Assembly (NCBI GenBank): GCA_040389905.1
Contig: JAZJZK010000031.1
Span: 1-41,255 of the forward strand
Reading direction: 5' to 3'
Length of the DNA: 41,255 nt
Source: Gemmatimonadota bacterium
GTDB lineage: Bacteria; Gemmatimonadota; Gemmatimonadetes; Gemmatimonadales; Gemmatimonadaceae
Positions 1 to 41,255 of this stretch are shown piece by piece. How positions within the stretch are numbered: the first letter of the stretch is position 1; every line of letters starts with the position of its first letter. The translations under genes were made by a program, and so were the position numbers. Below the pieces are notes generated by a model that saw only the letters and a list, made by a program, of their open reading frames with translations, was not told the DNA's origin and made no database searches.

Positions 1-51
1 GGTCTCGTCGATCTCGCGTCCGGCGAGGTCATCGAGGCAGTAGTTTCTTAG
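1..51 (+). CDS. 3' end of an unidentified ORF running off the window edge
   Basis: Frame 1 is open (GLVDLASGEVIEAVVS) and ends at TAG 49-51; too short to identify. Confidence 0.3.
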   Translation, partial: GLVDLASGEVIEAVVS

Positions 52-121
52 GAGCCGTCGAACTCATGCTATTGCTGGCGACAGTATTGTCGGAGACAGT
101 CCACGCACCGGATAGCGAGAG

Positions 122-436
122 TCACGCCGCTGGCAACGTTGGAATCGCGGCGATTTCCGCGCGCCTCTCCCGCCGAAGTTTCTGCAGGTCGTGGCGGGTC
201 TGGAGGGTGAGCCACAGCTCCGGCCCGTTCCCACACAGCTTGCCGAGGCGGAGCGCCATCAGAGGGGTGACGGGCTGGGCTTCGCTCAGGATAGCGTGCA
301 GCGTCTGCCGCGACACTCCCAACAAGCGAGCGATCTCGGAGAGCGGTCGGCCGAGTGCCGGCAGGATATCCTCTCGCAGCAATTCGCCGGGATGCATCGC
401 GGGCAGGCCCGGGGTGGGACTCTTCGTCGCACGCAC
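122..436 (-). CDS. higA: HigA-family addiction module antitoxin (HTH)
   Basis: HPGELLRE...IARLLGVSRQTL...VTPLMALRLGKLCGNGPELWLTLQ pattern; GTG start overlaps the toxin stop. Confidence 0.93.
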   Translation of the reverse strand: MRATKSPTPGLPAMHPGELLREDILPALGRPLSEIARLLGVSRQTLHAILSEAQPVTPLMALRLGKLCGNGPELWLTLQTRHDLQKLRRERRAEIAAIPTLPAA

Positions 437-708
437 TAGTGATAATCCTCCAGATCGACGTCAATGGCATCGCCGGCGTCCCACCCGAAGGTGATCCGCC
501 AGTTCCCTGAGACCCGAATCGACCACCGCCGTTCGCCACGCAGGCTGTGGAAGAAGTAGCCAGGCACGTTCACCTGCTGCGGCTCGGACGCGGCATCCAA
601 CACCAGAAGCATGCGGCGGACACGCGCGACATTCGGCACGCTCAGGCCGCGCTGATCCCCGGTCTCAAAGAACAGCTTGAGCGTCTTGGCGCGAAAGCTT
701 CGGATCAC
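436..708 (-). CDS. higB: HigB/RelE-family toxin, 90 aa
   Basis: (M)IRSFRAKTLKLFF...FHSLRG..RWSIRVSGNWRITFGW...VDLEDYH. Start reassigned to GTG at 708; the toxin gene precedes the antitoxin gene. Confidence 0.93.
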   Translation of the reverse strand: MIRSFRAKTLKLFFETGDQRGLSVPNVARVRRMLLVLDAASEPQQVNVPGYFFHSLRGERRWSIRVSGNWRITFGWDAGDAIDVDLEDYH

Positions 709-714
709 ACCCTC

Positions 715-757
715 AAGATGGTCGGCGCCCACGATGCCTGTCAAGTGGCGCTTGACA
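715..757 (-). promoter_or_regulatory. Putative higBA promoter with overlapping palindromic operator
   Basis: Minus strand has TTGACA (744-739), an 18-nt spacer and CATCTT (720-715). The palindrome TGTCAAG-tggcg-CTTGACA (739-757) covers the -35 box. Confidence 0.6.
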
Positions 758-913
758 CGCTGCGGGGACCATGTCGTCGTATCGCGCGTTCGAATAGACG
801 CCAACATGCGGGATCGCGTTCTCGGGCAGGCCACGTTGCGCATCCTTACGGCACTGAGGCCTCTTGGCCGCGCTCACATCGTGGCGCGAGATCCGCTTCG
901 TCGCGCCGTTGAC

Positions 914-976
914 GGCTAACGTTCGTTGGAGCAGACGAGCGGACTGAGGTAGCTCGCTGCGCTCGCATTGATTTGA
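914..976 (+). other. attC site, left portion, interrupted by group II intron
   Basis: GGCTAAC-GTTCG-TTGGAGCAG...GCTCGCTGCGCTCGC matches the left arm and centre of the intact attC at 5866; it stops at the intron 3' end (977). Confidence 0.85.
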
Positions 977-1621
977 GTCGCGATAGGGACACCGGTTGCC
1001 CGGTGCCCCCCGCACAGATCCGTACGAGCGGAATTCCCGCATACGGCTCCTACTTTGGATGTGTGGCGTCGAAGCGCACATAGGGATAGGGATGAAGGAT
1101 GCGTGGGCGGGGTATCCACAGTGCAGCGACCGGTGCAAATCGAGCCCAGGTGATGTGACGTTTCTGACTGCGACGCCGGAGCCGACGGAACCACATTCGA
1201 CAGACTTCCCGACTGAAGCAGCGCAGACTCTCCCAGTTCCCGGGCACCGCGTGATAGTTGTAAAACCCCTGAATCACGCGACGCAGCCACTGCCCGACCT
1301 CGGGCACCGGGTCATGCCACCTCCGTTGCAACTCCGTCTTTACGGCGGCGAGCTTCTTTCGGAGGCGCTTCATGCTCGAGCGACGATGCACCCAAAACCG
1401 ATCGGTGCTGCGCGTGCGGCCACAGACGTGGGTGAACCCTAAGAAATCGAACGTCTCCGGCTTGCCTTCCCCTCGTCGCTTCCGATCGCTGGCGGCATAG
1501 CGACCAAACGCCAGCAGGCGCGTCTTGTCGGGATGGAGTTCCAGCCCGAACTGTCCAAGCCGCTCCCGCCATGCCGCCAAACACTGCTCGGCCTCGTGTT
1601 GATGCTGGAACCCCATGACGA
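977..1621 (-). mobile_element. 3' half of a class-E-like group II intron (RT C-terminus, domains V and VI)
   Basis: Domain V GAGCCGTATGCGGGAATTCCGCTCGTACGGATC, then a domain VI hairpin ending CCCTATCGCGAC at 977. Confidence 0.88.
1050..1621 (-). pseudogene. ltrA: C-terminal half of group II intron RT/maturase (after YADD; RT6-7 and domain X), class-E-like
   Basis: VMGFQ...RERLGQFGLELHPDKTRLLAFGR...GKPETFDFLGFTH...GFYNYHAVPGN...LRRRSQK...PRILHPYP. The first 22 aa of the ORF-track call are the inner intron's domain V/VI sequence. Confidence 0.88.
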
Positions 1622-3505
1622 GTCGAGTAGCGGAGGGGAATCGCACCCCTCCGCCCTCACAGAACCGGACGTGAGACTCTCGCCTCATCCGGCTCCTACT
1701 CTCCAGCCTCCGGTTTCACCCCGAGCTGCCACAACACAAACAAGGTGGGGTCCCCGTCGCGCGACGCGCCCTAACCAGTGCATCGACGCACGCTCTCGAC
1801 GGCGAAATCGGGTGTACTTCCGTCGCACCCATGCAGCAAGGGCCTCATTGAAAACGCGTAACACTTGAACACACTTCGACCGATAGAACCGGCCATAGTA
1901 GTTCATCCAGCCTTGTACGACTGGATTGGTGACCCGCGCCAGGTCCTCCAAACGCTGATTGTTCCTGGTGGCCGCCATCCGCCAATCGCGAATGGTCGCG
2001 CGGATCTTCTTGGCCGCCTTGGAGCTGATCGCTGGAAGGAAGCTCACAAAGAACTTCCCCCATCGATTCTTCGCCCGCCGAGGTTGGAAGGTGTACCCGA
2101 GAAAGTCGAACGTGATGTGCTCGTGCCTCCCGGGCCGGTCGTCATCTTTGCAGTACACGATGCGGGTCTTCGTAGGATGAAGCTCCATACCGCACTGCTC
2201 AAACCGACCACGAATGGCGTCCAACACTGCCTTGGCCTGCTCCTCACTGCCACAGTGCACCACCGCATCGTCCGCATACCGCTCGAACCGAACGCTCGGA
2301 TGGTTCCTCTGCATCCAGACATCGAACGCATAGTGCAGAAAGAGATTGGCCAGCAACGGACTGATGACGCCACCTTGCGGCGTGCCCTTCCTCCGTTCCA
2401 CCAACGACCCGTCCGCCCGTTGCACTGGTGCACGTAGCCACCGCGCAACGTAGAGCCGAATCCATGGCGAGTCAGTATGTCGTGCCACGGCGCGCTCAAC
2501 CAGATCATGCGGGATGGAATCAAAGAACCCCTTGATGTCCAAATCGATCACCCAGTCAGTCGTCCAGCAGCGCTTTCTCGCGACCCCGACCGCGTCGATC
2601 GCCGACTTGCCGGGACGATAGCCATACGAGTCGTCATGGAACACCGGTTCCACTCTCGGCTCGAACACCATCTTCACGACCGTCTGTGCTACCCGATCCG
2701 CGACGGTAGGAATCCCGAGTGGGCGCGTACCGCCGTTGTCCTTCGGTATCTCGACCAGCCGCACGGGCGGTGGGACGTATGCGCCCGACGACATCCGATT
2801 CCAGATCTTGTACAGATTGCCCTTCAGATCTTTCTCAAACGTCCCCAGAGACACACGATCCACGCCCGCTGCACCGCGGTTCGCCTTGACCCGTTGATAC
2901 GCTTTCCAAACGAGTTGCTTCGGAATGTCATACGGCTTTGCCTCAGACACCGGCTCCTCCCATTGCTGGTTGACCTGTCCCTTCGGCCAGAGAGTCGGGC
3001 TCCTTCGCTCCGCCCGCATTACCGGGCCTCCTCGCTACTACGAGCCCGTCCGCCCCTTCGCCTCGCATTGGTACTCTACTCCTCATGGGTCCACCACTTG
3101 GAGGTCTCCCTTCGCATCGAGGCGAGAGGTTCCCACGTTCCGCACAAGAGCCTGCGCTGAGCTCGCGCCACCTTCATGCCGGTCATCACTCGGGCAGTCG
3201 ACAGGCTTCCCCCCGAGCTCCTTCACAGGCCAACAACTGGAGCCTGCTTTCGATGACGTCCGTACGCTTTCGACACATTATCAGTGGTTCACTCGCGTTC
3301 GCCTTCTCAGCGCGCACCTGACGGGTTGATCCCGCCTTTTCCGTCTCGCTCACCACCCCAGCCATTGTGCCAGAGCAGCATCCGGTGGTTTGGACCCTGG
3401 TCCTGCAACCCGAGTCCGAGGGGCCAGCCCTCATCTCCTGTGCAGCAAGGCTGCATTGATTCGGCTTCTACATGCTTGCCTCCTCTTTGCGCCGTCGTGG
3501 CGCAC
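1622..3505 (-). mobile_element. Complete class-D-like group II intron (1884 nt) inserted one base after the YADD codons of a host RT gene
   Basis: 5' end GTGCGCCACG at 3505; domain V GAGCCGGATGAGGCGAGAGTCTCACGTCCGGTTC; 3' end ...CTACTCGAC at 1622; candidate EBS1/EBS2 pair with the 5' exon. Confidence 0.92.
1685..2950 (-). CDS. ltrA: Group II intron reverse transcriptase/maturase, class-D-like, no endonuclease domain; probable +1 frameshift near the C-terminus
   Basis: KPYDIPKQLVWKAYQRVKANRGAAGVD, LYKIWNRMSSG, RPLGIPTVADR, GTPQGGVISPLLAN, FERYADD. GTG start at 2950 follows GGAGGAG. Confidence 0.93.
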   Translation of the reverse strand: MSEAKPYDIPKQLVWKAYQRVKANRGAAGVDRVSLGTFEKDLKGNLYKIWNRMSSGAYVPPPVRLVEIPKDNGGTRPLGIPTVADRVAQTVVKMVFEPRVEPVFHDDSYGYRPGKSAIDAVGVARKRCWTTDWVIDLDIKGFFDSIPHDLVERAVARHTDSPWIRLYVARWLRAPVQRADGSLVERRKGTPQGGVISPLLANLFLHYAFDVWMQRNHPSVRFERYADDAVVHCGSEEQAKAVLDAIRGRFEQCGMELHPTKTRIVYCKDDDRPGRHEHITFDFLGYTFQPRRAKNRWGKFFVSFLPAISSKAAKKIRATIRDWRMAATRNNQRLEDLARVTNPVVQGWMNYYGRFYRSKCVQVLRVFNEALAAWVRRKYTRFRRRERASMHWLGRVARRGPHLVCVVAARGETGGWRVGAG

Positions 3506-4346
3506 AGTCGTCAGCATAGCGAACGAACCGGTGCCCCCGGCGCTCCAATTCCCGGTCGAGATCGTCGAGCAGGATGTTGCTGAGGAGCGGCGACAGGGGA
3601 CCGCCTTGCGGCGTGCCCTCTGTTCGGGGCGACATCACCCCGCCGTCCATGACGCCCGCTTGCAGGTACCGGCGTATCAGACGGAGCACTCGTTTGTCTG
3701 CAATCCTCCGGGCCACGCGCGCCATCAGGATATCATGGTTCACGCGGTCGAAGAATTTCTCGAGGTCCATGTCCACCACCCACCGATGACCCGCCGCCAC
3801 ATACTGCTGCGCGCGCCGCACGGCATCGTGGGCGCTCCGTCCCGGACGAAAGCCGTAGCTCGCCTCCGAGAAGGTCGGATCGATCAGCGGTTGAAGAACT
3901 TGGAGCAGGGCTTGTTGAATGAATCGGTCCAGTACCGTCGGGATGCCCAAGGACCGAAGACCGCCACCGGGTTTCGGAATCTCTACCCGACGCACGGGCT
4001 GCGGAATGTACTCGCCCTTAAGCAGCGTCTCCCGCACGCGCGGCCAGTGCACCGCGAGGTAGCCTTTGAGCTGGCCGACCGTCATGCCATCGGTGCCCGG
4101 TGCTCCCTTGTTCTGCACGACGCGCGTGTACGCCTTCACCAAGTTCTCGCGACGCAGCACCTCCTCCATGAGCGGTAACGTTCCTCCGTTCGTCACCTCG
4201 TCTTGTGCCGTGGACGTTTGACGCGCGCCTTCCCCCGCGACGTCGGCGATTCCGTCGCCGACGTCGCGGGTGTGCTCCGGCATCTCAGCCTTCTCGTCTG
4301 CGTCTCGCTCGTCCATCGAACGCCTCGCGTGCGAACGACTCTCCAT
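3506..4346 (-). pseudogene. ltrA: N-terminal half of group II intron RT (RT0-RT5 through YADD), class-C-like
   Basis: LMEEVLRRENL..AY.RV..NKGAPG.DGM, LGIPTVLDRFIQQA, VVDMDLEKFFDRVNHD, GTPQGGPLSPLLSNILLDDLDRELERRGHRFVRYADD; interrupted at 3505. Start codon uncertain. Confidence 0.9.
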
Positions 4347-4734
4347 GTTCGGCCCTTCGCCACGGTGCGCGCGTGGCTACTTCGGCCTCGGCTGACTGCT
4401 GCACTCCGTCGCCGTGCCTTTCAACGCGGCTAGCCCGCTACTCCGTGCGAGCAGACGTGCAGCTCTCCCAGGGTAAGATCTCAGACTGTCGCTCCATCTA
4501 CCCGCCGCATCTACGCCCGCTTGGTCCGGATGACATTGGGCTTCAGGTCCATAGGCCCCCTCGCCCCCAAACGGTCGCCTCCTATACGGTTCGTGTTCCT
4601 CGGGCCGGAGCTTTGCCTACAGCTTCCTCCCCACACCGCCTCGCGACGATGCAGTTGCTGTTCAGCTAGAGGTTCCTGTCATCAAGGTCCTCAGAGGTCT
4701 TCCACCTCCTAGCATGAGATCATGCCTGGCGCAC
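3506..4734 (-). mobile_element. 5' half of a class-C-like (IIC) group II intron
   Basis: 5' end GTGCGCCAGGCATG at 4734, followed by a short domain I-III region. It lies just downstream of the 8-bp hairpin GAGCGCGC-nnn-GCGCGCTC. Candidate EBS1 CUAU (4554-4551) pairs with the exon end AUAG. Confidence 0.88.
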
Positions 4735-4802
4735 CTATTGATGGAGCGCGCTCCGCGCGCTCACTTATGTGATTGCCCCGCAGCTCAACTTGGGCGTACG
4801 GT
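4735..4802 (+). other. attC site, right portion, with degenerate core site GTACGGT
   Basis: Central hairpin followed by GCAGCTCAACTTGGGC-GTACGGT, matching the right arm GCAGCTCACCTTGGGC-GTTGGGC of the intact attC. Confidence 0.8.
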
Positions 4803-4814
4803 AGCCACGCATCG

Positions 4815-5042
4815 GTGAGTGACTTGAACGGCCTGTCCGACTCTGCAAACCCGAACCGTCCTGGCGGTCCTTTGGCGTGTCCTGAGTGTGCAGCGCCACT
4901 GGCCCAACTGAGCGCCTCGGAGTTTGACGAGGTTGGGCCTCGCTGCGACTTCGCATGCCCGAACGGGCATCGGATCGAAGTGCACTGCATCGAGGTCGAC
5001 GAGGAGGATGCCAATGCCGATTATCGCGACCCTGCCGAATAA
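4815..5042 (+). CDS. Small hypothetical zinc-ribbon-like cassette protein (about 75 aa)
   Basis: CPEC...CPNGH motifs. It begins right after an attC core, and its TAA overlaps the next attC-like GAATAAC. Confidence 0.55.
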   Translation: MSDLNGLSDSANPNRPGGPLACPECAAPLAQLSASEFDEVGPRCDFACPNGHRIEVHCIEVDEEDANADYRDPAE

Positions 5043-5183
5043 CGTTCCTCGGAGCAGACCCCGCGTGCCCGATCTGAGCGTGAGCGCCCACGCGCGCGTC
5101 ACCAGCCGCCGTCGCTTTCAGCATTTCTCGTCCCTGCTACAGACGCGGTGGCGCTTGAGGGTGTCTGGCAGCTCACCTGGCCA
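5037..5183 (+). other. Degenerate attC-like site
   Basis: GAATAAC-GTTCC-TCGGAGCAGAC resembles the family left arm and GCAGCTCACCTGG (5168-5180) resembles the right arm; no intact GTT core follows. Confidence 0.5.
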
Positions 5184-5383
5184 CCCGAACTGCGCATTGG
5201 CGTGCAACAACACGCCGTCGAACCCGACATCGTCGCCCAGCGCGCGCAACGCGCCGCGACGCGAGTCACGAACTCTGGGCCAGTTGCGCTTCAACTCATG
5301 TCGCCTGACGCAATCGCGCCGCGGACGGGGCCGGTCTATCTTCCCGCGTCAGACCATGCAGCATCCACTCATCGGACACTCGG

Positions 5384-5845
5384 ATGAATTCGTCAGCTCG
5401 GATACGATGCAGCGTTACGATTATCTGCCTTACAATTCCGTGCGGCGCGAGCGCGCAGGGCGACACTACCCGTGCCAGTTTCAAGGTGGGTAGCTGCCCA
5501 GCGCCTTCGGCCGACTCCGTGAAATGGGACTCCGTGGTGAGCGCCGTCGATCAACCCGCGCGCATTGTTCCCAGCACGGTCCCACGCTTTCCCATGCATC
5601 TGCGCACTGAGAACGCGTACAGCGGCAGAATCGTCTTGGCGATGGTGATCGATACGACCGGCGGCGTCGTCCAAGGCAGCGTCTCCGTGGAGGAGTCGAC
5701 CGATCCGCGACTCAGCACTTGGGGATGTCTGGTCGTGTATCAGATGCGGTTTACGCCGGCCACCGTCGCGGGAAAGCGGGTAGTCTCCCTGACTGAGCAG
5801 CCGCTCAGCTACAATGTGGGCGTAGGTCCGACCGCCAAACCGTGA
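5384..5845 (+). CDS. Exported protein with TonB C-terminal-like domain (cassette ORF)
   Basis: Signal-like N-terminus; PRFP..LR....SGRIVLAMVIDTTG.V..GSV.V..S.DP......MRFTPATVAGKRV....EQPLSY parallels the C-terminus of the TonB at 26625. Followed by attC. Confidence 0.72.
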   Translation: MNSSARIRCSVTIICLTIPCGASAQGDTTRASFKVGSCPAPSADSVKWDSVVSAVDQPARIVPSTVPRFPMHLRTENAYSGRIVLAMVIDTTGGVVQGSVSVEESTDPRLSTWGCLVVYQMRFTPATVAGKRVVSLTEQPLSYNVGVGPTAKP

Positions 5846-5865
5846 GAGCTGGCCTCGTGACTGCC

Positions 5866-5959
5866 ACCTAACGTTCGTTGGAGCAGCCAAGGGCACACTT
5901 GGTCGCTCGCTGCGCTCGCCCTTTATTGATGCCCTTGCAGCTCACCTTGGGCGTTGGGC
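5866..5959 (+). other. Intact attC site (94 bp)
   Basis: R'' ACCTAAC, 5-nt spacer, arm GAGCAGCCAAGGGCA pairing imperfectly with TGCCCTTGCAGCTC (bulged base), R' GTTGGGC; about 20 nt after a stop codon. Confidence 0.9.
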
Positions 5960-6051
5960 AGAGAACAGATCCCGATCGGGCTACTGAGTGGCGGCGGCGG
6001 CGCCGCCCGCCTATTATTGGTCCGCCCGCCTGGTGATGCTCGGCGTTAGCC
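5960..6051 (+). other. Degenerate attC directly in tandem (ORF-less cassette)
   Basis: AGAGAAC start, GC-rich central hairpin followed by TATTATTG (the neighbouring attC has TTTATTG), ending GGC-GTTAGCC; arms are poorly paired. Confidence 0.5.
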
Positions 6052-6068
6052 ACATCAAACCGGATCCG

Positions 6069-6188
6069 ATGCGCTTTGCGACCGTGGAGGAACGGAGGAT
6101 CGCGGCGGCCCCTCGTCTGCGAGGCACGTGCTGCTACTGCGGCGCGGAGATGGTCGCGAAATGCGGTGATCACGTCTCGTGGCACTGC
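6069..6188 (+). pseudogene. Truncated CoiA-like N-terminal zinc-ribbon fragment
   Basis: MRFATVEERRIAAAPRLRGTCCYCGAEMVAKCGDHVSWH, starting 17 nt after an attC core. Confidence 0.6.
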
Positions 6189-6326
6189 ATCGCGCTGGAC
6201 GACGCGTTCGGTGAGGGCGCTGGCATTCTGTTGATCCGCGGCACCGGTTCGGTGGCGTTCGGGCGTGGTCCGAGTGGGCAGACGGCACGCTGCGGCGGCT
6301 GGGGTCCGGTATGTGACGATGGTGAA
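6189..6326 (+). pseudogene. Internal fragment of a BadF/BadG-type ATPase (N-acetylglucosamine kinase-like)
   Basis: IALDDAFGEGAGILLIRGTGSVAFGRGPSGQTARCGGWGPVCDDG matches the GTGS...R.GGWG....D.G motif. Confidence 0.7.
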
Positions 6327-6412
6327 CGAACCGCGAGAGCTGATCGCGAGGGCGGCGCAGGGTGCGACGTTGCGGACGCGATTGGCGGTATCTCGGTGAA
6401 ACGGTTGCCGGA

Positions 6413-6901
6413 TTGATCACGCGCGCGCTCGCGGCAGTCGCCCTGTCGTGCACGAGCACCGTTGCGAGCGCGCAGCTGTTCGCTCCGCACGTTTCTGTGA
6501 AAGTGCACTGCGGCACACATGGCCTGCATGGTCCGGTGGCAACGGTTCGGTGGGCGCCGTCCGGATCATTCCAGAACACGCATCTCGACTACTCGCTGTA
6601 CCGCGATGGCTTCCAGCGGGGCTTGTTTGCGTCCGTGTCGTTCACACCGAATGCGACGGCGATCGCAACGGCGATCAGCTATTCGTCGGCGAGCCCGAGT
6701 CGCGATTCGTCGCTCACTCAGTACCAGCTGAAGGTGCGGTCCGTCACGCAGCGGAATGATACGGTGACCGTCCAGCTGACGGGCATGGATCCGGGCGTGT
6801 TCTACTACTGGCGCGTGTCAAGCATCGACGTGCCGTTCGTGGTATTCCGCTGGGGCATCAGCTCGATGGCGCCGTCTTGCGGCGAAGTGCGGTCGCCATG
6901 A
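6413..6901 (+). CDS. Secreted hypothetical protein, possibly fibronectin type III-like
   Basis: Signal peptide ending ASA-Q; VQLTGMDPGVFYYWRV resembles FN3 strands. Start uncertain (TTG 6413); stop overlaps the next ATG. Confidence 0.65.
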   Translation: MITRALAAVALSCTSTVASAQLFAPHVSVKVHCGTHGLHGPVATVRWAPSGSFQNTHLDYSLYRDGFQRGLFASVSFTPNATAIATAISYSSASPSRDSSLTQYQLKVRSVTQRNDTVTVQLTGMDPGVFYYWRVSSIDVPFVVFRWGISSMAPSCGEVRSP

Positions 6902-9333
6902 CACGCCGATCTCGGGTGTTGGCAGCGGCACTGCTCGTCTGCCTCGTTGGATTTCCAGGCGCCGCGCAACAACCGGTGGTGAAGTCTCAGCCGGCCCGTG
7001 CGCCGGCGCTCGTCTGGCGCGACATCAACCCCGATTCATCGAGCACGCACGCGGTGCAGATCAATGGCGCCAGCGGCGGCCGCGTGAACGGACTCGCCGC
7101 CGCTTCTGACAAATCAGTCTTCTTCGCGGCATCTGAATGGGGAGGCCTGTACCGAAGTACCGACTCCGGTCGGACGTGGGCGCAGTTGTCCCGTCACTTG
7201 CCGATGGCCACCTGGCAAGTCGCCGTGGATCCGACAAACCCCAGACGCGTTTACGCGACGTCCTTTTTCGATGGCCGCACGAAGAGTCTGGCCGGCATCA
7301 ACGTAAGCACGGATGGCGGCGCCACGTGGGTGCATCCGAAGGTGAGTACGCCCGCACCGGGATTCTGCGACTCGCTCAGCCGCGAACAGAATCCGTCGGC
7401 GTTCGGCATCGCGATCGACAAGTCGAATCCGGCGCGTGTGCTCATCGGCACGAACTGCGGCCTGGCCGAGAGCAAAGACTCGGGCGTGACGTGGAATACG
7501 ATCTATCCTCTCGCGCACGGCGAAGCAGCGGATGTGTGGAGCGTCGTCATTCACGCCGGCATCGTGGACATCTGTGGTGAGGCCGGACACAGCCGATCGA
7601 CGGACGGTGGCAAATCATGGAGCGACGCGGCACGTCTGCCATTGCTCTCCGGGCGCTGCTCGATCACCGCATCACCGCGCGATTCAAACCGCCTCTTCGC
7701 GACGGTCGGTGGTTCGGTCTTCCAATCACGCGATGGGGGTGAGCAGTGGCTCCCCCTGGACAGTGCGTACCGACGGCCGGACAACGGCCCCGGGCGCATC
7801 GCATCGATCGCCGCGAACAATCGGTCGGACTCCACCTTCGATCTCTGGTACGGATACGAAAATCTGTATCGCGGCACCTGCACGCCGTCTCGCTGTCCAC
7901 TGCCGGACACCAGCGGCGTCGGTTGGCATCTTCTGGGGTGGACGAACGGCGCACATCAGGACATCGGTGTCGTGCTGTTCGATCCTGCCGCCCCGACGGA
8001 CGCCTGCCCGATCATGCTCTCGAACGATGGTGGCATCGAGTTGAACACGGTGACAACGAGTCCCGCGTGCCACACCGCGCCGCACTGGATTCAACCAAAC
8101 GTCACCCCGCACGGGCTCTGGTTGCTCAGCATGGATCTCGCAGAGATCATCACACGCGATTCGATCGTGCAGCTCCCGGGCGATAGTGTTGGCGTGAAGA
8201 AGACGAACGACCTGCATAACTATCATCGTGTCGTGTTCGGGACGCAGGATAACGGCGCATTCCAGACGGATCGCGCGAATTCGACAATGCTGTGGTTCAA
8301 TACGGATCCGGCGGATGCGGGAGACGCCCTTTCCGGCACCCGTCTCACACTCAACAGTGTGTGCTGTTATCCGGAGAAACGACTCTTCCTGCGCCATATT
8401 GGTGCGGGCGCCGTCCTGTCCGATACAGCGGCGAGTCGGGTCGTACCGCCGTCGAACAGCGCCGCGCTGAGCATCAACGGCGTCGTCGCCCATGTGCAGT
8501 ATTCGCAGTACGCAGCGCTGACCACTGCCGGCTTGCTCCTCTCGCAGTCGGTGGGGTTGGTGAAGAACAAGAGCGACAGTGTTTGGACGTCGCTCGGATG
8601 GCCGACGATAATTCCCAAGCCCGACACCGGCAGCAGTGCGGGCCTCATGGTCTCGCGTGGCAGCACTGGCCCAGTGTTCTACGTGCGGATTGATTCTGCC
8701 GGCGCGCCGTCGCAACTCTGGACGCTTACGGGCGTGCGATGGCCCGCGAGCGAGGTCGCTGTCAATCCGCAGACCAGATGGCGGCACGTCACGCCACCGA
8801 ACGGCATCGGAGGGTTCGGCGTGGTGACGGTCGACCGCACAAACCCGAACCGGCTCTTTGCCTCTCATGACGTCCCGGATAGCACTCCACGGATGATGCT
8901 ATCCAACGACGCAGGACTCACGTGGACATATCTTCCCTCGCTCGACGCGTGCATGACCGGACACGGAAAGTACTTCTACACGAATGCCCGGGGCCCCACC
9001 GGAATCGGCGCTGGGAAGAACGGCTTCTCCGGCTACTCGCAGCCGACGATGGTTGGGTATGGCGCGCCGACCGACAGTGGCCGGGTCATGTTCGCGGGAG
9101 CGGCAGACGCGGGCATCTTCATGAGCATCGATCGCGGAAAGCATTGGGCAGCCATCACCGATCCAGATCAGACGTCGCTGCTCGGCCTCCCGCATTTGCC
9201 TCGCCCGCTCTTCGTGCAGGCATTCGGAGGAGAAACCAACAGCACTGCCTACTTCGGTACGCAGGGTCGCGGGATATGGCGATTGTTCTATCGCAACCGA
9301 CAGCTCGGTGGAGCAGCGCTGCCTTCCTGTTGA
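6898..9333 (+). CDS. Secreted BNR/Asp-box repeat beta-propeller protein (VPS10/GH74/sialidase-like fold)
   Basis: Signal peptide; repeated S-x-D-x-G-x-x-W boxes (STDSGRTW, STDGGATW, SKDSGVTW, STDGGKSW, SRDGGEQW, SNDAGLTW, SIDRGKHW); N-terminal GGRVNGL and C-terminal GTQGRGIW. Confidence 0.85.
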   Translation: MTRRSRVLAAALLVCLVGFPGAAQQPVVKSQPARAPALVWRDINPDSSSTHAVQINGASGGRVNGLAAASDKSVFFAASEWGGLYRSTDSGRTWAQLSRHLPMATWQVAVDPTNPRRVYATSFFDGRTKSLAGINVSTDGGATWVHPKVSTPAPGFCDSLSREQNPSAFGIAIDKSNPARVLIGTNCGLAESKDSGVTWNTIYPLAHGEAADVWSVVIHAGIVDICGEAGHSRSTDGGKSWSDAARLPLLSGRCSITASPRDSNRLFATVGGSVFQSRDGGEQWLPLDSAYRRPDNGPGRIASIAANNRSDSTFDLWYGYENLYRGTCTPSRCPLPDTSGVGWHLLGWTNGAHQDIGVVLFDPAAPTDACPIMLSNDGGIELNTVTTSPACHTAPHWIQPNVTPHGLWLLSMDLAEIITRDSIVQLPGDSVGVKKTNDLHNYHRVVFGTQDNGAFQTDRANSTMLWFNTDPADAGDALSGTRLTLNSVCCYPEKRLFLRHIGAGAVLSDTAASRVVPPSNSAALSINGVVAHVQYSQYAALTTAGLLLSQSVGLVKNKSDSVWTSLGWPTIIPKPDTGSSAGLMVSRGSTGPVFYVRIDSAGAPSQLWTLTGVRWPASEVAVNPQTRWRHVTPPNGIGGFGVVTVDRTNPNRLFASHDVPDSTPRMMLSNDAGLTWTYLPSLDACMTGHGKYFYTNARGPTGIGAGKNGFSGYSQPTMVGYGAPTDSGRVMFAGAADAGIFMSIDRGKHWAAITDPDQTSLLGLPHLPRPLFVQAFGGETNSTAYFGTQGRGIWRLFYRNRQLGGAALPSC

Positions 9334-9444
9334 CGCCTTGCGGTCGAGCCGGTCACGTCGCACGTTCCCGCGTACAATAACGAACGCTGGTCGTGCCGCG
9401 GCTGGCGCGACGGCCCACCGCCGGCATCGCCGGCAGGAGCGCAC

Positions 9445-9735
9445 ATGGTACCGCCTCCCTCCGCTGCACCGCTGGAAATCGGCGATTTGCTCGCCGGTGA
9501 CATAGCCACCGAATTGTGGAACAGCACGGACAGGAGCAGGGGAATGCACAGCAGCCCTCGTGCGGAGGATGCGCCGGCGTCCACACCGCCTGGGTCGCCG
9601 GTGTCGCCTGTGCCATGTCCGGTGTCACCGTTCCCCTGCGGAAGCTCGGACGGATGCTCTCCCGAGCCATGTCCTGTCTCTCCTGTCCCCTGCCCTATAT
9701 CGCCCTTCCCATGCGGGAGCACGGACGGCTGCTGA
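9445..9735 (+). CDS. Putative lanthipeptide-type RiPP precursor (96 aa) with duplicated Ser/Pro/Cys core
   Basis: AGGAG RBS at 9435-9439; acidic Cys-free leader; core SPVPC-PV-SPFPC-G-SSDGC-SPEPC-PV-SPVPC-PI-SPFPC-G-STDGC; directly upstream of the kinase/lyase/LanC genes. Confidence 0.85.
   Translation: MVPPPSAAPLEIGDLLAGDIATELWNSTDRSRGMHSSPRAEDAPASTPPGSPVSPVPCPVSPFPCGSSDGCSPEPCPVSPVPCPISPFPCGSTDGC
9604..9732 (+). repeat. Two diverged 54-nt coding repeats (9604-9657 and 9679-9732)
   Basis: Of 18 codons, 6 are identical, 10 differ synonymously and 2 differ conservatively (V/I, S/T). Confidence 0.9.
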
Positions 9736-9788
9736 GCGTTCCCACCCCGTAGCTTGAGTCGCTGTTCCACTCGGATTGCGCGCATCAG

Positions 9789-10859
9789 GTGAACCCCGAA
9801 GAGGTGATTGCATACCTGCTCGAGGTTCAACTTCTCGATGCGCGCGATTTCGTGTGTGGCGCAATCCGAGCCCAGGATCGCAGCGCACGCCATCGCGGCG
9901 TGTCCGTCGAGACCACAACTCGGCCGGGGTATTTCGTCAAGCACTCGCCACCCGGCGACGTTATCGGGACGCTGGATTCGGAGGCGACATTCTACCGGTT
10001 GGCGAACGGCGAAGGGCGCCTCAGCGCGCTCAGGCCGTTTGTTCCCGCGTTTCATCGTTATGACGCGGCGCGAAGGACTCTCGTCATCGAGCTCGCGTCC
10101 AATGCCGAACCGGCGCGGGGTGGTGAGCGCCGCGCATTTTCCATCGCACGAATCTCGCAACCGCTGGCGCACGCTCTCGCGGCTTGTCATTCCGCTGGGA
10201 CTGAGGACGATCAAGCGACACGCGCGACGTTCAGCCGGATGTTACCGTGGGCATTTCACATCGCGTTCCCGTCGGCCGCCATCTTTCGCGATGTGGGCCC
10301 CCTCCAGCTGGATGTCATCAAGCTCATTCAGCGCCAGCCCGATGTGATCGAGCGCTTTCGCTGGCTGCGCCGCGAGTGGAAGTGGAGCACGTTCACACAT
10401 GGCGATGTTCGCTGGTCCAACGTGCTCGTTGACGACAATGACGCTATTCGCCTGATCGACTGGGAGACGGCAGGAATCGGCGATCCGGCCTGGGACATCG
10501 CGTGCGCATTCGAAGGATGGTTCTCACGCGCGCTCGAGACGCTCCCGTTGCGAGAGAACGACGGTCCACGAGAGGCATCCGACGCGTTCGCGCAGATTCT
10601 CCCATCGCTGCAGGAACAAACGCGGCAACTGTGGCTTGCGTACGCGAACGCACGAGCCTTGTCGCAGGAGGAGCGCCGTACACTGCTCGAATGCGCCACC
10701 GCACTGGTAGGTGCTCGGCTGATACAGTCGGCCTATGAGTGGGCGCGTGGTCGCCCGCAGTTGTCACCATTCATTCTTCTGTCTGTCCAACTCGGCGTGA
10801 ACCTCTTGCGACAGTCACCGGCGCAACGCGCTACCGTGCTCGGACTCTCGGCCGCGTGA
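9789..10859 (+). CDS. APH-family phosphotransferase, LanK-like kinase
   Basis: YFVK lysine, HGDVRWSNVL, IRLIDWE.AG.GDPAWD motifs; coupled to the HopA1-like gene. Confidence 0.88.
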   Translation: MNPEEVIAYLLEVQLLDARDFVCGAIRAQDRSARHRGVSVETTTRPGYFVKHSPPGDVIGTLDSEATFYRLANGEGRLSALRPFVPAFHRYDAARRTLVIELASNAEPARGGERRAFSIARISQPLAHALAACHSAGTEDDQATRATFSRMLPWAFHIAFPSAAIFRDVGPLQLDVIKLIQRQPDVIERFRWLRREWKWSTFTHGDVRWSNVLVDDNDAIRLIDWETAGIGDPAWDIACAFEGWFSRALETLPLRENDGPREASDAFAQILPSLQEQTRQLWLAYANARALSQEERRTLLECATALVGARLIQSAYEWARGRPQLSPFILLSVQLGVNLLRQSPAQRATVLGLSAA

Positions 10860-11782
10860 CCTCAGCATCTCCGCAGCCGACGCCCATCGAAGCTCTCGAG
10901 CCCATCGTCGAGCGAATGCGGCGTGCCGACTGGGTACATGCCGAGGACGCTGAGCACCGGCTGGCGCAGTTGATCTATCAGGTCTGTCACGGACGCCAGC
11001 AGATACCCGAACGGGCGACGCGTGCGTTGCCTGCCGATGCGTTAATGGACCGTGAGTTCGCCGCCGGGCTGTCGCGAGCCAACGGCGGTATTGGGCCGCG
11101 CCATGACAGTTGGACGGTACGCACGATCGAGGATGATGGGCGCCTTGCGGTGGAGCTCGATGGCTTGATGCTATGGATCGACGGACAGGCAGGAGCGTCG
11201 GTCGGGGATCGTGTCGCTGTGCGTCTTCCGAAGGAGTATCGCAACCTGTATCCCGGGCATTACGTGGCGATCGGCGATGCGGACCGCGGAACGCGAGCGA
11301 ATCCGGTGCGCATCTACTGGAACATCGGCTCGGAGGGAGCACCGGTTCTGTTGGAGGCGGTCACGCGGACGTTCAACGCACGAAACATTGCCTTTCGATT
11401 CAAGTTGTTGAGTTCACCGCGTGCCTACACGCGCGCCGACGCGGCGATCCTCTATCTGCCCGCATTTCACAGAGCGGAGGGCGCTGAGCTGGTTCGACAG
11501 GTGTATCGCGACGTGCGATCGATCATGCGCACGCCGAATTCAGCCTTCGTCCTGGCTCTCGCGCCCGGCTTAGGGCTGGCGGAAGATCCCATGGATGGTT
11601 CGAGCTTTGGCCTGCATCGAAGCCGCCTGATCGCGTCCATGCTCATTGCGGCCGTGCACCACGAAGAACCGCTTTCCGAAATTGCCAGCGGTCTCGAAGG
11701 CGCTGGCTACGACCTTCGGCATTTTTACCGGAACCCGGGATCGAGCGCACGCTACGACGACTTTGTCGTGGACGACGTCTGA
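10856..11782 (+). CDS. HopA1-family protein, LanY-like phospho-Ser/Thr lyase
   Basis: VRLPKEYRNLYPGHY, VRIYWNI, FRFKLL, RADAAILY, LAPGLGLAEDP..GSSFGLHR; GTGA start/stop overlap with the kinase gene. Confidence 0.88.
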   Translation: MTSASPQPTPIEALEPIVERMRRADWVHAEDAEHRLAQLIYQVCHGRQQIPERATRALPADALMDREFAAGLSRANGGIGPRHDSWTVRTIEDDGRLAVELDGLMLWIDGQAGASVGDRVAVRLPKEYRNLYPGHYVAIGDADRGTRANPVRIYWNIGSEGAPVLLEAVTRTFNARNIAFRFKLLSSPRAYTRADAAILYLPAFHRAEGAELVRQVYRDVRSIMRTPNSAFVLALAPGLGLAEDPMDGSSFGLHRSRLIASMLIAAVHHEEPLSEIASGLEGAGYDLRHFYRNPGSSARYDDFVVDDV

Positions 11783-11783
11783 C

Positions 11784-13046
11784 ATGTCGAGTCCCGCTGA
11801 ACGCTGGCTCCGTATCGCAGAGGAGATTGCGGAGTCGTTGTGCGCTTCCGCGTACCGGTTCCACGGTGAATGTACATGGATGGGATCGGTGCAGCGCGGC
11901 GGCGGCGCCATCGGCGGAAACTCGATCTTCACCTATGAGACCCTGCCGCCCGATCTGTACAACGGAGCCAGCGGGATCGGACTGTTTCTCGCCGAAATGT
12001 TCCGGCACACGAAGCATGGGCAGATGCGAACGATCGCGCTCGAGGCACTCCGCTTCAGCGCCGCGCGGCTCGATCAGATTCCTGCTCGCTTTCGCGCGGG
12101 CTTCTACACGGGACGAGTCGGAATCGCGTATGCACTCGTGCAGGGAGGTACGCTACTCGACGAGCCTGCCCTGATCGCGGATGCACACCGAATCCTGGAC
12201 GTCATAGCCGCCGACGAAGGCGATGGGATACTTCTCGATATCATCTCCGGCGCAGCCGGGGCAATCGCACCGCTGCTTGCGATGTCCTCATCCTTGGCGC
12301 GCGATGATCTCTTCGCGCTGTCGGAAGTTTTCGGACGGATGATCATCGTGGCGGCGCATCGCGGGGATACCGGCTGGTCCTGGGGCGACGACGCGACGGG
12401 GTTTCACGCTCAGCGTCCGCTCGCGGGATATGGTCACGGCGCCGCTGGGCTCGGACTCGGATTGATGGAGCTCTTCGCCGTTACGGGTGAAGAGGAATAT
12501 CGAGTCGGCGCCCTCAGTGCGTTCGGATACGAGAATGCCCTTTTCAGTTCCTCACGCGGCAATTGGCCCGACCTCCGCTATTCCGCCGACAGCAGTGACA
12601 ACGGGCACTTTGGCGTGGCGTGGTGCCTCGGCGCACAGGGCATTGGCATGAGCCGCTTGCGCGCGATGGCACTCGATCCGCTCACCGCGCAGCACGTCGC
12701 TGACGCGGAGGCGGCGATTGGCGCCGTTCAGCGACAGTTCCACAACACCATCCATCCCGGGAGCTCGGATTTTTCCCTCTGTCATGGCTTCGCAGGCGAT
12801 GGTGATTTTGCACTTCAGGCGGCTGACGCGCTTGAGCGTGAGGATGTGCGGCGCCTTGCACACGCGATCGCGGAGAGTGGCGCCGTGGCGAATGGCGGCA
12901 GCCCTACGCGCTGGCACTGCGGACTCCAGCGCGGAAGCAATCCGTCGCTCATGCTCGGCCTTGCAGGGATTGGGCACTTCTACCTTCGCCTTGCTGATCC
13001 GTCGGTGCCATCTGTGCTGCTCGTGACGCCTGAGCTCAATCGCTAA
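11784..13046 (+). CDS. lanC: Stand-alone LanC-like lanthionine cyclase
   Basis: DLYNGASG, GFYTGRVG, DIISGAAG, GYGHGAAG, NWPDLR, WCLG and LCHG (zinc-ligand Cys, Cys and His retained), SLMLGLAGIG; ATG at 11784. Confidence 0.92.
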   Translation: MSSPAERWLRIAEEIAESLCASAYRFHGECTWMGSVQRGGGAIGGNSIFTYETLPPDLYNGASGIGLFLAEMFRHTKHGQMRTIALEALRFSAARLDQIPARFRAGFYTGRVGIAYALVQGGTLLDEPALIADAHRILDVIAADEGDGILLDIISGAAGAIAPLLAMSSSLARDDLFALSEVFGRMIIVAAHRGDTGWSWGDDATGFHAQRPLAGYGHGAAGLGLGLMELFAVTGEEEYRVGALSAFGYENALFSSSRGNWPDLRYSADSSDNGHFGVAWCLGAQGIGMSRLRAMALDPLTAQHVADAEAAIGAVQRQFHNTIHPGSSDFSLCHGFAGDGDFALQAADALEREDVRRLAHAIAESGAVANGGSPTRWHCGLQRGSNPSLMLGLAGIGHFYLRLADPSVPSVLLVTPELNR

Positions 13047-13099
13047 CGTCTGCGGGGGTCATCCCGAGCTCGCTCGGGGTGACAGACGTTAGCGTTGAG
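13035..13099. terminator. Long palindrome between convergent genes (REP-derived, probable bidirectional terminator)
   Basis: CGCTAACGTCTG...CAGACGTTAGCG encloses GTCATCCCGAGC/GCTCGGGGTGAC; both TAA stops lie symmetrically in the stem. Confidence 0.6.
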
Positions 13100-16043
13100 G
13101 CGGGGCACCAAGCCGCTGCAAGCCTGCGAGCGCCTCGCGAACCGCGGGCTGAAGCTGCTCGTCAGCACTCTTCCAGACGGCCGCAACATAAGTGTACGCG
13201 CTGATCGCATCGTCACGACGCCCAAGGCGCTCTGCGACACGACCACGCTCGAGCCGCCACCGTACACCGATGGGATTGTAGATATTCGGAATGTCATCGA
13301 GGATTTTCCACGCCTCCCCAAGGCGACCGCGCTGCGAAAGCAGAATCGCTGCCTGCAGCGGCTCGTAGGGGCAGAATGGAATGATGCAATCCGTTGGGCC
13401 GAGAGCGAGTAGCGCAGTGAGAGCGTTGGCGGTGTCACCGCGCGCAAGCGTGAGGTACGCACGCGATGCGGCGCCGAGATGACGCGAGTAGCGCGCCGCG
13501 TTGTTTCCGGGCGCGCTTTTCGCCGCGTCGGCTTCGGCGCGCTCGGCGACTGCGCGAAGTGCTGCCGTGTCGTGATGCTCACTCCACCACGGCAGCGCGA
13601 AGATCGATCCCGTTGGTCCCGCTCCCGCTTTGCGGCTCAGACTATCGAAGAAGACTGCACCCTCTCGGCGGGGCAGTGCGTTCATCATGACGAGACTCGC
13701 CTTCAGGAGCTGTGTCACCCATCCCGCTTCGAACTGAGGACTCAGCGCGTACGCTTCTCGGAGGTGACCACGAAACGCGAGAGGATACGCTAGCTGGAAT
13801 GCTGTGAACTTCGGCTCGGCGTATCGTGGAATGCTCGTCCGTCGGCCAGGGCCCAGCAGCCGCGCCAGCCGCACCGCTGATTCGCCAGAGTCCGGCCAGT
13901 AGCTTACGACGTCGATAGCGTGGACGAGAATCTCACCCGACGCAGTGTCCAACACCGACTGTATTTTGGCAGCTGGCGTCCGCTCGTCGAGAAGCTGTGA
14001 CGCAAGACGCAACCCATCCCCGTGAACGTCGGTGGGGTTCAGGGCGAGATACGCACGGAGATAGCGGCGAGCAGCATCCGTACTGCCGGTCGCCATCGCG
14101 AGATACACGGCATCGAGGTACGGTGGCGCGAATCCGGAATCGATGGCGATTGCGCGGTCGAGCGCTTTCAGGGCACCGCGCACTTTCATCGACAGAATTG
14201 CTCGCGCGTTGCCCAGCGAATACCATAGCTCGCGATCGTCAGGATACTGCGTCGTGGCGGCGTCGAGTGTTTGGAACAGGTCGCGCACATGTTGCGGGTA
14301 GTCACGGTCGGCGAACCCGCTGTTCACGACCGATTTGAGCCCCTCGGCGTGAACGAGCAAGCTCTCACGCGGAGCCAGACCGTGGTTCAGCGCCGCCGCG
14401 CGTTGCGCATACTGACGCGCAAGCGCGTCATCCGGATATCGCTGCCAACCCGCGACCATGCTCATGCGGAGATACGCCAGCGCCATCGTCGAATCGAGAT
14501 CCACAGCGCGCTGGTAATACACCATCGCCGAGTCCCACGCAGTACGCCTGAAGTAGTGCTCGCCCTGGAGAAACGCCTTGAGCGCCGGCAGCGGCGTCGA
14601 TCGCGCCGCCACCATCCGCGCCTCGGCCATCCGTTGCGATTGCCCCAAAAGCCGCAGGACCTCGAGAGTGAGCCGCTCCGCGAGCCGCCCGATCTGCACG
14701 GTCTCCTCGGTGAGATGCACCTCGCCCAGCGGCTGCGATCCAGCCACGTCGTACACGGTGGCCGTGAGACTCACCGAGTCGGCGCCGGAGCGAAGCAGTG
14801 TACCCGATACCGCCGATGCGGCACCCGTACTCCGTCCCAGATCGCGGATGGCGCGCGGATCATTCGCACCCTTCCAGCTTTGATTGATGACGGTCATCGA
14901 GACCGAACGCAGTGGCCCCGCACCGTCGAGGTTCCGAGCAACGACTTCGGCTAGCCCTTCGCGCCACACCTCGAGCTGCGGCTCGGGGGCAGCGAACGGC
15001 GCAACGGCCACGAGATTCTTGTCGAGCGAGTCACCTGCCGCGGCCCCGCCGATGCGCCCCCACGCCTGCCATGCCGCCACGGCGAGTGCTGTCGCGACGA
15101 CTGCGCCGGCGAACACCAATCGGCGGCGCGATGTGCTTCCGGCATCCGCCTCAGGCTGATGCACGGCGCTGGTCCGATCACGCACCGCTGCGGCCTCGGC
15201 AACAAATTCTTTCACCGAGGGAAAGCGCTCGCCAGGCGACTTCGCAAGCGCTCGAATGATTGCCGCCGCAACGCGCTCGGGGACCTCCGGCCGGAATGTC
15301 TTGGCATTCGGCGGTGGCGCAGTGACGTGCTGAGCGAGCAATGCCTGAAAGGTGGGACCCTCGTACGGATGCCGCCCCGTGAGCATCTCGAAGAGCACGC
15401 ATGCCAATCCATATTGGTCCGAACTGGCGTCGACTTCACCCGCACCGAGCGCCTGTTCTGGGCTCATGTAGTACGGCGTGCCGAGTCCGGCGTGCTCTGA
15501 GGTGAGCTCGAGTGCACCGGGCGTCGGTTCGAGCGCGCGGGCAAGGCCGAAGTCGGCCACAACTGCGAGTCCGCCGGACAACAGCACATTCGCCGGCTTG
15601 ATATCGCGATGTACGACGCCGCGGTCATGCGCATGCTGCAGGGCGGCGGCGATCTCACGCGCGAGCCGGTATGCGTCGCTGAGGGGTAGCCGGCCTTCCC
15701 GCTCGAGGCGGTGTGCGAGCGTCTCACCTTCGACGAACGGCATCACATAGTACAGCAGCCCCTGCTCGGAGCCAGACGTGAACACCGGTAGAATGTTCGG
15801 GTGCGTGAGCCCGGCCGCGATGAGGATCTCGCGAAGGAAACGATCCGAGTTGACCGTGCTTGCGAGCTCCTGCCGGAGCACCTTTACGGCGACAGACCGC
15901 TCATGTTTGACGTCACGCGCAAGAAAGACGGTTGCTTGCGCGCCAGCGCCGATCTCGTCGCCGAGGATATACCCGTCGCCGAGGGCGGCGGAGACGCGGG
16001 ACGCAAGCGAAGGAAGGGAGGCGTCACCCAAGGGGGAATGCAC
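13089..16043 (-). CDS. Hanks-type Ser/Thr protein kinase with TM segment and TPR-like C-terminal region
   Basis: GAGAQATV, VAVK, HRDIKPAN, DFG, GTPYYMSPEQ; hydrophobic segment followed by helical repeats. Confidence 0.93.
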   Translation of the reverse strand: MHSPLGDASLPSLASRVSAALGDGYILGDEIGAGAQATVFLARDVKHERSVAVKVLRQELASTVNSDRFLREILIAAGLTHPNILPVFTSGSEQGLLYYVMPFVEGETLAHRLEREGRLPLSDAYRLAREIAAALQHAHDRGVVHRDIKPANVLLSGGLAVVADFGLARALEPTPGALELTSEHAGLGTPYYMSPEQALGAGEVDASSDQYGLACVLFEMLTGRHPYEGPTFQALLAQHVTAPPPNAKTFRPEVPERVAAAIIRALAKSPGERFPSVKEFVAEAAAVRDRTSAVHQPEADAGSTSRRRLVFAGAVVATALAVAAWQAWGRIGGAAAGDSLDKNLVAVAPFAAPEPQLEVWREGLAEVVARNLDGAGPLRSVSMTVINQSWKGANDPRAIRDLGRSTGAASAVSGTLLRSGADSVSLTATVYDVAGSQPLGEVHLTEETVQIGRLAERLTLEVLRLLGQSQRMAEARMVAARSTPLPALKAFLQGEHYFRRTAWDSAMVYYQRAVDLDSTMALAYLRMSMVAGWQRYPDDALARQYAQRAAALNHGLAPRESLLVHAEGLKSVVNSGFADRDYPQHVRDLFQTLDAATTQYPDDRELWYSLGNARAILSMKVRGALKALDRAIAIDSGFAPPYLDAVYLAMATGSTDAARRYLRAYLALNPTDVHGDGLRLASQLLDERTPAAKIQSVLDTASGEILVHAIDVVSYWPDSGESAVRLARLLGPGRRTSIPRYAEPKFTAFQLAYPLAFRGHLREAYALSPQFEAGWVTQLLKASLVMMNALPRREGAVFFDSLSRKAGAGPTGSIFALPWWSEHHDTAALRAVAERAEADAAKSAPGNNAARYSRHLGAASRAYLTLARGDTANALTALLALGPTDCIIPFCPYEPLQAAILLSQRGRLGEAWKILDDIPNIYNPIGVRWRLERGRVAERLGRRDDAISAYTYVAAVWKSADEQLQPAVREALAGLQRLGAPPQR

Positions 16044-16103
16044 GACGCAACAATACGATGCCGACGAGAGACCGTCCAGAATGCAGAGGTGCTCGCCCTG
16101 CCG

Positions 16104-18023
16104 TCACACGGGCGTGAGACTCGTCTCGCGCAGCGGCGATCTGCGCCGCAGGCGCGCGTTCACCTCACGCTGGCCCTCGGCGAGACGCCGCATGTCGTGT
16201 CCCGCCGCTGATGCAGCATCGAGGAGCGTCGTGAGCGAGGACAGGTCCGTCGAACCCGCGTGCAACCGCAGCAGGTCGAGACGTATGCTCTCGAGCGATG
16301 ATACCGTCGAGCTTAGTGCGCGGCGCGCTTCGGAGCGTGCCTCACCCAACGCGTCACGCGTGGCCTCGGCACCACCAACAGCCTCTTGCACAGCAAGCTC
16401 ATCGAGCCTCGCGCGCGCTGTCGCAGCGCGCGCCTCGAGCTTCTCCACGATTGAGGGTAGTTCGGGAAGCCGTTCCCGGAAGCTCGCTGGCAGGGCGTCA
16501 AACAGCTCGCCCGCGGCAACGCCGAGCACGACCTCCGTTGGCCGGAACGCTGCCTCGCTGACCATCGTCGACTTCTCCGGAGCCCCAAGTCGCTTCGCGA
16601 TCCATTCGCCGAGCTTCGACGTCCAAAGCCGATCGCGCATGCTTCGCCTTCCGCGTCGCAATGAGGCCGGCAGCAGGGGCACATTGTTGATGTCGCACGC
16701 GCCGATCAGGACGAACGTGCCGATCAGCGACGCGATTTGCACGGTCGGCCAGAACCGGACGCCTCCCATCATCATCGAGCCGAGTGCAGGAATCATCGAC
16801 ACATACGTGGCCAAACGCAGGAAGTGCCGCGGCAACGTAAGGGGCTTGTCCGCGTCGACCGCGAGAGCGTCGGCGCGATCATCTTCGTCGCGCGCGATCG
16901 CGGTGCGAAGATCGGCAAGTGAAAAGCCGGCGTTGAACAACCGGCGTCCACGCAGGATATGAACGCCCACCGTCATCAATGCCGGGGGTAGGCTCACCGC
17001 GAGAGGAAATGCCCACAAGTTTCCGAGCTTTCCCAGCGAGGCACCGAGGAGCATGGCCAAGACAAGACGCAGAATCGAAACGCCAGCCATCAAGCCCAGT
17101 CCAATGAACAGTCGATACGCGGGATTCCGCGCGCGCAACCACGCTCGCAATGCGTCCGGCAGCGGTGGCTCGACGTCGCGCCGGCGCTCCAGGGCGGTGG
17201 CGAGTGCGCGCCCATTCGTGAATCGGTCGTCACGGTTCACTGACAGGCACCGATCGATCGCGGATCCGAGTTCCGCAGGCACTCCCGGCGCTACCGCCGC
17301 TAAGCGGCTGGGTGTCTCGGTCGCCTGCCGCACCATCAGCGCAGGAAGATTCGGCGCGTCGAACGGCAGGCGTCCGCTCACGGCGACGTAGCCGACCACG
17401 CCGAGCGCATAGAGGTCGCTGCGACCGTCGATTTCCTGATTCGCCGCCTGTTCCGGGCTCATGAAATGGGCGGTGCCCATGACGCGTCCCGGGTCACTCG
17501 GCGTCGTCTCCATCACGGCGCTCGAGCGTGCGATTCCGAAATCCGTCACCAGCGCGCGACCGGTGCCCGCTTCGAGCAAGATGTTATCGGGCTTGATATC
17601 CCGGTGAATGATCCCGCGCTCATGCGCGTAGTCGAGCGCCCACGCCACTTCGCGCATGATGCGCATCGATTCCGCTGGCGCGAGCGGTCCATCGGCACGA
17701 AGCTGCTCGCCGAGCGTCCGGCCTGGCACGTAGGCCATGACGAAGAACACAAATCCGCCAGCTACTCCGACCCGATGAATCGGAACGATGTTCGGATGCG
17801 ACAGCCCGGCGGCCGTTCGCGCCTCGCGGATGAAGCGCTCGCGAAGACTCGGCTGCTCCGCAAAGTGTGATGGCAGCACCTTGATCGCGACATCCCGGTC
17901 GAGCTGCACATCCCGGGCGAGGTATACAACCCCCATGCCGCCGCGGCCCAGCTCGCGCTGAAGGGAGTATTCACCGGCGAGCGCGATCTGGAGGGCGATG
18001 AAGTCGGGCGGGATGAGGCTCAT
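16104..18023 (-). CDS. Hanks-type Ser/Thr protein kinase with multi-TM C-terminal region
   Basis: GRGGMGVV, VAIK, HRDIKPDN, DFG, MSPEQ; start reassigned to ATG 18023 by comparison with the upstream paralog. Confidence 0.93.
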   Translation of the reverse strand: MSLIPPDFIALQIALAGEYSLQRELGRGGMGVVYLARDVQLDRDVAIKVLPSHFAEQPSLRERFIREARTAAGLSHPNIVPIHRVGVAGGFVFFVMAYVPGRTLGEQLRADGPLAPAESMRIMREVAWALDYAHERGIIHRDIKPDNILLEAGTGRALVTDFGIARSSAVMETTPSDPGRVMGTAHFMSPEQAANQEIDGRSDLYALGVVGYVAVSGRLPFDAPNLPALMVRQATETPSRLAAVAPGVPAELGSAIDRCLSVNRDDRFTNGRALATALERRRDVEPPLPDALRAWLRARNPAYRLFIGLGLMAGVSILRLVLAMLLGASLGKLGNLWAFPLAVSLPPALMTVGVHILRGRRLFNAGFSLADLRTAIARDEDDRADALAVDADKPLTLPRHFLRLATYVSMIPALGSMMMGGVRFWPTVQIASLIGTFVLIGACDINNVPLLPASLRRGRRSMRDRLWTSKLGEWIAKRLGAPEKSTMVSEAAFRPTEVVLGVAAGELFDALPASFRERLPELPSIVEKLEARAATARARLDELAVQEAVGGAEATRDALGEARSEARRALSSTVSSLESIRLDLLRLHAGSTDLSSLTTLLDAASAAGHDMRRLAEGQREVNARLRRRSPLRETSLTPV

Positions 18024-18090
18024 GGGACTCCCAACGGGAGAGGACTCGGAATATGGGTTTTGACGCCTCCCGGCCCTACGGCGATTCGTG

Positions 18091-18188
18091 TCCGGTCGTT
18101 TCCAGCGCATCCGGTCAATCCGTTCCTCAAGCTGTTGATGCTATTAAGGAGCGGATTGATCGGATGCCACGGAAACAACCTGATCAAG
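18091..18188. repeat. Palindromic repeat, family B (arms back to back)
   Basis: TTAAGGAGCGGATTGATCGGATGCCACGGAAACAACCTGATCAAG plus an inverted copy; similar to 33267 and 38152. Confidence 0.75.
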
Positions 18189-18196
18189 CACCTGCC

Positions 18197-18580
18197 CCAC
18201 GCCACTTCACGCAACATCCGCGCAGCCTCGGCGGCACCCAGCGGGCCCTGTTCACGGAGCCGCTCCCCGAGGGTTTTCCCAGCGACGTAGCTCATCACAA
18301 AAAAGACGAACCCCGCCGCCTCCCCAACCCGGTGAATCGGTACGATGTTCGGATGTGAAAGGCCGGCGGCAGTGCGCGCCTCGCGCAGGAATCGCTCGCG
18401 CGATTCCGGTTGTTCGGCGAGGTGCGCTGGGAGAACCTTGATGGCAACATGGCGGTCGAGTTGCACGTCTCGCGCGAGGTACACGACACCCATACCACCC
18501 CTGCCGAGCTCGCGCTCGAGGGAATACTCACCAGCGAGCGCGACCTGCAAATCGAGAAATTCGTGAGAAGGTGAGGCCAT
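18197..18580 (-). pseudogene. Truncated Ser/Thr kinase (N-lobe only), paralog of the adjacent kinase
   Basis: Closely similar to the 18023 kinase up to REVAW, then runs into repeat sequence; no HRD or DFG motif. Confidence 0.85.
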
Positions 18581-18636
18581 GCTCTCTCCCCTTCGTGTCT
18601 AATACAATGGTCCTGCTACGAGGCGTGCTGCCGGTA

Positions 18637-18729
18637 TGTCATCCCGAGCGAAGTCGAGGGGTCATCTGCACCTTCAGTCTGGCTTTGAAGTGCAGACCCT
18701 TCGACTCGCTTCGCTCGCTCAGGGTGACA
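18637..18729. repeat. Palindromic REP-like element, family A (full length)
   Basis: TGTCATCCCGAGCGAAGTCGAGGGG...CCCTTCGACTCGCTTCGCTCGCTCAGGGTGACA; related copies near 13058, 21651 and 40343. Confidence 0.85.
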
Positions 18730-18756
18730 ATTTCAGTGCATCACCATCAACGCTAA

Positions 18757-20115
18757 CTACGAATCCTGCGGGGTAGTAACAGAGGGTACAGTGAGCGTCT
18801 CACCCGCAAGTGCATCCGCAACTGGCGTGTCCTCCGAGGACAGCTCGAACGTCCCTTCCCAGCGGGCCATGACCACGGTCGCGAGGCAATTGCCCACGAC
18901 GTTGAGCGACGTGCGAGCCATGTCCATCAGCGCGTCGACGCCGAGAATGACGGCCACCCCTTGAAGGGGAAGATCGAATTGCGACAGCGCACCGGATAGG
19001 ATGACGAGCGAAGCGCGAGGAACCGCGGCGACGCCTTTGCTCGTGAGCATCAGCGTCAGCATCATCAGGATCTGCTTCGACATCGGCATGTCGATTCCCG
19101 CCGCCTGCGCCACGAAAACCGACGCGAGTGCGAGATACAGTGTGCTCCCATCGAGGTTAAAGGAATACCCCGTGGGGAGCACGAACGACACGATTCGCCG
19201 CGGAACACCGAGCCGCTCCATCCGTTGCAGTGCCAGCGGCAGCGCGGCTTCCGAGGACGCCGTCGTGAAAGCGATGAGCCACGGCTCCTTCGTGGCCTTC
19301 CAGAAGCGACGAATGGGCACCTTGAAGATCAGCGCGACCGGCACGAACACCGCGATCACGAAGAAGATGAGCGCGCCGTACAGCGTCAGAACCAGTTGTC
19401 CGAGATTCTGCAGCACGCCGAGTCCGCTCTTGCCCACGGTCACCGCGATGGCCGCACCAATACCAAGCGGCGCGAACTTCATCACGATGCCGACGAACTT
19501 GAACATGACCTCGCTCAGGCTTTCGCAGAATGAAAGCATGAACGTCTTGGCACTCCCCTGCACCTGCGACAGCGCGACCGCGAAGATGATCGCGAAGAAG
19601 ACGATCTGGAGCACCTCGTTCTTTGCCGCGGCCTCGAAGAAGCTCGCCGGCACCATGTGCTCGATCACGCCGGAAAACGTCGTTTTTGTTTTCGCGAACT
19701 CGACGCCGGCTTCCGCGCTGCCGGTGGCGAGGTTCACCCCGACACCCGGCTTGAAGACGTTCACGAAGACAAGACCCACGATCAGCGCAAGCGTCGTGAC
19801 GATCTCGAAATACACGATCGACCGGAAGGCGAGCTTGCCGACGCGCTTCATGTCATCGCCGTGCCCCGCAATGCCAACGACGAGCGTGGCAAAGAGCAAG
19901 GGCACGATGAGCGACTTGATCATCCGCAGGAAGACCGTCGACAGCAGCTGAAGATCCGTCGCCTCGAATCCCTGATGGTCGGGGCGATCGGGAAACAGGT
20001 ACCCGATCGCGATGCCGAGCACCATTGCGACGATGATCCACTGCGTCTGGGTAATGCGTCCCAGGCCAGAGCGCGTCGGCGTCGGCGCCCCCGCGGTTGA
20101 TACGCCAGCTGTCAT
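18757..20115 (-). CDS. Dicarboxylate/amino acid:cation symporter (DAACS, GltP/DctA family)
   Basis: FLRMIK, AFTTASSEAALP, VLPTGYSFNLDGS, MDMARTSLNVVGN. Confidence 0.95.
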   Translation of the reverse strand: MTAGVSTAGAPTPTRSGLGRITQTQWIIVAMVLGIAIGYLFPDRPDHQGFEATDLQLLSTVFLRMIKSLIVPLLFATLVVGIAGHGDDMKRVGKLAFRSIVYFEIVTTLALIVGLVFVNVFKPGVGVNLATGSAEAGVEFAKTKTTFSGVIEHMVPASFFEAAAKNEVLQIVFFAIIFAVALSQVQGSAKTFMLSFCESLSEVMFKFVGIVMKFAPLGIGAAIAVTVGKSGLGVLQNLGQLVLTLYGALIFFVIAVFVPVALIFKVPIRRFWKATKEPWLIAFTTASSEAALPLALQRMERLGVPRRIVSFVLPTGYSFNLDGSTLYLALASVFVAQAAGIDMPMSKQILMMLTLMLTSKGVAAVPRASLVILSGALSQFDLPLQGVAVILGVDALMDMARTSLNVVGNCLATVVMARWEGTFELSSEDTPVADALAGETLTVPSVTTPQDS

Positions 20116-20119
20116 GAGA

Positions 20120-21625
20120 TCAGTTCGGAGAAGAGGCCGCGGTGCTCGCGCGGCGAAGGACCGAGTTGCGATAGCCGTACGCGAGGTACATCACGGTACC
20201 GATGACCAGCCACCACCCGAAACGTTCCCACGCTTGCGGCGGCAGCCCCTTCATCACGAAGATGCACGCCGCGGCGCCGCCGAGGCACACCGGCCATACG
20301 AACGGCACGCGGAAGGGTCGCGGGCGTTCCGGCTCGGTGTAGCGCAGCACCAGAACCCCGACGCACACCAGCGCGAAGGCGAACAGCGTTCCGATGTTGG
20401 TCAGGTCGTACGTCTCACCCGCGTCGCCGACGAGTGACCACACAGCCACGAACACACCGGTGATGATCGTCGTCGCATACGGGACACGCGTCTTCGCATC
20501 CACTCGCCCGGCGAACTTCGGCAGGAGGCCGTCGCGCGCCATCGCGTAGAAGATGCGCGGCTGGCCGTATTGGAAAACGAGCAGCACGGCCGTCATGGAA
20601 AAGACCGCGCCCAGCGACACCAGCCACGCCGCGCTCTGCATCCCGGTGGCCTGAAGTGCGTAGGCCAGCGGATCCGCGTGGAGACTCGGGTCGAGCTGCT
20701 TATAGCTCACCATGCCGGTCAGTACGAAGCCGACAACCACATAGATCAGCGTGCAGATCGCGAGGCCGCCCAGGATTCCAATAGGAAGATTCCGCTGCGG
20801 ATTCTTCGTTTCCTCCGCGGCTGTCGAGATCGCATCGAATCCGATGTAGGCGAAGAACACGATTGCCGCACCGTTATGGATTCCGGTGAACCCGCCCGGC
20901 GCGAACGGCGTGTAGTTGGCCGTGTTGATCTTGGTCAACCCTGCGGCGATGAACAGGCCAAGCGCGAGCAGCTTCACAACGACCATGATGTTGTTGGCTC
21001 GCGCGCTCTCCTTGGCGCCACGGAGCAGCACCCAGGTAACCGCCATGACGATCGCGGCGGCCGGCACATTGAGCAGTATCGGAATGCCGCCAATGTTCGG
21101 CGCGGTCGTGAGCAGGCCGTGCACGGTTGGGTCTGCGCTGAGGAGCGCCGTGCGGTACCCGGTCGTGAGCCACACCGGCAAGTGTATCAGGCCGCCGGTG
21201 AGCGTCTTGAAGTAGTCGCCCCACGAGATGGCCACCGCAACGTTGCCGACGGCGTATTCGAGGATGAGGTCCCACCCGATGATCCACGCGACGATCTCAC
21301 CCAGGGTGGCATAGGTGTATGCGTACGCACTCCCGGCCTGCGGAATCATCGACGCGAGCTCGGCGTAACACAGTGCCGCGAGCGCGCACACGCCGCCGAG
21401 GAGCAGGAACGAGAACACCAGGGCGGGTCCCGCTGGTTGCCTGATCACGTGACCGGCCGCATCGATCTGGCCGGCGGCGGCGGTTCCAATGGCGCCGAAG
21501 ATGCCGGCGCCGATGACAGCGCCGATCGCCAGCATGATCAGATCACCTGCACCCAGTACTCGTTTCAGGCCGTCGGGATCGTCCTCAATCACCGCGATCG
21601 GCTTTCGTGCGAACAGGGAATTCAT
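20120..21625 (-). CDS. APC-family amino acid permease
   Basis: IGAVIGAGIF, CYAELASMIPQAGSAY, FFAYIGFDAIST.AEE.KNPQR. Confidence 0.95.
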   Translation of the reverse strand: MNSLFARKPIAVIEDDPDGLKRVLGAGDLIMLAIGAVIGAGIFGAIGTAAAGQIDAAGHVIRQPAGPALVFSFLLLGGVCALAALCYAELASMIPQAGSAYAYTYATLGEIVAWIIGWDLILEYAVGNVAVAISWGDYFKTLTGGLIHLPVWLTTGYRTALLSADPTVHGLLTTAPNIGGIPILLNVPAAAIVMAVTWVLLRGAKESARANNIMVVVKLLALGLFIAAGLTKINTANYTPFAPGGFTGIHNGAAIVFFAYIGFDAISTAAEETKNPQRNLPIGILGGLAICTLIYVVVGFVLTGMVSYKQLDPSLHADPLAYALQATGMQSAAWLVSLGAVFSMTAVLLVFQYGQPRIFYAMARDGLLPKFAGRVDAKTRVPYATTIITGVFVAVWSLVGDAGETYDLTNIGTLFAFALVCVGVLVLRYTEPERPRPFRVPFVWPVCLGGAAACIFVMKGLPPQAWERFGWWLVIGTVMYLAYGYRNSVLRRASTAASSPN

Positions 21626-21650
21626 CTTTGTGTTGGGTCTCCTGCGGGAA

Positions 21651-21704
21651 GGACCTGCGTTCGCCCGTGAGCGAAGCAGGTCCCTCGCTTCGCTCAGGAC
21701 GACA
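21651..21704. repeat. Family A-related palindromic repeat
   Basis: GGACCTGC...GCAGGTCC hairpin followed by CTCGCTTCGCTCAGGACGACA. Confidence 0.65.
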
Positions 21705-21713
21705 AAGAGAACC

Positions 21714-23900
21714 TCAGATGAAGAGCGGCGCCAGCACGAGTGTAATGGTGCTGAGCAACTTCACGAGCACGTGCAGCGACGGACCAGCCGTGTCCTTGAA
21801 CGGATCGCCAACCGTATCACCAACCACGGCCGCCTTGTGTGCTTCGGAGCGCTTCCCACCGTACGCGCCCGTCTCGATGTACTTCTTCGCATTGTCCCAC
21901 GCGCCGCCGCCGTTGTTCAGGAAGCCCGCCATGAGAATGCCGGTAATCGTGCCGACCATCAGGAGCGCGGCGACAGACTCCGCGCCCATGAACTCACCCG
22001 GGCCGCCGAAGCGCTTGAACGTGACACCAACGACGATCGGGAAAAGCACCACCAGTGCGCCCGGCAGGACCATCGCCTTGAGGGCGCCAACCGTCACGAT
22101 GTCGACGCACGCCGCGTAGTCGGGATCCTCCGTGCCCTGCATGATGCCCGGGCGTTCCTTGAACTGGCGACGCACTTCGGTGATGACCGAGGACGCCGCC
22201 TTGCGCACCGCCGTCATGGCCAACGACGAGAACCAGAACACGAGCATGGCGCCAAGCAAGCCCGCCACGAAGACCACCGGCTTGGAGAGATCCACGTGCA
22301 GCGTCTGCCCCGTGAGGTTGCGAACTTCGTCGAGGTACGCAGAGAACAGCAGGAAGGCCGCGAGTGCCGCCGAGCCGATCGCATAGCCCTTCGTCAACGC
22401 CTTGGTCGTGTTCCCGACGGAATCGAGACGATCCGTCTTGTCGCGCACCGACTCCGGCTGGCGCGACATTTCGACGATGCCGCCGGCGTTGTCCGTGATC
22501 GGTCCGAACACGTCCATCGCCAGGATGTATCCGGCGGTTCCCAGCATGCCCATCGTCGCAACGGCCGTCCCGAACAATCCGCCGATCGCCGCGCCTGTCG
22601 CGTCTACCAAGCCGCTCGTCTGGCCGATGGAATAGCTCGCAATGATCGCGATACCGATCGTGATGACGGGCAGTACGGTTGACTCCATGCCGACTGCGAG
22701 ACCCGCGATGATGTTCGTGGCTGGGCCCGTCTGGCTCGCCTCGGCGATGCTCAGCACCGGGCGATAGCGATATTCGGTGTAATACTGCGTGATGAACACG
22801 AACGCCACTGCGGTCAGGATGCCGATCACGCCGCAGATGAAGTAGTGCCACCAGGCGTTCGGAGCGTCGGGCACCTGAAGGAGCCACTTGCTGACGAAGA
22901 AGAACATCACCGTGACCAGCGCCGACGTCACGTAGTAGCCGAAGTTCAGCGCCTTCATCGGATCGGCATCTTCCTTGGTCTTCACGACCATCACGCCGAC
23001 GATGGAGCAGATCAACCCGAGCGCCATGATGACGAGCGGGAAGAGAATGCCGTTGATCCCGAACGACTTGTAGAGCAACACGCCGAGAATCATCGCGCCG
23101 ATGTTCTCGGCGGCGGTGCTCTCGAAGAGATCGGCGCCGCGGCCGGCGCAATCGCCGACGTTGTCGCCCACGAGATCGGCAATGACGGCCGGGTTGCGTG
23201 GATCATCCTCTGGGATGCCCGCCTCGACCTTTCCAACGAGGTCCGCGCCGACGTCAGCGGCCTTCGTATAGATGCCGCCGCCAAGCTGGGCGAAGAGCGC
23301 CACGAACGACGCGCCGAAGCCGTACCCGACAATCAGGAAGGGCACGTGCTTGGACCACTCCGCGCCGTCCATCCCAGCAGGCGTCATCGCTGAAACAGCG
23401 GCGAACAATCCGCCAACCCCGAGCAAGCTCATAGCGACGGTGAACAGGCCGGAGACGGCCCCACCGCGAAGCGCCGTCTGTAGCGCGTCGTTGAGCGAGT
23501 TCATGGCGGCAGCCGCGACGCGAATGTTGGTGCGAATGGAAACCCACATGCCGACGTAACCCGCAACCCCGGAGCTGATAGCGCCGAGGAGGAAGGATGC
23601 GGTGACGTACATCGCGAAGGTCTTCGCGTCCTGAACGGGGTCGTTAGCCGTGACGTGCCGGAAAAAGCCATATCCGATGCCCAGCATTGCCGCGACGACA
23701 ATCGACAACACGCCGATGGTCTTGTACTGACGGGCGAGGTAGGCCTCGGCCCCTTGCTGAATCGCATTGGAGATCTTCTGCATCTCCGGCGTACCGCGAC
23801 TGCGCGCGAGGACCCAGCGAGCGAGGAAAATGGCAAAAAGGAGCGCAAATGCGCTCGCGCCGATGACGACGAATAACAGCGTGGACTGCGTAGGCGTCAT
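21714..23900 (-). CDS. hppA: Membrane-bound H+-translocating pyrophosphatase, predicted K+-independent
   Basis: GGGIYTKAADVGADLVGKVE, DNVGD, GNTTKA (Lys variant), DTVGDPFKDT. Confidence 0.97.
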   Translation of the reverse strand: MTPTQSTLLFVVIGASAFALLFAIFLARWVLARSRGTPEMQKISNAIQQGAEAYLARQYKTIGVLSIVVAAMLGIGYGFFRHVTANDPVQDAKTFAMYVTASFLLGAISSGVAGYVGMWVSIRTNIRVAAAAMNSLNDALQTALRGGAVSGLFTVAMSLLGVGGLFAAVSAMTPAGMDGAEWSKHVPFLIVGYGFGASFVALFAQLGGGIYTKAADVGADLVGKVEAGIPEDDPRNPAVIADLVGDNVGDCAGRGADLFESTAAENIGAMILGVLLYKSFGINGILFPLVIMALGLICSIVGVMVVKTKEDADPMKALNFGYYVTSALVTVMFFFVSKWLLQVPDAPNAWWHYFICGVIGILTAVAFVFITQYYTEYRYRPVLSIAEASQTGPATNIIAGLAVGMESTVLPVITIGIAIIASYSIGQTSGLVDATGAAIGGLFGTAVATMGMLGTAGYILAMDVFGPITDNAGGIVEMSRQPESVRDKTDRLDSVGNTTKALTKGYAIGSAALAAFLLFSAYLDEVRNLTGQTLHVDLSKPVVFVAGLLGAMLVFWFSSLAMTAVRKAASSVITEVRRQFKERPGIMQGTEDPDYAACVDIVTVGALKAMVLPGALVVLFPIVVGVTFKRFGGPGEFMGAESVAALLMVGTITGILMAGFLNNGGGAWDNAKKYIETGAYGGKRSEAHKAAVVGDTVGDPFKDTAGPSLHVLVKLLSTITLVLAPLFI

Positions 23901-24022
23901 GTTGCGTGAAAGGTGGCTGCCAGATACGAAAAAAAATCCTGAAGGTCGTCGTTGGCTTCCACCAGCGGCGCATCAGGGGTAATCCCAAAATGTAGGGAGG
24001 GGCAACGAGTGCCGCTAGAGCG

Positions 24023-24844
24023 TCAGAACTCGTATCCGACTTGAGCTTTCATGCGCACCGGAATTCCGTCGGGTCCTGTGCCAGGGCGGAAGCGCATGGA
24101 CTTGAGCACGCTCGCAATTCGGCGATTGTAGTCGCCGTTGGGCGTATCGGTGAATCCCACTTTGAGCACCTTTCCGGTGGAATCCACGTCGAATTCCGCG
24201 ATGAAATGGAAGCCCCGGACGTTGGAGGGCGGTGGCAACGGCGGAAGGAAGAACTCGATGGGCTGTGGCGGATAGTTCTTCTGGGTTCCGCCACCCGTGC
24301 CAGGCCCGACGCCGCTCCCGCGTCCGGTGCCCTCGCCGGCCCCGACGCCGCCGCCACTTCCTGGGCCAGCTCCGGACGTACCATCACGCCCACTGCCCGG
24401 ACCGCTGATCGACGACATTGTCTGAACTGGCGCGGGAACGGCAGCCTGTTCCTTGATCTGTGGAACAGGGGGAAGGACCAGTGGCGGCTGTACGGGCACT
24501 ACCGGCGGCGTCACAACGGGAGGCAGCGTCTTCGGCGTCGCAACAGGAGTCGGGGCAACCTTGACGAACCGCAGCGTTTCCTTGTAGCCACCATCGTTGC
24601 CGAGCCTGCCGCCACCGCCACCACCGGCTGGCCCTGCTCCGCCTGCTCCTTGCTCGATCCTCTCGATGATCGTCTTACGAAAGACGATGGGTGCGAGGAG
24701 CAGGAAGATGATGACGGCGTGGATGAGGATGGAAACGACAGCACCCTGACGCCGCCCTTCTCCACGCAACGGCATGCCGACGGGCACCCTGTACGCGGGC
24801 TTCCGGGGCGGATCGTGCGTCTGTGCGTCTTCCGGAGGGGTCAT
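24023..24844 (-). CDS. TonB-like membrane-anchored Pro/Gly-rich protein
   Basis: N-terminal TM segment with SILIH, Pro- and Gly-rich linker, C-terminal FDVDSTGKV...MRFRPG; ATG 24844. Confidence 0.75.
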   Translation of the reverse strand: MTPPEDAQTHDPPRKPAYRVPVGMPLRGEGRRQGAVVSILIHAVIIFLLLAPIVFRKTIIERIEQGAGGAGPAGGGGGGRLGNDGGYKETLRFVKVAPTPVATPKTLPPVVTPPVVPVQPPLVLPPVPQIKEQAAVPAPVQTMSSISGPGSGRDGTSGAGPGSGGGVGAGEGTGRGSGVGPGTGGGTQKNYPPQPIEFFLPPLPPPSNVRGFHFIAEFDVDSTGKVLKVGFTDTPNGDYNRRIASVLKSMRFRPGTGPDGIPVRMKAQVGYEF

Positions 24845-24928
24845 AGTATACAAAGTTATACGGCGGACGCCCCCGAAAAGGTTCGTCCGCCGTATGGTAC
24901 CCACCGCCGAGCTGGACGTTTCGTCCGC

Positions 24929-25354
24929 TTACTTTCCTGCGCCCGGCGTGTCCTTGGGTGGCACACCGATGACCTTGACGCCTGACCCGCGCGACACGTC
25001 CATTGCGTGCACCACCTGCCCGTAGCTCGCCTTCATTTCGCCCTTCACGAAAATGATCTTTTCCGGGCGACCGTCGTAGATCTCCTTGAGCCGCGACGCG
25101 AGCCGCGTTTCGTCGACCTTCTCGGTGTTGATGGAGTACGTGCCGTCCTGAAGCACTTCGAGCACGATTTGATTCGACTGCGCGCCAGGCGGTGCGAGCG
25201 CGGGTGTCGGATCGGGGAGCTGCACGTCGACCGTCTTTCTCATGGTCGGGATCGCCGCCATGAAGATGATGAGGAGCACGAGCAGCACGTCGATCATGGG
25301 CGTGACGTTGATGTCGTTCGTCAGCCCGCCGGAGCCACCTGATGTAAATGCCAT
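24929..25354 (-). CDS. exbD: Biopolymer transporter ExbD/TolR
   Basis: DINVTPMIDVLLVLLIIFM. Confidence 0.95.
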   Translation of the reverse strand: MAFTSGGSGGLTNDINVTPMIDVLLVLLIIFMAAIPTMRKTVDVQLPDPTPALAPPGAQSNQIVLEVLQDGTYSINTEKVDETRLASRLKEIYDGRPEKIIFVKGEMKASYGQVVHAMDVSRGSGVKVIGVPPKDTPGAGK

Positions 25355-25839
25355 TAGGGTGTCCCCGGAGTTGCGGGTGGAGAAGCCTTACTGTCACCGG
25401 CGACCGTCGAGACCGTGCCATTCTTCTGGTCGCTGATGAGGCCAAGGACTCGCACGCCGTTCTTCGCCGCCATATCGGTGGCGTCGACGACCTTTGAATA
25501 TTCGAGGTCCTTGTCGGCCTTGAGATACATCACCTTGTCGGCAACGCGCTTGTCGTAGATCTCCTTGATGCGCGCCTCGATTTCCGTCTTCTTGATCGGC
25601 TGCTTGTTCAGGTAGTAGTCACCGGCCTTGTCGATACCGAGCACTTGATCGGTCTCGGCATCTTCCGGATGATCCTTCAGGTTCTGCCCCTGGGGCGGAA
25701 CCGCCTGAAAACCAGCGAGCAGTGCGGGTGTCACCACCATGAAGATGATGAGCAGCACGAGCATGACGTCGATCATGGGTGTCACGTTCGGCTCTGCCTT
25801 TACCCCCCCAGCACCACCGCCACCTGCAGACATGGCCAT
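25354..25839 (-). CDS. exbD: Biopolymer transporter ExbD/TolR
   Basis: EPNVTPMIDVMLVLLIIFMV; LKADKDLEY. Confidence 0.95.
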   Translation of the reverse strand: MAMSAGGGGAGGVKAEPNVTPMIDVMLVLLIIFMVVTPALLAGFQAVPPQGQNLKDHPEDAETDQVLGIDKAGDYYLNKQPIKKTEIEARIKEIYDKRVADKVMYLKADKDLEYSKVVDATDMAAKNGVRVLGLISDQKNGTVSTVAGDSKASPPATPGTP

Positions 25840-25871
25840 TGTTCACTCCCTCCTCAATGGAATGTCGCTGA

Positions 25872-26606
25872 TCAGGTGATCGGGGCGTTGCTGCCAGACG
25901 AAGCGTTGAACTCACGCGTGAAGCGCGACCGGCCGAACTCACCCGAGACACCCTTGATGAGGTAGTCGATCATTTCCTTCGAGACGTACGTCATCTCAAC
26001 CGTGAGGTTGTCGATCTTCGTCTGGAAGTAGTTGTACGCCCACACCGCCGGAATGGCGACGAGGAGGCCGAGTGCCGTCGTGGCCAGAGCCTCGGAGATA
26101 CCACCGCCGATTGCCGCCAGACCGCCCGAGCCGGAGCTCGCCATGCCGGCGAAGGCGTTGATGATACCGACCGTGGTGCCGAGCAGTCCGACGAACGGCG
26201 CCGTGGCGCCCACCGTGGCCAGCACCGCGAGGCCGCGCTTCAGGTTCGTGATCTCGAGGAGCATGTTGCGCTCGACCGCGCGCTCTGCCGAGTTGATATC
26301 CGACACCGTGACCGAGCCATCCTGGATGAGCGGCTTCACTTCGCTGAGCGCGCCACCGAGCACGAGTGCGACATGTGACTTCTTGTAGCTCTCGGCCAGC
26401 TTGATCGCTTCGGTGAGGTTGTCTTCCTCGAGGAACTGCGAGAACTCAGGCGCGAACTTGATCGTTTCCTTCTGTGCTTTCCGAAGACTCCACCACTTGG
26501 CGACCATGACCGTGAGCGAGTACACAGACATGATGATCATGACGAGAACGATGCCTTTGGCAAAGTTCCCCATTGCACCCCACATTTCCTGCAGTGAGAG
26601 ATCCAT
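25872..26606 (-). CDS. exbB: MotA/TolQ/ExbB proton channel
   Basis: LATVGATAPFVGLLGTTVGI, GISEALATTALGLLVAIPA. Confidence 0.95.
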   Translation of the reverse strand: MDLSLQEMWGAMGNFAKGIVLVMIIMSVYSLTVMVAKWWSLRKAQKETIKFAPEFSQFLEEDNLTEAIKLAESYKKSHVALVLGGALSEVKPLIQDGSVTVSDINSAERAVERNMLLEITNLKRGLAVLATVGATAPFVGLLGTTVGIINAFAGMASSGSGGLAAIGGGISEALATTALGLLVAIPAVWAYNYFQTKIDNLTVEMTYVSKEMIDYLIKGVSGEFGRSRFTREFNASSGSNAPIT

Positions 26607-26624
26607 TCTGTTTCTCCGACGAAG

Positions 26625-27344
26625 TTATTCGCTCTTCTGGAGCGAGAAGGTGAACGGTTGCTGGACGAGCTGCTTGACTTTCTTTCCGCCGACTTCAGCC
26701 GGGTAGAAGCGCATGTTCGGGAGCGCATTCTTGACGGCCTGCGTGAACAGCTCGTGGCTGGACTTGAGCACCTTGAAGCTCCCTGCTTCGTAGCGACCGT
26801 CAGCATCGACGACGAACTGCGCGAGCACTTCTCCTTCGACATTCGCCGAGCGGAGCATGTCGGGGTACCGCAGGTTGCCCGTGCCGGGAATCTGCTGCAC
26901 CTGCTTTTCCACCTGGAACTCGAAGTACGGCTGATCGGTGTTGACGGGGCCCGTGCCTCCGACGACACCGCGTGCCACACCACCGGCGACGCCCTTTCCC
27001 GAGAAATCCGCCTCGTCCGTCACTTTCTTGGAGAGATCGATGTCCGGGAGGACATCCGGCACCTTGATGGGTGCGGTGAGCACCTGGAAGCCCTTCGGCG
27101 GAGGCGGTGCAACCACCACCTCCTTCGGAATAGGCTTCGGCTCCTCCTTGGGCGGAGGCGGTTCCTTCTTCTTCATGTCCACGAACTCGACCTTCTCGGC
27201 CTTGGGCTTTTCGAGCTTCTCCTTGGCCTGAAGGGTTCCGTACACAGCGGCGACGCCAAGGATGGCGTGCAGGATGCTGCTCAAAATGAGCGTGCCAGTG
27301 CTCTTTACCTTCTTCGGCTTCGATTCCAGCAGGTTGTTGAACAT
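26625..27344 (-). CDS. tonB: Energy transducer TonB
   Basis: SSILH TM anchor, Pro/Lys-rich linker, YP..LR...VEGEVLAQFVVD.DG; ATG 27344. Confidence 0.93.
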   Translation of the reverse strand: MFNNLLESKPKKVKSTGTLILSSILHAILGVAAVYGTLQAKEKLEKPKAEKVEFVDMKKKEPPPPKEEPKPIPKEVVVAPPPPKGFQVLTAPIKVPDVLPDIDLSKKVTDEADFSGKGVAGGVARGVVGGTGPVNTDQPYFEFQVEKQVQQIPGTGNLRYPDMLRSANVEGEVLAQFVVDADGRYEAGSFKVLKSSHELFTQAVKNALPNMRFYPAEVGGKKVKQLVQQPFTFSLQKSE

Positions 27345-27458
27345 GTCCTTGCTACCTTCCCAGGTCTGATGGACAGGACACTCCAGTGACTCCAAACAAA
27401 CTACGCCGCACGAGGAGGAGCGAAAGTAATGAACGATTAAGATTTCGTGAAAACGCAG

Positions 27459-29009
27459 TTAGTTGGCGATATCTTTGCCATCGCGCTGCGCCACACGATC
27501 GTGTTCCTCGAGAAACGCCACGTGCGGAAGAATGACGGTGAACACCGAACCTCGCCCCAGCCGCGACTGTGCCGTGATGCGCCCGCCGTGCGCTTGCGCA
27601 ATCCACTGGCTGATGGCGAGCCCAAGCCCGAACCCGCTCCGTTCGCTGCCTCTCGACCTCGCGCGATCGGCTCGCCAGAACCGGTCGAACACGTGTGGAA
27701 GATCTCCAGCCGCGATGCCGATACCGCTGTCGCGCACGGTGAATGCCAGCTCATCACCCACGCGCCGACTGAGCGAGAGCTCCACTCGGCCGCCTCGCTG
27801 CGTGTACTTGATGGCATTCGTGACGAGATTGAGGAAGAGCTGGCGCAGACGACGGGCATCGCCATCGACTATAGCCTCCTCGAGCACGCTCATCGTCACA
27901 GTCTGGCCCGCGTGCTCTCCGAGAATGACCGCCGTCTCGTAGACATCGCGCACGAGCGGGCCCATCGCCACCGGCTCCCGATGGATGTCGAAGCGCCCCT
28001 CGTCCGCCCGTGCGAGCGTGAGCAGGCTGTCGACAAGGTCGGACATGCGCGCCGTTTCCTGCAGCGCTTCCTCCAGCGCCTGCATCGCCTCGCTGCCAGC
28101 CGAGTTCGGATGCATCGCCCGCTCGACATCCGCGCGCATCACCGTGAGCGGCGTCTTCAATTCGTGGCTGGCATCGGCGGTAAACCGCCGCAGCGCGCCG
28201 AATGACGTTTCGAGCCGCTCGATCATCTCGTTCAGCGTCGTCCCCAGACGCGAAAGCTCATCCGCGCCAAGATCCGACGGAAGCCGACGATGGAGCGATC
28301 GTCCGTCGGTGATCGCCTTGACCTCGGCGATCAGCATCTCGACCGGTTCCACCGCGCGGCCGGCAATGGCGTAGGAGACGCCGATCGACGCGAGAATGAT
28401 GAAGGGCAGCACGAGTAGCATGGTGCTGCCGAGCACACTGGGCGTCAGCTCGATGATCGTCGTGGGCACACCCGCCACGATGCGCGAGATACTCGGGATG
28501 AGCGCGCTGTCTCGCCGCGCGACCATGAGAAGACCGCCACCGAAGGTCCGGTCATTCACCGGCATGACCGCCGCGTCGCCACTGGGATCCAGTTCCGCGG
28601 ACAGCCGGTCGATGACATTTCGGTCCTGCTCGGGGAGCATGCGAATGCCCACGGAGCTGTATAATTGGCGATTGTTCTGCCCGTACACGATGTAGTAGCC
28701 GGGCACGCGCTCGAGCAGATTGCGCAGGTCGACGGTCGCCACGATGCACGTGCCGTCCTGTGCGTCGCCGCAAGGCATCGCTCGGCCAGTTGAATCGCGC
28801 AGCTCTTCCGTCAGGGGAGTGCCATCGCGCTTCGCGCCGAGGATGAAGCCGTGGGTGCGCTCCCCCTCGGAGCTCGCCATTTCCGCGAGTTGCCGGAGCT
28901 GCAGCTCACGGGCATTGTGCGCGTAATACAAGCCGGCAGCAAACACGATGTTGCTGCCAACCAGTGCGAATCCGTAGGCCACGGTGAGCCGAGCGCGCAG
29001 AGTGGCCAT
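27459..29009 (-). CDS. Membrane sensor histidine kinase (HAMP, HisKA, HATPase)
   Basis: ADASHELKTPL, NLVTNAIKY, DSGIGI, GFGLGL. Confidence 0.95.
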   Translation of the reverse strand: MATLRARLTVAYGFALVGSNIVFAAGLYYAHNARELQLRQLAEMASSEGERTHGFILGAKRDGTPLTEELRDSTGRAMPCGDAQDGTCIVATVDLRNLLERVPGYYIVYGQNNRQLYSSVGIRMLPEQDRNVIDRLSAELDPSGDAAVMPVNDRTFGGGLLMVARRDSALIPSISRIVAGVPTTIIELTPSVLGSTMLLVLPFIILASIGVSYAIAGRAVEPVEMLIAEVKAITDGRSLHRRLPSDLGADELSRLGTTLNEMIERLETSFGALRRFTADASHELKTPLTVMRADVERAMHPNSAGSEAMQALEEALQETARMSDLVDSLLTLARADEGRFDIHREPVAMGPLVRDVYETAVILGEHAGQTVTMSVLEEAIVDGDARRLRQLFLNLVTNAIKYTQRGGRVELSLSRRVGDELAFTVRDSGIGIAAGDLPHVFDRFWRADRARSRGSERSGFGLGLAISQWIAQAHGGRITAQSRLGRGSVFTVILPHVAFLEEHDRVAQRDGKDIAN

Positions 29010-29018
29010 AGAACGCTC

Positions 29019-29687
29019 CTACTCCTTGATCACATAACCGACGCCACGGACCGTCGTGATCAGCTTCCGCGTGTGATTCGCATCGATCTTCTTTCGGAGG
29101 TGGTTGATGACGACGTCCACGATGTTCGTGCCGGGATCGAAGTGATAGCCCCACGCGTACTCGGTGATCAGCGTGCGGCTCATCACGCGCCCCTGATGCC
29201 GCGCAAGGTATTCGAGCACGGTGTACTCCTTGGGCGTGAGCTCGATCAATTCGCCGGCGCGGCGTACTTCGCGCGTTGCCTGGTCGATCACGAGGTCACC
29301 GACGCGCAGCGTTTCCGACGCGAGATTGCGCGGCCGGCGAGCGAGGGCTTCCACGCGCGCAAGCAATTCCTCGAAGGCGAACGGCTTGGTGACGTAGTCG
29401 TCGGCCCCAGCGCGCAGCGTCGCGACCTTGGCGTCCACGGCATCCTGTGCGGTCAACACCAGCACGGGCCGCTCGAACCCTTTCGCTCGCAGGGACTGAA
29501 GCACCTCGAACCCACTCTTCCCCGGCAACCGCATATCCAGCACGATGAGATCATACGCCATCGAGCTCGCGCGGCGCTCACCTTCCTCGCCATCGGTCGC
29601 GAGGTCGCAGGCCCACCGCTGCTCCTCGAGGCCACGCTTGACGTACTGCCCAACAGTCGGATCATCTTCGATGATGAGAATCCGCAT
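29019..29687 (-). CDS. OmpR/CusR-family response regulator
   Basis: ILIIEDD, LDMRLP, GADDYVTKPF, winged-helix ITTVRGVGY. Confidence 0.95.
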   Translation of the reverse strand: MRILIIEDDPTVGQYVKRGLEEQRWACDLATDGEEGERRASSMAYDLIVLDMRLPGKSGFEVLQSLRAKGFERPVLVLTAQDAVDAKVATLRAGADDYVTKPFAFEELLARVEALARRPRNLASETLRVGDLVIDQATREVRRAGELIELTPKEYTVLEYLARHQGRVMSRTLITEYAWGYHFDPGTNIVDVVINHLRKKIDANHTRKLITTVRGVGYVIKE

Positions 29688-31042
29688 TACTCGGAACCGC
29701 CGGGGCGCTGGAATCCGTACTCGCGAATCTTTCGATAGAGCGTCTTCGAGCTGATCCCCAGCGTGGATGCGGCGCGACCCTGGTGCCAGCTCGTGTTGTG
29801 CAGCACGGACTCGATGTGCCGCCGTTCGAGCTCCGCCAGGGTGATCGCTGGTGACGACGTGGGCGTCCCCGCATGGCCGGCATGTTGGAGCGGAAGATCC
29901 GCGGCACGTATCTGCGGGCCATGCGCCAACAGCACCACGCGCTCGATCACGTTACGTAGCTCGCGCACATTGCCCGGCCAGGGATAGCGCGTGAGCACAT
30001 CGAGTGCATCGACGGTCAGCGTCGGCGGCTGGGTCTTCCCGAACTGGCGCAGGAATTGGCGCGCCAGGAGTGGGATGTCCACCGCGCGCTCGCGGAGCGG
30101 AGGAAGCTTCACCTCGATCGTGTTCACGCGGTAGAGCAGGTCGTCGCGAAAGAGGCCTTCTGTGGCGCGCGCCGCCAGATCGCGATTCGACGCCGCAAGA
30201 ATGCGAACGTCGACCTCGACCTTCTGCGTGCCGCCGACGCGGTAAAAGCTCCGCTGGTCGAGTGCGCGCAACAGCTTGCTCTGCAGCTTGAATGACAGTT
30301 CGCTGATCTCGTCGAGAAAGAGCGTACCGCCCGCCGCAAGCTCCATGAGCCCGAGCTTGCGTTCGTCTGCGCCGGCGAAAGCCCCCCGCTCGTGACCGAA
30401 CAACTCGCTTTCGAGCATGCCTTCACTGAGCGACGCGCAGCTGACGTCGACGAACGGCCCGGTGCGAGCGCTCAATCGGTGCAGCATGTGCGCAACGAGT
30501 TCCTTGCCCGTCCCCGACTCGCCCGTGATGAGCACGGCGGAGTCGCTGGGCGCGACCTTCGCGACGACATCGAGCACCGCTTGCAGTGGCGCGTACTGCG
30601 TCACGATCTCGGTATCGCCGCCGGCACGGTCGAGCTGCGTCTGGAGCAATACGTTGGAGCGCGCCAAGCGGCGCTTTTCCCACGCGCGGCGGACGAGGAC
30701 GTCGATTTCCGCCATGCGGTATGGCTTCGCCATGTAATCATAGGCGCCGAGCTTCATGGCGCTGATGGCCGTCTCGATCGTTCCGTTGCCGGTGATGATG
30801 ATGACTTCCGGAGGATCCGCGTCCGCACGCACCTGCTTCAGCACCTCGAGTCCGTCGAGCTCCGGCATCACGATATCGAGCAGCGCCACGTCGAAGGCTT
30901 CCGCGCGAAGGGCATCGAGCGCAGCGCGGCCGTCGACGACGGTGTGCACCGCGTAGCCGCGACCCGTCAGGAAATTCGACAGGATCTGGCCGAGGTGCAC
31001 TTCGTCTTCGGCAACCAGCACCTTGATCTTGGTCTCACTCAC
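29687..31042 (-). CDS. NtrC-family response regulator (REC, AAA+, Fis HTH) with GAFAGA variant
   Basis: GESGTGKE, ESELFGHERGAFAGA, LFLDEI, WPGNVREL, C-terminal HTH. Confidence 0.95.
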   Translation of the reverse strand: MSETKIKVLVAEDEVHLGQILSNFLTGRGYAVHTVVDGRAALDALRAEAFDVALLDIVMPELDGLEVLKQVRADADPPEVIIITGNGTIETAISAMKLGAYDYMAKPYRMAEIDVLVRRAWEKRRLARSNVLLQTQLDRAGGDTEIVTQYAPLQAVLDVVAKVAPSDSAVLITGESGTGKELVAHMLHRLSARTGPFVDVSCASLSEGMLESELFGHERGAFAGADERKLGLMELAAGGTLFLDEISELSFKLQSKLLRALDQRSFYRVGGTQKVEVDVRILAASNRDLAARATEGLFRDDLLYRVNTIEVKLPPLRERAVDIPLLARQFLRQFGKTQPPTLTVDALDVLTRYPWPGNVRELRNVIERVVLLAHGPQIRAADLPLQHAGHAGTPTSSPAITLAELERRHIESVLHNTSWHQGRAASTLGISSKTLYRKIREYGFQRPGGSE

Positions 31043-32628
31043 GTCGGTATCTCTGCCTCGTCTGCGCGGGGAAGGATGATGCGAAAGACACTGCCCTGGC
31101 CTGGTGCACTGTCCACTTCGATCCGGCCATTGTGCTCTGTGACAATCGCATAGCAGATGGACAGGCCAAGCCCGGTTCCTCGCCCCGGCGGCTTCGTTGT
31201 GAAGAACGGCTCGAAAATCTTCGGCAGGTCGGCGCGCCGAATACCTTCTCCCTGATCGGTAATCTCCGCCACGACGCTCTTCGCGTCGTCACCCCAGCGC
31301 GTGCGGAGCGTGATGGTGCCGCGCTCGTGCATCGCGTCCATGGCGTTCAGCAGGAGCGACATGAAGACCTGCATGAGCTGCTCCGCGTTCGCGCGAACCA
31401 CGGAGTTCAGGCTGCGGTCGAGATCTTCCTGCACGGTCAACTTCTTGAAGCGGGTGTGATGCTTGAGCACGAAGAGCGTGCGCTCGATTGCGTCGTTGAC
31501 ATTGATCAGCGACTTCGCGCCCACCTTGGGCCGGCTGAAATCGAGCAGCGAATCGACGATGCCCTTGCAGCGCTGGACTTCACTCTGGATCAACCGGAAA
31601 CCATCGAGGATTTCCTGCTCGGCGTTCTCGTACGAGAGCTCCAACCCTTCGGCACACGCGGCAATCGTCGCGAGCGGATTGTTGATTTCGTGCATGACGC
31701 CCGCGGCCAGCGTCCCGATCGCGGCGAGCTTTTCCGCCTGCGCGAAACGGTCCTGTGCCGAGCGCCATTCGGTGACGTCCTCGCCGACGGTGATCACGTG
31801 CGTGACCGGGCCGTCGTCGAGCCGCATGGGAATCTTGGAGATGCGATAGGTGCGCAGTTCTCCGGTGACGGACGATTCCATCTGGAAGGTCTGGAGGCGG
31901 CCCGTCGCGAACACCTCGTCGAACTCGCGGCGGAGAACGGTCGCCGGCTGCCGGTGCAATATTTCGAAGATCGTCCGCCCGATCGCCTCCTCGCGCGATA
32001 CGCCCTGCATGCCCGTCTCGCGCTTGCGGTTCCAGACCGAGATGCGATAGTCGCGATCGATCACATAGAGGCCAACCGGCAGCGAGTCGATGATACGCTC
32101 CGTTACGCGGCGCTCGCGATCGATCTGCTTGGTCCGTTCGAGCACCTCGCTCTCGAGGCGTTGCGCGTAGGCGGCCTGCCGAAGCACCGGCGCAAGAATA
32201 TCGGCGATCGTGGCAAGGAAGGTCCGCTGATCGGGACTGATCTGTCCGAGCGGCATCAGGACGAGTGCGCCGAGCGGATGATGTCCAGCGTCGAGACGAA
32301 CGACGGTCATCTGCCCGTCACCGCGGACCGGACTCGCGAGTTGCGCGCGCACCTGCGCCGCGGTGGGCGATGGACCACCCTGGCGCGCTTCGCAGCGCAA
32401 TTCTCCCTCGCCACCGAGCCAGAGGGAGACGTGCGAGGCCCCCACAGTGTCCGCGACACGCTCGAGCACCCCGGGGAGGACATCCGAGGGGGCATCGCGC
32501 GTCGCGAGCGCTGCGGCGATCTGGGCTACCGCGTGGAGCAGCGGACGGTCATCACCGCCGAATCCCGCGAGAGTCGAGGAGGGAGTGGGAACTCGCGCGT
32601 CGGGATCGCGCGCAGGAATAGTTGGCAG
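31039..32628 (-). CDS. Cytoplasmic GAF-like/PAS sensor histidine kinase; start uncertain (GTG 32469 or upstream CTG 32628)
   Basis: [13 protein letters not shown] (PAS), [35 protein letters not shown]; the frame is open upstream to 32637. Confidence 0.88.
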
Positions 32629-32744
32629 GTGAAGCTCTTACCGATTGGGGATGCGACAACCTAGGACGAAATGTCCGAAAAGACAAGATGACCGAGCAGA
32701 GTTCGCGTCAGTGTGCGGTCAAATTGTCTTTGACCGGTCTGGTC

Positions 32745-33212
32745 CTACGCCTTGATGCTTTCGATCGCAGCGAAAAGCTCTGCATTCGTGCGCTTCTCGC
32801 TCGGGGTCGCTTCCACGTGGACCCAGCGGATGACCCCTTCCTTGTCGACGAGGAAGTACGCGCGATTGGCATAAAAGCGATCCTCCAACAGGACACCGTA
32901 CTGCCGTGCGACGTCCCGCTTGAAATCCGAGAGGAAGTCGGACTTGAACTCGTACTTGCTCTTGAACTCCTTGAGGGTCGGCGTCGAATCGACGCTGATC
33001 GGGATGACAATCGTGTCGGCCGACGCGAATTGGTCCCAGTCATCGCGCATGTCGCAGAGCTCTTTCGTGCACGTGCTGGTGAACGCCAGCGGGAAAAACG
33101 CGATCAACACGTTTTTTCCTTTCAACCCGGAGAGTGTGACGGCGCCGCCGGCGGTGGATGGGAGGGTGAAATCCGGGGCCGGATCTCCAACGTTGGGAAT
33201 CATGGTGGGCAT
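32745..33212 (-). CDS. Peroxiredoxin (AhpC/TSA family, AhpE/BCP-like)
   Basis: GDPAPDFTL, FFPLAFTSTCTKELC (PxxxTxxC), RAYFLVDKEG. Confidence 0.93.
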   Translation of the reverse strand: MPTMIPNVGDPAPDFTLPSTAGGAVTLSGLKGKNVLIAFFPLAFTSTCTKELCDMRDDWDQFASADTIVIPISVDSTPTLKEFKSKYEFKSDFLSDFKRDVARQYGVLLEDRFYANRAYFLVDKEGVIRWVHVEATPSEKRTNAELFAAIESIKA

Positions 33213-33266
33213 TCTGATGACAGGTTCCAGGTGGACGAGAAATCTCGGGTTCCGGAAGGATAGTGC

Positions 33267-33360
33267 TTGAGGATCGGATTTGACGGATGCGACGGAAGGG
33301 ACACTGATCATGAACCAAAGCCGGTTGTTTCCGTTCAGATCCGTATGATCCGCTCCTCAA
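33267..33360. repeat. Palindromic repeat, family B
   Basis: TTGAGGATCGGATTTGACGGATGCGACGGAA...TTCCGTTCAGATCCGTATGATCCGCTCCTCAA. Confidence 0.75.
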
Positions 33361-33422
33361 TCCGTGGACTTTTTTTCATGCCGAAATCGGGCGCGTCGCA
33401 CAGTGACACGATGAACGAAACA

Positions 33423-34637
33423 CTACTCGTATCGCAGTGCCACAATCGGATCCAGCGACGCCGCTCGTCGTGCCGGCCACACACCAAAGAGAACGCCCAC
33501 CGCCCCCGAAAAGGCGAACGCGATGACGATCGACGAGGGCACGATCACGACGCTCCATCCGAATGACGACTTGAGCGTCAGCGCGATCCCCGCGCCCACG
33601 GCGACGCCAATCAGTCCGCCGAAGAGGCACAAGGCGATGGCTTCGGCAAGGAACTGGGTGAGGATGGTGAGACGCGTGGCACCGAGCGCCTTTCGAATTC
33701 CGATCTCGCGGGTGCGCTCGGTGACGGACACCAGCATGATATTCATGATGCCGATGCCGCCCACCAGCAGGCTGACGGCCGCAATGCCGGACAGGAGATA
33801 GGTAAACACCTCCGTCGTCGCGCCGAGGGTATTGAGGAAGTCGGCCTGATTTCGGATCACGAAGTCGTCCGGGCGGCCCGGCCGAAGCCTGTGCGCGCGC
33901 CGCATGATCGACGCCAGCTCCTCGAGGGCCACGTCGACGCTGTCCTCGTGCATCGCGAGGACATTGATGTCGTTCAGCCGGTCGGTGCCGAAGACCCGCC
34001 ACCGCCCGGTTTCGAAGGGGATGAGAACCTGGTCATCGGGGTCTCCCATGCCCGTGACCTGCCCCTTGGGCGACAACACGCCCACGATCTCGAACTGAAG
34101 TCCCTTGATCCGAATCAATTCGCCGATCGCGGCCGACGGGTCGGCGATGTTGAGATTGGCCATCGTCGTCGCCCCGAGTACGGCGATGCGGCGTTTCGAT
34201 TCGTTTTCCTGGCTGGTGAACATCCGACCCGCGGCGATCCGGTATTTCCGGACGTCGAGGAAGTTGGCGGAGGTACCAATGATATTGCTGTTCGTATTCT
34301 GCCGCCCCCACTGGACCATCAACCGCGAATCCTGCTGCGGCTGAATGGCGGTGATCTTCGTGGCGCGGTCCTCGATGAGCTTCACGTCGCGCATGGTCAT
34401 GCGCTTGGCGCCCTCGATCTGAACGCCACCCTGCGCAACGCGCTGCGGATTGATCTGCAGCAGCGTCGTCCCAAGCTTCGAGATGCGCTCTCGAACGGAC
34501 TGCTCGGCGCCGGTCCCCAGCGCGACCATTGCGATGACGGAACCCACGCCGATGACGATGCCAAGCATCGTCAGGGCGGACCTCAGCTTGTTCGCGCGCA
34601 GCGAGGTGAATGCGATCTGGAGGACTTCGTAGAACAT
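33423..34637 (-). CDS. MacB/FtsX-family ABC transporter permease
   Basis: LRANKLRSALTMLGIVIGV, GGIGIMNIMLVSVTERTREIGIRKALGA, PARRAASLDPIVALRYE. Confidence 0.95.
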   Translation of the reverse strand: MFYEVLQIAFTSLRANKLRSALTMLGIVIGVGSVIAMVALGTGAEQSVRERISKLGTTLLQINPQRVAQGGVQIEGAKRMTMRDVKLIEDRATKITAIQPQQDSRLMVQWGRQNTNSNIIGTSANFLDVRKYRIAAGRMFTSQENESKRRIAVLGATTMANLNIADPSAAIGELIRIKGLQFEIVGVLSPKGQVTGMGDPDDQVLIPFETGRWRVFGTDRLNDINVLAMHEDSVDVALEELASIMRRAHRLRPGRPDDFVIRNQADFLNTLGATTEVFTYLLSGIAAVSLLVGGIGIMNIMLVSVTERTREIGIRKALGATRLTILTQFLAEAIALCLFGGLIGVAVGAGIALTLKSSFGWSVVIVPSSIVIAFAFSGAVGVLFGVWPARRAASLDPIVALRYE

Positions 34638-34692
34638 GTCGGCGGGGTGGGAGGGGCCGCACATCGAACTACGCGGACCGCTCCCGGAGCGT

Positions 34693-35943
34693 TCACCCCA
34701 CCGCGAGCGCGGCGTAACCCGGCGCGGTCACCAGCGCTACGGCGCCGAGGAGCCGGTATTCAGCCAGGCTGCTGTCCGGCACGATGGTCGTCATGCCTGC
34801 GCTGCCGGGAATCGTTCCCGACACGAGCGCGGAGCGGATAGGATTCTCGAGAATATCCCACGCTTCGGTGATTTCGCCGCCGACGTAGATGCGCCCGGGA
34901 TTGAAGGCACTCACGATCAGTGCGAGCCCTCGGCCGATGTGGGTTCCCGTTTCGACCAGCGCCATGACGGCGGCCTTCTCGCCTTCCCTGGCCCGTCGCA
35001 CCACCTCGTCCACACCGAGCAGCGACGACCGCTTCGCGCGGCGCAGCCTGACGTCGGTGACCGGTGCGGGAACGGAACCGGACAATGCGCCCACGTAGCG
35101 GTCGATCGTCGCGGCGTTGCACGCGAGTGCCTCCCAGCACCCTCGCCGGCCGCACACGCACTCCGGACCCGAAGAATCGAGCGACACATGGCCGAACTCG
35201 CCCGCCGTATGCGATTCGCCGCGCAGCATTTCGCCGTTGACCACCAGACCGACGCCAATACCCTCCGAGACGCTGACGTAGGCGAAGCTATTGACCGACC
35301 GCGTGGCTTCAGGCTCGAGCCAGAGTCGGGCGAGCGCGCACGCAATCGGGGCACTCTCGATGAAGACCTTCATGCCGAGGCGCGTCGAGACAGCGGCGCG
35401 GAGATCGACGTCGCGCCAACCGAGCCGAGGCGCGTAGATCAGACGGCCGGTCTTCCGGTCGACCATGCCGGGCAGCACGATCCCCATCCCCTGGCAGCCA
35501 TCCGCACCATGCGGTGCATGCTGCCGCAGGAGCCGTCGGGCCTCGTTGGCCAGCAGTTCGGCGAGCTGGTCCGGCGACGACGGCGTGTCGAATGACTCAT
35601 GCGCGAGCATCCGGCCGGCGACATCGCTGAGCGCGATCGACGAACGGCCGGAGCGCACGTCAGCCGCAATGACGAGACGGCCGCGAGTGCGCACTGCCAG
35701 CATCGTCGGCCGGCGGCCACGCGCGGTGGCGGCGGTTCCCTTCTCGAAGACGATGCCAGTCTCGATCAACTCGCGCACGAGTGGCGTGAGGGTTCCACGC
35801 CTGACCTTCATGCGGCGGGCGAGGTCGGCGCGGGAAATCGGTTGGTATTCGCGGATGAGGTTGAGTACGATGCGGCGATTGACATCACGCGGTGTGGATC
35901 GTGTGGCGAGCCGGAAATTCCGCGTGTTGATCTTGCGCATCAA
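34693..35943 (-). CDS. ROK-family transcriptional regulator
   Basis: N-terminal HTH (PISRADLAR, GRRP), GEFGH, CVCGRRGCWE. Confidence 0.93.
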   Translation of the reverse strand: MMRKINTRNFRLATRSTPRDVNRRIVLNLIREYQPISRADLARRMKVRRGTLTPLVRELIETGIVFEKGTAATARGRRPTMLAVRTRGRLVIAADVRSGRSSIALSDVAGRMLAHESFDTPSSPDQLAELLANEARRLLRQHAPHGADGCQGMGIVLPGMVDRKTGRLIYAPRLGWRDVDLRAAVSTRLGMKVFIESAPIACALARLWLEPEATRSVNSFAYVSVSEGIGVGLVVNGEMLRGESHTAGEFGHVSLDSSGPECVCGRRGCWEALACNAATIDRYVGALSGSVPAPVTDVRLRRAKRSSLLGVDEVVRRAREGEKAAVMALVETGTHIGRGLALIVSAFNPGRIYVGGEITEAWDILENPIRSALVSGTIPGSAGMTTIVPDSSLAEYRLLGAVALVTAPGYAALAVG

Positions 35944-36260
35944 AAACTCCTCTTTGAAAGAAAGAACGCGGCCCAGTCACGTGAGACGGGCCGCGCCGAC
36001 TGGAAGTGCACTGATATCATCTGATTGCATAATGCGCACATTTTTGCTCGCGTTCAAGCCTTTGAGCGCAGAAATATTCAACAAAGTGTGCACATTTGTG
36101 CGCTTTTAACACGAAGACGTGAGCGGCGAGCCTCTAGACGCGATGTGCCGAATTGGGTGTTGCGCGCCTTCGCCCGAAGTCGTCACCACAGTGTCGCGGA
36201 CGCGCACTTGACCGCGTTTTCGGCACCCTCCCTGCACCAACCGCGTCCCCGCTCGCCACG

Positions 36261-37457
36261 ATGAGACCAGCGACCTATTTGAAGCAGAGTGTTCGCGAGC
36301 TGCTCGTGCCGCCACGCAGCCAGCTTCCGACGCTCGACATGCTGCGAACGATTGCTGTGTCGCTCGTCATCTTCGAGCACGGGTGGGAAACGGTGGCGAG
36401 TCTGGGGGTCGCGTACGCACCACTGGTGCTGCCGATCTATCGCTTTGCATGGACAGGCGTCGACCTCTTCTTCATTCTGAGCGGGCTCCTCATTGGCAAA
36501 CAGCTGTGGAGCGAGCTCCTGCGCACCGGCAGCATCAAGGTGGGACGGTTTCTCCTGCGTCGCGGGCTCCGCATCTGGCCGCTGTATTTCCTCTTTGCGC
36601 TGCTCTCCCCGCTGCTGTGGCAGTTGCCAGGGTATCGATGGCCGGACTGGGTCTTTCTCAGCAACTATGCGTTAGGGGGGGTGAGCGGGGGCTGGTCGCT
36701 TTCCACCGAGGAGCATTTCTACATCGTGGCTCCGCTGGCGCTGCTGCTCGTGCCGCTCAGGGGGAAGCGAACGATGTGGTGGTTCGCCGCCATCCCCATC
36801 GTGTTGGTGGCGGTTCAGGTGGTTCGGCTCTTCGCCGGCCGCGCGTTGCTCGCGACCGGAATGAACATGCACGATACGAAGGCGGCGATCCACATGCCCT
36901 TCCACCTGCACAATGAAGGACTGCTGATCGGGATGCTGCTCGCACTCCTCTGGGTCACTCGCCCAGACTGGGTGCTGGGACGGGCCGGCGCTCCCCTCAC
37001 CCGGCTCCGCGCGGCAGCCATCGGCCTGGCAGTGCTCGGCCTGGTGTTGCGAGCCCTGAACCCCATGGTGTTTGCCTTTCTCAGTCTGGGCCTCGTCTAC
37101 GGCGCGATCACCTTTCTGCTGCTCGACGAACGCGCCCAACGCTGGGGGTTTGTGCGACTCCGGGGGTTCTATACGCTGTCCCGGCTGTCGTACGGCATGT
37201 ATCTGAACCATTTCGTGTTGGTACACTGGGTCGAGAAGCCCATGGCGGCATGGCTTCCAACCCTCGTCCCGCCGACGCTGGCGTCCATCCTGGGCCTCGG
37301 GATCTTCTTCGCGAGCTCGATTGCCGTCGCGGCGGTCACCTTTGTCCTCGTTGAGAGACCCTTCCTTCTGGTGCGTGAGCGATGGCTGCACGCCCACGCG
37401 AGGGAACACGGCCAGCAGTGGACGGGCGGAGCAGCCGCCGAGACGACCGCCGCGTAG
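36261..37457 (+). CDS. Acyltransferase-3 (OafA-like) membrane O-acyltransferase
   Basis: LDMLRTIAV, GVDLFFILSGLLI, RRGLRIWPLY, WSLSTEEHFY, SYGMYLNH, VERPF. Confidence 0.93.
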   Translation: MRPATYLKQSVRELLVPPRSQLPTLDMLRTIAVSLVIFEHGWETVASLGVAYAPLVLPIYRFAWTGVDLFFILSGLLIGKQLWSELLRTGSIKVGRFLLRRGLRIWPLYFLFALLSPLLWQLPGYRWPDWVFLSNYALGGVSGGWSLSTEEHFYIVAPLALLLVPLRGKRTMWWFAAIPIVLVAVQVVRLFAGRALLATGMNMHDTKAAIHMPFHLHNEGLLIGMLLALLWVTRPDWVLGRAGAPLTRLRAAAIGLAVLGLVLRALNPMVFAFLSLGLVYGAITFLLLDERAQRWGFVRLRGFYTLSRLSYGMYLNHFVLVHWVEKPMAAWLPTLVPPTLASILGLGIFFASSIAVAAVTFVLVERPFLLVRERWLHAHAREHGQQWTGGAAAETTAA

Positions 37458-37470
37458 CAGCGCATGGAAA

Positions 37471-37511
37471 ACGAAACGGGGACGCCATGGAAAATGGCGT
37501 CCCCGTTTCGT
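37471..37511. terminator. Hairpin terminator between the acyltransferase gene and tRNA-Ala
   Basis: Perfect 18-bp stem ACGAAACGGGGACGCCAT/ATGGCGTCCCCGTTTCGT with a 5-nt loop; T run on the minus strand. Confidence 0.8.
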
Positions 37512-37531
37512 CATCCAGCGTCAATGTTGCA

Positions 37532-37604
37532 TGGAGCGTACAGGGATCGAACCTGCGACCTCCTGGTTGCAAACCAGGCGCTCTCCCAGCTGAGCTAACG
37601 CCCC
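37532..37604 (-). tRNA. tRNA-Ala(TGC)
   Basis: GGGGCGT/ACGCTCC acceptor stem with G3:U70, AGCTCAGCTGGGAGAGC D arm, CCTGG-TTTGCAA-CCAGG anticodon arm, GGTTCGATCC T loop; CCA not encoded. Confidence 0.97.
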
Positions 37605-37654
37605 TAAACTTGCAGGGTGAAGATAATGCCTGACGACCCGAGCGAGAAGCGATC

Positions 37655-38104
37655 ATGACAACAGAAACGACAAAAGCGCCAGCCATCACGCTGCACTGTC
37701 CGTCGTGTGGACAATGGAACCGTATTCGCGGCGATCGAGCCGCCAGCGGCCCGAAATGCGGAAAATGCGGGCAAGCCCTCGCGCTCGATGCGCCAGTGGT
37801 TCTCGATGACGAGACATTCGACCGCGTCATCGCGCAGAGCGAGGTGCCCGTCCTCGTGGACTTCTACGCGGACTGGTGCGGGCCGTGCAAAATGATGGCG
37901 CCCGCCGTCGCGGCGCTCGCCAAGGAAGTCGCCGGTCGGGCGCTGATCGCGAAGCTGGACACGGATGCGGCCCAGCGCACGGCCAGTCGCTTTCAGATTC
38001 GCGGAATCCCCACGTCGATCGTCTTTCGTGGCGGTCGCGAGGTCGCTCGGCAGACGGGCGCCGTACCGCTCGGGACGCTGCGATCGATGCTCGGCGGATT
38101 GTAA
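37655..38104 (+). CDS. trxC: Thioredoxin 2 with N-terminal zinc-binding domain
   Basis: CPSC...CGKC plus WCGPC. Confidence 0.93.
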   Translation: MTTETTKAPAITLHCPSCGQWNRIRGDRAASGPKCGKCGQALALDAPVVLDDETFDRVIAQSEVPVLVDFYADWCGPCKMMAPAVAALAKEVAGRALIAKLDTDAAQRTASRFQIRGIPTSIVFRGGREVARQTGAVPLGTLRSMLGGL

Positions 38105-38151
38105 CAGATGTGGCCGCGTTAAGTTCGCTTCGCGTGTCAGCCGATGTGAGA

Positions 38152-38257
38152 TTGAGGAGCGGATCGAACGGATGCAACTGAAACAGCCGGATCAAGACAT
38201 TGATGCCATGTCCTTGATCCGGCTGTTTTCCGTTGCATCCGTCGAATCCGTTCCTAA
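38152..38257. repeat. Palindromic repeat, family B (best-paired copy), between convergent genes
   Basis: GGAGCGGATCGAACGGATGCAACTGAAACAGCCGGATCAAG...CTTGATCCGGCTGTTTTCCGTTGCATCCGTCGAATCCGTTCC. Confidence 0.8.
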
Positions 38258-38284
38258 CTAAGACTTCCGAGCGTTCCCCGGAGA

Positions 38285-39610
38285 TTACTCGTGAGCGGGG
38301 AGCGGCTCCATCGTCTCTGCGTCGACGGGAATCTGCACTTCATCCCGATAGGGTGAGGTCAGCATCGCGACGCGCATGCGCGGGAAGGCGTTCATGAAGG
38401 CGAGGTAGCACGTACCCCACGTACCGATGAATGCCGCGAGCACGCCGATTTCCCAGAGGCCGAACGGGTTCGAGGCAACCTCTCCGTAGAGCGACGGATA
38501 GACCTCGAGATACCGAACGAGGAACATGCCGATCAGGCTGATCGCGGTGAAGAGTGCAAGCGTCGGCCGGAACACCTTGGCCGCTTTCGAGAGGAGACCG
38601 AAGAATGGCGCGAAGAACACCATCAGGACGGCGGTAACCGAGAAGTTCACCCATGGCGCGATCAGGCGAAGCCGCGGCCAGTGCGTCTCCTCCCCGAGGT
38701 TGCCGTACCAGATAATCAGGAACTGGCTGAACGTCAGGTAGCCCCAAAACGCGGTGAAGGCGAAGCAGAGCTTGCCCAGGTCGTGGAAGTGATTCTCCTT
38801 GATGAATTCTTCCGCACCAAGGAAACGACGCCACACCAGCACGAGCAGGGTGAAGAGCGTGAGGGAGCAGAGCCACGCGCCCATGAAGAACCACCAGCCG
38901 TACAGCGTGCTTTGGAAGTGGAGCGAAAGCCCCATCGACAGATCAAATGCGAGAATCGTCCAACCGTATCCGAAAGCCAGCGCGAGGAAGACGGCGAGCT
39001 TGCCTTGCAGCGAGTGCGTGCTGTGGAGTTCGCGGCGCTCTTCGCCGAAACCAGCACGCATCTTCGCCCGAAGGCCGGCCGCCCAGTTTGCGCCCGCTTC
39101 TGGAATGAGGCCGACATCGAGGCGCACGGATGTCCAGATGTACCAAACGGACAGCAACGTGATGACGGCGAACGCGATGATGACCCGCGCCGTCACGAAG
39201 GTCCCGTTGTACCAGAGCACCTTTTCCGGAACGGGCGCTGCCTCGTGCACCCACGGGAAGATGTGGCCCTTGCCGAGGAAGACGCTCAGGAGCAAGAGCA
39301 CGAATGCAACGGGAAGGAACGCGACGTAGCCTTCCATGAAGCGAATGATCGGACGCGACCAGCGAGCCGTCGTAATGCGCTGCACCGCGACGAACATCAC
39401 GCCGGCCGACGACAGCGACGTGAAGTACAGCCAGCAGACGTGGTAGGCGCGCCACGCGCGGTCGGGATCGAACTTCAGACCGGCGAAGAAGGCGATCCAG
39501 CCGATCGCGGCCAGGGCCAGCAGCGCCGACGTCAGGGTGCTGGAAACGGGCTTGGTATACGCGCGAATGACTTCATCGCGCGTGGGAACACGTTCTGGAT
39601 GCAGGCTCAC
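38285..39610 (-). CDS. actF: Alternative complex III membrane subunit ActF
   Basis: Multi-TM; ARWS.PI.R, FDLSMGL..HFQSTLYG, HFHDLGKL.FAF..FWGYLTFSQFLIIWYGNL.EE; gene order actC-D-E-F. Confidence 0.88.
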   Translation of the reverse strand: MSLHPERVPTRDEVIRAYTKPVSSTLTSALLALAAIGWIAFFAGLKFDPDRAWRAYHVCWLYFTSLSSAGVMFVAVQRITTARWSRPIIRFMEGYVAFLPVAFVLLLLSVFLGKGHIFPWVHEAAPVPEKVLWYNGTFVTARVIIAFAVITLLSVWYIWTSVRLDVGLIPEAGANWAAGLRAKMRAGFGEERRELHSTHSLQGKLAVFLALAFGYGWTILAFDLSMGLSLHFQSTLYGWWFFMGAWLCSLTLFTLLVLVWRRFLGAEEFIKENHFHDLGKLCFAFTAFWGYLTFSQFLIIWYGNLGEETHWPRLRLIAPWVNFSVTAVLMVFFAPFFGLLSKAAKVFRPTLALFTAISLIGMFLVRYLEVYPSLYGEVASNPFGLWEIGVLAAFIGTWGTCYLAFMNAFPRMRVAMLTSPYRDEVQIPVDAETMEPLPAHE

Positions 39611-40431
39611 CGCTCGCCTCCCGGCTTGGGCGTCGTGGTGGTGGAGTCGTGTTTCGTCGTGTCCGTTGCAGCCGCGGCGGGGTACGCGTACCCGCGAGTG
39701 CCATCGGCCTGCGAACCGGCGTGCCTATAGTACGGCGAGGGGCGTGTCGGACCCGTTTGCGAGTATCCGGGCAGCTTGTCGCCCGTTTCACCCGGCAGTC
39801 CGACCGGGCCGACGGCAACCGTGTGCTTGCCCTGAAGGCCGCGGACGTAGTTCACCACGTCCCACCGGTCCATTTCTTCGATCCGGTTGTACGACGGCAT
39901 CGCGCCGCGACCGTTCCGAATAATGGCCCACAGGTAGCCGTCGCTCTTCCCTTCCGCCGACGCGCCAATGAGCGGTGGCGGAAAGATGGCTTTTGCCTTG
40001 AGGATCGGGCCATCTCCCTTACCTGCCTCGCCGTGACAGACCGCGCAGTTGATCTGGTAGTACATGCGGCCGTTGTGCAGCGAGCGCGCGTCAGCCGGCA
40101 CCGGATTCTGAATGCCCGCCATGGAGTCGAGCGCCGCGATCGACGGCGTGTGCGAATACGCGAAGCCGGGCGCGAGCGTGCCGTAGACGGGCACGGAGTT
40201 CTGCGGATTTCCACGCATAGCGACCGTGCTGTCGGCCGATTCCCACGGATCATGCTTCGGCTGTTCGCGGAAATCCGTGAACCAGGAGCAGGCGCCGAGC
40301 AGCGGCACGATGGCGAGCAAGGACAAACGACGGAACAGCGAGGTGCAGACCCCTCGACTCGCTTCGCTCGCTCCGGGTGACAATAGTTCGCCCGCTTCGC
40401 GCAGTCGGGGTGACAATAGGTTAGCGCTCAC
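39607..40431 (-). CDS. actE: Alternative complex III monoheme cytochrome c lipoprotein ActE
   Basis: Lipobox LGAC, heme motif CAVCH, GRGAMPSY, DRWDVVNYVR; GTG 40431 overlaps the end of actD. Confidence 0.88.
   Translation of the reverse strand: MSANLLSPRLREAGELLSPGASEASRGVCTSLFRRLSLLAIVPLLGACSWFTDFREQPKHDPWESADSTVAMRGNPQNSVPVYGTLAPGFAYSHTPSIAALDSMAGIQNPVPADARSLHNGRMYYQINCAVCHGEAGKGDGPILKAKAIFPPPLIGASAEGKSDGYLWAIIRNGRGAMPSYNRIEEMDRWDVVNYVRGLQGKHTVAVGPVGLPGETGDKLPGYSQTGPTRPSPYYRHAGSQADGTRGYAYPAAAATDTTKHDSTTTTPKPGGER
40343..40419. repeat. Family A repeat half plus 33-nt partial duplication inside the actE 5' region
   Basis: 40343-40384 matches 18690-18731 at 40 of 42 nt; GGGTGACAATAG occurs twice, 33 nt apart. 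Confidence 0.85.
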
Positions 40432-40921
40432 TGCGCACCTCCAATGCTCCGTGCTTCTCGAGCACCGCCTTCGCGGCGGGCGCGCGGTCAGGGCCCGCCG
40501 CGACCCAGACGCCGAAGTCGCCATGACTGAAGCGCGGGTCGTAACCGACGGTCAGTGTGAGACGAGGAATGCGCGACAGCGCCATCATGCCGAACACGGT
40601 AGAAAGCGAACCAATGAGGACCATCAGCTCGAAGCCGATGATCGTATAAGGGATCCAGCTCGCGACTGCCTTGCCGCCGACCACGATCGGCCAGTAGTCC
40701 GAGATCCAGATGGGCACCCAGTAGCCGAAGGTCAAACCCATCAGGCCACCAATCAGGGTGAAGCGACGCACCTTGCTCTCCGGTGCGGCGATGGCGTGCT
40801 CGAGCTCGTGCCGAGGCACGGGGCTGAACACGGAAATGTCGCTGAAGTTCTGCTTCCGGAGGTCCTCGATCGCGTGAACGGTCGAGTCCAGCTCGGCGAA
40901 AGCGGCAATGACGCCCTGCAT
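40421..40921 (-). CDS. actD: Alternative complex III subunit ActD (DUF3341)
   Basis: VIAAF, FSPVP, WPIVVGGK, FELMVL, YDPRFSHGDFG. Confidence 0.9.
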   Translation of the reverse strand: MQGVIAAFAELDSTVHAIEDLRKQNFSDISVFSPVPRHELEHAIAAPESKVRRFTLIGGLMGLTFGYWVPIWISDYWPIVVGGKAVASWIPYTIIGFELMVLIGSLSTVFGMMALSRIPRLTLTVGYDPRFSHGDFGVWVAAGPDRAPAAKAVLEKHGALEVRSER

Positions 40922-41255
40922 CAGTGCGATCCTCCGTCAGTGGCGCCACTCGACGGCAGCGGATGTCCGATGGAGCCGTGCGCCGCATGATGCGCTTCGG
41001 CATGCGCCTGCTTCATCCGGGGCGGCAGGATCTCCTTGATTTCGGCGATGGCCATCACGGGCATCTGCCGGATGAAGAGCAGGAACCACATGAAGAACCA
41101 GCCGAAGGAGCCGAGCAGGATGTTGTAGTCAACCCAGGTGGGGTGGTATCCGCCCCACTGCCACGGCTCGAATTCATGCGAGAGCGATGGAATGACGATA
41201 ACGAAGCGCTCGAACCACATGCCGATGTTGATGAAGATCGACAGGATGAAGAGCC
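40921..41255 (-). CDS. actC: Alternative complex III subunit ActC (NrfD family), 3' part only
   Basis: FINIGMWFERFVIVIPSL...Y.PTWVD....GSFGWF..WFLLF.R..PVMAIAEIK. Confidence 0.9.
   Translation of the reverse strand, partial: LFILSIFINIGMWFERFVIVIPSLSHEFEPWQWGGYHPTWVDYNILLGSFGWFFMWFLLFIRQMPVMAIAEIKEILPPRMKQAHAEAHHAAHGSIGHPLPSSGATDGGSH

Follow-up and report, generated by a model that had tools for sequence, protein, structure and literature searches.

Accounts of group II intron history assume that every reverse transcriptase (RT) clade is tied to a single ribozyme structure, and that classes seldom exchange parts. The locus described herein raises the question of whether such an exchange has taken place, as it harbours one intron nested in the RT gene of another, with the two halves of the outer intron having the appearance of different classes. 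It is located in a soil-type bacterium, on contig JAZJZK010000031.1 of the Gemmatimonadota bacterium genome GCA_040389905.1 (Gemmatimonadaceae), positions 1–41,255, and this whole 41,255-nt stretch is referred to as the window. The genome itself is a metagenome-assembled draft, and is 84.6 % complete.

Architecture of the nested introns

Both introns are read on the minus strand, with the inner (3505→1622) nested in the outer (4734→977), and with the insertion point one base past the YADD codons of the outer RT ORF. The element has a total size of 3.76 kb (Table 1). Excision of 1622–3505 joins GAC GAC T/TC GTC ATG GGG TTC (RYADD-F-VMGFQ) and restores an outer RT frame of 470 aa from ORF halves of 841 and 572 nt, which cover consecutive parts of the TIGR04416 model. 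Without the inner intron, the outer element comprises 1229 + 645 = 1874 nt, beginning with GTGCG at 4734 and closing with a DV/DVI structure at 1051–977. The nesting, the continuous RYADDFVMGFQ frame, the lengths and both ends had all been claimed by an earlier, sequence-only reading of this DNA, and each is borne out. With a complete inner intron, and an outer sequence that is restored upon its removal, the locus is a group II twintron.

Table 1. Features of the nested introns and their surroundings (positions in the window)
Feature	Position	Strand	Details
Outer intron 5′ half, class C type, 1229 nt	3506..4734	-	GTGCG 5′ end, D1–D4a, RT N-half
RT N-half, 280 aa + 1 base, ends RYADD	3506..4346	-	RVT_1 positions 1–155; TIGR04416 2–215, 319 bits
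Outer intron 3′ half, IIB-like (class E/F-like), 645 nt	977..1621	-	RT C-half, DV, DVI
RT C-half, 2 bases + 189 aa + stop	1050..1621	-	TIGR04416 219–352, 65 bits; GIIM unmatched
Outer DV/DVI, AGC triad, 5-nt DV loop GAAUU	977..1051	-	RF00029, 38.6 bits
Inner group II intron, intact	1622..3505	-	1884 nt; GTGCGCC 5′ end; RF01999 + RF00029
Inner RT/maturase ORF, intact, 444 aa	1685..3019	-	RVT_1 + GIIM; TIGR04416 422.5 bits
Candidate EBS1 of inner intron, AGUUGUUGG, D1 hairpin loop	3230..3238	-	predicted pairing with 5′ exon CUGACGACU
5′ flank, left part of attC-like repeat (site 1)	4735..4800	-	outer arm matches genome repeat, 1 mismatch
3′ flank, centre and right side of another attC-like repeat (site 2)	915..976	-	match to C26:77–145
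Intact attC-like site, same small array	5866..5957	-	both outer arms; folds as long imperfect hairpin
Cassette: HigB-like toxin 436–843, HTH antitoxin 122–436	122..843	-	PF05015, 47 bits; weak HTH matches

The inner intron and its target site

By the standard of a GUGYG 5′ end, a DV/DVI and an AY 3′ end, the inner intron is complete, displaying GTGCG at 3505, a match to RF01999 (3432–3316, 98.3 bits) and a DV/DVI (1697–1622; RF00029, 62.3 bits) with a DV loop of 4 nt by fold. Judged by its sequence it looks active, with the ORF, DV/DVI and 5′ end all being intact; its RT is devoid of an endonuclease domain. A single copy is present in the assembly, and relatives of its RT at 52–80 % identity occur across 80 metagenome loci. 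Members of this family are associated with the codons of the YADD motif, as 16 of 40 intron 5′ ends recovered by a pattern search come after GAYGAYN. The candidate EBS1 could pair with the 5′ exon at 9 of 9 positions, a predicted interaction. Of 16 aligned family members at YADD sites, 14 retain the loop AGUYGUU, whilst the other two carry a U and an A substitution, respectively. Both inner junctions are genuine homing junctions of this inner-intron family. Given that the DNA segments of inner-intron relatives are only 67–88 % identical, no crossover point can be mapped within the intron itself.

The two halves of the outer intron differ in ancestry

The 5′ half, which begins with GTGCGCCAGGCATG at 4734, contains matches to RF02001 (4650–4477, 130.4 bits) and RF01998 (4433–4352, 54.3 bits). 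Its portion of the RT scores 332 bits against the GsI-IIC RT and 248–256 bits against three other IIC maturases, with 132 bits for LtrA and 101 bits for the Thermosynechococcus elongatus RT. The closest relative of this N-half is a full-length protein of 460 aa (P0002, 92 % identity), which itself matches the GsI-IIC RT over its full length (480 bits), and the best relatives more generally are proteins of approximately 460–485 aa with RVT_1 and GIIM domains, at 67–92 % identity. RF02001 is present in 7/7 of those scanned, with a clear 5′ end in 5/7, each preceded by a hairpin-like repeat; the outer intron likewise possesses an RF02001 D1, and has a hairpin (4762–4744) and 9 nt ahead of it. A CGC triad in DV is a hallmark of class C, and the class C relatives at L086, L088, L089 and L090 have a DV with CCGCC, the DV loop being 4 nt by fold in the first of these. 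The RT scores, the RF02001 matches of the relatives, the hairpins and the triad all support the class C assignment that had been made for the N-half by motif recognition.

The 3′ half presents a different picture. Its C-half of the RT is closest to a full-length protein of 512 aa (P0121, 91 % identity), and the best relatives, at 60–91 % identity, are mostly proteins of approximately 500–550 aa that lack a GIIM match; amongst solved structures, no RT match to the C-half is returned at E ≤ 0.01. The outer DV, the match of which (E 3.1e-5) sits just below the Rfam gathering score of 40, begins with GAGCC (AGC), unlike the CGC of class C relatives, and the DVI 3′ end, ..GUCCCUAUCGCGAC, agrees with the ends of relatives from the 3′-half lineage. 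By fold, DV loops of 5 nt are seen in the window (GAAUU) as well as at L112 (GAAUA) and L098 (UAAUC), and a loop of this length, rather than a tetraloop, is described as a feature of classes E and F (Nagy 2013). The class E assignment first given to this half is thereby narrowed to E or F. Syntrophomonadaceae are found amongst the genome matches that bear on the class E/F question, which is a hint only. The natural 5′ halves that partner this kind of 3′ half harbour RF02005 in 9/11 of those scanned, and not RF02001; this cognate 5′ half does not occur in the window.

Separate trees for the two RT halves, with 42 rows each and SH-aLRT support, place the N-half as sister to P0002 (100) in the class C set, the A clade (99), and the C-half with P0121–P0123 (98) in the B clade (99). 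The halves thus fall in different clades (SH-aLRT 98–100), rather than in one clade as for an ordinary twintron. In agreement with this, the C-half has no BLASTP match in any of 119 N-half relatives (0/119), whilst the N parts of C-half relatives are only 32–45 % identical to the N-half in 120/120 cases. The similarity of the RT changes from one stand-in for a parent, P0002 (92 %), to another, P0121 (91 %), exactly at the site of inner-intron insertion. With a C-half in another clade and a DV that is without the CGC triad, the outer element as a whole is not a class C intron, and its halves differ in ancestry at both the protein and the RNA level.

The flanks belong to two attC-like sites

The 5′ flank contains the hairpin GAGCGCGC-GGA-GCGCGCTC of site 1 (4762–4744), followed by CATCAATAG, which abuts the intron; elsewhere in the genome, this central hairpin recurs in a site that is not interrupted (C12:190246–190330). 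The 3′ flank, site 2, shows 95.7 % identity over 69 nt to another site of this genome (C26:77–145). The inner arms of the split site, GGGGCAA in the 5′ flank and TCCGCTC in the 3′ flank, do not pair, whilst those of six intact copies shown are complementary, and the rejoined flanks measure 128 nt as opposed to 85–92 nt in intact copies. The two flanks therefore do not make up one attC site.

The surroundings resemble a small cassette array. There are 15 matches to the left arm in the genome, and for 7 of these a right arm lies no more than 140 nt away; when folded, intact copies form long hairpins, and cassette-sized ORFs as well as the HigB-like pair adjoin them. No integron integrase scoring above the TIGR02249 cut-off was found; a 164-aa ORF on contig C59, near attC-like sites, matches positions 4–138 only of this model (87.8 bits). 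With regard to relatives of the 3′-half lineage in other genomes, none of their 3′ flanks is obviously attC-like, and it is from the present locus alone that we infer a location of the second parent in an attC site.

Origin of the hybrid

The locus is a twintron with a hybrid class C/E-F-like outer intron. The hybrid probably arose when two inner-intron copies underwent homologous recombination, with loss of the intervening DNA. According to this scenario, two copies would have resided at the same post-YADD site in two host introns, themselves in different attC-like sites and presumably in the same orientation within one cassette array; recombination between the copies would then have deleted the DNA between them. 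An origin of this kind had been put forward from the sequence alone, and it gains from the mismatched attC flanks and from the occurrence of the inner-intron family in both kinds of host, whilst the recombination and deletion are themselves a reconstruction rather than an observed event. The same family is found at the same site in a class C-type host (L026) and in hosts of the other lineage (L007, L012, L032, L044, L029 and L050), with several such twintrons existing alongside uninterrupted copies within one genome. Discordant flanks are displayed by 3 of the 12 twintrons that have two classifiable flanks (the present one, L008 and L035), in both polarities. Moreover, the locus has the marks of intron-mediated shuffling, namely a common intron site in diverged homologues and a switch of parent exactly there. 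Neither parent twintron was found in the genome or in the source run.

An unlikely, though not negligible, source of the hybrid is a by-product of retrohoming, in which an inner intron transcribed from a class C host inserted, by reverse splicing, at the YADD site of an E/F-like host and the donor 5′ part became joined to the recipient 3′ part, either as an incomplete event was repaired against the donor copy, or as the RT copied unspliced donor RNA. The inner RT is without an endonuclease domain, and introns of this type are dependent on the repair machinery of the host and on replication forks (Zimmerly and Semper 2015, PMC4424553). The intact appearance of the inner intron likewise suits a retrohoming event, and the polarity, a donor 5′ exon with a recipient 3′ exon, is as predicted; however, L008 has the opposite polarity, and nothing in the sequence distinguishes such a by-product from ordinary recombination. 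Retrohoming in bacteria, as reported by Cousineau and colleagues in 1998, involves reverse splicing that runs to completion and no co-conversion of the exons, which also speaks against this route.

It is more improbable still that the hybrid came first, by a crossover at the VRYADD-coding stretch or from a pre-existing hybrid lineage, and that the inner intron homed in later. This stretch is common to both parents, and a crossover within it would likewise preserve the frame; furthermore, the inner family enters such sites readily, as seen from its frequency after GAYGAYN. Against this, no uninterrupted hybrid was encountered, the C-half kind being absent from all of the N-half relatives compared above. 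From the other side, a class C N part adjoins 0/80 genome loci that have this kind of C-half (73 have the cognate N part, 3 are without upstream DNA and 4 have none adjoining), and 0/64 cluster representatives with at least 41 aa upstream are of class C type, with 46 being cognate and 18 unclear. The 18 nt of homology are also a poor substrate when compared to 1.9 kb. Finally, the junction codon T/TC agrees with a different set of relatives on each side: the class C relatives have Cys (TGY) here, in keeping with the T, and L112 and L113, the closest to the 3′ half, have Ile (ATY), in keeping with the TC. The switch would then coincide precisely with the point of insertion, a single base past the stretch common to both parents; the indication is weak, because that base varies among hosts.

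As no uninterrupted hybrid lineage was found, the hybrid is probably a dead end, and the outer intron is predicted probably not to be a working mobile element. The inner intron may still splice, which would yield an RNA with class C D1–D4, a class E/F-type DV/DVI and a hybrid RT. A far bolder view, which we regard as improbable, is that YADD-homing introns provide mobile stretches of homology through which ribozyme and RT modules are exchanged between classes time and again, with some of the hybrids able to splice and move. If true, module swapping of this kind would give rise to new intron varieties and overturn the rule of ribozyme–RT coevolution.

Integrity of the assembled element

A second assembler, applied to the sample that is the probable origin of the genome, produced a contig (the comparison being with contigs, and not with raw or long reads) that spans 920–4764 of the window, 3845 nt, unbranched and with 0 differences. 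Its depth is 12.9, compared to 13.8 and 13.4 for the flanks, with each value being a single mean per contig; as the inner intron constitutes half of this contig, a doubled depth would lift the mean. In the source run, no further contig and no loose end correspond to 1300–3800 at ≥95 % likeness. Within the assembly, every part of the element is single-copy, and a search for a class C 3′ half or an E/F-type 5′ half returned no stand-ins. In the source sample, the element is thus a single path that does not branch and that has the depth of one copy. It had been cautioned that the collapse of two near-identical copies during assembly would look the same; this caution persists in weakened form, since a single contig at flank-like depth, with no rival contig or loose end, makes such a collapse unlikely. 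The assembly graph does branch within both attC flanks, and hence the place of the element in the contig is less sure than its internal structure.

The least probable explanation is that a class C and an E/F-like twintron, each of an ordinary kind and from one or two organisms of the sample, had a near-identical inner intron through which their flanks were misjoined in assembly or binning. In favour of this, the draft is in 66 contigs, the distance from the element to a contig end is just 976 bases, both flanks are repeats where contigs break, and the discordant L008 and L035, as short contigs from metagenomes, may be similar artefacts. Against it, the contig of the second assembler crosses both inner junctions, its depth shows no doubling, and neither a competing contig nor the missing intron halves were recovered.

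Comparison with known systems

The position of the outer intron recalls the IIC-attC introns (Leon 2010, PMC3001079; Sonbol and Siam 2021, PMC7923331), which occupy the bottom strand of attC-like sites, opposite to the cassette genes. The same reports describe truncated class E introns in an attC cluster that lacks an integrase, and toxin–antitoxin cassettes nearby; the introns in their accounts are separate, whole or truncated, with no fusion of C and E/F types via a nested intron being described there. For integron biology, the present locus adds a case in which nested mobile introns have probably deleted part of a cassette array.

Nested introns that share a site or a guest are known from several systems. 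In the twintrons of T. elongatus, one conserved site in the ORF region is used in several diverged outer introns, and twintron insertion is seen as a route of proliferation (Mohr 2010, PMC2882425). The plastid twintrons of Porphyridium similarly have one inner intron in two different outer introns, although in the published description these retain their own halves and no hybrid is reported (Perrineau 2015, PMC4476101). Nesting is also known from the introns of Methanosarcina acetivorans (Dai and Zimmerly 2003, via Zimmerly and Semper 2015, PMC4424553), which lie outside housekeeping genes and for which loss of copies by deletion through homologous recombination is described. These are archaeal arrays of related introns, and the review's treatment of them does not mention a two-class outer hybrid, whereas the inner intron of the present locus targets the base that follows the YADD codons, in hosts of two classes.

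A further parallel is the shuffling of relaxase genes (LaRoche-Johnston, Bosan and Cousineau 2020, PMC7947834). There too, an intron occupies the same catalytic-motif site in diverged homologues, and chimeric genes switch in similarity exactly at the intron site, a pattern ascribed to DNA-level recombination. In that case the shuffled exons belong to relaxase genes of the host, and the chimeras proved functional; at the present locus the shuffled parts are halves of other group II introns, ribozyme and RT alike, and their function appears doubtful. One conflict between RNA and RT trees has been left as either ‘reassortment’ or convergence (Zimmerly and Semper 2015, PMC4424553). The locus described herein is a concrete natural product of exchange between classes, with a defined in-frame break and parents that can be named via close relatives. 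It also indicates an agent, an intron family that parasitises the catalytic-motif codons of the RT genes of other introns, across classes. With break, parents and agent named, the question of inter-class exchange becomes testable.

Structure of the nested introns

The inner group II intron lies one base 3′ of both Asp codons of the YADD motif in the reverse transcriptase (RT) gene of the outer element, and itself carries an intact RT/maturase ORF. Its removal joins GAC GAC T to TC GTC ATG GGG, which reads RYADD-F-VMGFQ, the junction after predicted inner splicing being GACGACT followed directly by TCGTCATG. The restored outer frame of 470 aa (841 + 572 nt), within an 1874-nt element, agrees exactly with the in-frame rejoining proposed in the sequence-only reading, and its two pieces match consecutive parts of the TIGR04416 model, at positions 2-215 and then 219-352.

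Features of the nested introns and of the surrounding window
Feature	Position	Strand	Remarks
Inner group II intron	3505-1622	minus	1884 nt; starts GTGCGCC
RF01999 match, inner intron	3432-3316	minus	98.3 bits
Predicted EBS1, inner intron	3238-3230	minus	AGUYGUU loop
Inner RT/maturase ORF	3019-1685	minus	444 aa, intact; RVT_1, GIIM and TIGR04416 (422.5 bits)
Inner DV/DVI	1697-1622	minus	RF00029, 62.3 bits
Outer element, start	4734	minus	begins GTGCGCCAGGCATG
RF02001 match, outer element	4650-4477	minus	130.4 bits
RF01998 match, outer element	4433-4352	minus	54.3 bits
Outer RT, N-half as searched	3507-4346	minus	
Outer RT, C-half as searched	1053-1619	minus	
Outer DV/DVI	1051-977	minus	38.6 bits, slightly below the Rfam cut-off of 40
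attC-like flanks of the outer element	915-976 with 4735-4800		
attC-like palindrome	~5041-5185		
attC-like palindrome	5866-5957		
Small cassette ORFs	4773-5042; 5384-5845	opposite to introns	
HigB-like toxin and HTH antitoxin-like ORF	122-843	minus	PF05015, 47 bits (toxin); one-base overlap
tRNA gene	37532-37604	minus	RF00005, 67.9 bits; no relation to the hybrid intron

Ancestry and class of the two outer halves

Each half of the outer RT was searched separately. Relatives of the N-half number 119 as listed, at 67-92 % identity, with 111 of them at least 400 aa long and GIIM present in those of full length; the closest are the proteins P0002 (92 %) and P0003 (84 %, from a Gemmatimonadaceae assembly). 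The C-half has no BLASTP match to any of these 119 proteins. Its own 120 listed relatives share 60-91 % identity and are mostly 500-550 aa in size, the best being P0121 (91 %); none has a GIIM match on record, and the N parts of all 120 are just 32-45 % identical to the N-half of the window. Separate trees were built for the parts before and after YADD, each with 42 rows: 19 N-half relatives (20 were picked, with P0024 dropped by the length filter), 21 C-half relatives, the inner RT and the respective window half. The N-half is sister to P0002 (SH-aLRT 100) within the clade of its own relatives (99), whilst the C-half groups with P0121-P0123 (98) within the other clade (99), and all of the full-length proteins stay in their own group in both trees. 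The halves thus fall in different clades, as would be expected from the separate origins that had been suggested for them.

With regard to class, the solved GsI-IIC RT gives 332 bits with the N-half and three further IIC maturases give 248-256 bits, versus 132 bits for LtrA and 101 bits for the T. elongatus RT, and P0002 matches the GsI-IIC RT over its whole length (480 bits). The C-half finds no match among solved structures at E ≤ 0.01, even though the GsI-IIC RT covers that region. P0121 scores approximately 136-143 bits against class C RTs and 135 and 122 bits against two other intron RTs, and so is near to no solved RT. At the RNA level, RF02001 is found in all seven N-half relatives scanned in genomes; a clear 5′ end is seen in five of them, every one after a hairpin-like repeat, and in four the DV starts CCGCC. 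Relatives of the C-half carry RF02005 in their native 5′ halves in nine of 11 scanned cases, two loci (L102 and L104) having no match at the gathering score, and their DVI end, GUCCCUACCGCGAY, is that of the outer element in the window. In the outer DV the triad is AGC and the loop has 5 nt, which is also the case in L112 and L098 (loci from other genomes or metagenomes), whilst 4-nt loops occur in the inner intron and in L086, a class C relative; according to Nagy 2013, a DV loop of 5 nt is peculiar to classes E and F. A class C identity is therefore supported for the N-half, and the C-half is not class C; the class E label originally given to the 3′ half is narrowed by its DV loop to E or F. 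The 80 genome matches to this kind of C-half derive mostly from Acidobacteriota, Gemmatimonadaceae and Syntrophomonadales assemblies, with no named reference intron among them. The inner intron represents a third kind, apart from both outer halves: it has RF01999, a GNRA loop and a score of approximately 160 bits against any solved RT.

The outer element ends in two different attC-like sites

Both flanks of the outer element are members of a repeat family with conserved outer arms and a long imperfect hairpin fold, and are attC-like sites. Inner arms are complementary in the six intact copies shown (GAGCGGA/TCCGCTC or CAAGGGC/GCCCTTG), whereas the split site has GGGGCAA in its 5′ flank and TCCGCTC in its 3′ flank. 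The 5′ flank ends with a type of central hairpin that is found intact on contig C12 of the same genome, the 3′ flank begins with a central part found intact on contigs C26 and C42, and the rejoined flanks measure 128 nt versus 85-92 nt for intact sites. Because the inner arms mismatch, the central parts differ and the rejoined length exceeds that of intact sites, the two ends of the element sit in two different attC-like sites, and the hybrid was therefore not inserted as a unit. Free energy was rejected as a discriminator, given that the rejoined flanks still pair their outer arms (-23.2 kcal/mol over 128 nt) and are not separable from intact sites; hence the two-site argument is built on arm sequence and length.

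The small cassette ORFs beside the element lie on the strand opposite to the introns, an arrangement that Leon 2010 (PMC3001079) also reports for integron-borne class C introns. The HigB-like/HTH pair, in the cassette beside the twintron, is oriented opposite to these other ORFs. Further attC-like palindromes occur on contigs C26, C42, C53, C59 and C12 of this genome, mostly close to contig ends and with cassette-sized ORFs in between. An ordinary integron was rejected, as no integrase scores above the cut-off. On C59 (L110:1483-1977, minus strand), a 164-aa ORF that matches the integron-integrase model only over its first 138 positions adjoins an addiction-module ORF and attC-like sites, and this region may be a decayed integron platform.

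A family of introns at the YADD codons

A metagenome scan with the inner RT returned 80 loci at 52-80 % identity. Where 5′ ends were found by pattern, 16 of 40 (window included) lie directly after GAYGAYN, and four further loci, whose 5′ end is a variant or is offset, likewise come after YADD codons. Three loci (L007:1766, L008:394 and L013:2729) start GGCGCGCC rather than GTGCGCC, immediately after GACGACT; either their 5′ end is unusual or the boundary is displaced by a few bases. The family thus occupies a position one base after the YADD Asp codons in RT genes of other group II introns from two or more classes, its members there being the window intron, L010, L011, L012, L018, L026, L028, L029, L032, L033, L037, L039, L042, L044, L050 and L051. 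In D1, the hairpin loop AGUYGUU is conserved in 14 of the 16 members at GAYGAYN sites; it is the predicted EBS1 and could base-pair with GAYGAY(U), with G facing the wobble (synonymous third) base, an arrangement apparently suited to tolerating GAC/GAT variation.

Eighteen loci with RT-like flanks were picked, and each flank was classed against the two sets of outer-half relatives, with matches on both sides in 11. Six have cognate E/F-type flanks (L007, L012, L032, L044, L029 and L050), one is class C-type on both sides (L026), two are unclear (L013 and L033) and two are discordant. Of the discordant pair, L008 (1-2842) is E/F-type in its 5′ flank (79 % over 132 aa) and class C-type in its 3′ flank (51 % over 187 aa), a polarity opposite to that of the window hybrid; in L035 (1-2200) a class C-type 5′ flank of just 39 aa (RGHRFVRYADD) is paired with a 3′ flank of E/F type (42 % over 176 aa). 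Both are short metagenome contigs and may be artefacts. The Acidobacteriaceae-titled assembly G401, the genome behind locus L128, holds several E/F-type twintrons (C31:19006-22380, C30 and C18) as well as uninterrupted host copies on C28. Several cluster representatives of the C-half kind begin as read-through from the 3′ end of an inner intron and, together with the coexistence of interrupted and uninterrupted copies in G401, this indicates that the substrate for recombination is common.

Origin of the hybrid

We infer that two copies of the inner intron, each approximately 1.9 kb, most likely recombined with loss of the intervening DNA. The product would consist of a class C 5′ half and an E/F-type 3′ half with a single inner intron between them, bordered by halves of two different sites. 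Since the two inner junctions are those that the family normally forms on homing, the exchange point would lie inside the inner intron. Sliding identity between the inner intron and eight relatives, whose hosts are class C-type, E/F-type or mixed, is flat at 67-88 % with no switch; these relatives are too distant for a crossover to be mapped. Neither the parents nor the reciprocal E5′/C3′ chimera, for which a search had been suggested, was found in the genome beyond this locus by blastn and tblastn with stand-ins for the missing halves, which otherwise gave an unrelated 92-aa RT fragment on C12. The inner intron is predicted still to splice. The hybrid is predicted to be an unlikely working mobile intron, because it would combine class C D1-D4 with DV/DVI of foreign origin, and its RT would join class C fingers and palm to a foreign thumb.

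The arrangement could conceivably be a by-product of retrohoming, repaired against the donor, which we regard as unlikely. A further scenario has the hybrid forming first, at the VRYADD microhomology, and the inner intron invading afterwards. Amongst the 119 listed N-half relatives, none carries this kind of C-half. At the 80 genome loci with the C-half kind, a cognate N part adjoins in 73, three lack upstream DNA and four have no adjoining N part (one being an inner intron), with a class C N part at none. The best 150 cluster representatives of the C-half kind include 64 with at least 41 aa upstream (46 cognate and 18 unclear), again with no class C-type upstream part. There is accordingly no established hybrid lineage in the relatives searched and, with an uninterrupted hybrid absent from all three sets, prior formation of the hybrid is very improbable.

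Mis-assembly was considered with reference to X1, a watershed metagenome run that contains all sampled words of the window and may be its source, the genome itself being a 66-contig draft (84.6 % complete) in which the window is one entire contig. A Logan contig of X1, from a separate assembly, spans 920-4764 in 3845 nt with no differences or gaps at a mean depth of 12.9, and the adjoining contigs have depths of 13.8 (600-944) and 13.4 (4735-5100), these being one value per contig from the same sample, and drawn from contigs rather than raw or long reads. At 95 % likeness or above, 1300-3800 is represented by a single X1 contig with no loose ends or joints. Collapse of two near-identical copies, the caveat entered in the sequence-only reading, would cause branching at the inner-intron ends and, since the inner intron makes up half of the spanning contig, raise its mean depth; as the X1 contigs display neither, each part of the element occurs once in the genome assembly and the stand-ins for the missing halves match nothing, mis-assembly is scarcely credible. 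The X1 graph does branch in both repeat flanks, so that the internal structure of the element is established more securely than its genomic placement. Of two sister runs from the source study, X18 yielded only two short cross-matches and X19 none, which weighs neither for nor against; runs X2, X4 and X7 contain diverged relatives of element parts only and were left out of the evidence.

Comparison with known systems

Evidence for the hybrid is a single locus in a draft genome, and the hybrid itself is probably a dead end. It is a real and cleanly resolved inter-class hybrid, and bears on the premise that ribozyme and RT coevolve. Published precedents cover twintrons, homing into other introns, class C introns at attC sites, attC clusters with class E fragments and the shuffling of host genes by introns; in the open-access literature we found neither an outer group II intron of two classes joined via a nested intron, nor an intron family homing at YADD codons across classes. 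Nested introns of archaea are described as undergoing deletions by recombination (Zimmerly and Semper 2015, PMC4424553). The logic of the recombination proposed here has been shown to apply to relaxase genes, host genes in which a common intron occupies one conserved position (LaRoche-Johnston 2020, PMC7947834).

What the first reader, a model, noticed from the sequence alone, without database searches (positions are those of the whole stretch)
1622..3518. Group II intron whose exon-binding sites read the YADD codons of other reverse transcriptase genes
Seen: the 5' exon ends TAT GCT GAC GAC T (Y-A-D-D plus 1 nt). A hairpin loop in the intron (stem CAGGC/GCCTG) contains AGUUGUU (3238-3232), which pairs with GACGACU over 7 nt with two G-U pairs. 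Upstream, AGCGUA (3268-3263) pairs with UAUGCU over 6 nt with one G-U pair. Established: EBS1/EBS2 pairing sets the target, and introns nested in other introns' RT ORFs are known, for example in Methanosarcina. Inference: this element parasitises retroelements by targeting their most conserved motif, and here it appears to have entered two different intron classes.
Basis: partly seen in the sequence, partly recalled or inferred. Interest (0 to 1): 0.78.

Follow-up and report, generated by a model that had tools for sequence, protein, structure and literature searches.

The report
Intron that targets reverse-transcriptase active sites
This mobile self-splicing intron sits exactly in the active-site (YADD) codons of other reverse-transcriptase genes, a habit in print since 2008; here it joins the halves of two unrelated introns, likely left by recombination between two copies, and its own gene carries a frameshift.

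Summary
Observation confirmed, with small corrections. The intron is 3505..1622 (minus strand). EBS1 is AGUUGUU (3238-3232), EBS2 is the 5-nt GCGUA (3267-3263) and EBS3 is A3174. In metagenome loci picked on the EBS alone, 80 of 97 distinct 5' flanks end in YADD+1 nt and 12 more are near-matches. Relatives with other EBS1 pair with their own, different flanks (5.8 of 7 versus 2.9 shuffled). The habit is published: Tourasse and Kolsto 2008 describe B.th.I3, M.a.I5, UA.I3 and P.l.I2 homing to RYADD, one of them in a retron-related RT. The window intron is 59-61% identical to a locus with B.th.I3's hallmarks, and this scan has noted the habit on other DNA. Not found in my searches: G-U wobbles and the linker absorb all four synonymous codon positions; the target has been switched repeatedly within class D; and the outer element here is a class C 5' half joined to a class E 3' half in two different attC types, on one single-depth contig. 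The intron's protein has a C-terminal frameshift. Whether YADD homing is ancestral to class D is unresolved. New member of a known kind.

The parts
1622..3505 (-). Inner group II intron, class D-like, 1884 nt, GTGCG...CTACTCGAC; single copy in the assembly
   Evidence: Rfam RF01999 3432-3316 and RF00029 1697-1622
1685..2950 (-). Intron-encoded RT/maturase, 421 aa, no endonuclease domain; one extra base in the run at 1752-1755 shifts the last ~20 codons out of the class D C-terminal motif
   Evidence: TIGR04416 422.8 bits; (table 4)
3263..3267 (-). EBS2 GCGUA, pairs -9..-13 (TATGC)
3232..3238 (-). EBS1 AGUUGUU in the loop of the CAGGC/GCCUG stem; family consensus AGUCGUU
3174..3174 (-). EBS3 (A), faces the first 3' exon base T1621
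   Evidence: alignment column reads G in RmInt1 and U in RmInt2, as PMC4615759 states
3506..3518 (-). Target: IBS2 3518-3514, linker 3513, IBS1 3512-3506; codons Y-A-D-D plus one base
3506..4734 (-). 5' half of a class C-like intron (RNA domains and RT up to YADD), inserted after a stem-loop inside an attC-like site
   Evidence: Rfam RF02001 and RF01998; 66-72% to class C anchors, 38-44% to D/E; empty site on C12
977..1621 (-). 3' half of a class E-like intron (RT after YADD, maturase, domains V-VI)
   Evidence: 47-54% to class E anchors, 25-28% to C/D; empty sites on C26, C42, C53
913..976 (+). Left part of an attC-like site of the type found intact on C26, C42, C53
   Evidence: 96% to C26 over 69 nt
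4735..4797 (+). Right part of an attC-like site of another type, found intact on C12

Best explanation
It is a class D-like, endonuclease-less group II intron of the published RYADD-homing lineage, whose exon-binding sites are complementary to the YADD codons of other RT genes and which likely inserts there by reverse splicing, and at this locus two such insertions likely recombined to leave one copy between a class C 5' half and a class E 3' half. Shown: boundaries, EBS-IBS complementarity, family-wide placement at YADD+1 nt, the two host classes, the two attC types, the frameshift. From established knowledge of class D (RmInt1): RNP recognition by EBS1/2/3 pairing, reverse splicing and priming at replication forks. 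Inferred: G residues of EBS2 and EBS1 face the three pyrimidine wobble positions (Tyr, Asp, Asp) and the fourfold Ala position lies in the unpaired linker, so the guide would accept any synonymous spelling of YADD; the intron hit a class E and a class C intron lying in the same orientation in a cassette array, and recombination between the two 1.9-kb copies deleted what lay between; the frameshifted C-tail likely leaves this copy with poor splicing and mobility.
For: Flank-blind selection: the metagenome scan used only the EBS pattern (121 loci); 80 of 97 distinct flanks are YADD, 12 near, 3 other, 2 tandem; with a start rule blind to the flank, 74 of 88. Protein-selected genome loci: 37 of 47 YADD, 7 near. 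Of 147 flanks, -11 is T67/C77, -5 T63/C82, -2 T66/C80. EBS1 covaries with the exon in 44 non-YADD relatives. Hosts include class C, D, E-like and unassigned introns and two retron-type RTs, L080 and L101. L080 has the 16-nt target and the ~25-bp repeats given for B.th.I3, and the window intron is 59-61% identical to it, inside the paper's 58-67%. One 3845-nt contig of run X1 spans 920-4764 without differences at depth 12.9, like its neighbours at 13.3-13.8. The outer halves lie in two different attC types. Deletion between nested copies by recombination is described for Methanosarcina (PMC4424553, passage).
Against: No splicing or homing assay and no RNA data. Single-sequence folds do not give the EBS1 hairpin. 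The two-insertion history is not observed: the missing halves are not in G000, which is 84.6% complete, and X1 may be the source of the assembly, so it is not independent. Only the B.th.I3-like locus was compared; M.a.I5, UA.I3 and P.l.I2 were not in hand. PMC3552965 uses the name B.th.I3 for an unclassified intron near class F, which I take to be a naming clash but could not check. The first EBS1 base tracks position -1 only loosely.
Confidence: 0.88

Rival explanations
1. The C/E chimera is an assembly artefact: two copies of the inner intron in two intact hosts were collapsed.
For: The repeat is 1.9 kb; mismatched halves also occur, by eye, in about 10 of 68 loci with both flanks, most of them short contigs. 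G000 is 84.6% complete.
Against: One contig spans the whole element at the depth of its neighbours; a doubled 1.9 kb would raise its mean to about 19-20. No class C 3' half or class E 5' half in G000. No second near-identical inner copy among the listed contigs, though those tables were cut.
Confidence: 0.1
2. The C/E chimera formed first, by a deletion at the short similarity around YADD, and the intron inserted once afterwards.
For: It gives the same final sequence, and EBS3 (A) matches the present +1 base T.
Against: The hosts' RTs are only about 42% alike (class C half versus class E anchors), a much poorer recombination substrate than two identical 1.9-kb copies, and the crossover would have to fall exactly at the insertion site.
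Confidence: 0.1
3. The intron recognises a short DNA motif anywhere, and its apparent preference for RT genes comes from selection removing insertions in useful genes.
For: Copies in non-RT frames exist: 4 of 51 metagenome flanks with 45 or more codons upstream, several Hoeflea and Singulisphaera sites. G000 holds 33 TAYGCNGAYGAY sites, nearly all outside RT genes and unoccupied.
Against: It does not explain why the same EBS pair, fitted to YADD codon degeneracy, is kept across at least 12 phyla while other class D EBS pairs are nearly all unique. It complements the best explanation more than it replaces it.
Confidence: 0.15

Closest known systems
B.th.I3 (sensu Tourasse and Kolsto 2008, PMC2504315 section 13, read whole), with M.a.I5, UA.I3 and P.l.I2
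   Same: Target is the RYADD codons plus one base; about 1.8-1.9 kb; no endonuclease; hosts are other group II intron RTs or a retron-related RT; 59-61% identity to the B.th.I3-like locus L080; same EBS2 and EBS1 differing at one base.
   Different: This copy lies between halves of two intron classes, not in one host; its protein is frameshifted; it is in another phylum-level branch (92.8% to a Gemmatimonadaceae copy, L001).
RmInt1 and RmInt2 of Sinorhizobium meliloti (class D, IIB3; PMC4615759 and PMC5894124, passages)
   Same: 52% IEP identity, same size, same EBS1/EBS2/EBS3 layout, head-to-tail copies also seen in relatives.
   Different: They target insertion sequences with other EBS sequences.
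Methanosarcina and Thermosynechococcus twintrons (PMC4424553, PMC2882425, passages; Dai and Zimmerly 2003 not held, not seen)
   Same: Introns that use other introns as a standing target; deletion of copies by recombination.
   Different: T. elongatus inner introns are ORF-less and insert between the first two ATGs; here the outer element is not one intron.
IIC-attC introns and class E fragments in cassette arrays (PMC7923331, passages)
   Same: Outer halves lie in attC-like sites, opposite to the cassettes.
   Different: The class C half follows CAATAG after an inner stem-loop, not TTGT/T at R''; the class E half has a defined site shared with three empty attC-like copies.

Membership tests
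RYADD-homing lineage (B.th.I3, M.a.I5, UA.I3, P.l.I2) | IBS1 and IBS2 are the RYADD codons of an RT gene | tested here: met
RYADD-homing lineage (B.th.I3, M.a.I5, UA.I3, P.l.I2) | 58-67% identity over about 1.8 kb to members | tested here: met
   59-61% to L080, which has B.th.I3's target and repeats; the other three members were not compared
RYADD-homing lineage (B.th.I3, M.a.I5, UA.I3, P.l.I2) | IEP without endonuclease domain | tested here: met
   421 aa, ends with the maturase tail, aligns end to end with RmInt1's 419 aa
RYADD-homing lineage (B.th.I3, M.a.I5, UA.I3, P.l.I2) | Site conservation limited to IBS1 and IBS2 | tested here: met
   136-146 of 147 at most fixed positions -13..-3 (131 at -12); weaker bias at -15, -16, -18 and +1 follows RT protein consensus
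RYADD-homing lineage (B.th.I3, M.a.I5, UA.I3, P.l.I2) | IIB-like RNA structure | tested here: met
   same Rfam D1-D4-2 family as L080; EBS1, EBS2, EBS3 columns shared with RmInt1; no full structure model was built
Bacterial class D (IIB3) | IEP groups with RmInt1 against other classes | tested here: met
   97-99% SH-aLRT against one class C and one class E outgroup; 52% versus 35-36% identity
Bacterial class D (IIB3) | C-terminal motif LX3AX3PXLF[V/A]HW (PMC4615759) | tested here: inconclusive
   encoded across a one-base insertion, so not in the reading frame of this copy; in frame in L001 with L for H; RmInt2 and L080 also miss my strict pattern
Bacterial class D (IIB3) | Splicing and retrohoming activity | not testable with these tools
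   no RNA run listed; needs an assay
Twintron | Removal of the inner intron leaves one complete outer intron | tested here: not met
   5' half class C, 3' half class E, in two attC types; a twintron remnant, not a twintron
IIC-attC intron (outer 5' half) | Insertion at TTGT/T in R'' of attC | tested here: not met
   inserted after CAATAG in the middle of the site; class C by protein

The most novel reading that the evidence does not exclude
YADD homing is not a side lineage of four introns but the ancestral habit of class D: a guide fitted to the codon degeneracy of the RT active site, kept across a dozen phyla, from which the IS-targeting introns (RmInt1 included) and dozens of other specificities arose by EBS change. 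Because every copy lands at the same codon phase in any RT, these introns would also act as portable crossover points that fuse RT halves of different intron classes, and can disrupt retron and DGR RTs.
Probability: 0.3. Interest if true: 0.62.

Novelty: new member of a known kind. Interest (0 to 1): 0.3.

Why it matters
The core idea, an intron that lives in the catalytic motif of other retroelements, is real but was described in 2008 from four examples. What this locus and its relatives add: the habit is widespread (the commonest single EBS pair in a class D sample drawn without regard to target, 13 of 61), the guide looks built to read an amino-acid motif through wobble pairs, close sister pairs show natural retargeting, and a C/E chimera shows how such insertions could shuffle intron halves. 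That bears on how group II intron classes keep or mix their RNA and protein parts, and offers natural before-and-after pairs for testing retargeting.

Tried and rejected
Single-sequence RNA folding did not place EBS1 in its hairpin; covariation was used instead. A 6-nt EBS2 was rejected. The idea that RmInt1 is nested among YADD-type introns: free trees put it there (95-99% SH-aLRT), but the AU test on 31 YADD rows against the RmInt1 group and outgroups did not reject a separate YADD clade (p 0.60, constrained tree 5.9 log units better), and parsimony ties at the root (16 versus 16; YADD favoured only if a gain costs more than a loss; no clear lead in the rows drawn without regard to target). 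The AU test on 119 rows did not finish. Whole domain I swapping as the source of the scattered pattern found no support: the RNA tree without EBS columns needs 17 changes like the RT tree and keeps sister pairs. No other copy in G000 and none in 36 genomes of the same genus. No RNA holder listed. No integron integrase over the cut-off in G000. L131 has a DGR-like flank by a recalled motif, but it is about 30 codons, frameshifted and was not scanned, so DGR targeting is not shown. Dai and Zimmerly 2003 is not held. Four loci from two genomes marked unpublished were left out of every count and tree. No supplements were read; they may list more members or targets.

Full report
What is there. The window is the start of contig C31 of G000. 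On the minus strand a complete group II intron runs from GTGCG at 3505 to CTACTCGAC at 1622 (1884 nt), with Rfam matches to domain I (RF01999) and domains V-VI (RF00029) and a 421-aa RT/maturase (TIGR04416, 422.8 bits). It is the only copy in the assembly. Its 5' exon ends TAT GCT GAC GAC T and its 3' exon begins TC GTC ATG, continuing the frame as an RT does after YADD.

The exon-binding sites. AGUUGUU (3238-3232) is the only full partner of the last seven exon bases in the first 560 nt. Folding the single sequence did not give the hairpin, so I tested by comparison. Among 44 class D introns with distinct, non-YADD EBS1, the homologous 7-mer pairs with the intron's own exon at 5.8 of 7 positions, against 2.9 +/- 0.2 for shuffled partners (maximum 3.6 in 10,000); 5' ends there were chosen without using pairing. 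The stem under the loop is paired in 109-115 of 116-117 rows at five columns, with several pair types. The EBS3 column reads G in RmInt1 and U in RmInt2, as that paper says, and A here, facing T1621.

Where relatives sit. A protein search of genomes returned 77 loci, the best of 592 confirmed in a partial scan. Of 63 YADD-type EBS matches in them, 58 had a located 5' end, giving 47 distinct flanks: 37 YADD+1, 7 near, 2 head-to-tail, 1 misplaced by a one-base loss. A metagenome scan on the EBS pattern alone, which cannot see the flank, returned 121 loci from 3 of 64 parts. 99 had a located 5' end, giving 97 distinct flanks: 80 YADD, 12 near (FADD, HADD, YAGD, YVDD and the like), 3 other, 2 head-to-tail. 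That script preferred an Asp-Asp-like start where several were possible; a rule blind to the flank gave the same 90 starts it found and 74 of 88 YADD. Of the 22 left out, 16 lack upstream DNA, two show YADD by eye and four have no recognisable 5' end. Of 51 metagenome flanks with 45 or more codons upstream, 47 look like RTs by motif and 4 do not. Hosts include class C, class D (self-nesting too), class E-like and many unassigned introns, and two retron-type RTs, L080 and L101. Named genomes with the YADD-type EBS span 12 phyla.

How the guide fits the motif. Over 147 distinct flanks the three pyrimidine third positions are split almost evenly (T67/C77, T63/C82, T66/C80), and each faces a G in EBS2 or EBS1; the fourfold Ala position lies in the unpaired linker. 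So any synonymous spelling of YADD can pair; that this is why the EBS is kept is inference. Recognition is of DNA, not of RT function: off-target copies lie in unrelated genes, and G000 has 33 core sites, nearly all empty, so selection or further determinants also shape where copies are found.

The outer element. The 5' half (4734-3506) is class C: 66-72% to class C anchors, 38-44% to D and E; the 3' half (1621-977) is class E-like: 47-54% to class E anchors, 25-28% to C and D. Anchors were the S. meliloti GR4 introns whose classes and replicons PMC5894124 gives and two plasmid introns. The halves lie in two different attC-like types, each with empty copies in G000 (C26, C42, C53 for the left; C12 for the right). 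In run X1 one 3845-nt contig spans 920-4764 with no difference at depth 12.9, against 13.3-13.8 for its neighbours; X1 may be the source sample, and those tables were cut. The missing halves are not in G000, which is 84.6% complete. The simplest history is two insertions followed by recombination between the copies. Mismatched halves appear, by eye, in about 10 of 68 loci with both flanks, mostly on short contigs where collapse is likely, so I draw no rate from them.

State of this copy. One extra base in the run at 1752-1755 moves the last 20 or so codons out of the class D C-terminal motif; relatives in three other runs and L001 lack the base. That tail serves maturase and insertion functions in RmInt1 (PMC5894124, PMC3552965, passages), so this copy is likely impaired.

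What is known. Tourasse and Kolsto 2008 (PMC2504315, section 13 read whole) report that B.th.I3, M.a.I5, UA.I3 and P.l.I2 insert at RYADD, share 58-67% identity, lack the endonuclease, and that B.th.I3's host is a retron-related RT. L080 has their 16-nt target and ~25-bp repeats at about the stated spacing; the window intron is 59-61% identical to it. PMC3552965 uses the name B.th.I3 for an unclassified intron; I could not resolve that clash. Earlier notes of this scan report the same habit on other DNA.

What may be new. In a class D sample drawn with RmInt1 from about 1,800 genomes of four phyla (centre genomes and four unpublished loci left out, and only 30 loci returned for Bacteroidota), 13 of 61 distinct introns carry the YADD-type EBS and no other pair occurs more than twice. 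YADD-type rows are not one clade apart from all others (AU p 5e-45); at least 10 changes are forced by well-supported branches, in RT and in RNA trees alike, with close sister pairs such as L018/L021 and L118/L075 differing in target. One origin with 17 losses or 26 separate gains would fit. Against the bolder reading, the root is unresolved: parsimony ties, and a tree with the RmInt1 group outside the YADD rows is not rejected and scores better. Seven paper searches found no treatment of this breadth, of the wobble fit or of cross-class chimeras, but the library holds only open-licence papers and lacks Dai and Zimmerly 2003.

Verdict. A real, well-supported feature and a new member of a known kind, in a probably dead chimeric remnant. 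Interest 0.3; the ancestral-habit and crossover-point reading has about 0.3 probability and would merit about 0.6.

Noticed in passing
window 977/976; G000 C26, C42, C53: A class E-like intron is inserted at a defined point (TTTGA^TCCGCT on the + strand) inside an attC-like repeat that has three empty copies in the genome; class E in attC arrays is reported only as fragments in the one paper I saw (PMC7923331).
   Followed up: partly
window 4734/4735; G000 C12 about 190,300: The class C-like intron follows an internal stem-loop in the middle of an attC-like site, not the TTGT/T site of IIC-attC introns.
   Followed up: partly
L006-L014 (Hoeflea), L064, L150, L202: Repeated self-nesting at the intron's own YADD and head-to-tail stacks of copies at one site; L064 stacks three different introns.
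   Followed up: partly
L021 and L326: A relative keeps EBS2 GCGUA but has EBS1 AGUCCAU and sits at the codons YAMD in a non-RT frame; sister to YADD-type L018. A natural retargeting by two base changes.
   Followed up: partly
L257, L263: An intron 67% identical to RmInt1 has EBS1 UGUCGUC and flanks reading HADD and HGDD, close to the YADD-type target.
   Followed up: no
L080 1530-4631: Retron-related RT in a 164-kb viral contig between a DNA ligase and a gene of unknown function, flanked by ~25-bp repeats; matches the unexplained retroelement of PMC2504315.
   Followed up: partly
L131 1026-1120: About 30 codons of a DGR-like RT (recalled motif, YVDD) precede an intron with EBS1 GGUCGUU.
   Followed up: no
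G065 (L228, L233, L238, L242, L246, L250, L253): Singulisphaera holds six full copies: five share one host-intron flank and one is at an off-target FADD site.
   Followed up: partly
window 37532-37604: tRNA gene on the minus strand (Rfam RF00005).
   Followed up: no
tree: Non-YADD class D introns have longer root-to-tip lengths (0.93) than YADD-type ones (0.58); root-dependent.
   Followed up: no

Follow-up and report, generated by a model that had tools for sequence, protein, structure and literature searches.

The question raised by this locus is what is made of a short peptide in which every cysteine has a serine four residues before it. The peptide is encoded on a contig from a Gemmatimonadota bacterium, the whole of which (41,255 nucleotides) was analyzed and is termed the window here. 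From the sequence alone, an earlier note had taken it for the precursor of a chain of thioether rings. According to the cited accounts, class V lanthipeptides depend on a stand-alone kinase LanK (PF01636) and a stand-alone lyase LanY (PF17914), and a subgroup Vb is distinguished by the presence of a LanC and by products carrying (methyl)lanthionines only (PMC12291118, PMC11186320). The class Vb pathway is described for SmoA, with LanK, LanY and a dedicated LanC (PMC11186320, PMC12328550, PMC12291118), and mSmoA is presented as the parent and, to date, sole member of the subgroup (PMC11186320).

The precursor gene (9445..9735, forward strand) encodes 96 residues followed by a stop codon, with the full translation MVPPPSAAPLEIGDLLAGDIATELWNSTDRSRGMHSSPRAEDAPASTPPGSPVSPVPCPVSPFPCGSSDGCSPEPCPVSPVPCPISPFPCGSTDGC. 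It can be divided into a leader of about residues 1-46, a degenerate heptad at residues 47-53 and a core with seven Cys at residues 54-96. The ATG at 9445 is the first start codon past the in-frame stop at 9331 and has an AGGAG at 9435-9439. The leader had been described as acidic, Cys-free and preceded by a good ribosome binding site, and it is so: residues 1-50 contain no Cys and are net acidic, and the AGGAG lies ahead of the ATG. The core (9604..9732, forward strand) reads SPVPC-PV-SPFPC-G-SSDGC-SPEPC-PV-SPVPC-PI-SPFPC-G-STDGC. The parsing proposed earlier holds for all 7 Cys (residues 58, 65, 71, 76, 83, 90 and 96), each of them having Ser at i-4 (SPVPC, SPFPC, SSDGC, SPEPC, SPVPC, SPFPC and STDGC). 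Upstream of the gene, a conserved hairpin with the sequence GCCGGC-NNN-GCCGGC is directly followed by the AGGAG ribosome binding site (9420..9439, forward strand). In the window and in three metagenome loci described below (L023, L024 and L025), the stem and the AGGAG are invariant and the loop is variable; the hairpin was present in 4 of 4 predicted folds, with z-scores (-0.5 to -1.9) that are not significant. No sigma-70-like promoter was found between 9200 and 9900, and two weak terminator-like sites lie within the end of the preceding gene, which encodes a BNR protein. One search for sequencing runs listed DNA data and no RNA data.

The peptide contains an internal duplication of 25 residues (47-71 against 72-96), 18 of which are identical. 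Over the last 18 codons, 6 are identical, 10 differ synonymously and 2 non-synonymously, by the conservative changes V/I and S/T, which is the same count as the one made earlier. The 13 nucleotide differences fall 2, 0 and 11 times on codon positions 1, 2 and 3, and at least 11 of 13 at third positions would be expected by chance with P = 1.9e-5. By the Nei-Gojobori method, pS between the internal repeats is 0.76 (saturated) and pN is 0.062, giving a pN/pS of 0.08. This third-position bias and the low pN/pS ratio indicate that the duplication is old and has been maintained as protein in the 9445 frame rather than in the overlapping ORFs. The claim that this is the translated frame is supported both by the repeats, which differ mainly at synonymous sites, and by the relatives, which keep the ORF. 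In copy 1, the initial heptad (TPPGSPV) has degenerated and lost its Cys, which accounts for the distribution of 3+4 = 7 Cys over the two copies.

Three genes for putative modification enzymes follow on the same strand. The precursor gene sits 53 nt upstream of the gene for LanK, a predicted stand-alone Ser/Thr kinase of the APH fold (9789..10859, forward strand, 356 aa; PF01636, 1e-17, 65 bits for a cut-off of 23.2). Its HGD..N..DWE catalytic motif is invariant in 6 relatives. The best NCBIfam match is LxmK (NF038156), with 82.1 bits against an equivalog cut-off of 315; by this score LanK is a distant homologue of LxmK and not an LxmK equivalog. The gene for LanY, a predicted phospho-Ser/Thr lyase of the HopA1 fold (10856..11782, forward strand, 308 aa; PF17914, 1.5e-35), starts with a GTG that overlaps the LanK stop codon by 4 nt (GTGA). 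LanY matches the PDB entry 9dk1_B, annotated 'Lyase', at 7.8e-10 and keeps its R / K / R(+10) / Y(+17) pattern; the corresponding residues R152, K183, R193 and Y200 are invariant and spaced as in 9dk1_B. In the work cited for CaoY, mutation of K219/R229/Y236 is reported, and the spacing of K183/R193/Y200 in LanY is identical (PMC9486802). After a gap of 1 nt between the LanY stop (11782) and the next ATG (11784), the gene for LanC encodes a predicted zinc-type lanthionine cyclase (11784..13046, forward strand, 420 aa; PF05147, 7e-49). The motifs GHGAAG, NWPD, WCxGAxGI and LCHG are all present in LanC, the Cys and Cys-His zinc ligands being C281, C333 and H334; WCLGAQGIG and LCHG align with the cyclase domain of LicM2, and profile matches in the PDB comprise LicM2, LanCL1/2, NisC and CuvL. 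As read from these alignments, the catalytic motifs are intact in all three enzymes. The earlier note had suggested a search for the motif near LanC genes; a LanC gene lies in the same operon, together with the kinase and lyase genes, which that note did not mention.

Judged by sequence, the window operon is a class Vb-type enzyme set, as every sequence-level feature of the class is in place. Those of class V are represented by the stand-alone APH-fold LanK and by the stand-alone HopA1-fold LanY with its catalytic Lys and Tyr, and that of subgroup Vb by a dedicated LanC with zinc ligands (Cys, Cys-His). Among the 32 window ORFs scanned, Pfam detected neither a LanD flavoprotein nor a LanX-like second APH gene, and the scan revealed no candidate for LanB, LanT, LanP, a protease or a transporter. 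The operon is flanked by genes for a BNR protein and for Hanks-type kinases. The architecture of classes III and IV (LanKC, LanL) is not that of the window, in which there are three separate genes and the kinase is of the APH type; LanC scored 126.5 against a cut-off of 650 for NF038150 and 49.9 against 575 for NF038151. Nor does the operon encode a class II LanM: only the cyclase part of the model (539-932) is matched, with 246 bits against the TIGR03897 cut-off of 304. The 9445 gene itself has the makings of a LanA: it is a short ORF beside the genes of the synthetase enzymes, its leader is devoid of Cys, and Ser/Thr are paired with Cys in its C-terminal core.

A first protein search with the precursor returned two homologues. 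Among the 32 hits of a profile search, 18 were inspected and 14 low scorers (P0016, P0018-P0023 and P0026-P0032) were left out. The leader is carried by 11 of the 18 inspected hits (P0001-P0008 and P0010-P0012), and the other 7 are leaderless LSPVPCP repeats. These 11 hits, the three metagenome loci L023-L025 and one genome (G531), which was the only one found in a search of 400 other genomes of the same family, make up a set of 15 members; including that of the window there are 15 distinct precursors, the 14 further relatives coming from metagenomes and from the one same-family genome. The precursor was not found in the 36 same-genus and 24 same-order genomes searched, and the family is rare. 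A word search with the leader only matched nothing except the query itself, and a query of the ESM Atlas with the precursor gave no usable match.

The gene order is kept in the relatives where it could be seen. Loci L023-L025 carry, in this order, a gene for a BNR protein, the precursor and LanK, with LanY and the start of LanC also present in L025, and their enzymes are 51-60% identical to those of the window. The G531 locus consists of the BNR protein (42% identity), the precursor, LanK (34%), LanY (37%), LanC (42%) and a convergent kinase (43%), and its heptad core has been kept despite enzymes that are only 33-42% identical. At these four loci, the precursor therefore lies directly upstream of LanK over a range of 33-60% enzyme identity. 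The pattern search near lan genes called for by the earlier note thus recovered relatives sharing both the S-P-x-P-C unit and the leader, and the comparison of repeat number showed S-P-x-P-C-P-x heptads varying from 2 to 9 copies. The largest core has up to 9 canonical units (11 Cys). P0010 shares with the window, in three units, the module S-P-x-P-C / S-x-D-G-C, which no other member has. The DGC element is missing in 12 of the 15 members, whose heptads are uninterrupted. It had been suggested that two cores might be released by cleavage after DGC; the lack of this element in most relatives led us to reject this as the main reading, and there is no mark of a cleavage site.

The heptad has look-alikes that are not relatives. 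Matches to LSPVPCP elsewhere correspond to heptanucleotide DNA arrays, (GGGGACA)n or (TGTCCCC)n, which are open in three frames, sometimes form inverted pairs in intergenic DNA, and occur in other phyla as well as at four sites of the genome to which the window belongs. The scan of genome contigs gave 8 loci and no true relative: two (L017 and L019), from a MAG of the Chitinophagales devoid of lan genes, are tandem repeats at the DNA level, and six (L015, L016, L018 and L020-L022) have no match to LanK, LanY or LanC. Two metagenome contigs (L026 and L027) are likewise devoid of lan genes. The precursor searches of same-genus, same-order and phylum genomes gave core-only matches, often with stop codons or inside large ORFs, a judgement based on match tables and on two cases from the genome of the window itself; the heptanucleotide arrays explain most of these matches.

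Since such arrays produce many false hits, the ORF of the window might itself be a chance product of a Pro/Cys-coding microsatellite in GC-rich DNA and not a gene. We consider this highly improbable. In the core DNA, Tandem Repeats Finder detected no array of 7 or 21 nt, so that the repetition of the peptide does not reflect a recent repeat at the DNA level, and the differences between its copies fall on the third positions of one frame. The precursor genes have a conserved Cys-free leader, a start codon, a ribosome binding site and a place before LanK that is kept at 33-60% enzyme identity, and the false hits have neither the leader nor lan genes. In the window, L023, L024 and L025, the S, P, P and C codons differ synonymously between heptads of one gene, a count that is partly circular because the units were chosen through the motif. 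The peptide string of the arrays is nearly the same as the commonest heptad, S-P-V-P-C-P-L/V, yet the arrays are pure DNA repeats. As three TCCCCTG units in frame encode S-P-V-P-C-P-L, an array of this kind could be a distant origin of the heptad; that a microsatellite may have been such a source is an idea, and the synonymous sites of the true precursor genes keep no trace of a 7-nt unit. Combined, these results indicate that 9445..9735 is a real gene and that it belongs to a precursor family, with enzymes of a known class and with a core design, a host phylum and a gene company that are new.

In a lanthipeptide precursor, the leader is expected to be recognized by the modifying enzyme. The 15 sequences share the form MVPP.. 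followed by ..LLxGxIxTELW.. and ..G(M)H, and in the 14 sequences aligned, L15, L16, G18, W25 and H35 are invariant. A related leader motif (e.g. FFSGDVMTQHW) is found in precursors of more distant clusters of the phylum (L046, L047 and L049). Modeling of the leader with LanK gave complex scores of 0.72, 0.72 and 0.73 in three runs, compared to 0.00, 0.00 and 0.02 for controls, from shallow alignments of 6, 6 and 14 rows; as solved kinase-lyase complexes exist (PDB 9dk1-9dk3), this score may partly reflect them. Scores at this mark were obtained for 116 of 157 solved complexes and for 2 of 215 mismatched pairs. The runs share at least 50% of contacts, with a partner pLDDT of 55-59, and place leader residues 12-35 (..GDLLAGDIATELW..GMH; 9478..9549, forward strand), the predicted docking segment, on LanK residues 179-192 and on its helices 249-271 and 324-350. 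The model supports a putative docking of the leader on LanK. It parallels the published CaoA-CaoK model, in which, as described, the leader lies on C-terminal helices of the kinase (PMC9486802).

These data bear on whether the peptide could be made while its Cys remain free or metal-bound, or while it undergoes dehydration only, the enzymes acting elsewhere, for instance on the BNR protein or on the receptor kinase encoded nearby. Binding of soft metals by Cys-Pro-rich repeats is conceivable, and the enzymes are co-inherited with the BNR protein and the receptor kinase. However, the leader is conserved and has a counterpart in other LanK-LanY-LanC clusters, it was modeled onto LanK with controls at 0.00-0.02, and the precursor is always directly upstream of LanK. 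Each Cys is strictly paired with a residue that can be dehydrated, a Ser-to-Thr swap included, as a lanthionine substrate needs. We therefore regard this possibility as improbable, and take the peptide to be a likely substrate of LanK, LanY and LanC.

The remaining issue is which residues would be joined. Of the 93 Cys in the 15 members, 89 are preceded by a Ser or Thr at i-4; P0012 accounts for the 4 exceptions, for which the Ser is at i-5. Substitutions respect this spacing: Thr replaces one Ser in P0011 (TPDPC), so that a dehydratable residue is kept, and the off-pattern SLVGC of P0002 still has Ser at i-4. A Ser or Thr is also found at i+3 for 61 of 85 Cys. The number of Ser in the core equals that of Cys in 7 of the 14 members counted. 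Every core begins with Ser, and most terminate soon after a Cys.

Two arrangements have to be weighed here. From the spacing of residues in the cores, seven small lanthionine rings, each between Ser(i) and Cys(i+4), probably follow one another without overlap in the product of this class Vb-type operon. Alternatively, the peptide would be a genuine substrate of the three enzymes in which other rings are formed, either from Cys to the dehydroalanine at i+3 (C-P-x-Dha) or as overlapping or long-range rings imposed by LanC. Two points speak for these other rings. The i+3 residue is available for 61 of 85 Cys, and a class Vb LanC is described as directing overlapping rings that are energetically unfavoured (PMC11186320, PMC12328550). 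The rings of mSmoA are reported to overlap and to be enforced by its LanC (PMC11186320, PMC12328550), so that local rings should not simply be assumed in the product of the window. On the other hand, neither the last Cys of any peptide nor the CGSSDGC, SLVGC and SDDGC elements obey the i+3 rule, the i-4 rule accounts for 89 of 93 Cys with Ser at i-5 for the other 4, and every core opens with Ser and most close shortly past a Cys. We hence judge the other rings to be rather unlikely, with more in their favour than free or metal-bound Cys, and the non-overlapping i/i+4 pattern is the best-supported reading of the sequences.

According to the i/i+4 reading, maturation would proceed as follows. 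The leader helix (..LLxGxIxTELW..) would dock on the C-terminal helices of LanK, which would phosphorylate each Ser preceding Pro. LanY would then eliminate the phosphate to yield dehydroalanine, and at the zinc site of LanC the thiol of each Cys would be added to the dehydroalanine four residues before it. The predicted product would contain five Ala(S)-Pro-x-Pro-Ala(S) rings with Pro-x spacers and two Ala(S)-x-Asp-Gly-Ala(S) rings. Finally, the leader would be removed and the product exported by proteins encoded outside the window. The two S-x-D-G-C rings would be peculiar to the window member.

To our knowledge, no characterized ring has Pro at both i+1 and i+3. In nisin, a class I lanthipeptide, ring A spans i to i+4 and ring B has Pro directly after the dehydrated residue, so that both features exist separately in a characterized lanthipeptide. 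None of the nisin rings contains two prolines, no single type of ring is repeated in tandem, and nisin relies on a tRNA-dependent LanB dehydratase.

The closest described system is the class Vb pathway of SmoA. As far as it is described in the sources cited above, it has in common with the window a stand-alone PF01636 kinase, a PF17914 lyase and a LanC, the lack of LanD and LanX, and a precursor made of a leader and a Cys/Ser core. SmoA is a single peptide, from Streptomyces, in which two rings overlap and one further ring is C-terminal, whereas the window carries a Pro-rich heptad array in a member of the Gemmatimonadota; the two are set apart here by their descriptions. Unlike the characterized SmoA member, again going by its description, the window cluster is accompanied by genes for a BNR propeller and a receptor kinase. 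With class Va, represented by cacaoidin (CaoK/CaoY) and lexapeptide (LxmK/LxmY), the window shares, on the published account, dehydration by a kinase and a lyase, which is predicted for the window, and the Arg/Lys/Arg/Tyr residues of LanY (PMC9486802). It differs from the class Va systems as described there in that the window has no LanD, LanX, AviMeCys chemistry or reductase and has a zinc LanC (PMC9486802).

Within the phylum, the HopA1 family was found in 6 of 400 other genomes sampled. Four of these 6 (L046-L049) carry LanK, LanY and LanC in the same gene order, at 30-43% identity. The cores encoded in L046, L047 and L049 have no heptads but a linker rich in Lys that is followed by a short GPGC..C tail, and no precursor candidate was identified in L048. 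Four members of the precursor family (P0006-P0008 and P0011) seem to stand between the two core types, as they have 2-4 heptads in addition to an AAKK linker.

Two further genes accompany the operon. Upstream of the precursor, at 6877..9333 on the forward strand, lies a gene for a predicted secreted protein of 818 aa with a tandem beta-propeller of the BNR/Sortilin-VPS10 type (PF15902, 4.4e-14; BNR) and an N-terminal signal-like hydrophobic stretch; its structure neighbours in the Atlas are all VPS10/BNR proteins. In L023, L024 and L025 (55-59% identity) and in G531 (42%), a homologue immediately precedes the precursor, and a distant BNR protein (23%) is present in L046. On the other side, a gene convergent on LanC (13089..16043, reverse strand) encodes a putative receptor-type Ser/Thr kinase of 984 aa, in which Pfam identifies a Hanks kinase and TolB_N/TPR domains. 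One membrane helix is predicted at about residues 309-327, besides a TolB_N/TPR ectodomain of about 650 aa. Full-length orthologues of this kinase (41-47% identity) adjoin LanC in L046, L047 and L049, and one (43%) does so in G531; L048 has a shorter kinase match only.

For the BNR protein, no orthologue was found in any of 5 near-complete genomes of the genus that lack the cluster. In five same-genus genomes without the cluster, the kinase ectodomain has paralogues of 36-40% identity in 2, a match of 28% in 1 and none in 2. Identity of housekeeping proteins within the genus is about 90% (90% for the H+-pyrophosphatase compared with a same-genus genome). The absence of BNR and ectodomain orthologues from genomes so closely related indicates that both genes travel with the lan genes as one island. 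One might imagine that the heptad peptide would be an extracellular signal, the membrane kinase its receptor and the BNR propeller a third partner, in a six-gene module of the Gemmatimonadota; such a scheme is speculative and we hold it to be doubtful.

The full-text literature that was searched, outside which subscription papers and most supplements lie, holds no description of a heptad, Pro-rich or Gemmatimonad lanthipeptide precursor of this type. The locus and its relatives extend the class Vb enzyme set to a little-studied Gram-negative phylum, and do so with a core design in which one five-residue motif, Ser-Pro-x-Pro-Cys, is repeated in tandem 2 to 9 times. The company of a receptor kinase and of a secreted propeller hints that the role of the peptide may not be that of the usual antibiotic. 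Should the predicted rings form, they would staple a rod stiffened by prolines at intervals of seven residues, and the product would be a new peptide scaffold. If true, the family would provide a test case for the handling of Ser-Pro sites by a kinase-lyase pair, for repeated ring closure by a LanC and for the evolution of repeat number.

Immediately 5' of the precursor gene, a GCCGGC-NNN-GCCGGC hairpin (9420-9439) adjoins the AGGAG of the precursor. The stem of this hairpin is constant and its loop changes among the four loci compared, namely the window and three metagenome loci with relatives of the precursor; folding z-scores were not significant. Elsewhere in the genome that carries the window, two places that resemble the core heptad of the precursor were found to be intergenic (GGGGACA)n arrays, located at C35:6447-6614 (L002, 1515-1665) and C7:256716-256883 (L003), and the translation of such arrays is LSPVPCP in whichever frame they are read. 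In L002, a run of about 11 GGGGACA units comes first, and a 38-nt spacer separates it from about 4 complement units; this inverted pair of arrays lies immediately 5' of a gene start. Comparable (GGGGACA)n arrays are also present in relatives and in other phyla.

The surroundings of the island were also annotated. Upstream, a group II intron-type reverse transcriptase/maturase gene (1685-3019, minus strand; RVT_1 and GIIM domains) is flanked by two reverse-transcriptase pieces (1050-1688 and 3468-4346, minus strand), so that the island is preceded by mobile-element debris at a distance of about 2.5 kb. ExbB/ExbD/TonB genes and a pair of two-component systems, of which one includes a sigma-54 activator, are found 12-19 kb downstream of the cluster (25354-27395 and 27459-32469, minus strand); these genes are ordinary, and no connection to the lan cluster was seen. 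Directly behind the receptor kinase gene, a second Hanks-type Ser/Thr kinase of 668 aa (16104-18110) and a kinase-domain fragment of 186 aa (18020-18580) are encoded on the minus strand, and their likeness to the receptor kinase is limited to the kinase domain (39% identity). In L048, a LanK-LanY-LanC cluster of the same phylum, the kinase adjoining LanC is the one lacking full-length orthology to the receptor kinase.

LanK- and LanY-like genes with 27-29% identity were identified in two genomes of the same class (L050, G231:C8; L051, G266:C84), and no LanC match was found in the 14-16 kb covered around them. In L047, another cluster of the phylum, LanC (8291-9554) was matched as two pieces (8291-9178 and 9159-9554) overlapping by 20 nt, suggesting a frameshift or an assembly error. 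Finally, the LanC of L048 (6729-7946, minus strand) carries PCRG in place of the LCHG of the other LanCs, so that Arg occupies the position of the zinc-binding His.

Follow-up and report, generated by a model that had tools for sequence, protein, structure and literature searches.

A putative class Vb lanthipeptide locus of Gemmatimonadota with an SPxPC-type precursor and a neighbouring receptor-like kinase gene

The window analysed here, a stretch of 41,255 nucleotides from a member of the Gemmatimonadota, contains a run of four closely packed genes that raises the question of what kind of ribosomal peptide they make, and whether these four genes are the whole locus. The original prediction, drawn from the letters of the window, had read the run as a minimal lanthipeptide locus for a peptide of up to seven rings.

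Enzyme set and class of the cassette

On the forward strand, the gene for a 96-aa precursor (9445-9735) is followed after 53 nt by that for a LanK-type APH-fold Ser/Thr kinase (9789-10859, 356 aa), which overlaps by GTGA the gene for a LanY-type HopA1-fold phospho-Ser/Thr lyase (10856-11782, 308 aa); a stand-alone LanC cyclase gene (11784-13046, 420 aa) begins after a gap of 1 nt. These co-directional ORFs and their spacing are as originally predicted, and so is the large palindrome at their end, a strong hairpin at 13041-13094 covering both the LanC stop codon and that of a convergent kinase gene described below. Its folding energy (-35.8 kcal/mol, z -5.0) was equalled by none of 200 shuffles, and the hairpin is likely to be a terminator shared by the two genes; it was absent from the output of a scan for terminators with a U-tract.

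The enzyme identities proposed from the sequence agree with a Pfam search, in which the kinase matched PF01636 (APH, 65 bits, cut-off 23.2), the lyase PF17914 (HopA1, 123 bits) and the cyclase PF05147 (LANC_like, 167 bits). The kinase, the one LanK-type match in the whole genome, has its catalytic motifs (K51, HGDxxxxN at 204-211, IDWE at 223-226); a PDB sequence search with it returned generic phosphotransferases only. In the lyase, R152, K183, R193 and Y200 are invariant and H45 near-invariant among 25 homologues, with a spacing close to that of R187/K219/R229/Y236 in CaoY, and the family profile matches LxmY (PDB 9DK1, E 1.5e-21). Conservation of the cyclase over 91 sequences is complete at H218, C281 and C333 and reaches 90 of 91 at H334. 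Alignment to LicM2 (6ST5), the only protein returned by a PDB search with the LanC, makes H218 the acid and C281, C333 and H334 the predicted Zn ligands, roles that we also take from NisC numbering. At position 282 the cyclase has Leu where 84 of the 91 relatives have His; this residue varies among LanC enzymes (PMC9934072).

Dehydratase and cyclase functions thus lie on three separate ORFs and not on a LanM, LanKC or LanL fusion of class II, III or IV; synthetase models matched the cyclase only, and below their cut-offs (TIGR03897, 245 against 304; NF038150, 126 against 650; NF038151, 50 against 575). Class Va, characterised by LanD and LanX and no LanC, does not fit either, since LanC is present. 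Class Vb systems are defined, in passages of three papers, by LanK, LanY and a stand-alone LanC with no LanD (PMC11186320, PMC12291118, PMC12328550). The cassette has a PF01636 LanK, a PF17914 LanY with Arg/Lys/Arg/Tyr, a LanC with Zn ligands and His, and an adjacent precursor. As predicted, none of the 15 window ORFs scanned matched a LanD, methyltransferase, reductase, protease or exporter family, and neither a flavoprotein nor a second APH gene was found among them. Two flavoprotein matches in the genome (open frames of 201 and 416 aa) are both on other contigs and, judged by length alone, are read as probable housekeeping UbiX/CoaBC; its single C39 peptidase match, considered for export in trans, neighbours a different cluster, of LanM type, on C4. 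Kinase, lyase and LanC, the last two separate or fused, occur in 94 of the 122 fetched loci, some of which are duplicates. The enzyme set is an already known architecture, that of class Vb, and the novelty once suggested for it is not supported. The precursor family has no match in Pfam or NCBIfam. New here are the SPxPC precursor family, the larger conserved locus and the sensor linkage.

The class Vb lanthipeptide mSmoA(C) was reportedly described by Pei et al. in JACS in 2022. We compared the locus with that system through published descriptions and not through Smo sequences. In the passages concerned, it likewise has a separate APH kinase and HopA1 lyase and a stand-alone LanC with no LanD or LanX, and its expected links are only (Me)Lan, as predicted here, including a C-terminal Lan. 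Since mSmoA carries this terminal Lan, a core that ends in Cys in a locus lacking LanD is no surprise here; a 2024 paper counts one characterised class Vb member at that date, and a 2025 review gives class Vb activity as undetermined. The mSmoA peptide is described as stapled, with two overlapping rings besides the C-terminal Lan, whereas seven non-overlapping, mostly two-proline rings are predicted here. The passages on mSmoA name no linked receptor kinase or secreted propeller, unlike the present locus, and the parts of reviews dealing with characterised class V systems place these in actinobacteria, in contrast to the Gemmatimonadota host. With class Va (cacaoidin CaoK/CaoY, lexapeptide LxmK/LxmY, triantimycins, rosins) the cassette shares the dehydratase pair and the catalytic Arg/Lys/Arg/Tyr spacing of the lyase, and two of its predicted rings (SSDGC and STDGC) conform to the (S/T)2-X2-C motif. 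Unlike class Va, it has a LanC and lacks LanD, LanX, LanJ, a methyltransferase, an M16 protease and an ABC exporter; its leader is unlike the type-A leader of CaoA as described, and the kinase reaches 82 bits with the LxmK equivalog NF038156, under the cut-off of 315, which leaves it outside that group.

The precursor family and its predicted rings

The precursor core holds seven S-x3-C motifs (at S54, S61, S67, S72, S79, S86 and S92), five of the form SPxPC together with SSDGC and STDGC. There are 12 Ser/Thr within residues 46-93, and shuffling of residues 45-96 reached seven S-x3-C motifs in 1 of 100,000 cases. Residues 15-25 of the leader read LLAGDIATELW; the leader also has a GMH(G/S) motif, present as GMHS/GMHG, and no clear double-Gly site. 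An ESM Atlas search gave no usable match, which says nothing on absence or novelty, and a literature search over titles and abstracts outside the subscription journals found nothing on an SPxPC precursor or its sensor link.

Similar precursors are present in the homologous loci, and comparison of these sequences indicates that the precursor belongs to a real family with a leader LLxG(D/E)I..W and (SPxPCPx)n cores. In 12 full-length precursors, all of which keep the leader motif, a Ser or Thr stands at -4 for 78 of 83 Cys, versus at +3 for 57 of 83, which makes a ring register from Cys to +3 less likely. The leader motif matches the end of a leader domain of about 100 aa, found in Cys/Ser/Thr-rich ORFs at 42 of loci L009-L149 (14 of the 42 had built the profile); with the shared FLxG(D/E)I motif and this long domain, precursors could be sought in many phyla. 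The cores vary widely from locus to locus, with 2 to 12 Cys per precursor among relatives. At four kinase+lyase loci without LanC (L135, L136, L210, L211), the candidate precursors finish with Thr tails that contain no Cys (DTTPWHWQ, KTTPWHE, KTTPWHEW, PVTSWHP), so precursor type tracks the enzyme set.

A rival reading takes the precursor for an ORF that arose by accident on a degenerate intergenic repeat of 7 nt, reading PLSPVPC. The unit is the commonest heptamer array in the genome (8 of 19 exact arrays), and P0122 carries SPVPCPL repeats. Two internal 20-codon copies in the precursor, however, differ by 12 synonymous and 2 non-synonymous codons, so the ORF looks selected as a protein, and with the leader conserved across 12 sequences we give a chance origin almost no credence. 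Over five loci, 29 of 157 codon positions agree with the heptamer frame where 38.6 would be expected, and a heptamer artefact was rejected; the core may still derive from such a repeat in the distant past.

The predicted ring chemistry has good support from the sequences, in which the catalytic motifs are intact and homologous loci encode similar peptides. By analogy with the modelled docking of the CaoA leader on CaoK, the LLAGDIATELW segment would dock on the kinase. A K-Y heterodimer, acting as the characterised CaoK/CaoY and LxmK/LxmY pairs do, would then phosphorylate core Ser/Thr with ATP and eliminate the phosphate to give Dha/Dhb, and the Zn-dependent LanC would join each Cys to the Dha that precedes it by four residues, closing seven lanthionine rings (54-58, 61-65, 67-71, 72-76, 79-83, 86-90 and 92-96). 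The (S/T)2-X2-C motif, to which SSDGC and STDGC conform, can close enzyme-free in class Va, so LanC is likely to be kept for the SPxPC rings with their two prolines. More speculatively, enzymes encoded at other sites would cut off the leader near GMH(G/S) and export the peptide. On this sequence evidence we hold it highly probable that the cassette is of class Vb and makes serial lanthionine rings. It would represent a compact class Vb case with a new type of substrate, repeated two-proline five-residue rings, which could serve as a modular rigid scaffold.

Genes on either side of the cassette

The description of the locus as minimal does not stand, as two flanking genes, for a propeller protein upstream and a convergent sensor kinase downstream, are conserved with the cassette. 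Both had been missed in the original prediction, and we rate the sensor kinase the most interesting part of the locus.

The upstream gene (6898..9333, + strand) encodes a secreted BNR/Vps10-family protein of 811 aa, assigned from Pfam, AlphaFold (pLDDT 90.8) and Foldseek to a GH74-like two-propeller fold; GH74 xyloglucanases are its best Foldseek matches (TM about 0.57). It resembles these enzymes and Vps10-type propellers in the two-propeller fold and in two invariant acidic residues, E80 and D451, whose motifs resemble the GH74 catalytic ones. Identity to GH74 is about 15%, and the first motif has Glu, in contrast to the two catalytic Asp of GH74. The gene also lies directly upstream of SPxPC precursors in L010, L013 and L089; for matches known as proteins only, linkage is taken from contigs of equal length. 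Its ATG is overlapped by the stop codon of a gene for a small, probably secreted FN3-like protein (6362..6901, + strand, start uncertain; weak fn3 match, E 0.0065), which has a homologue at the same place in L013/L146 and none seen in L089, and we regard it as a loosely attached part of the locus.

The downstream gene (13089..16043, - strand) lies tail-to-tail with LanC, with 42 nt between their stops, and encodes a receptor-like Ser/Thr kinase of 984 aa. According to Pfam, hydropathy and AlphaFold (pLDDT 88.5), a kinase domain (27-273) is followed by a single hydrophobic segment (309-327), a TolB_N-like domain and a TPR solenoid. The segment, of mean hydropathy 1.9, is present in four relatives too (1.5-2.3), and the TolB_N-TPR part is predicted to lie outside the cytoplasm. 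Fold matches are TolB (Z 15.8) and TPR proteins, with a weak Foldseek match to the CadC periplasmic domain (3LY8, TMq 0.19). The predicted layout of cytoplasmic output, one hydrophobic segment and outer sensor recalls CadC/ToxR-type one-component sensors and PknB/Stk1 receptor kinases, as does the TolB_N-like and TPR fold. Unlike CadC/ToxR, the output is a Hanks kinase or, in relatives, an adenylate cyclase and not a DNA-binding domain; unlike PknB/Stk1, there is no PASTA domain match. The literature searched yielded no ring-peptide ligand for proteins of either type. Comparing these loci, we conclude that the locus is larger than four genes, and that the propeller and the convergent sensor kinase travel with the cassette.

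Linkage of the sensor to the cassette

A TM-TolB_N-TPR gene with kinase or adenylate-cyclase output stands next to 13 of the 16 testable kinase+lyase loci in the phylum, the exceptions being L148, L149 and L105; this count omits G905 (3.5-kb contig), G705 (lyase without kinase) and G243 (weak partial match), takes L013 and L146, which have the same sequence, once, and overstates independence, because several loci are close kin (G125/G866; G222/G891/G910). All four testable loci found after the link was predicted also adjoin a sensor. Beyond the phylum, among loci L009-L130, a sensor was seen only at L089, L054 and L125, the first labelled Acidobacteriota (sensors 66% identical); since most loci there show none, the cassette works without a sensor.

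The genome encodes 16 TM-TolB_N-TPR genes in 5.08 Mb, for which we estimate a chance adjacency of about 1%. The sensor family is also widespread apart from the cassette: of 401 genomes, 91 have the sensor family and 8 have the lyase. Given such expansion and the kinship of many loci, and since the window has another kinase gene and two genes for group II intron RTs close by, sensor and propeller might be passengers of an old island, functionally unrelated to the peptide. We consider this quite unlikely: three sensor lineages occur in three arrangements (a kinase clade, a cyclase clade and, unrelated to these, the kinase of G055), the linkage is kept at 28-35% kinase identity while outer neighbours differ between loci, and the later-found loci all fit it. 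An insertion hotspot at the kinase 3' end was also rejected, as downstream sequences of other family members are unrelated over the 0.6-2 kb seen; no LanC was found there besides the known cassette loci.

Among 42 rows, the eight cassette-adjacent kinase sensors form one side of a branch (88/96), a grouping reached in 0 of 500 label shuffles; the clade carries no star (bootstrap 81-88), and two of its branches are long. Rows below 450 aa were left out of the trees (L185 and L188 in one, L135 and L136 in another). Over seven loci, identity among the sensors rises with identity among the enzymes (Mantel rho 0.51, 92 of 5040 permutations). We think it probable that the cassette is functionally tied to the receptor-like kinase, and the ring chemistry and this tie, taken jointly, are somewhat favoured.

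Because the cassette adjoins the sensor gene here and in most loci of the phylum, we read the peptide as a likely signal for the sensor. To judge from gene neighbourhood, the TolB_N-TPR domain would bind the modified peptide and switch the cytoplasmic kinase, and in a sister lineage the same sensor type would drive an adenylate cyclase. That the peptide is the direct ligand of the kinase is a tentative proposal; it is similarly conjectural that in Gemmatimonadota ribosomal peptides, dehydrated or closed into rings, serve one-component receptors as private ligands. A class V cassette would then write a code of serial thioether rings, and TolB_N-TPR, as the co-evolving reader, would switch a Ser/Thr kinase or adenylate cyclase. 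The fetched SPxPC loci showed neither an exporter nor a protease, while an outward-facing sensor is predicted.

The sensor kinase or cyclase could instead detect another cue and control the cassette, with the peptide as an output (antimicrobial, envelope or structural) alongside the propeller. One-component regulators often flank biosynthetic clusters, and such control would explain the linkage without peptide export to the sensor; wHTH-TolB-TPR genes lie near L054 and L125, and the sister precursors of L131-L134 and L207 are strongly Lys-rich, like cationic antimicrobials. Yet the two kinds of output domain do not bind DNA, genes for immunity or export were not seen, and the sensor co-diverges with the enzymes while the cores vary, which ligand-receptor pairing fits at least equally; we find this regulatory role doubtful. 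It is very improbable, in our view, that the trio also acts on the sensor, with the lyase irreversibly eliminating its activation-loop phosphate (OspF/HopAI1-like) and LanC capping the product (LanCL-like). LanY does resemble lyases of the OspF family, which strip MAP kinases of phosphate by elimination (PMC9486802), and LanCL1 adds glutathione to a Dhb peptide of the Erk activation loop (PMC9934072); however, the gene upstream of LanK is a candidate for a dedicated precursor, its Cys content goes with the presence of LanC, and five loci have an adenylate cyclase in place of the sensor kinase, the outer sensor domain being the constant part. Profile comparison of the lyase and the sensor found no similarity.

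The conserved pairing with TolB_N-TPR joins two questions, the role of non-antibiotic class V peptides and the cue of kinase/cyclase-TPR receptors. If true, the ligand reading would parallel, in bacteria, the peptide/receptor-kinase signalling of plants; it would also supply the expanded orphan sensor family with a first ligand and class Vb peptides with a function. At L090, an IS630-type transposase stands where the kinase domain of the sensor should be.

A class Vb cassette and its enzymes

The four open reading frames of the cassette, all on the plus strand, encode a 96-aa precursor (9445..9735), a kinase (9789..10859), a lyase (10856..11782) and LanC (11784..13046), and were recovered with the gaps and the seven S-x3-C motifs originally described. 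Pfam assigns APH, HopA1 and LANC_like to the three enzymes, as anticipated, and has no match for the precursor; NCBIfam scores on the cassette were all sub-threshold, the top kinase score being LxmK (82 against a 315-bit cut-off). The palindrome proposed to close the locus is a strong hairpin (z -5.0) covering the 42 nt that separate the LanC stop from the stop of the convergent gene. In the genome bearing the window, G000, tblastn returned one match each for precursor, kinase and lyase, and the second LanC-like match is the LanM of a separate cluster. The description of the locus as minimal needs amending: the module is larger, with a propeller gene upstream and a predicted sensor kinase gene downstream.

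The enzyme layout, initially suspected to be novel, is not new, because the cassette fits class Vb in every sequence feature tested, and by all of these features it is a member of that class. LanK and LanY with a dedicated LanC, forming (Me)Lan links only, are already described as class Vb (accessible portions of PMC11186320, PMC12291118 and PMC12328550), of which mSmoA is the sole member according to the 2024 paper (PMC11186320). The enzymes look active. The kinase carries Lys, HGD..N and DWE motifs, and lyase residues R152, K183, R193 and Y200 are invariant across 25 homologues, spaced by 31, 10 and 7 compared with 32, 10 and 7 for R187, K219, R229 and Y236 of CaoY, the first three of which are important by mutation (excerpts of PMC9486802). 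The lyase family profile matches PDB 9DK1 (E 1.5e-21), the LxmK-LxmY complex (PMC12141560, in part). The Cys/Cys/His and acid set expected of LanC (H218, C281, C333, H334) is fully retained; Leu282 stands where 84 of 91 sequences have His, a position variable among LanC enzymes (extracts of PMC9934072).

Among 122 loci gathered with the lyase profile, some of them duplicates, K, Y and C genes are separate in 53, a kinase accompanies a lyase-LanC fusion in 41, and 28 are without one of kinase, lyase and LanC, often at a contig end. LanY and LanC are fused as one gene in 47/122 (L009-L130). Locus L208 (G915:C87) has a 1342-codon open frame (5584-9609) with APH, HopA1 and LANC_like ordered kinase-lyase-cyclase, possibly a three-domain synthetase of new domain order; it may instead be read-through, because its linkers look non-coding. 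At L149 (G420:C160), where the kinase-lyase-LanC trio is divergent, the 456-aa ORF directly 5' of it (5005-6375) has no Pfam match and may encode a precursor fused to a protease.

A precursor family with SPxPC repeats

When residues 45-96 of the window precursor were shuffled 100,000 times, one shuffle gave seven Cys with Ser/Thr at -4 of each. The most frequent 7-nt tandem repeat of G000 encodes PLSPVPC (8 of 19 exact arrays), one residue off the precursor unit PVSPVPC, and because of this near identity we tested the precursor as a chance ORF. Two 20-codon copies inside it differ by 12 synonymous and 2 non-synonymous codons, and of 157 precursor codon positions compared in five loci, 29 agree with the heptamer frame, where the enzyme genes give an expectation of 38.6. 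This synonymous excess and the lack of a heptamer codon trace argue strongly against a chance ORF. Ancient descent of the core from the heptamer is possible, with no codon trace connecting the two. The 19 arrays of the repeat, [CT]CTGTC[CT], lie on contigs C2, C3, C5, C7, C8, C12, C15, C35, C40, C54, C60 and C66.

Comparison across homologues indicates that the precursor is a real gene family. Three search routes yielded, first, homologues P0122 and P0123; second, precursors directly 5' of a kinase in L010, L011 (partial), L013 and L089; and third, 10 profile matches among 1.84 billion representatives, seven with E up to 1e-10. No ESM Atlas cluster matched the precursor. The homologues have in common the leader L(L/F)xG(D/E)(I/V)xxxxW, usually followed by GxHG, and 2 to 12 Cys per core; in 12 full-length precursors, Ser/Thr stands at -4 for 78 of 83 Cys and at +3 for 57 of 83. 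The titles and abstracts covered by literature searches contained neither the SPxPC family nor serial proline-rich rings nor a pairing with TolB_N-TPR kinases or cyclases, and the accessible parts of bioRxiv 10.1101/2023.10.26.563470 and PMC11251773 gave nothing on the SPxPC family. These three features, the rings being predicted, may be what is new here.

Sister precursors (L131-L134, L207) retain the leader motif FLxG(D/E/R)(V/I) and have histone-like, Lys-rich cores with 1-4 Cys, for example AAKKK...RRGPGCGTGKKTC, and P0127 bridges these and the SPxPC type. At 42 of loci L009-L149, Cys/Ser/Thr-rich ORFs open with a domain of ~100 aa that has FLxG(D/E)I at its end (pattern ..GyLG..g.WRLYL..l..YvEi..FLxGDI), with highly diverse cores behind it; the window leader looks like a short form retaining only the FLxG(D/E)I motif. 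Some open frames with the long domain, those at L022, L095, L096 and L100, run beyond 1000 codons.

Gene order, motifs, family conservation and linkage are established at the sequence level, and the ring chemistry very probably proceeds as predicted. The leader would dock on the kinase, kinase and lyase would dehydrate core Ser/Thr, and LanC would close seven serial rings (54-58, 61-65, 67-71, 72-76, 79-83, 86-90, 92-96), with extra dehydro residues possible at S46, T47, S51, S68 and T93. SSDGC and STDGC in the core fit the (S/T)2-X2-C motif, linked in class Va to lanthionine rings and substrate-controlled closure (portions of PMC11186320 and PMC12291118). Leader removal and export might, speculatively, occur in trans.

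Pairing with TolB_N-TPR sensors

The gene tail-to-tail with LanC (13089..16043, minus strand) encodes a 984-aa Ser/Thr kinase with one hydrophobic segment and a TolB_N and TPR region. The host probably belongs to Gemmatimonadota, since a genome of the same family has a protein labelled Gemmatimonadaceae. Such a predicted sensor gene adjoins 13 of the 16 kinase-lyase loci of this phylum with enough flank: a kinase-clade sensor at seven (G000, G488, G125, G363, G277, L090 and G866, the last with a small ORF between sensor and cassette), a sensor with a different kinase at G055, and an adenylate-cyclase sensor at five (G187, G222, G891, G910, G915). G667, G420 and L105 have no adjacent sensor. 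Four of the 13 were found later, the adjacency having been predicted beforehand; a fifth newly found locus was too short to be counted. Because G000 carries 16 sensor genes of this type, chance adjacency is estimated at ~1% per locus, kin loci being non-independent. Of 401 genomes surveyed in the phylum, 91 have the sensor family and 8 have the lyase. Outside the phylum the link is rare among loci L009-L130: L089 (labelled Acidobacteriota) matches the complete module most closely (58-66%), and besides it only L054 and L125 have a sensor nearby, of wHTH type.

In a 42-row tree, the eight LanC-adjacent kinase sensors form one side of a branch (88/96, not starred; 0/500 shuffles), with support of 81/96 when seven rows are used, and the five cyclase-type sensors form their own branch (100/100). 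Sensor and enzyme pairwise identities correlate across seven loci (rho 0.51, 92/5040 permutations), and well-supported splits are common to the small sensor and enzyme trees. The cassette is thus probably tied functionally to the sensor, a receptor link that is unexpected and open to direct testing. Speculatively, the sensor would bind the modified peptide; such direct ligand binding is less likely than not, and its chief obstacle is that the locus has no exporter. In the leading alternative, the cassette is under the control of the sensor. At L090, an IS630-type transposase (12101-13186) occupies the expected kinase-domain site of the LanC-adjacent sensor.

Surroundings and related clusters

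The propeller gene (6898..9333, plus strand) encodes a protein of 811 aa that begins with a signal-like segment and whose structure model (pLDDT 90.8) resembles GH74 two-propeller enzymes. In L010, L013 and L089 a homologue (42-59% identity) directly precedes the precursor, and the Lys-rich-precursor loci have none (L131, L132, L134) or a distant relative only (L133). The best 10 other homologues (56-58%) include one belonging to L089; five are on contigs equal in size to those of close lyase matches (6154, 28614, 18150, 82182, 24111), two of these sizes also matching P0122 and P0123, which is circumstantial evidence of propeller-lyase-precursor linkage, three are on contigs <4 kb and one has no counterpart. 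Further upstream, two tandem group II intron-type reverse transcriptase ORFs (1685-3019 and 3468-4346, minus strand), one with a maturase domain, suggest a variable island, and a small ORF at 5384-5845 has a weak TonB_C-like Pfam match (E 0.008). Directly 5' of the sensor kinase lies a second Ser/Thr kinase (16104-18110, minus strand), which has several hydrophobic segments and lacks a TolB/TPR region.

Four loci (L135, L136, L210, L211) have kinase and lyase without LanC, 3' of an adenylate cyclase-TM-TolB-TPR gene; their candidate precursors, of 120-145 aa, finish in Thr-containing tails without Cys (e.g. KTTPWHE), and these loci are likely dehydro-peptide systems. G000 also carries a class II lanthipeptide cluster (C4, about 34000-47000; L137, L191) with a 1077-aa LanM (DUF4135 and LANC_like), two ABC transporters, an outer-membrane efflux protein, a prenyltransferase/squalene-cyclase-like protein and, nearby, a C39 peptidase, the genome's only C39 match.
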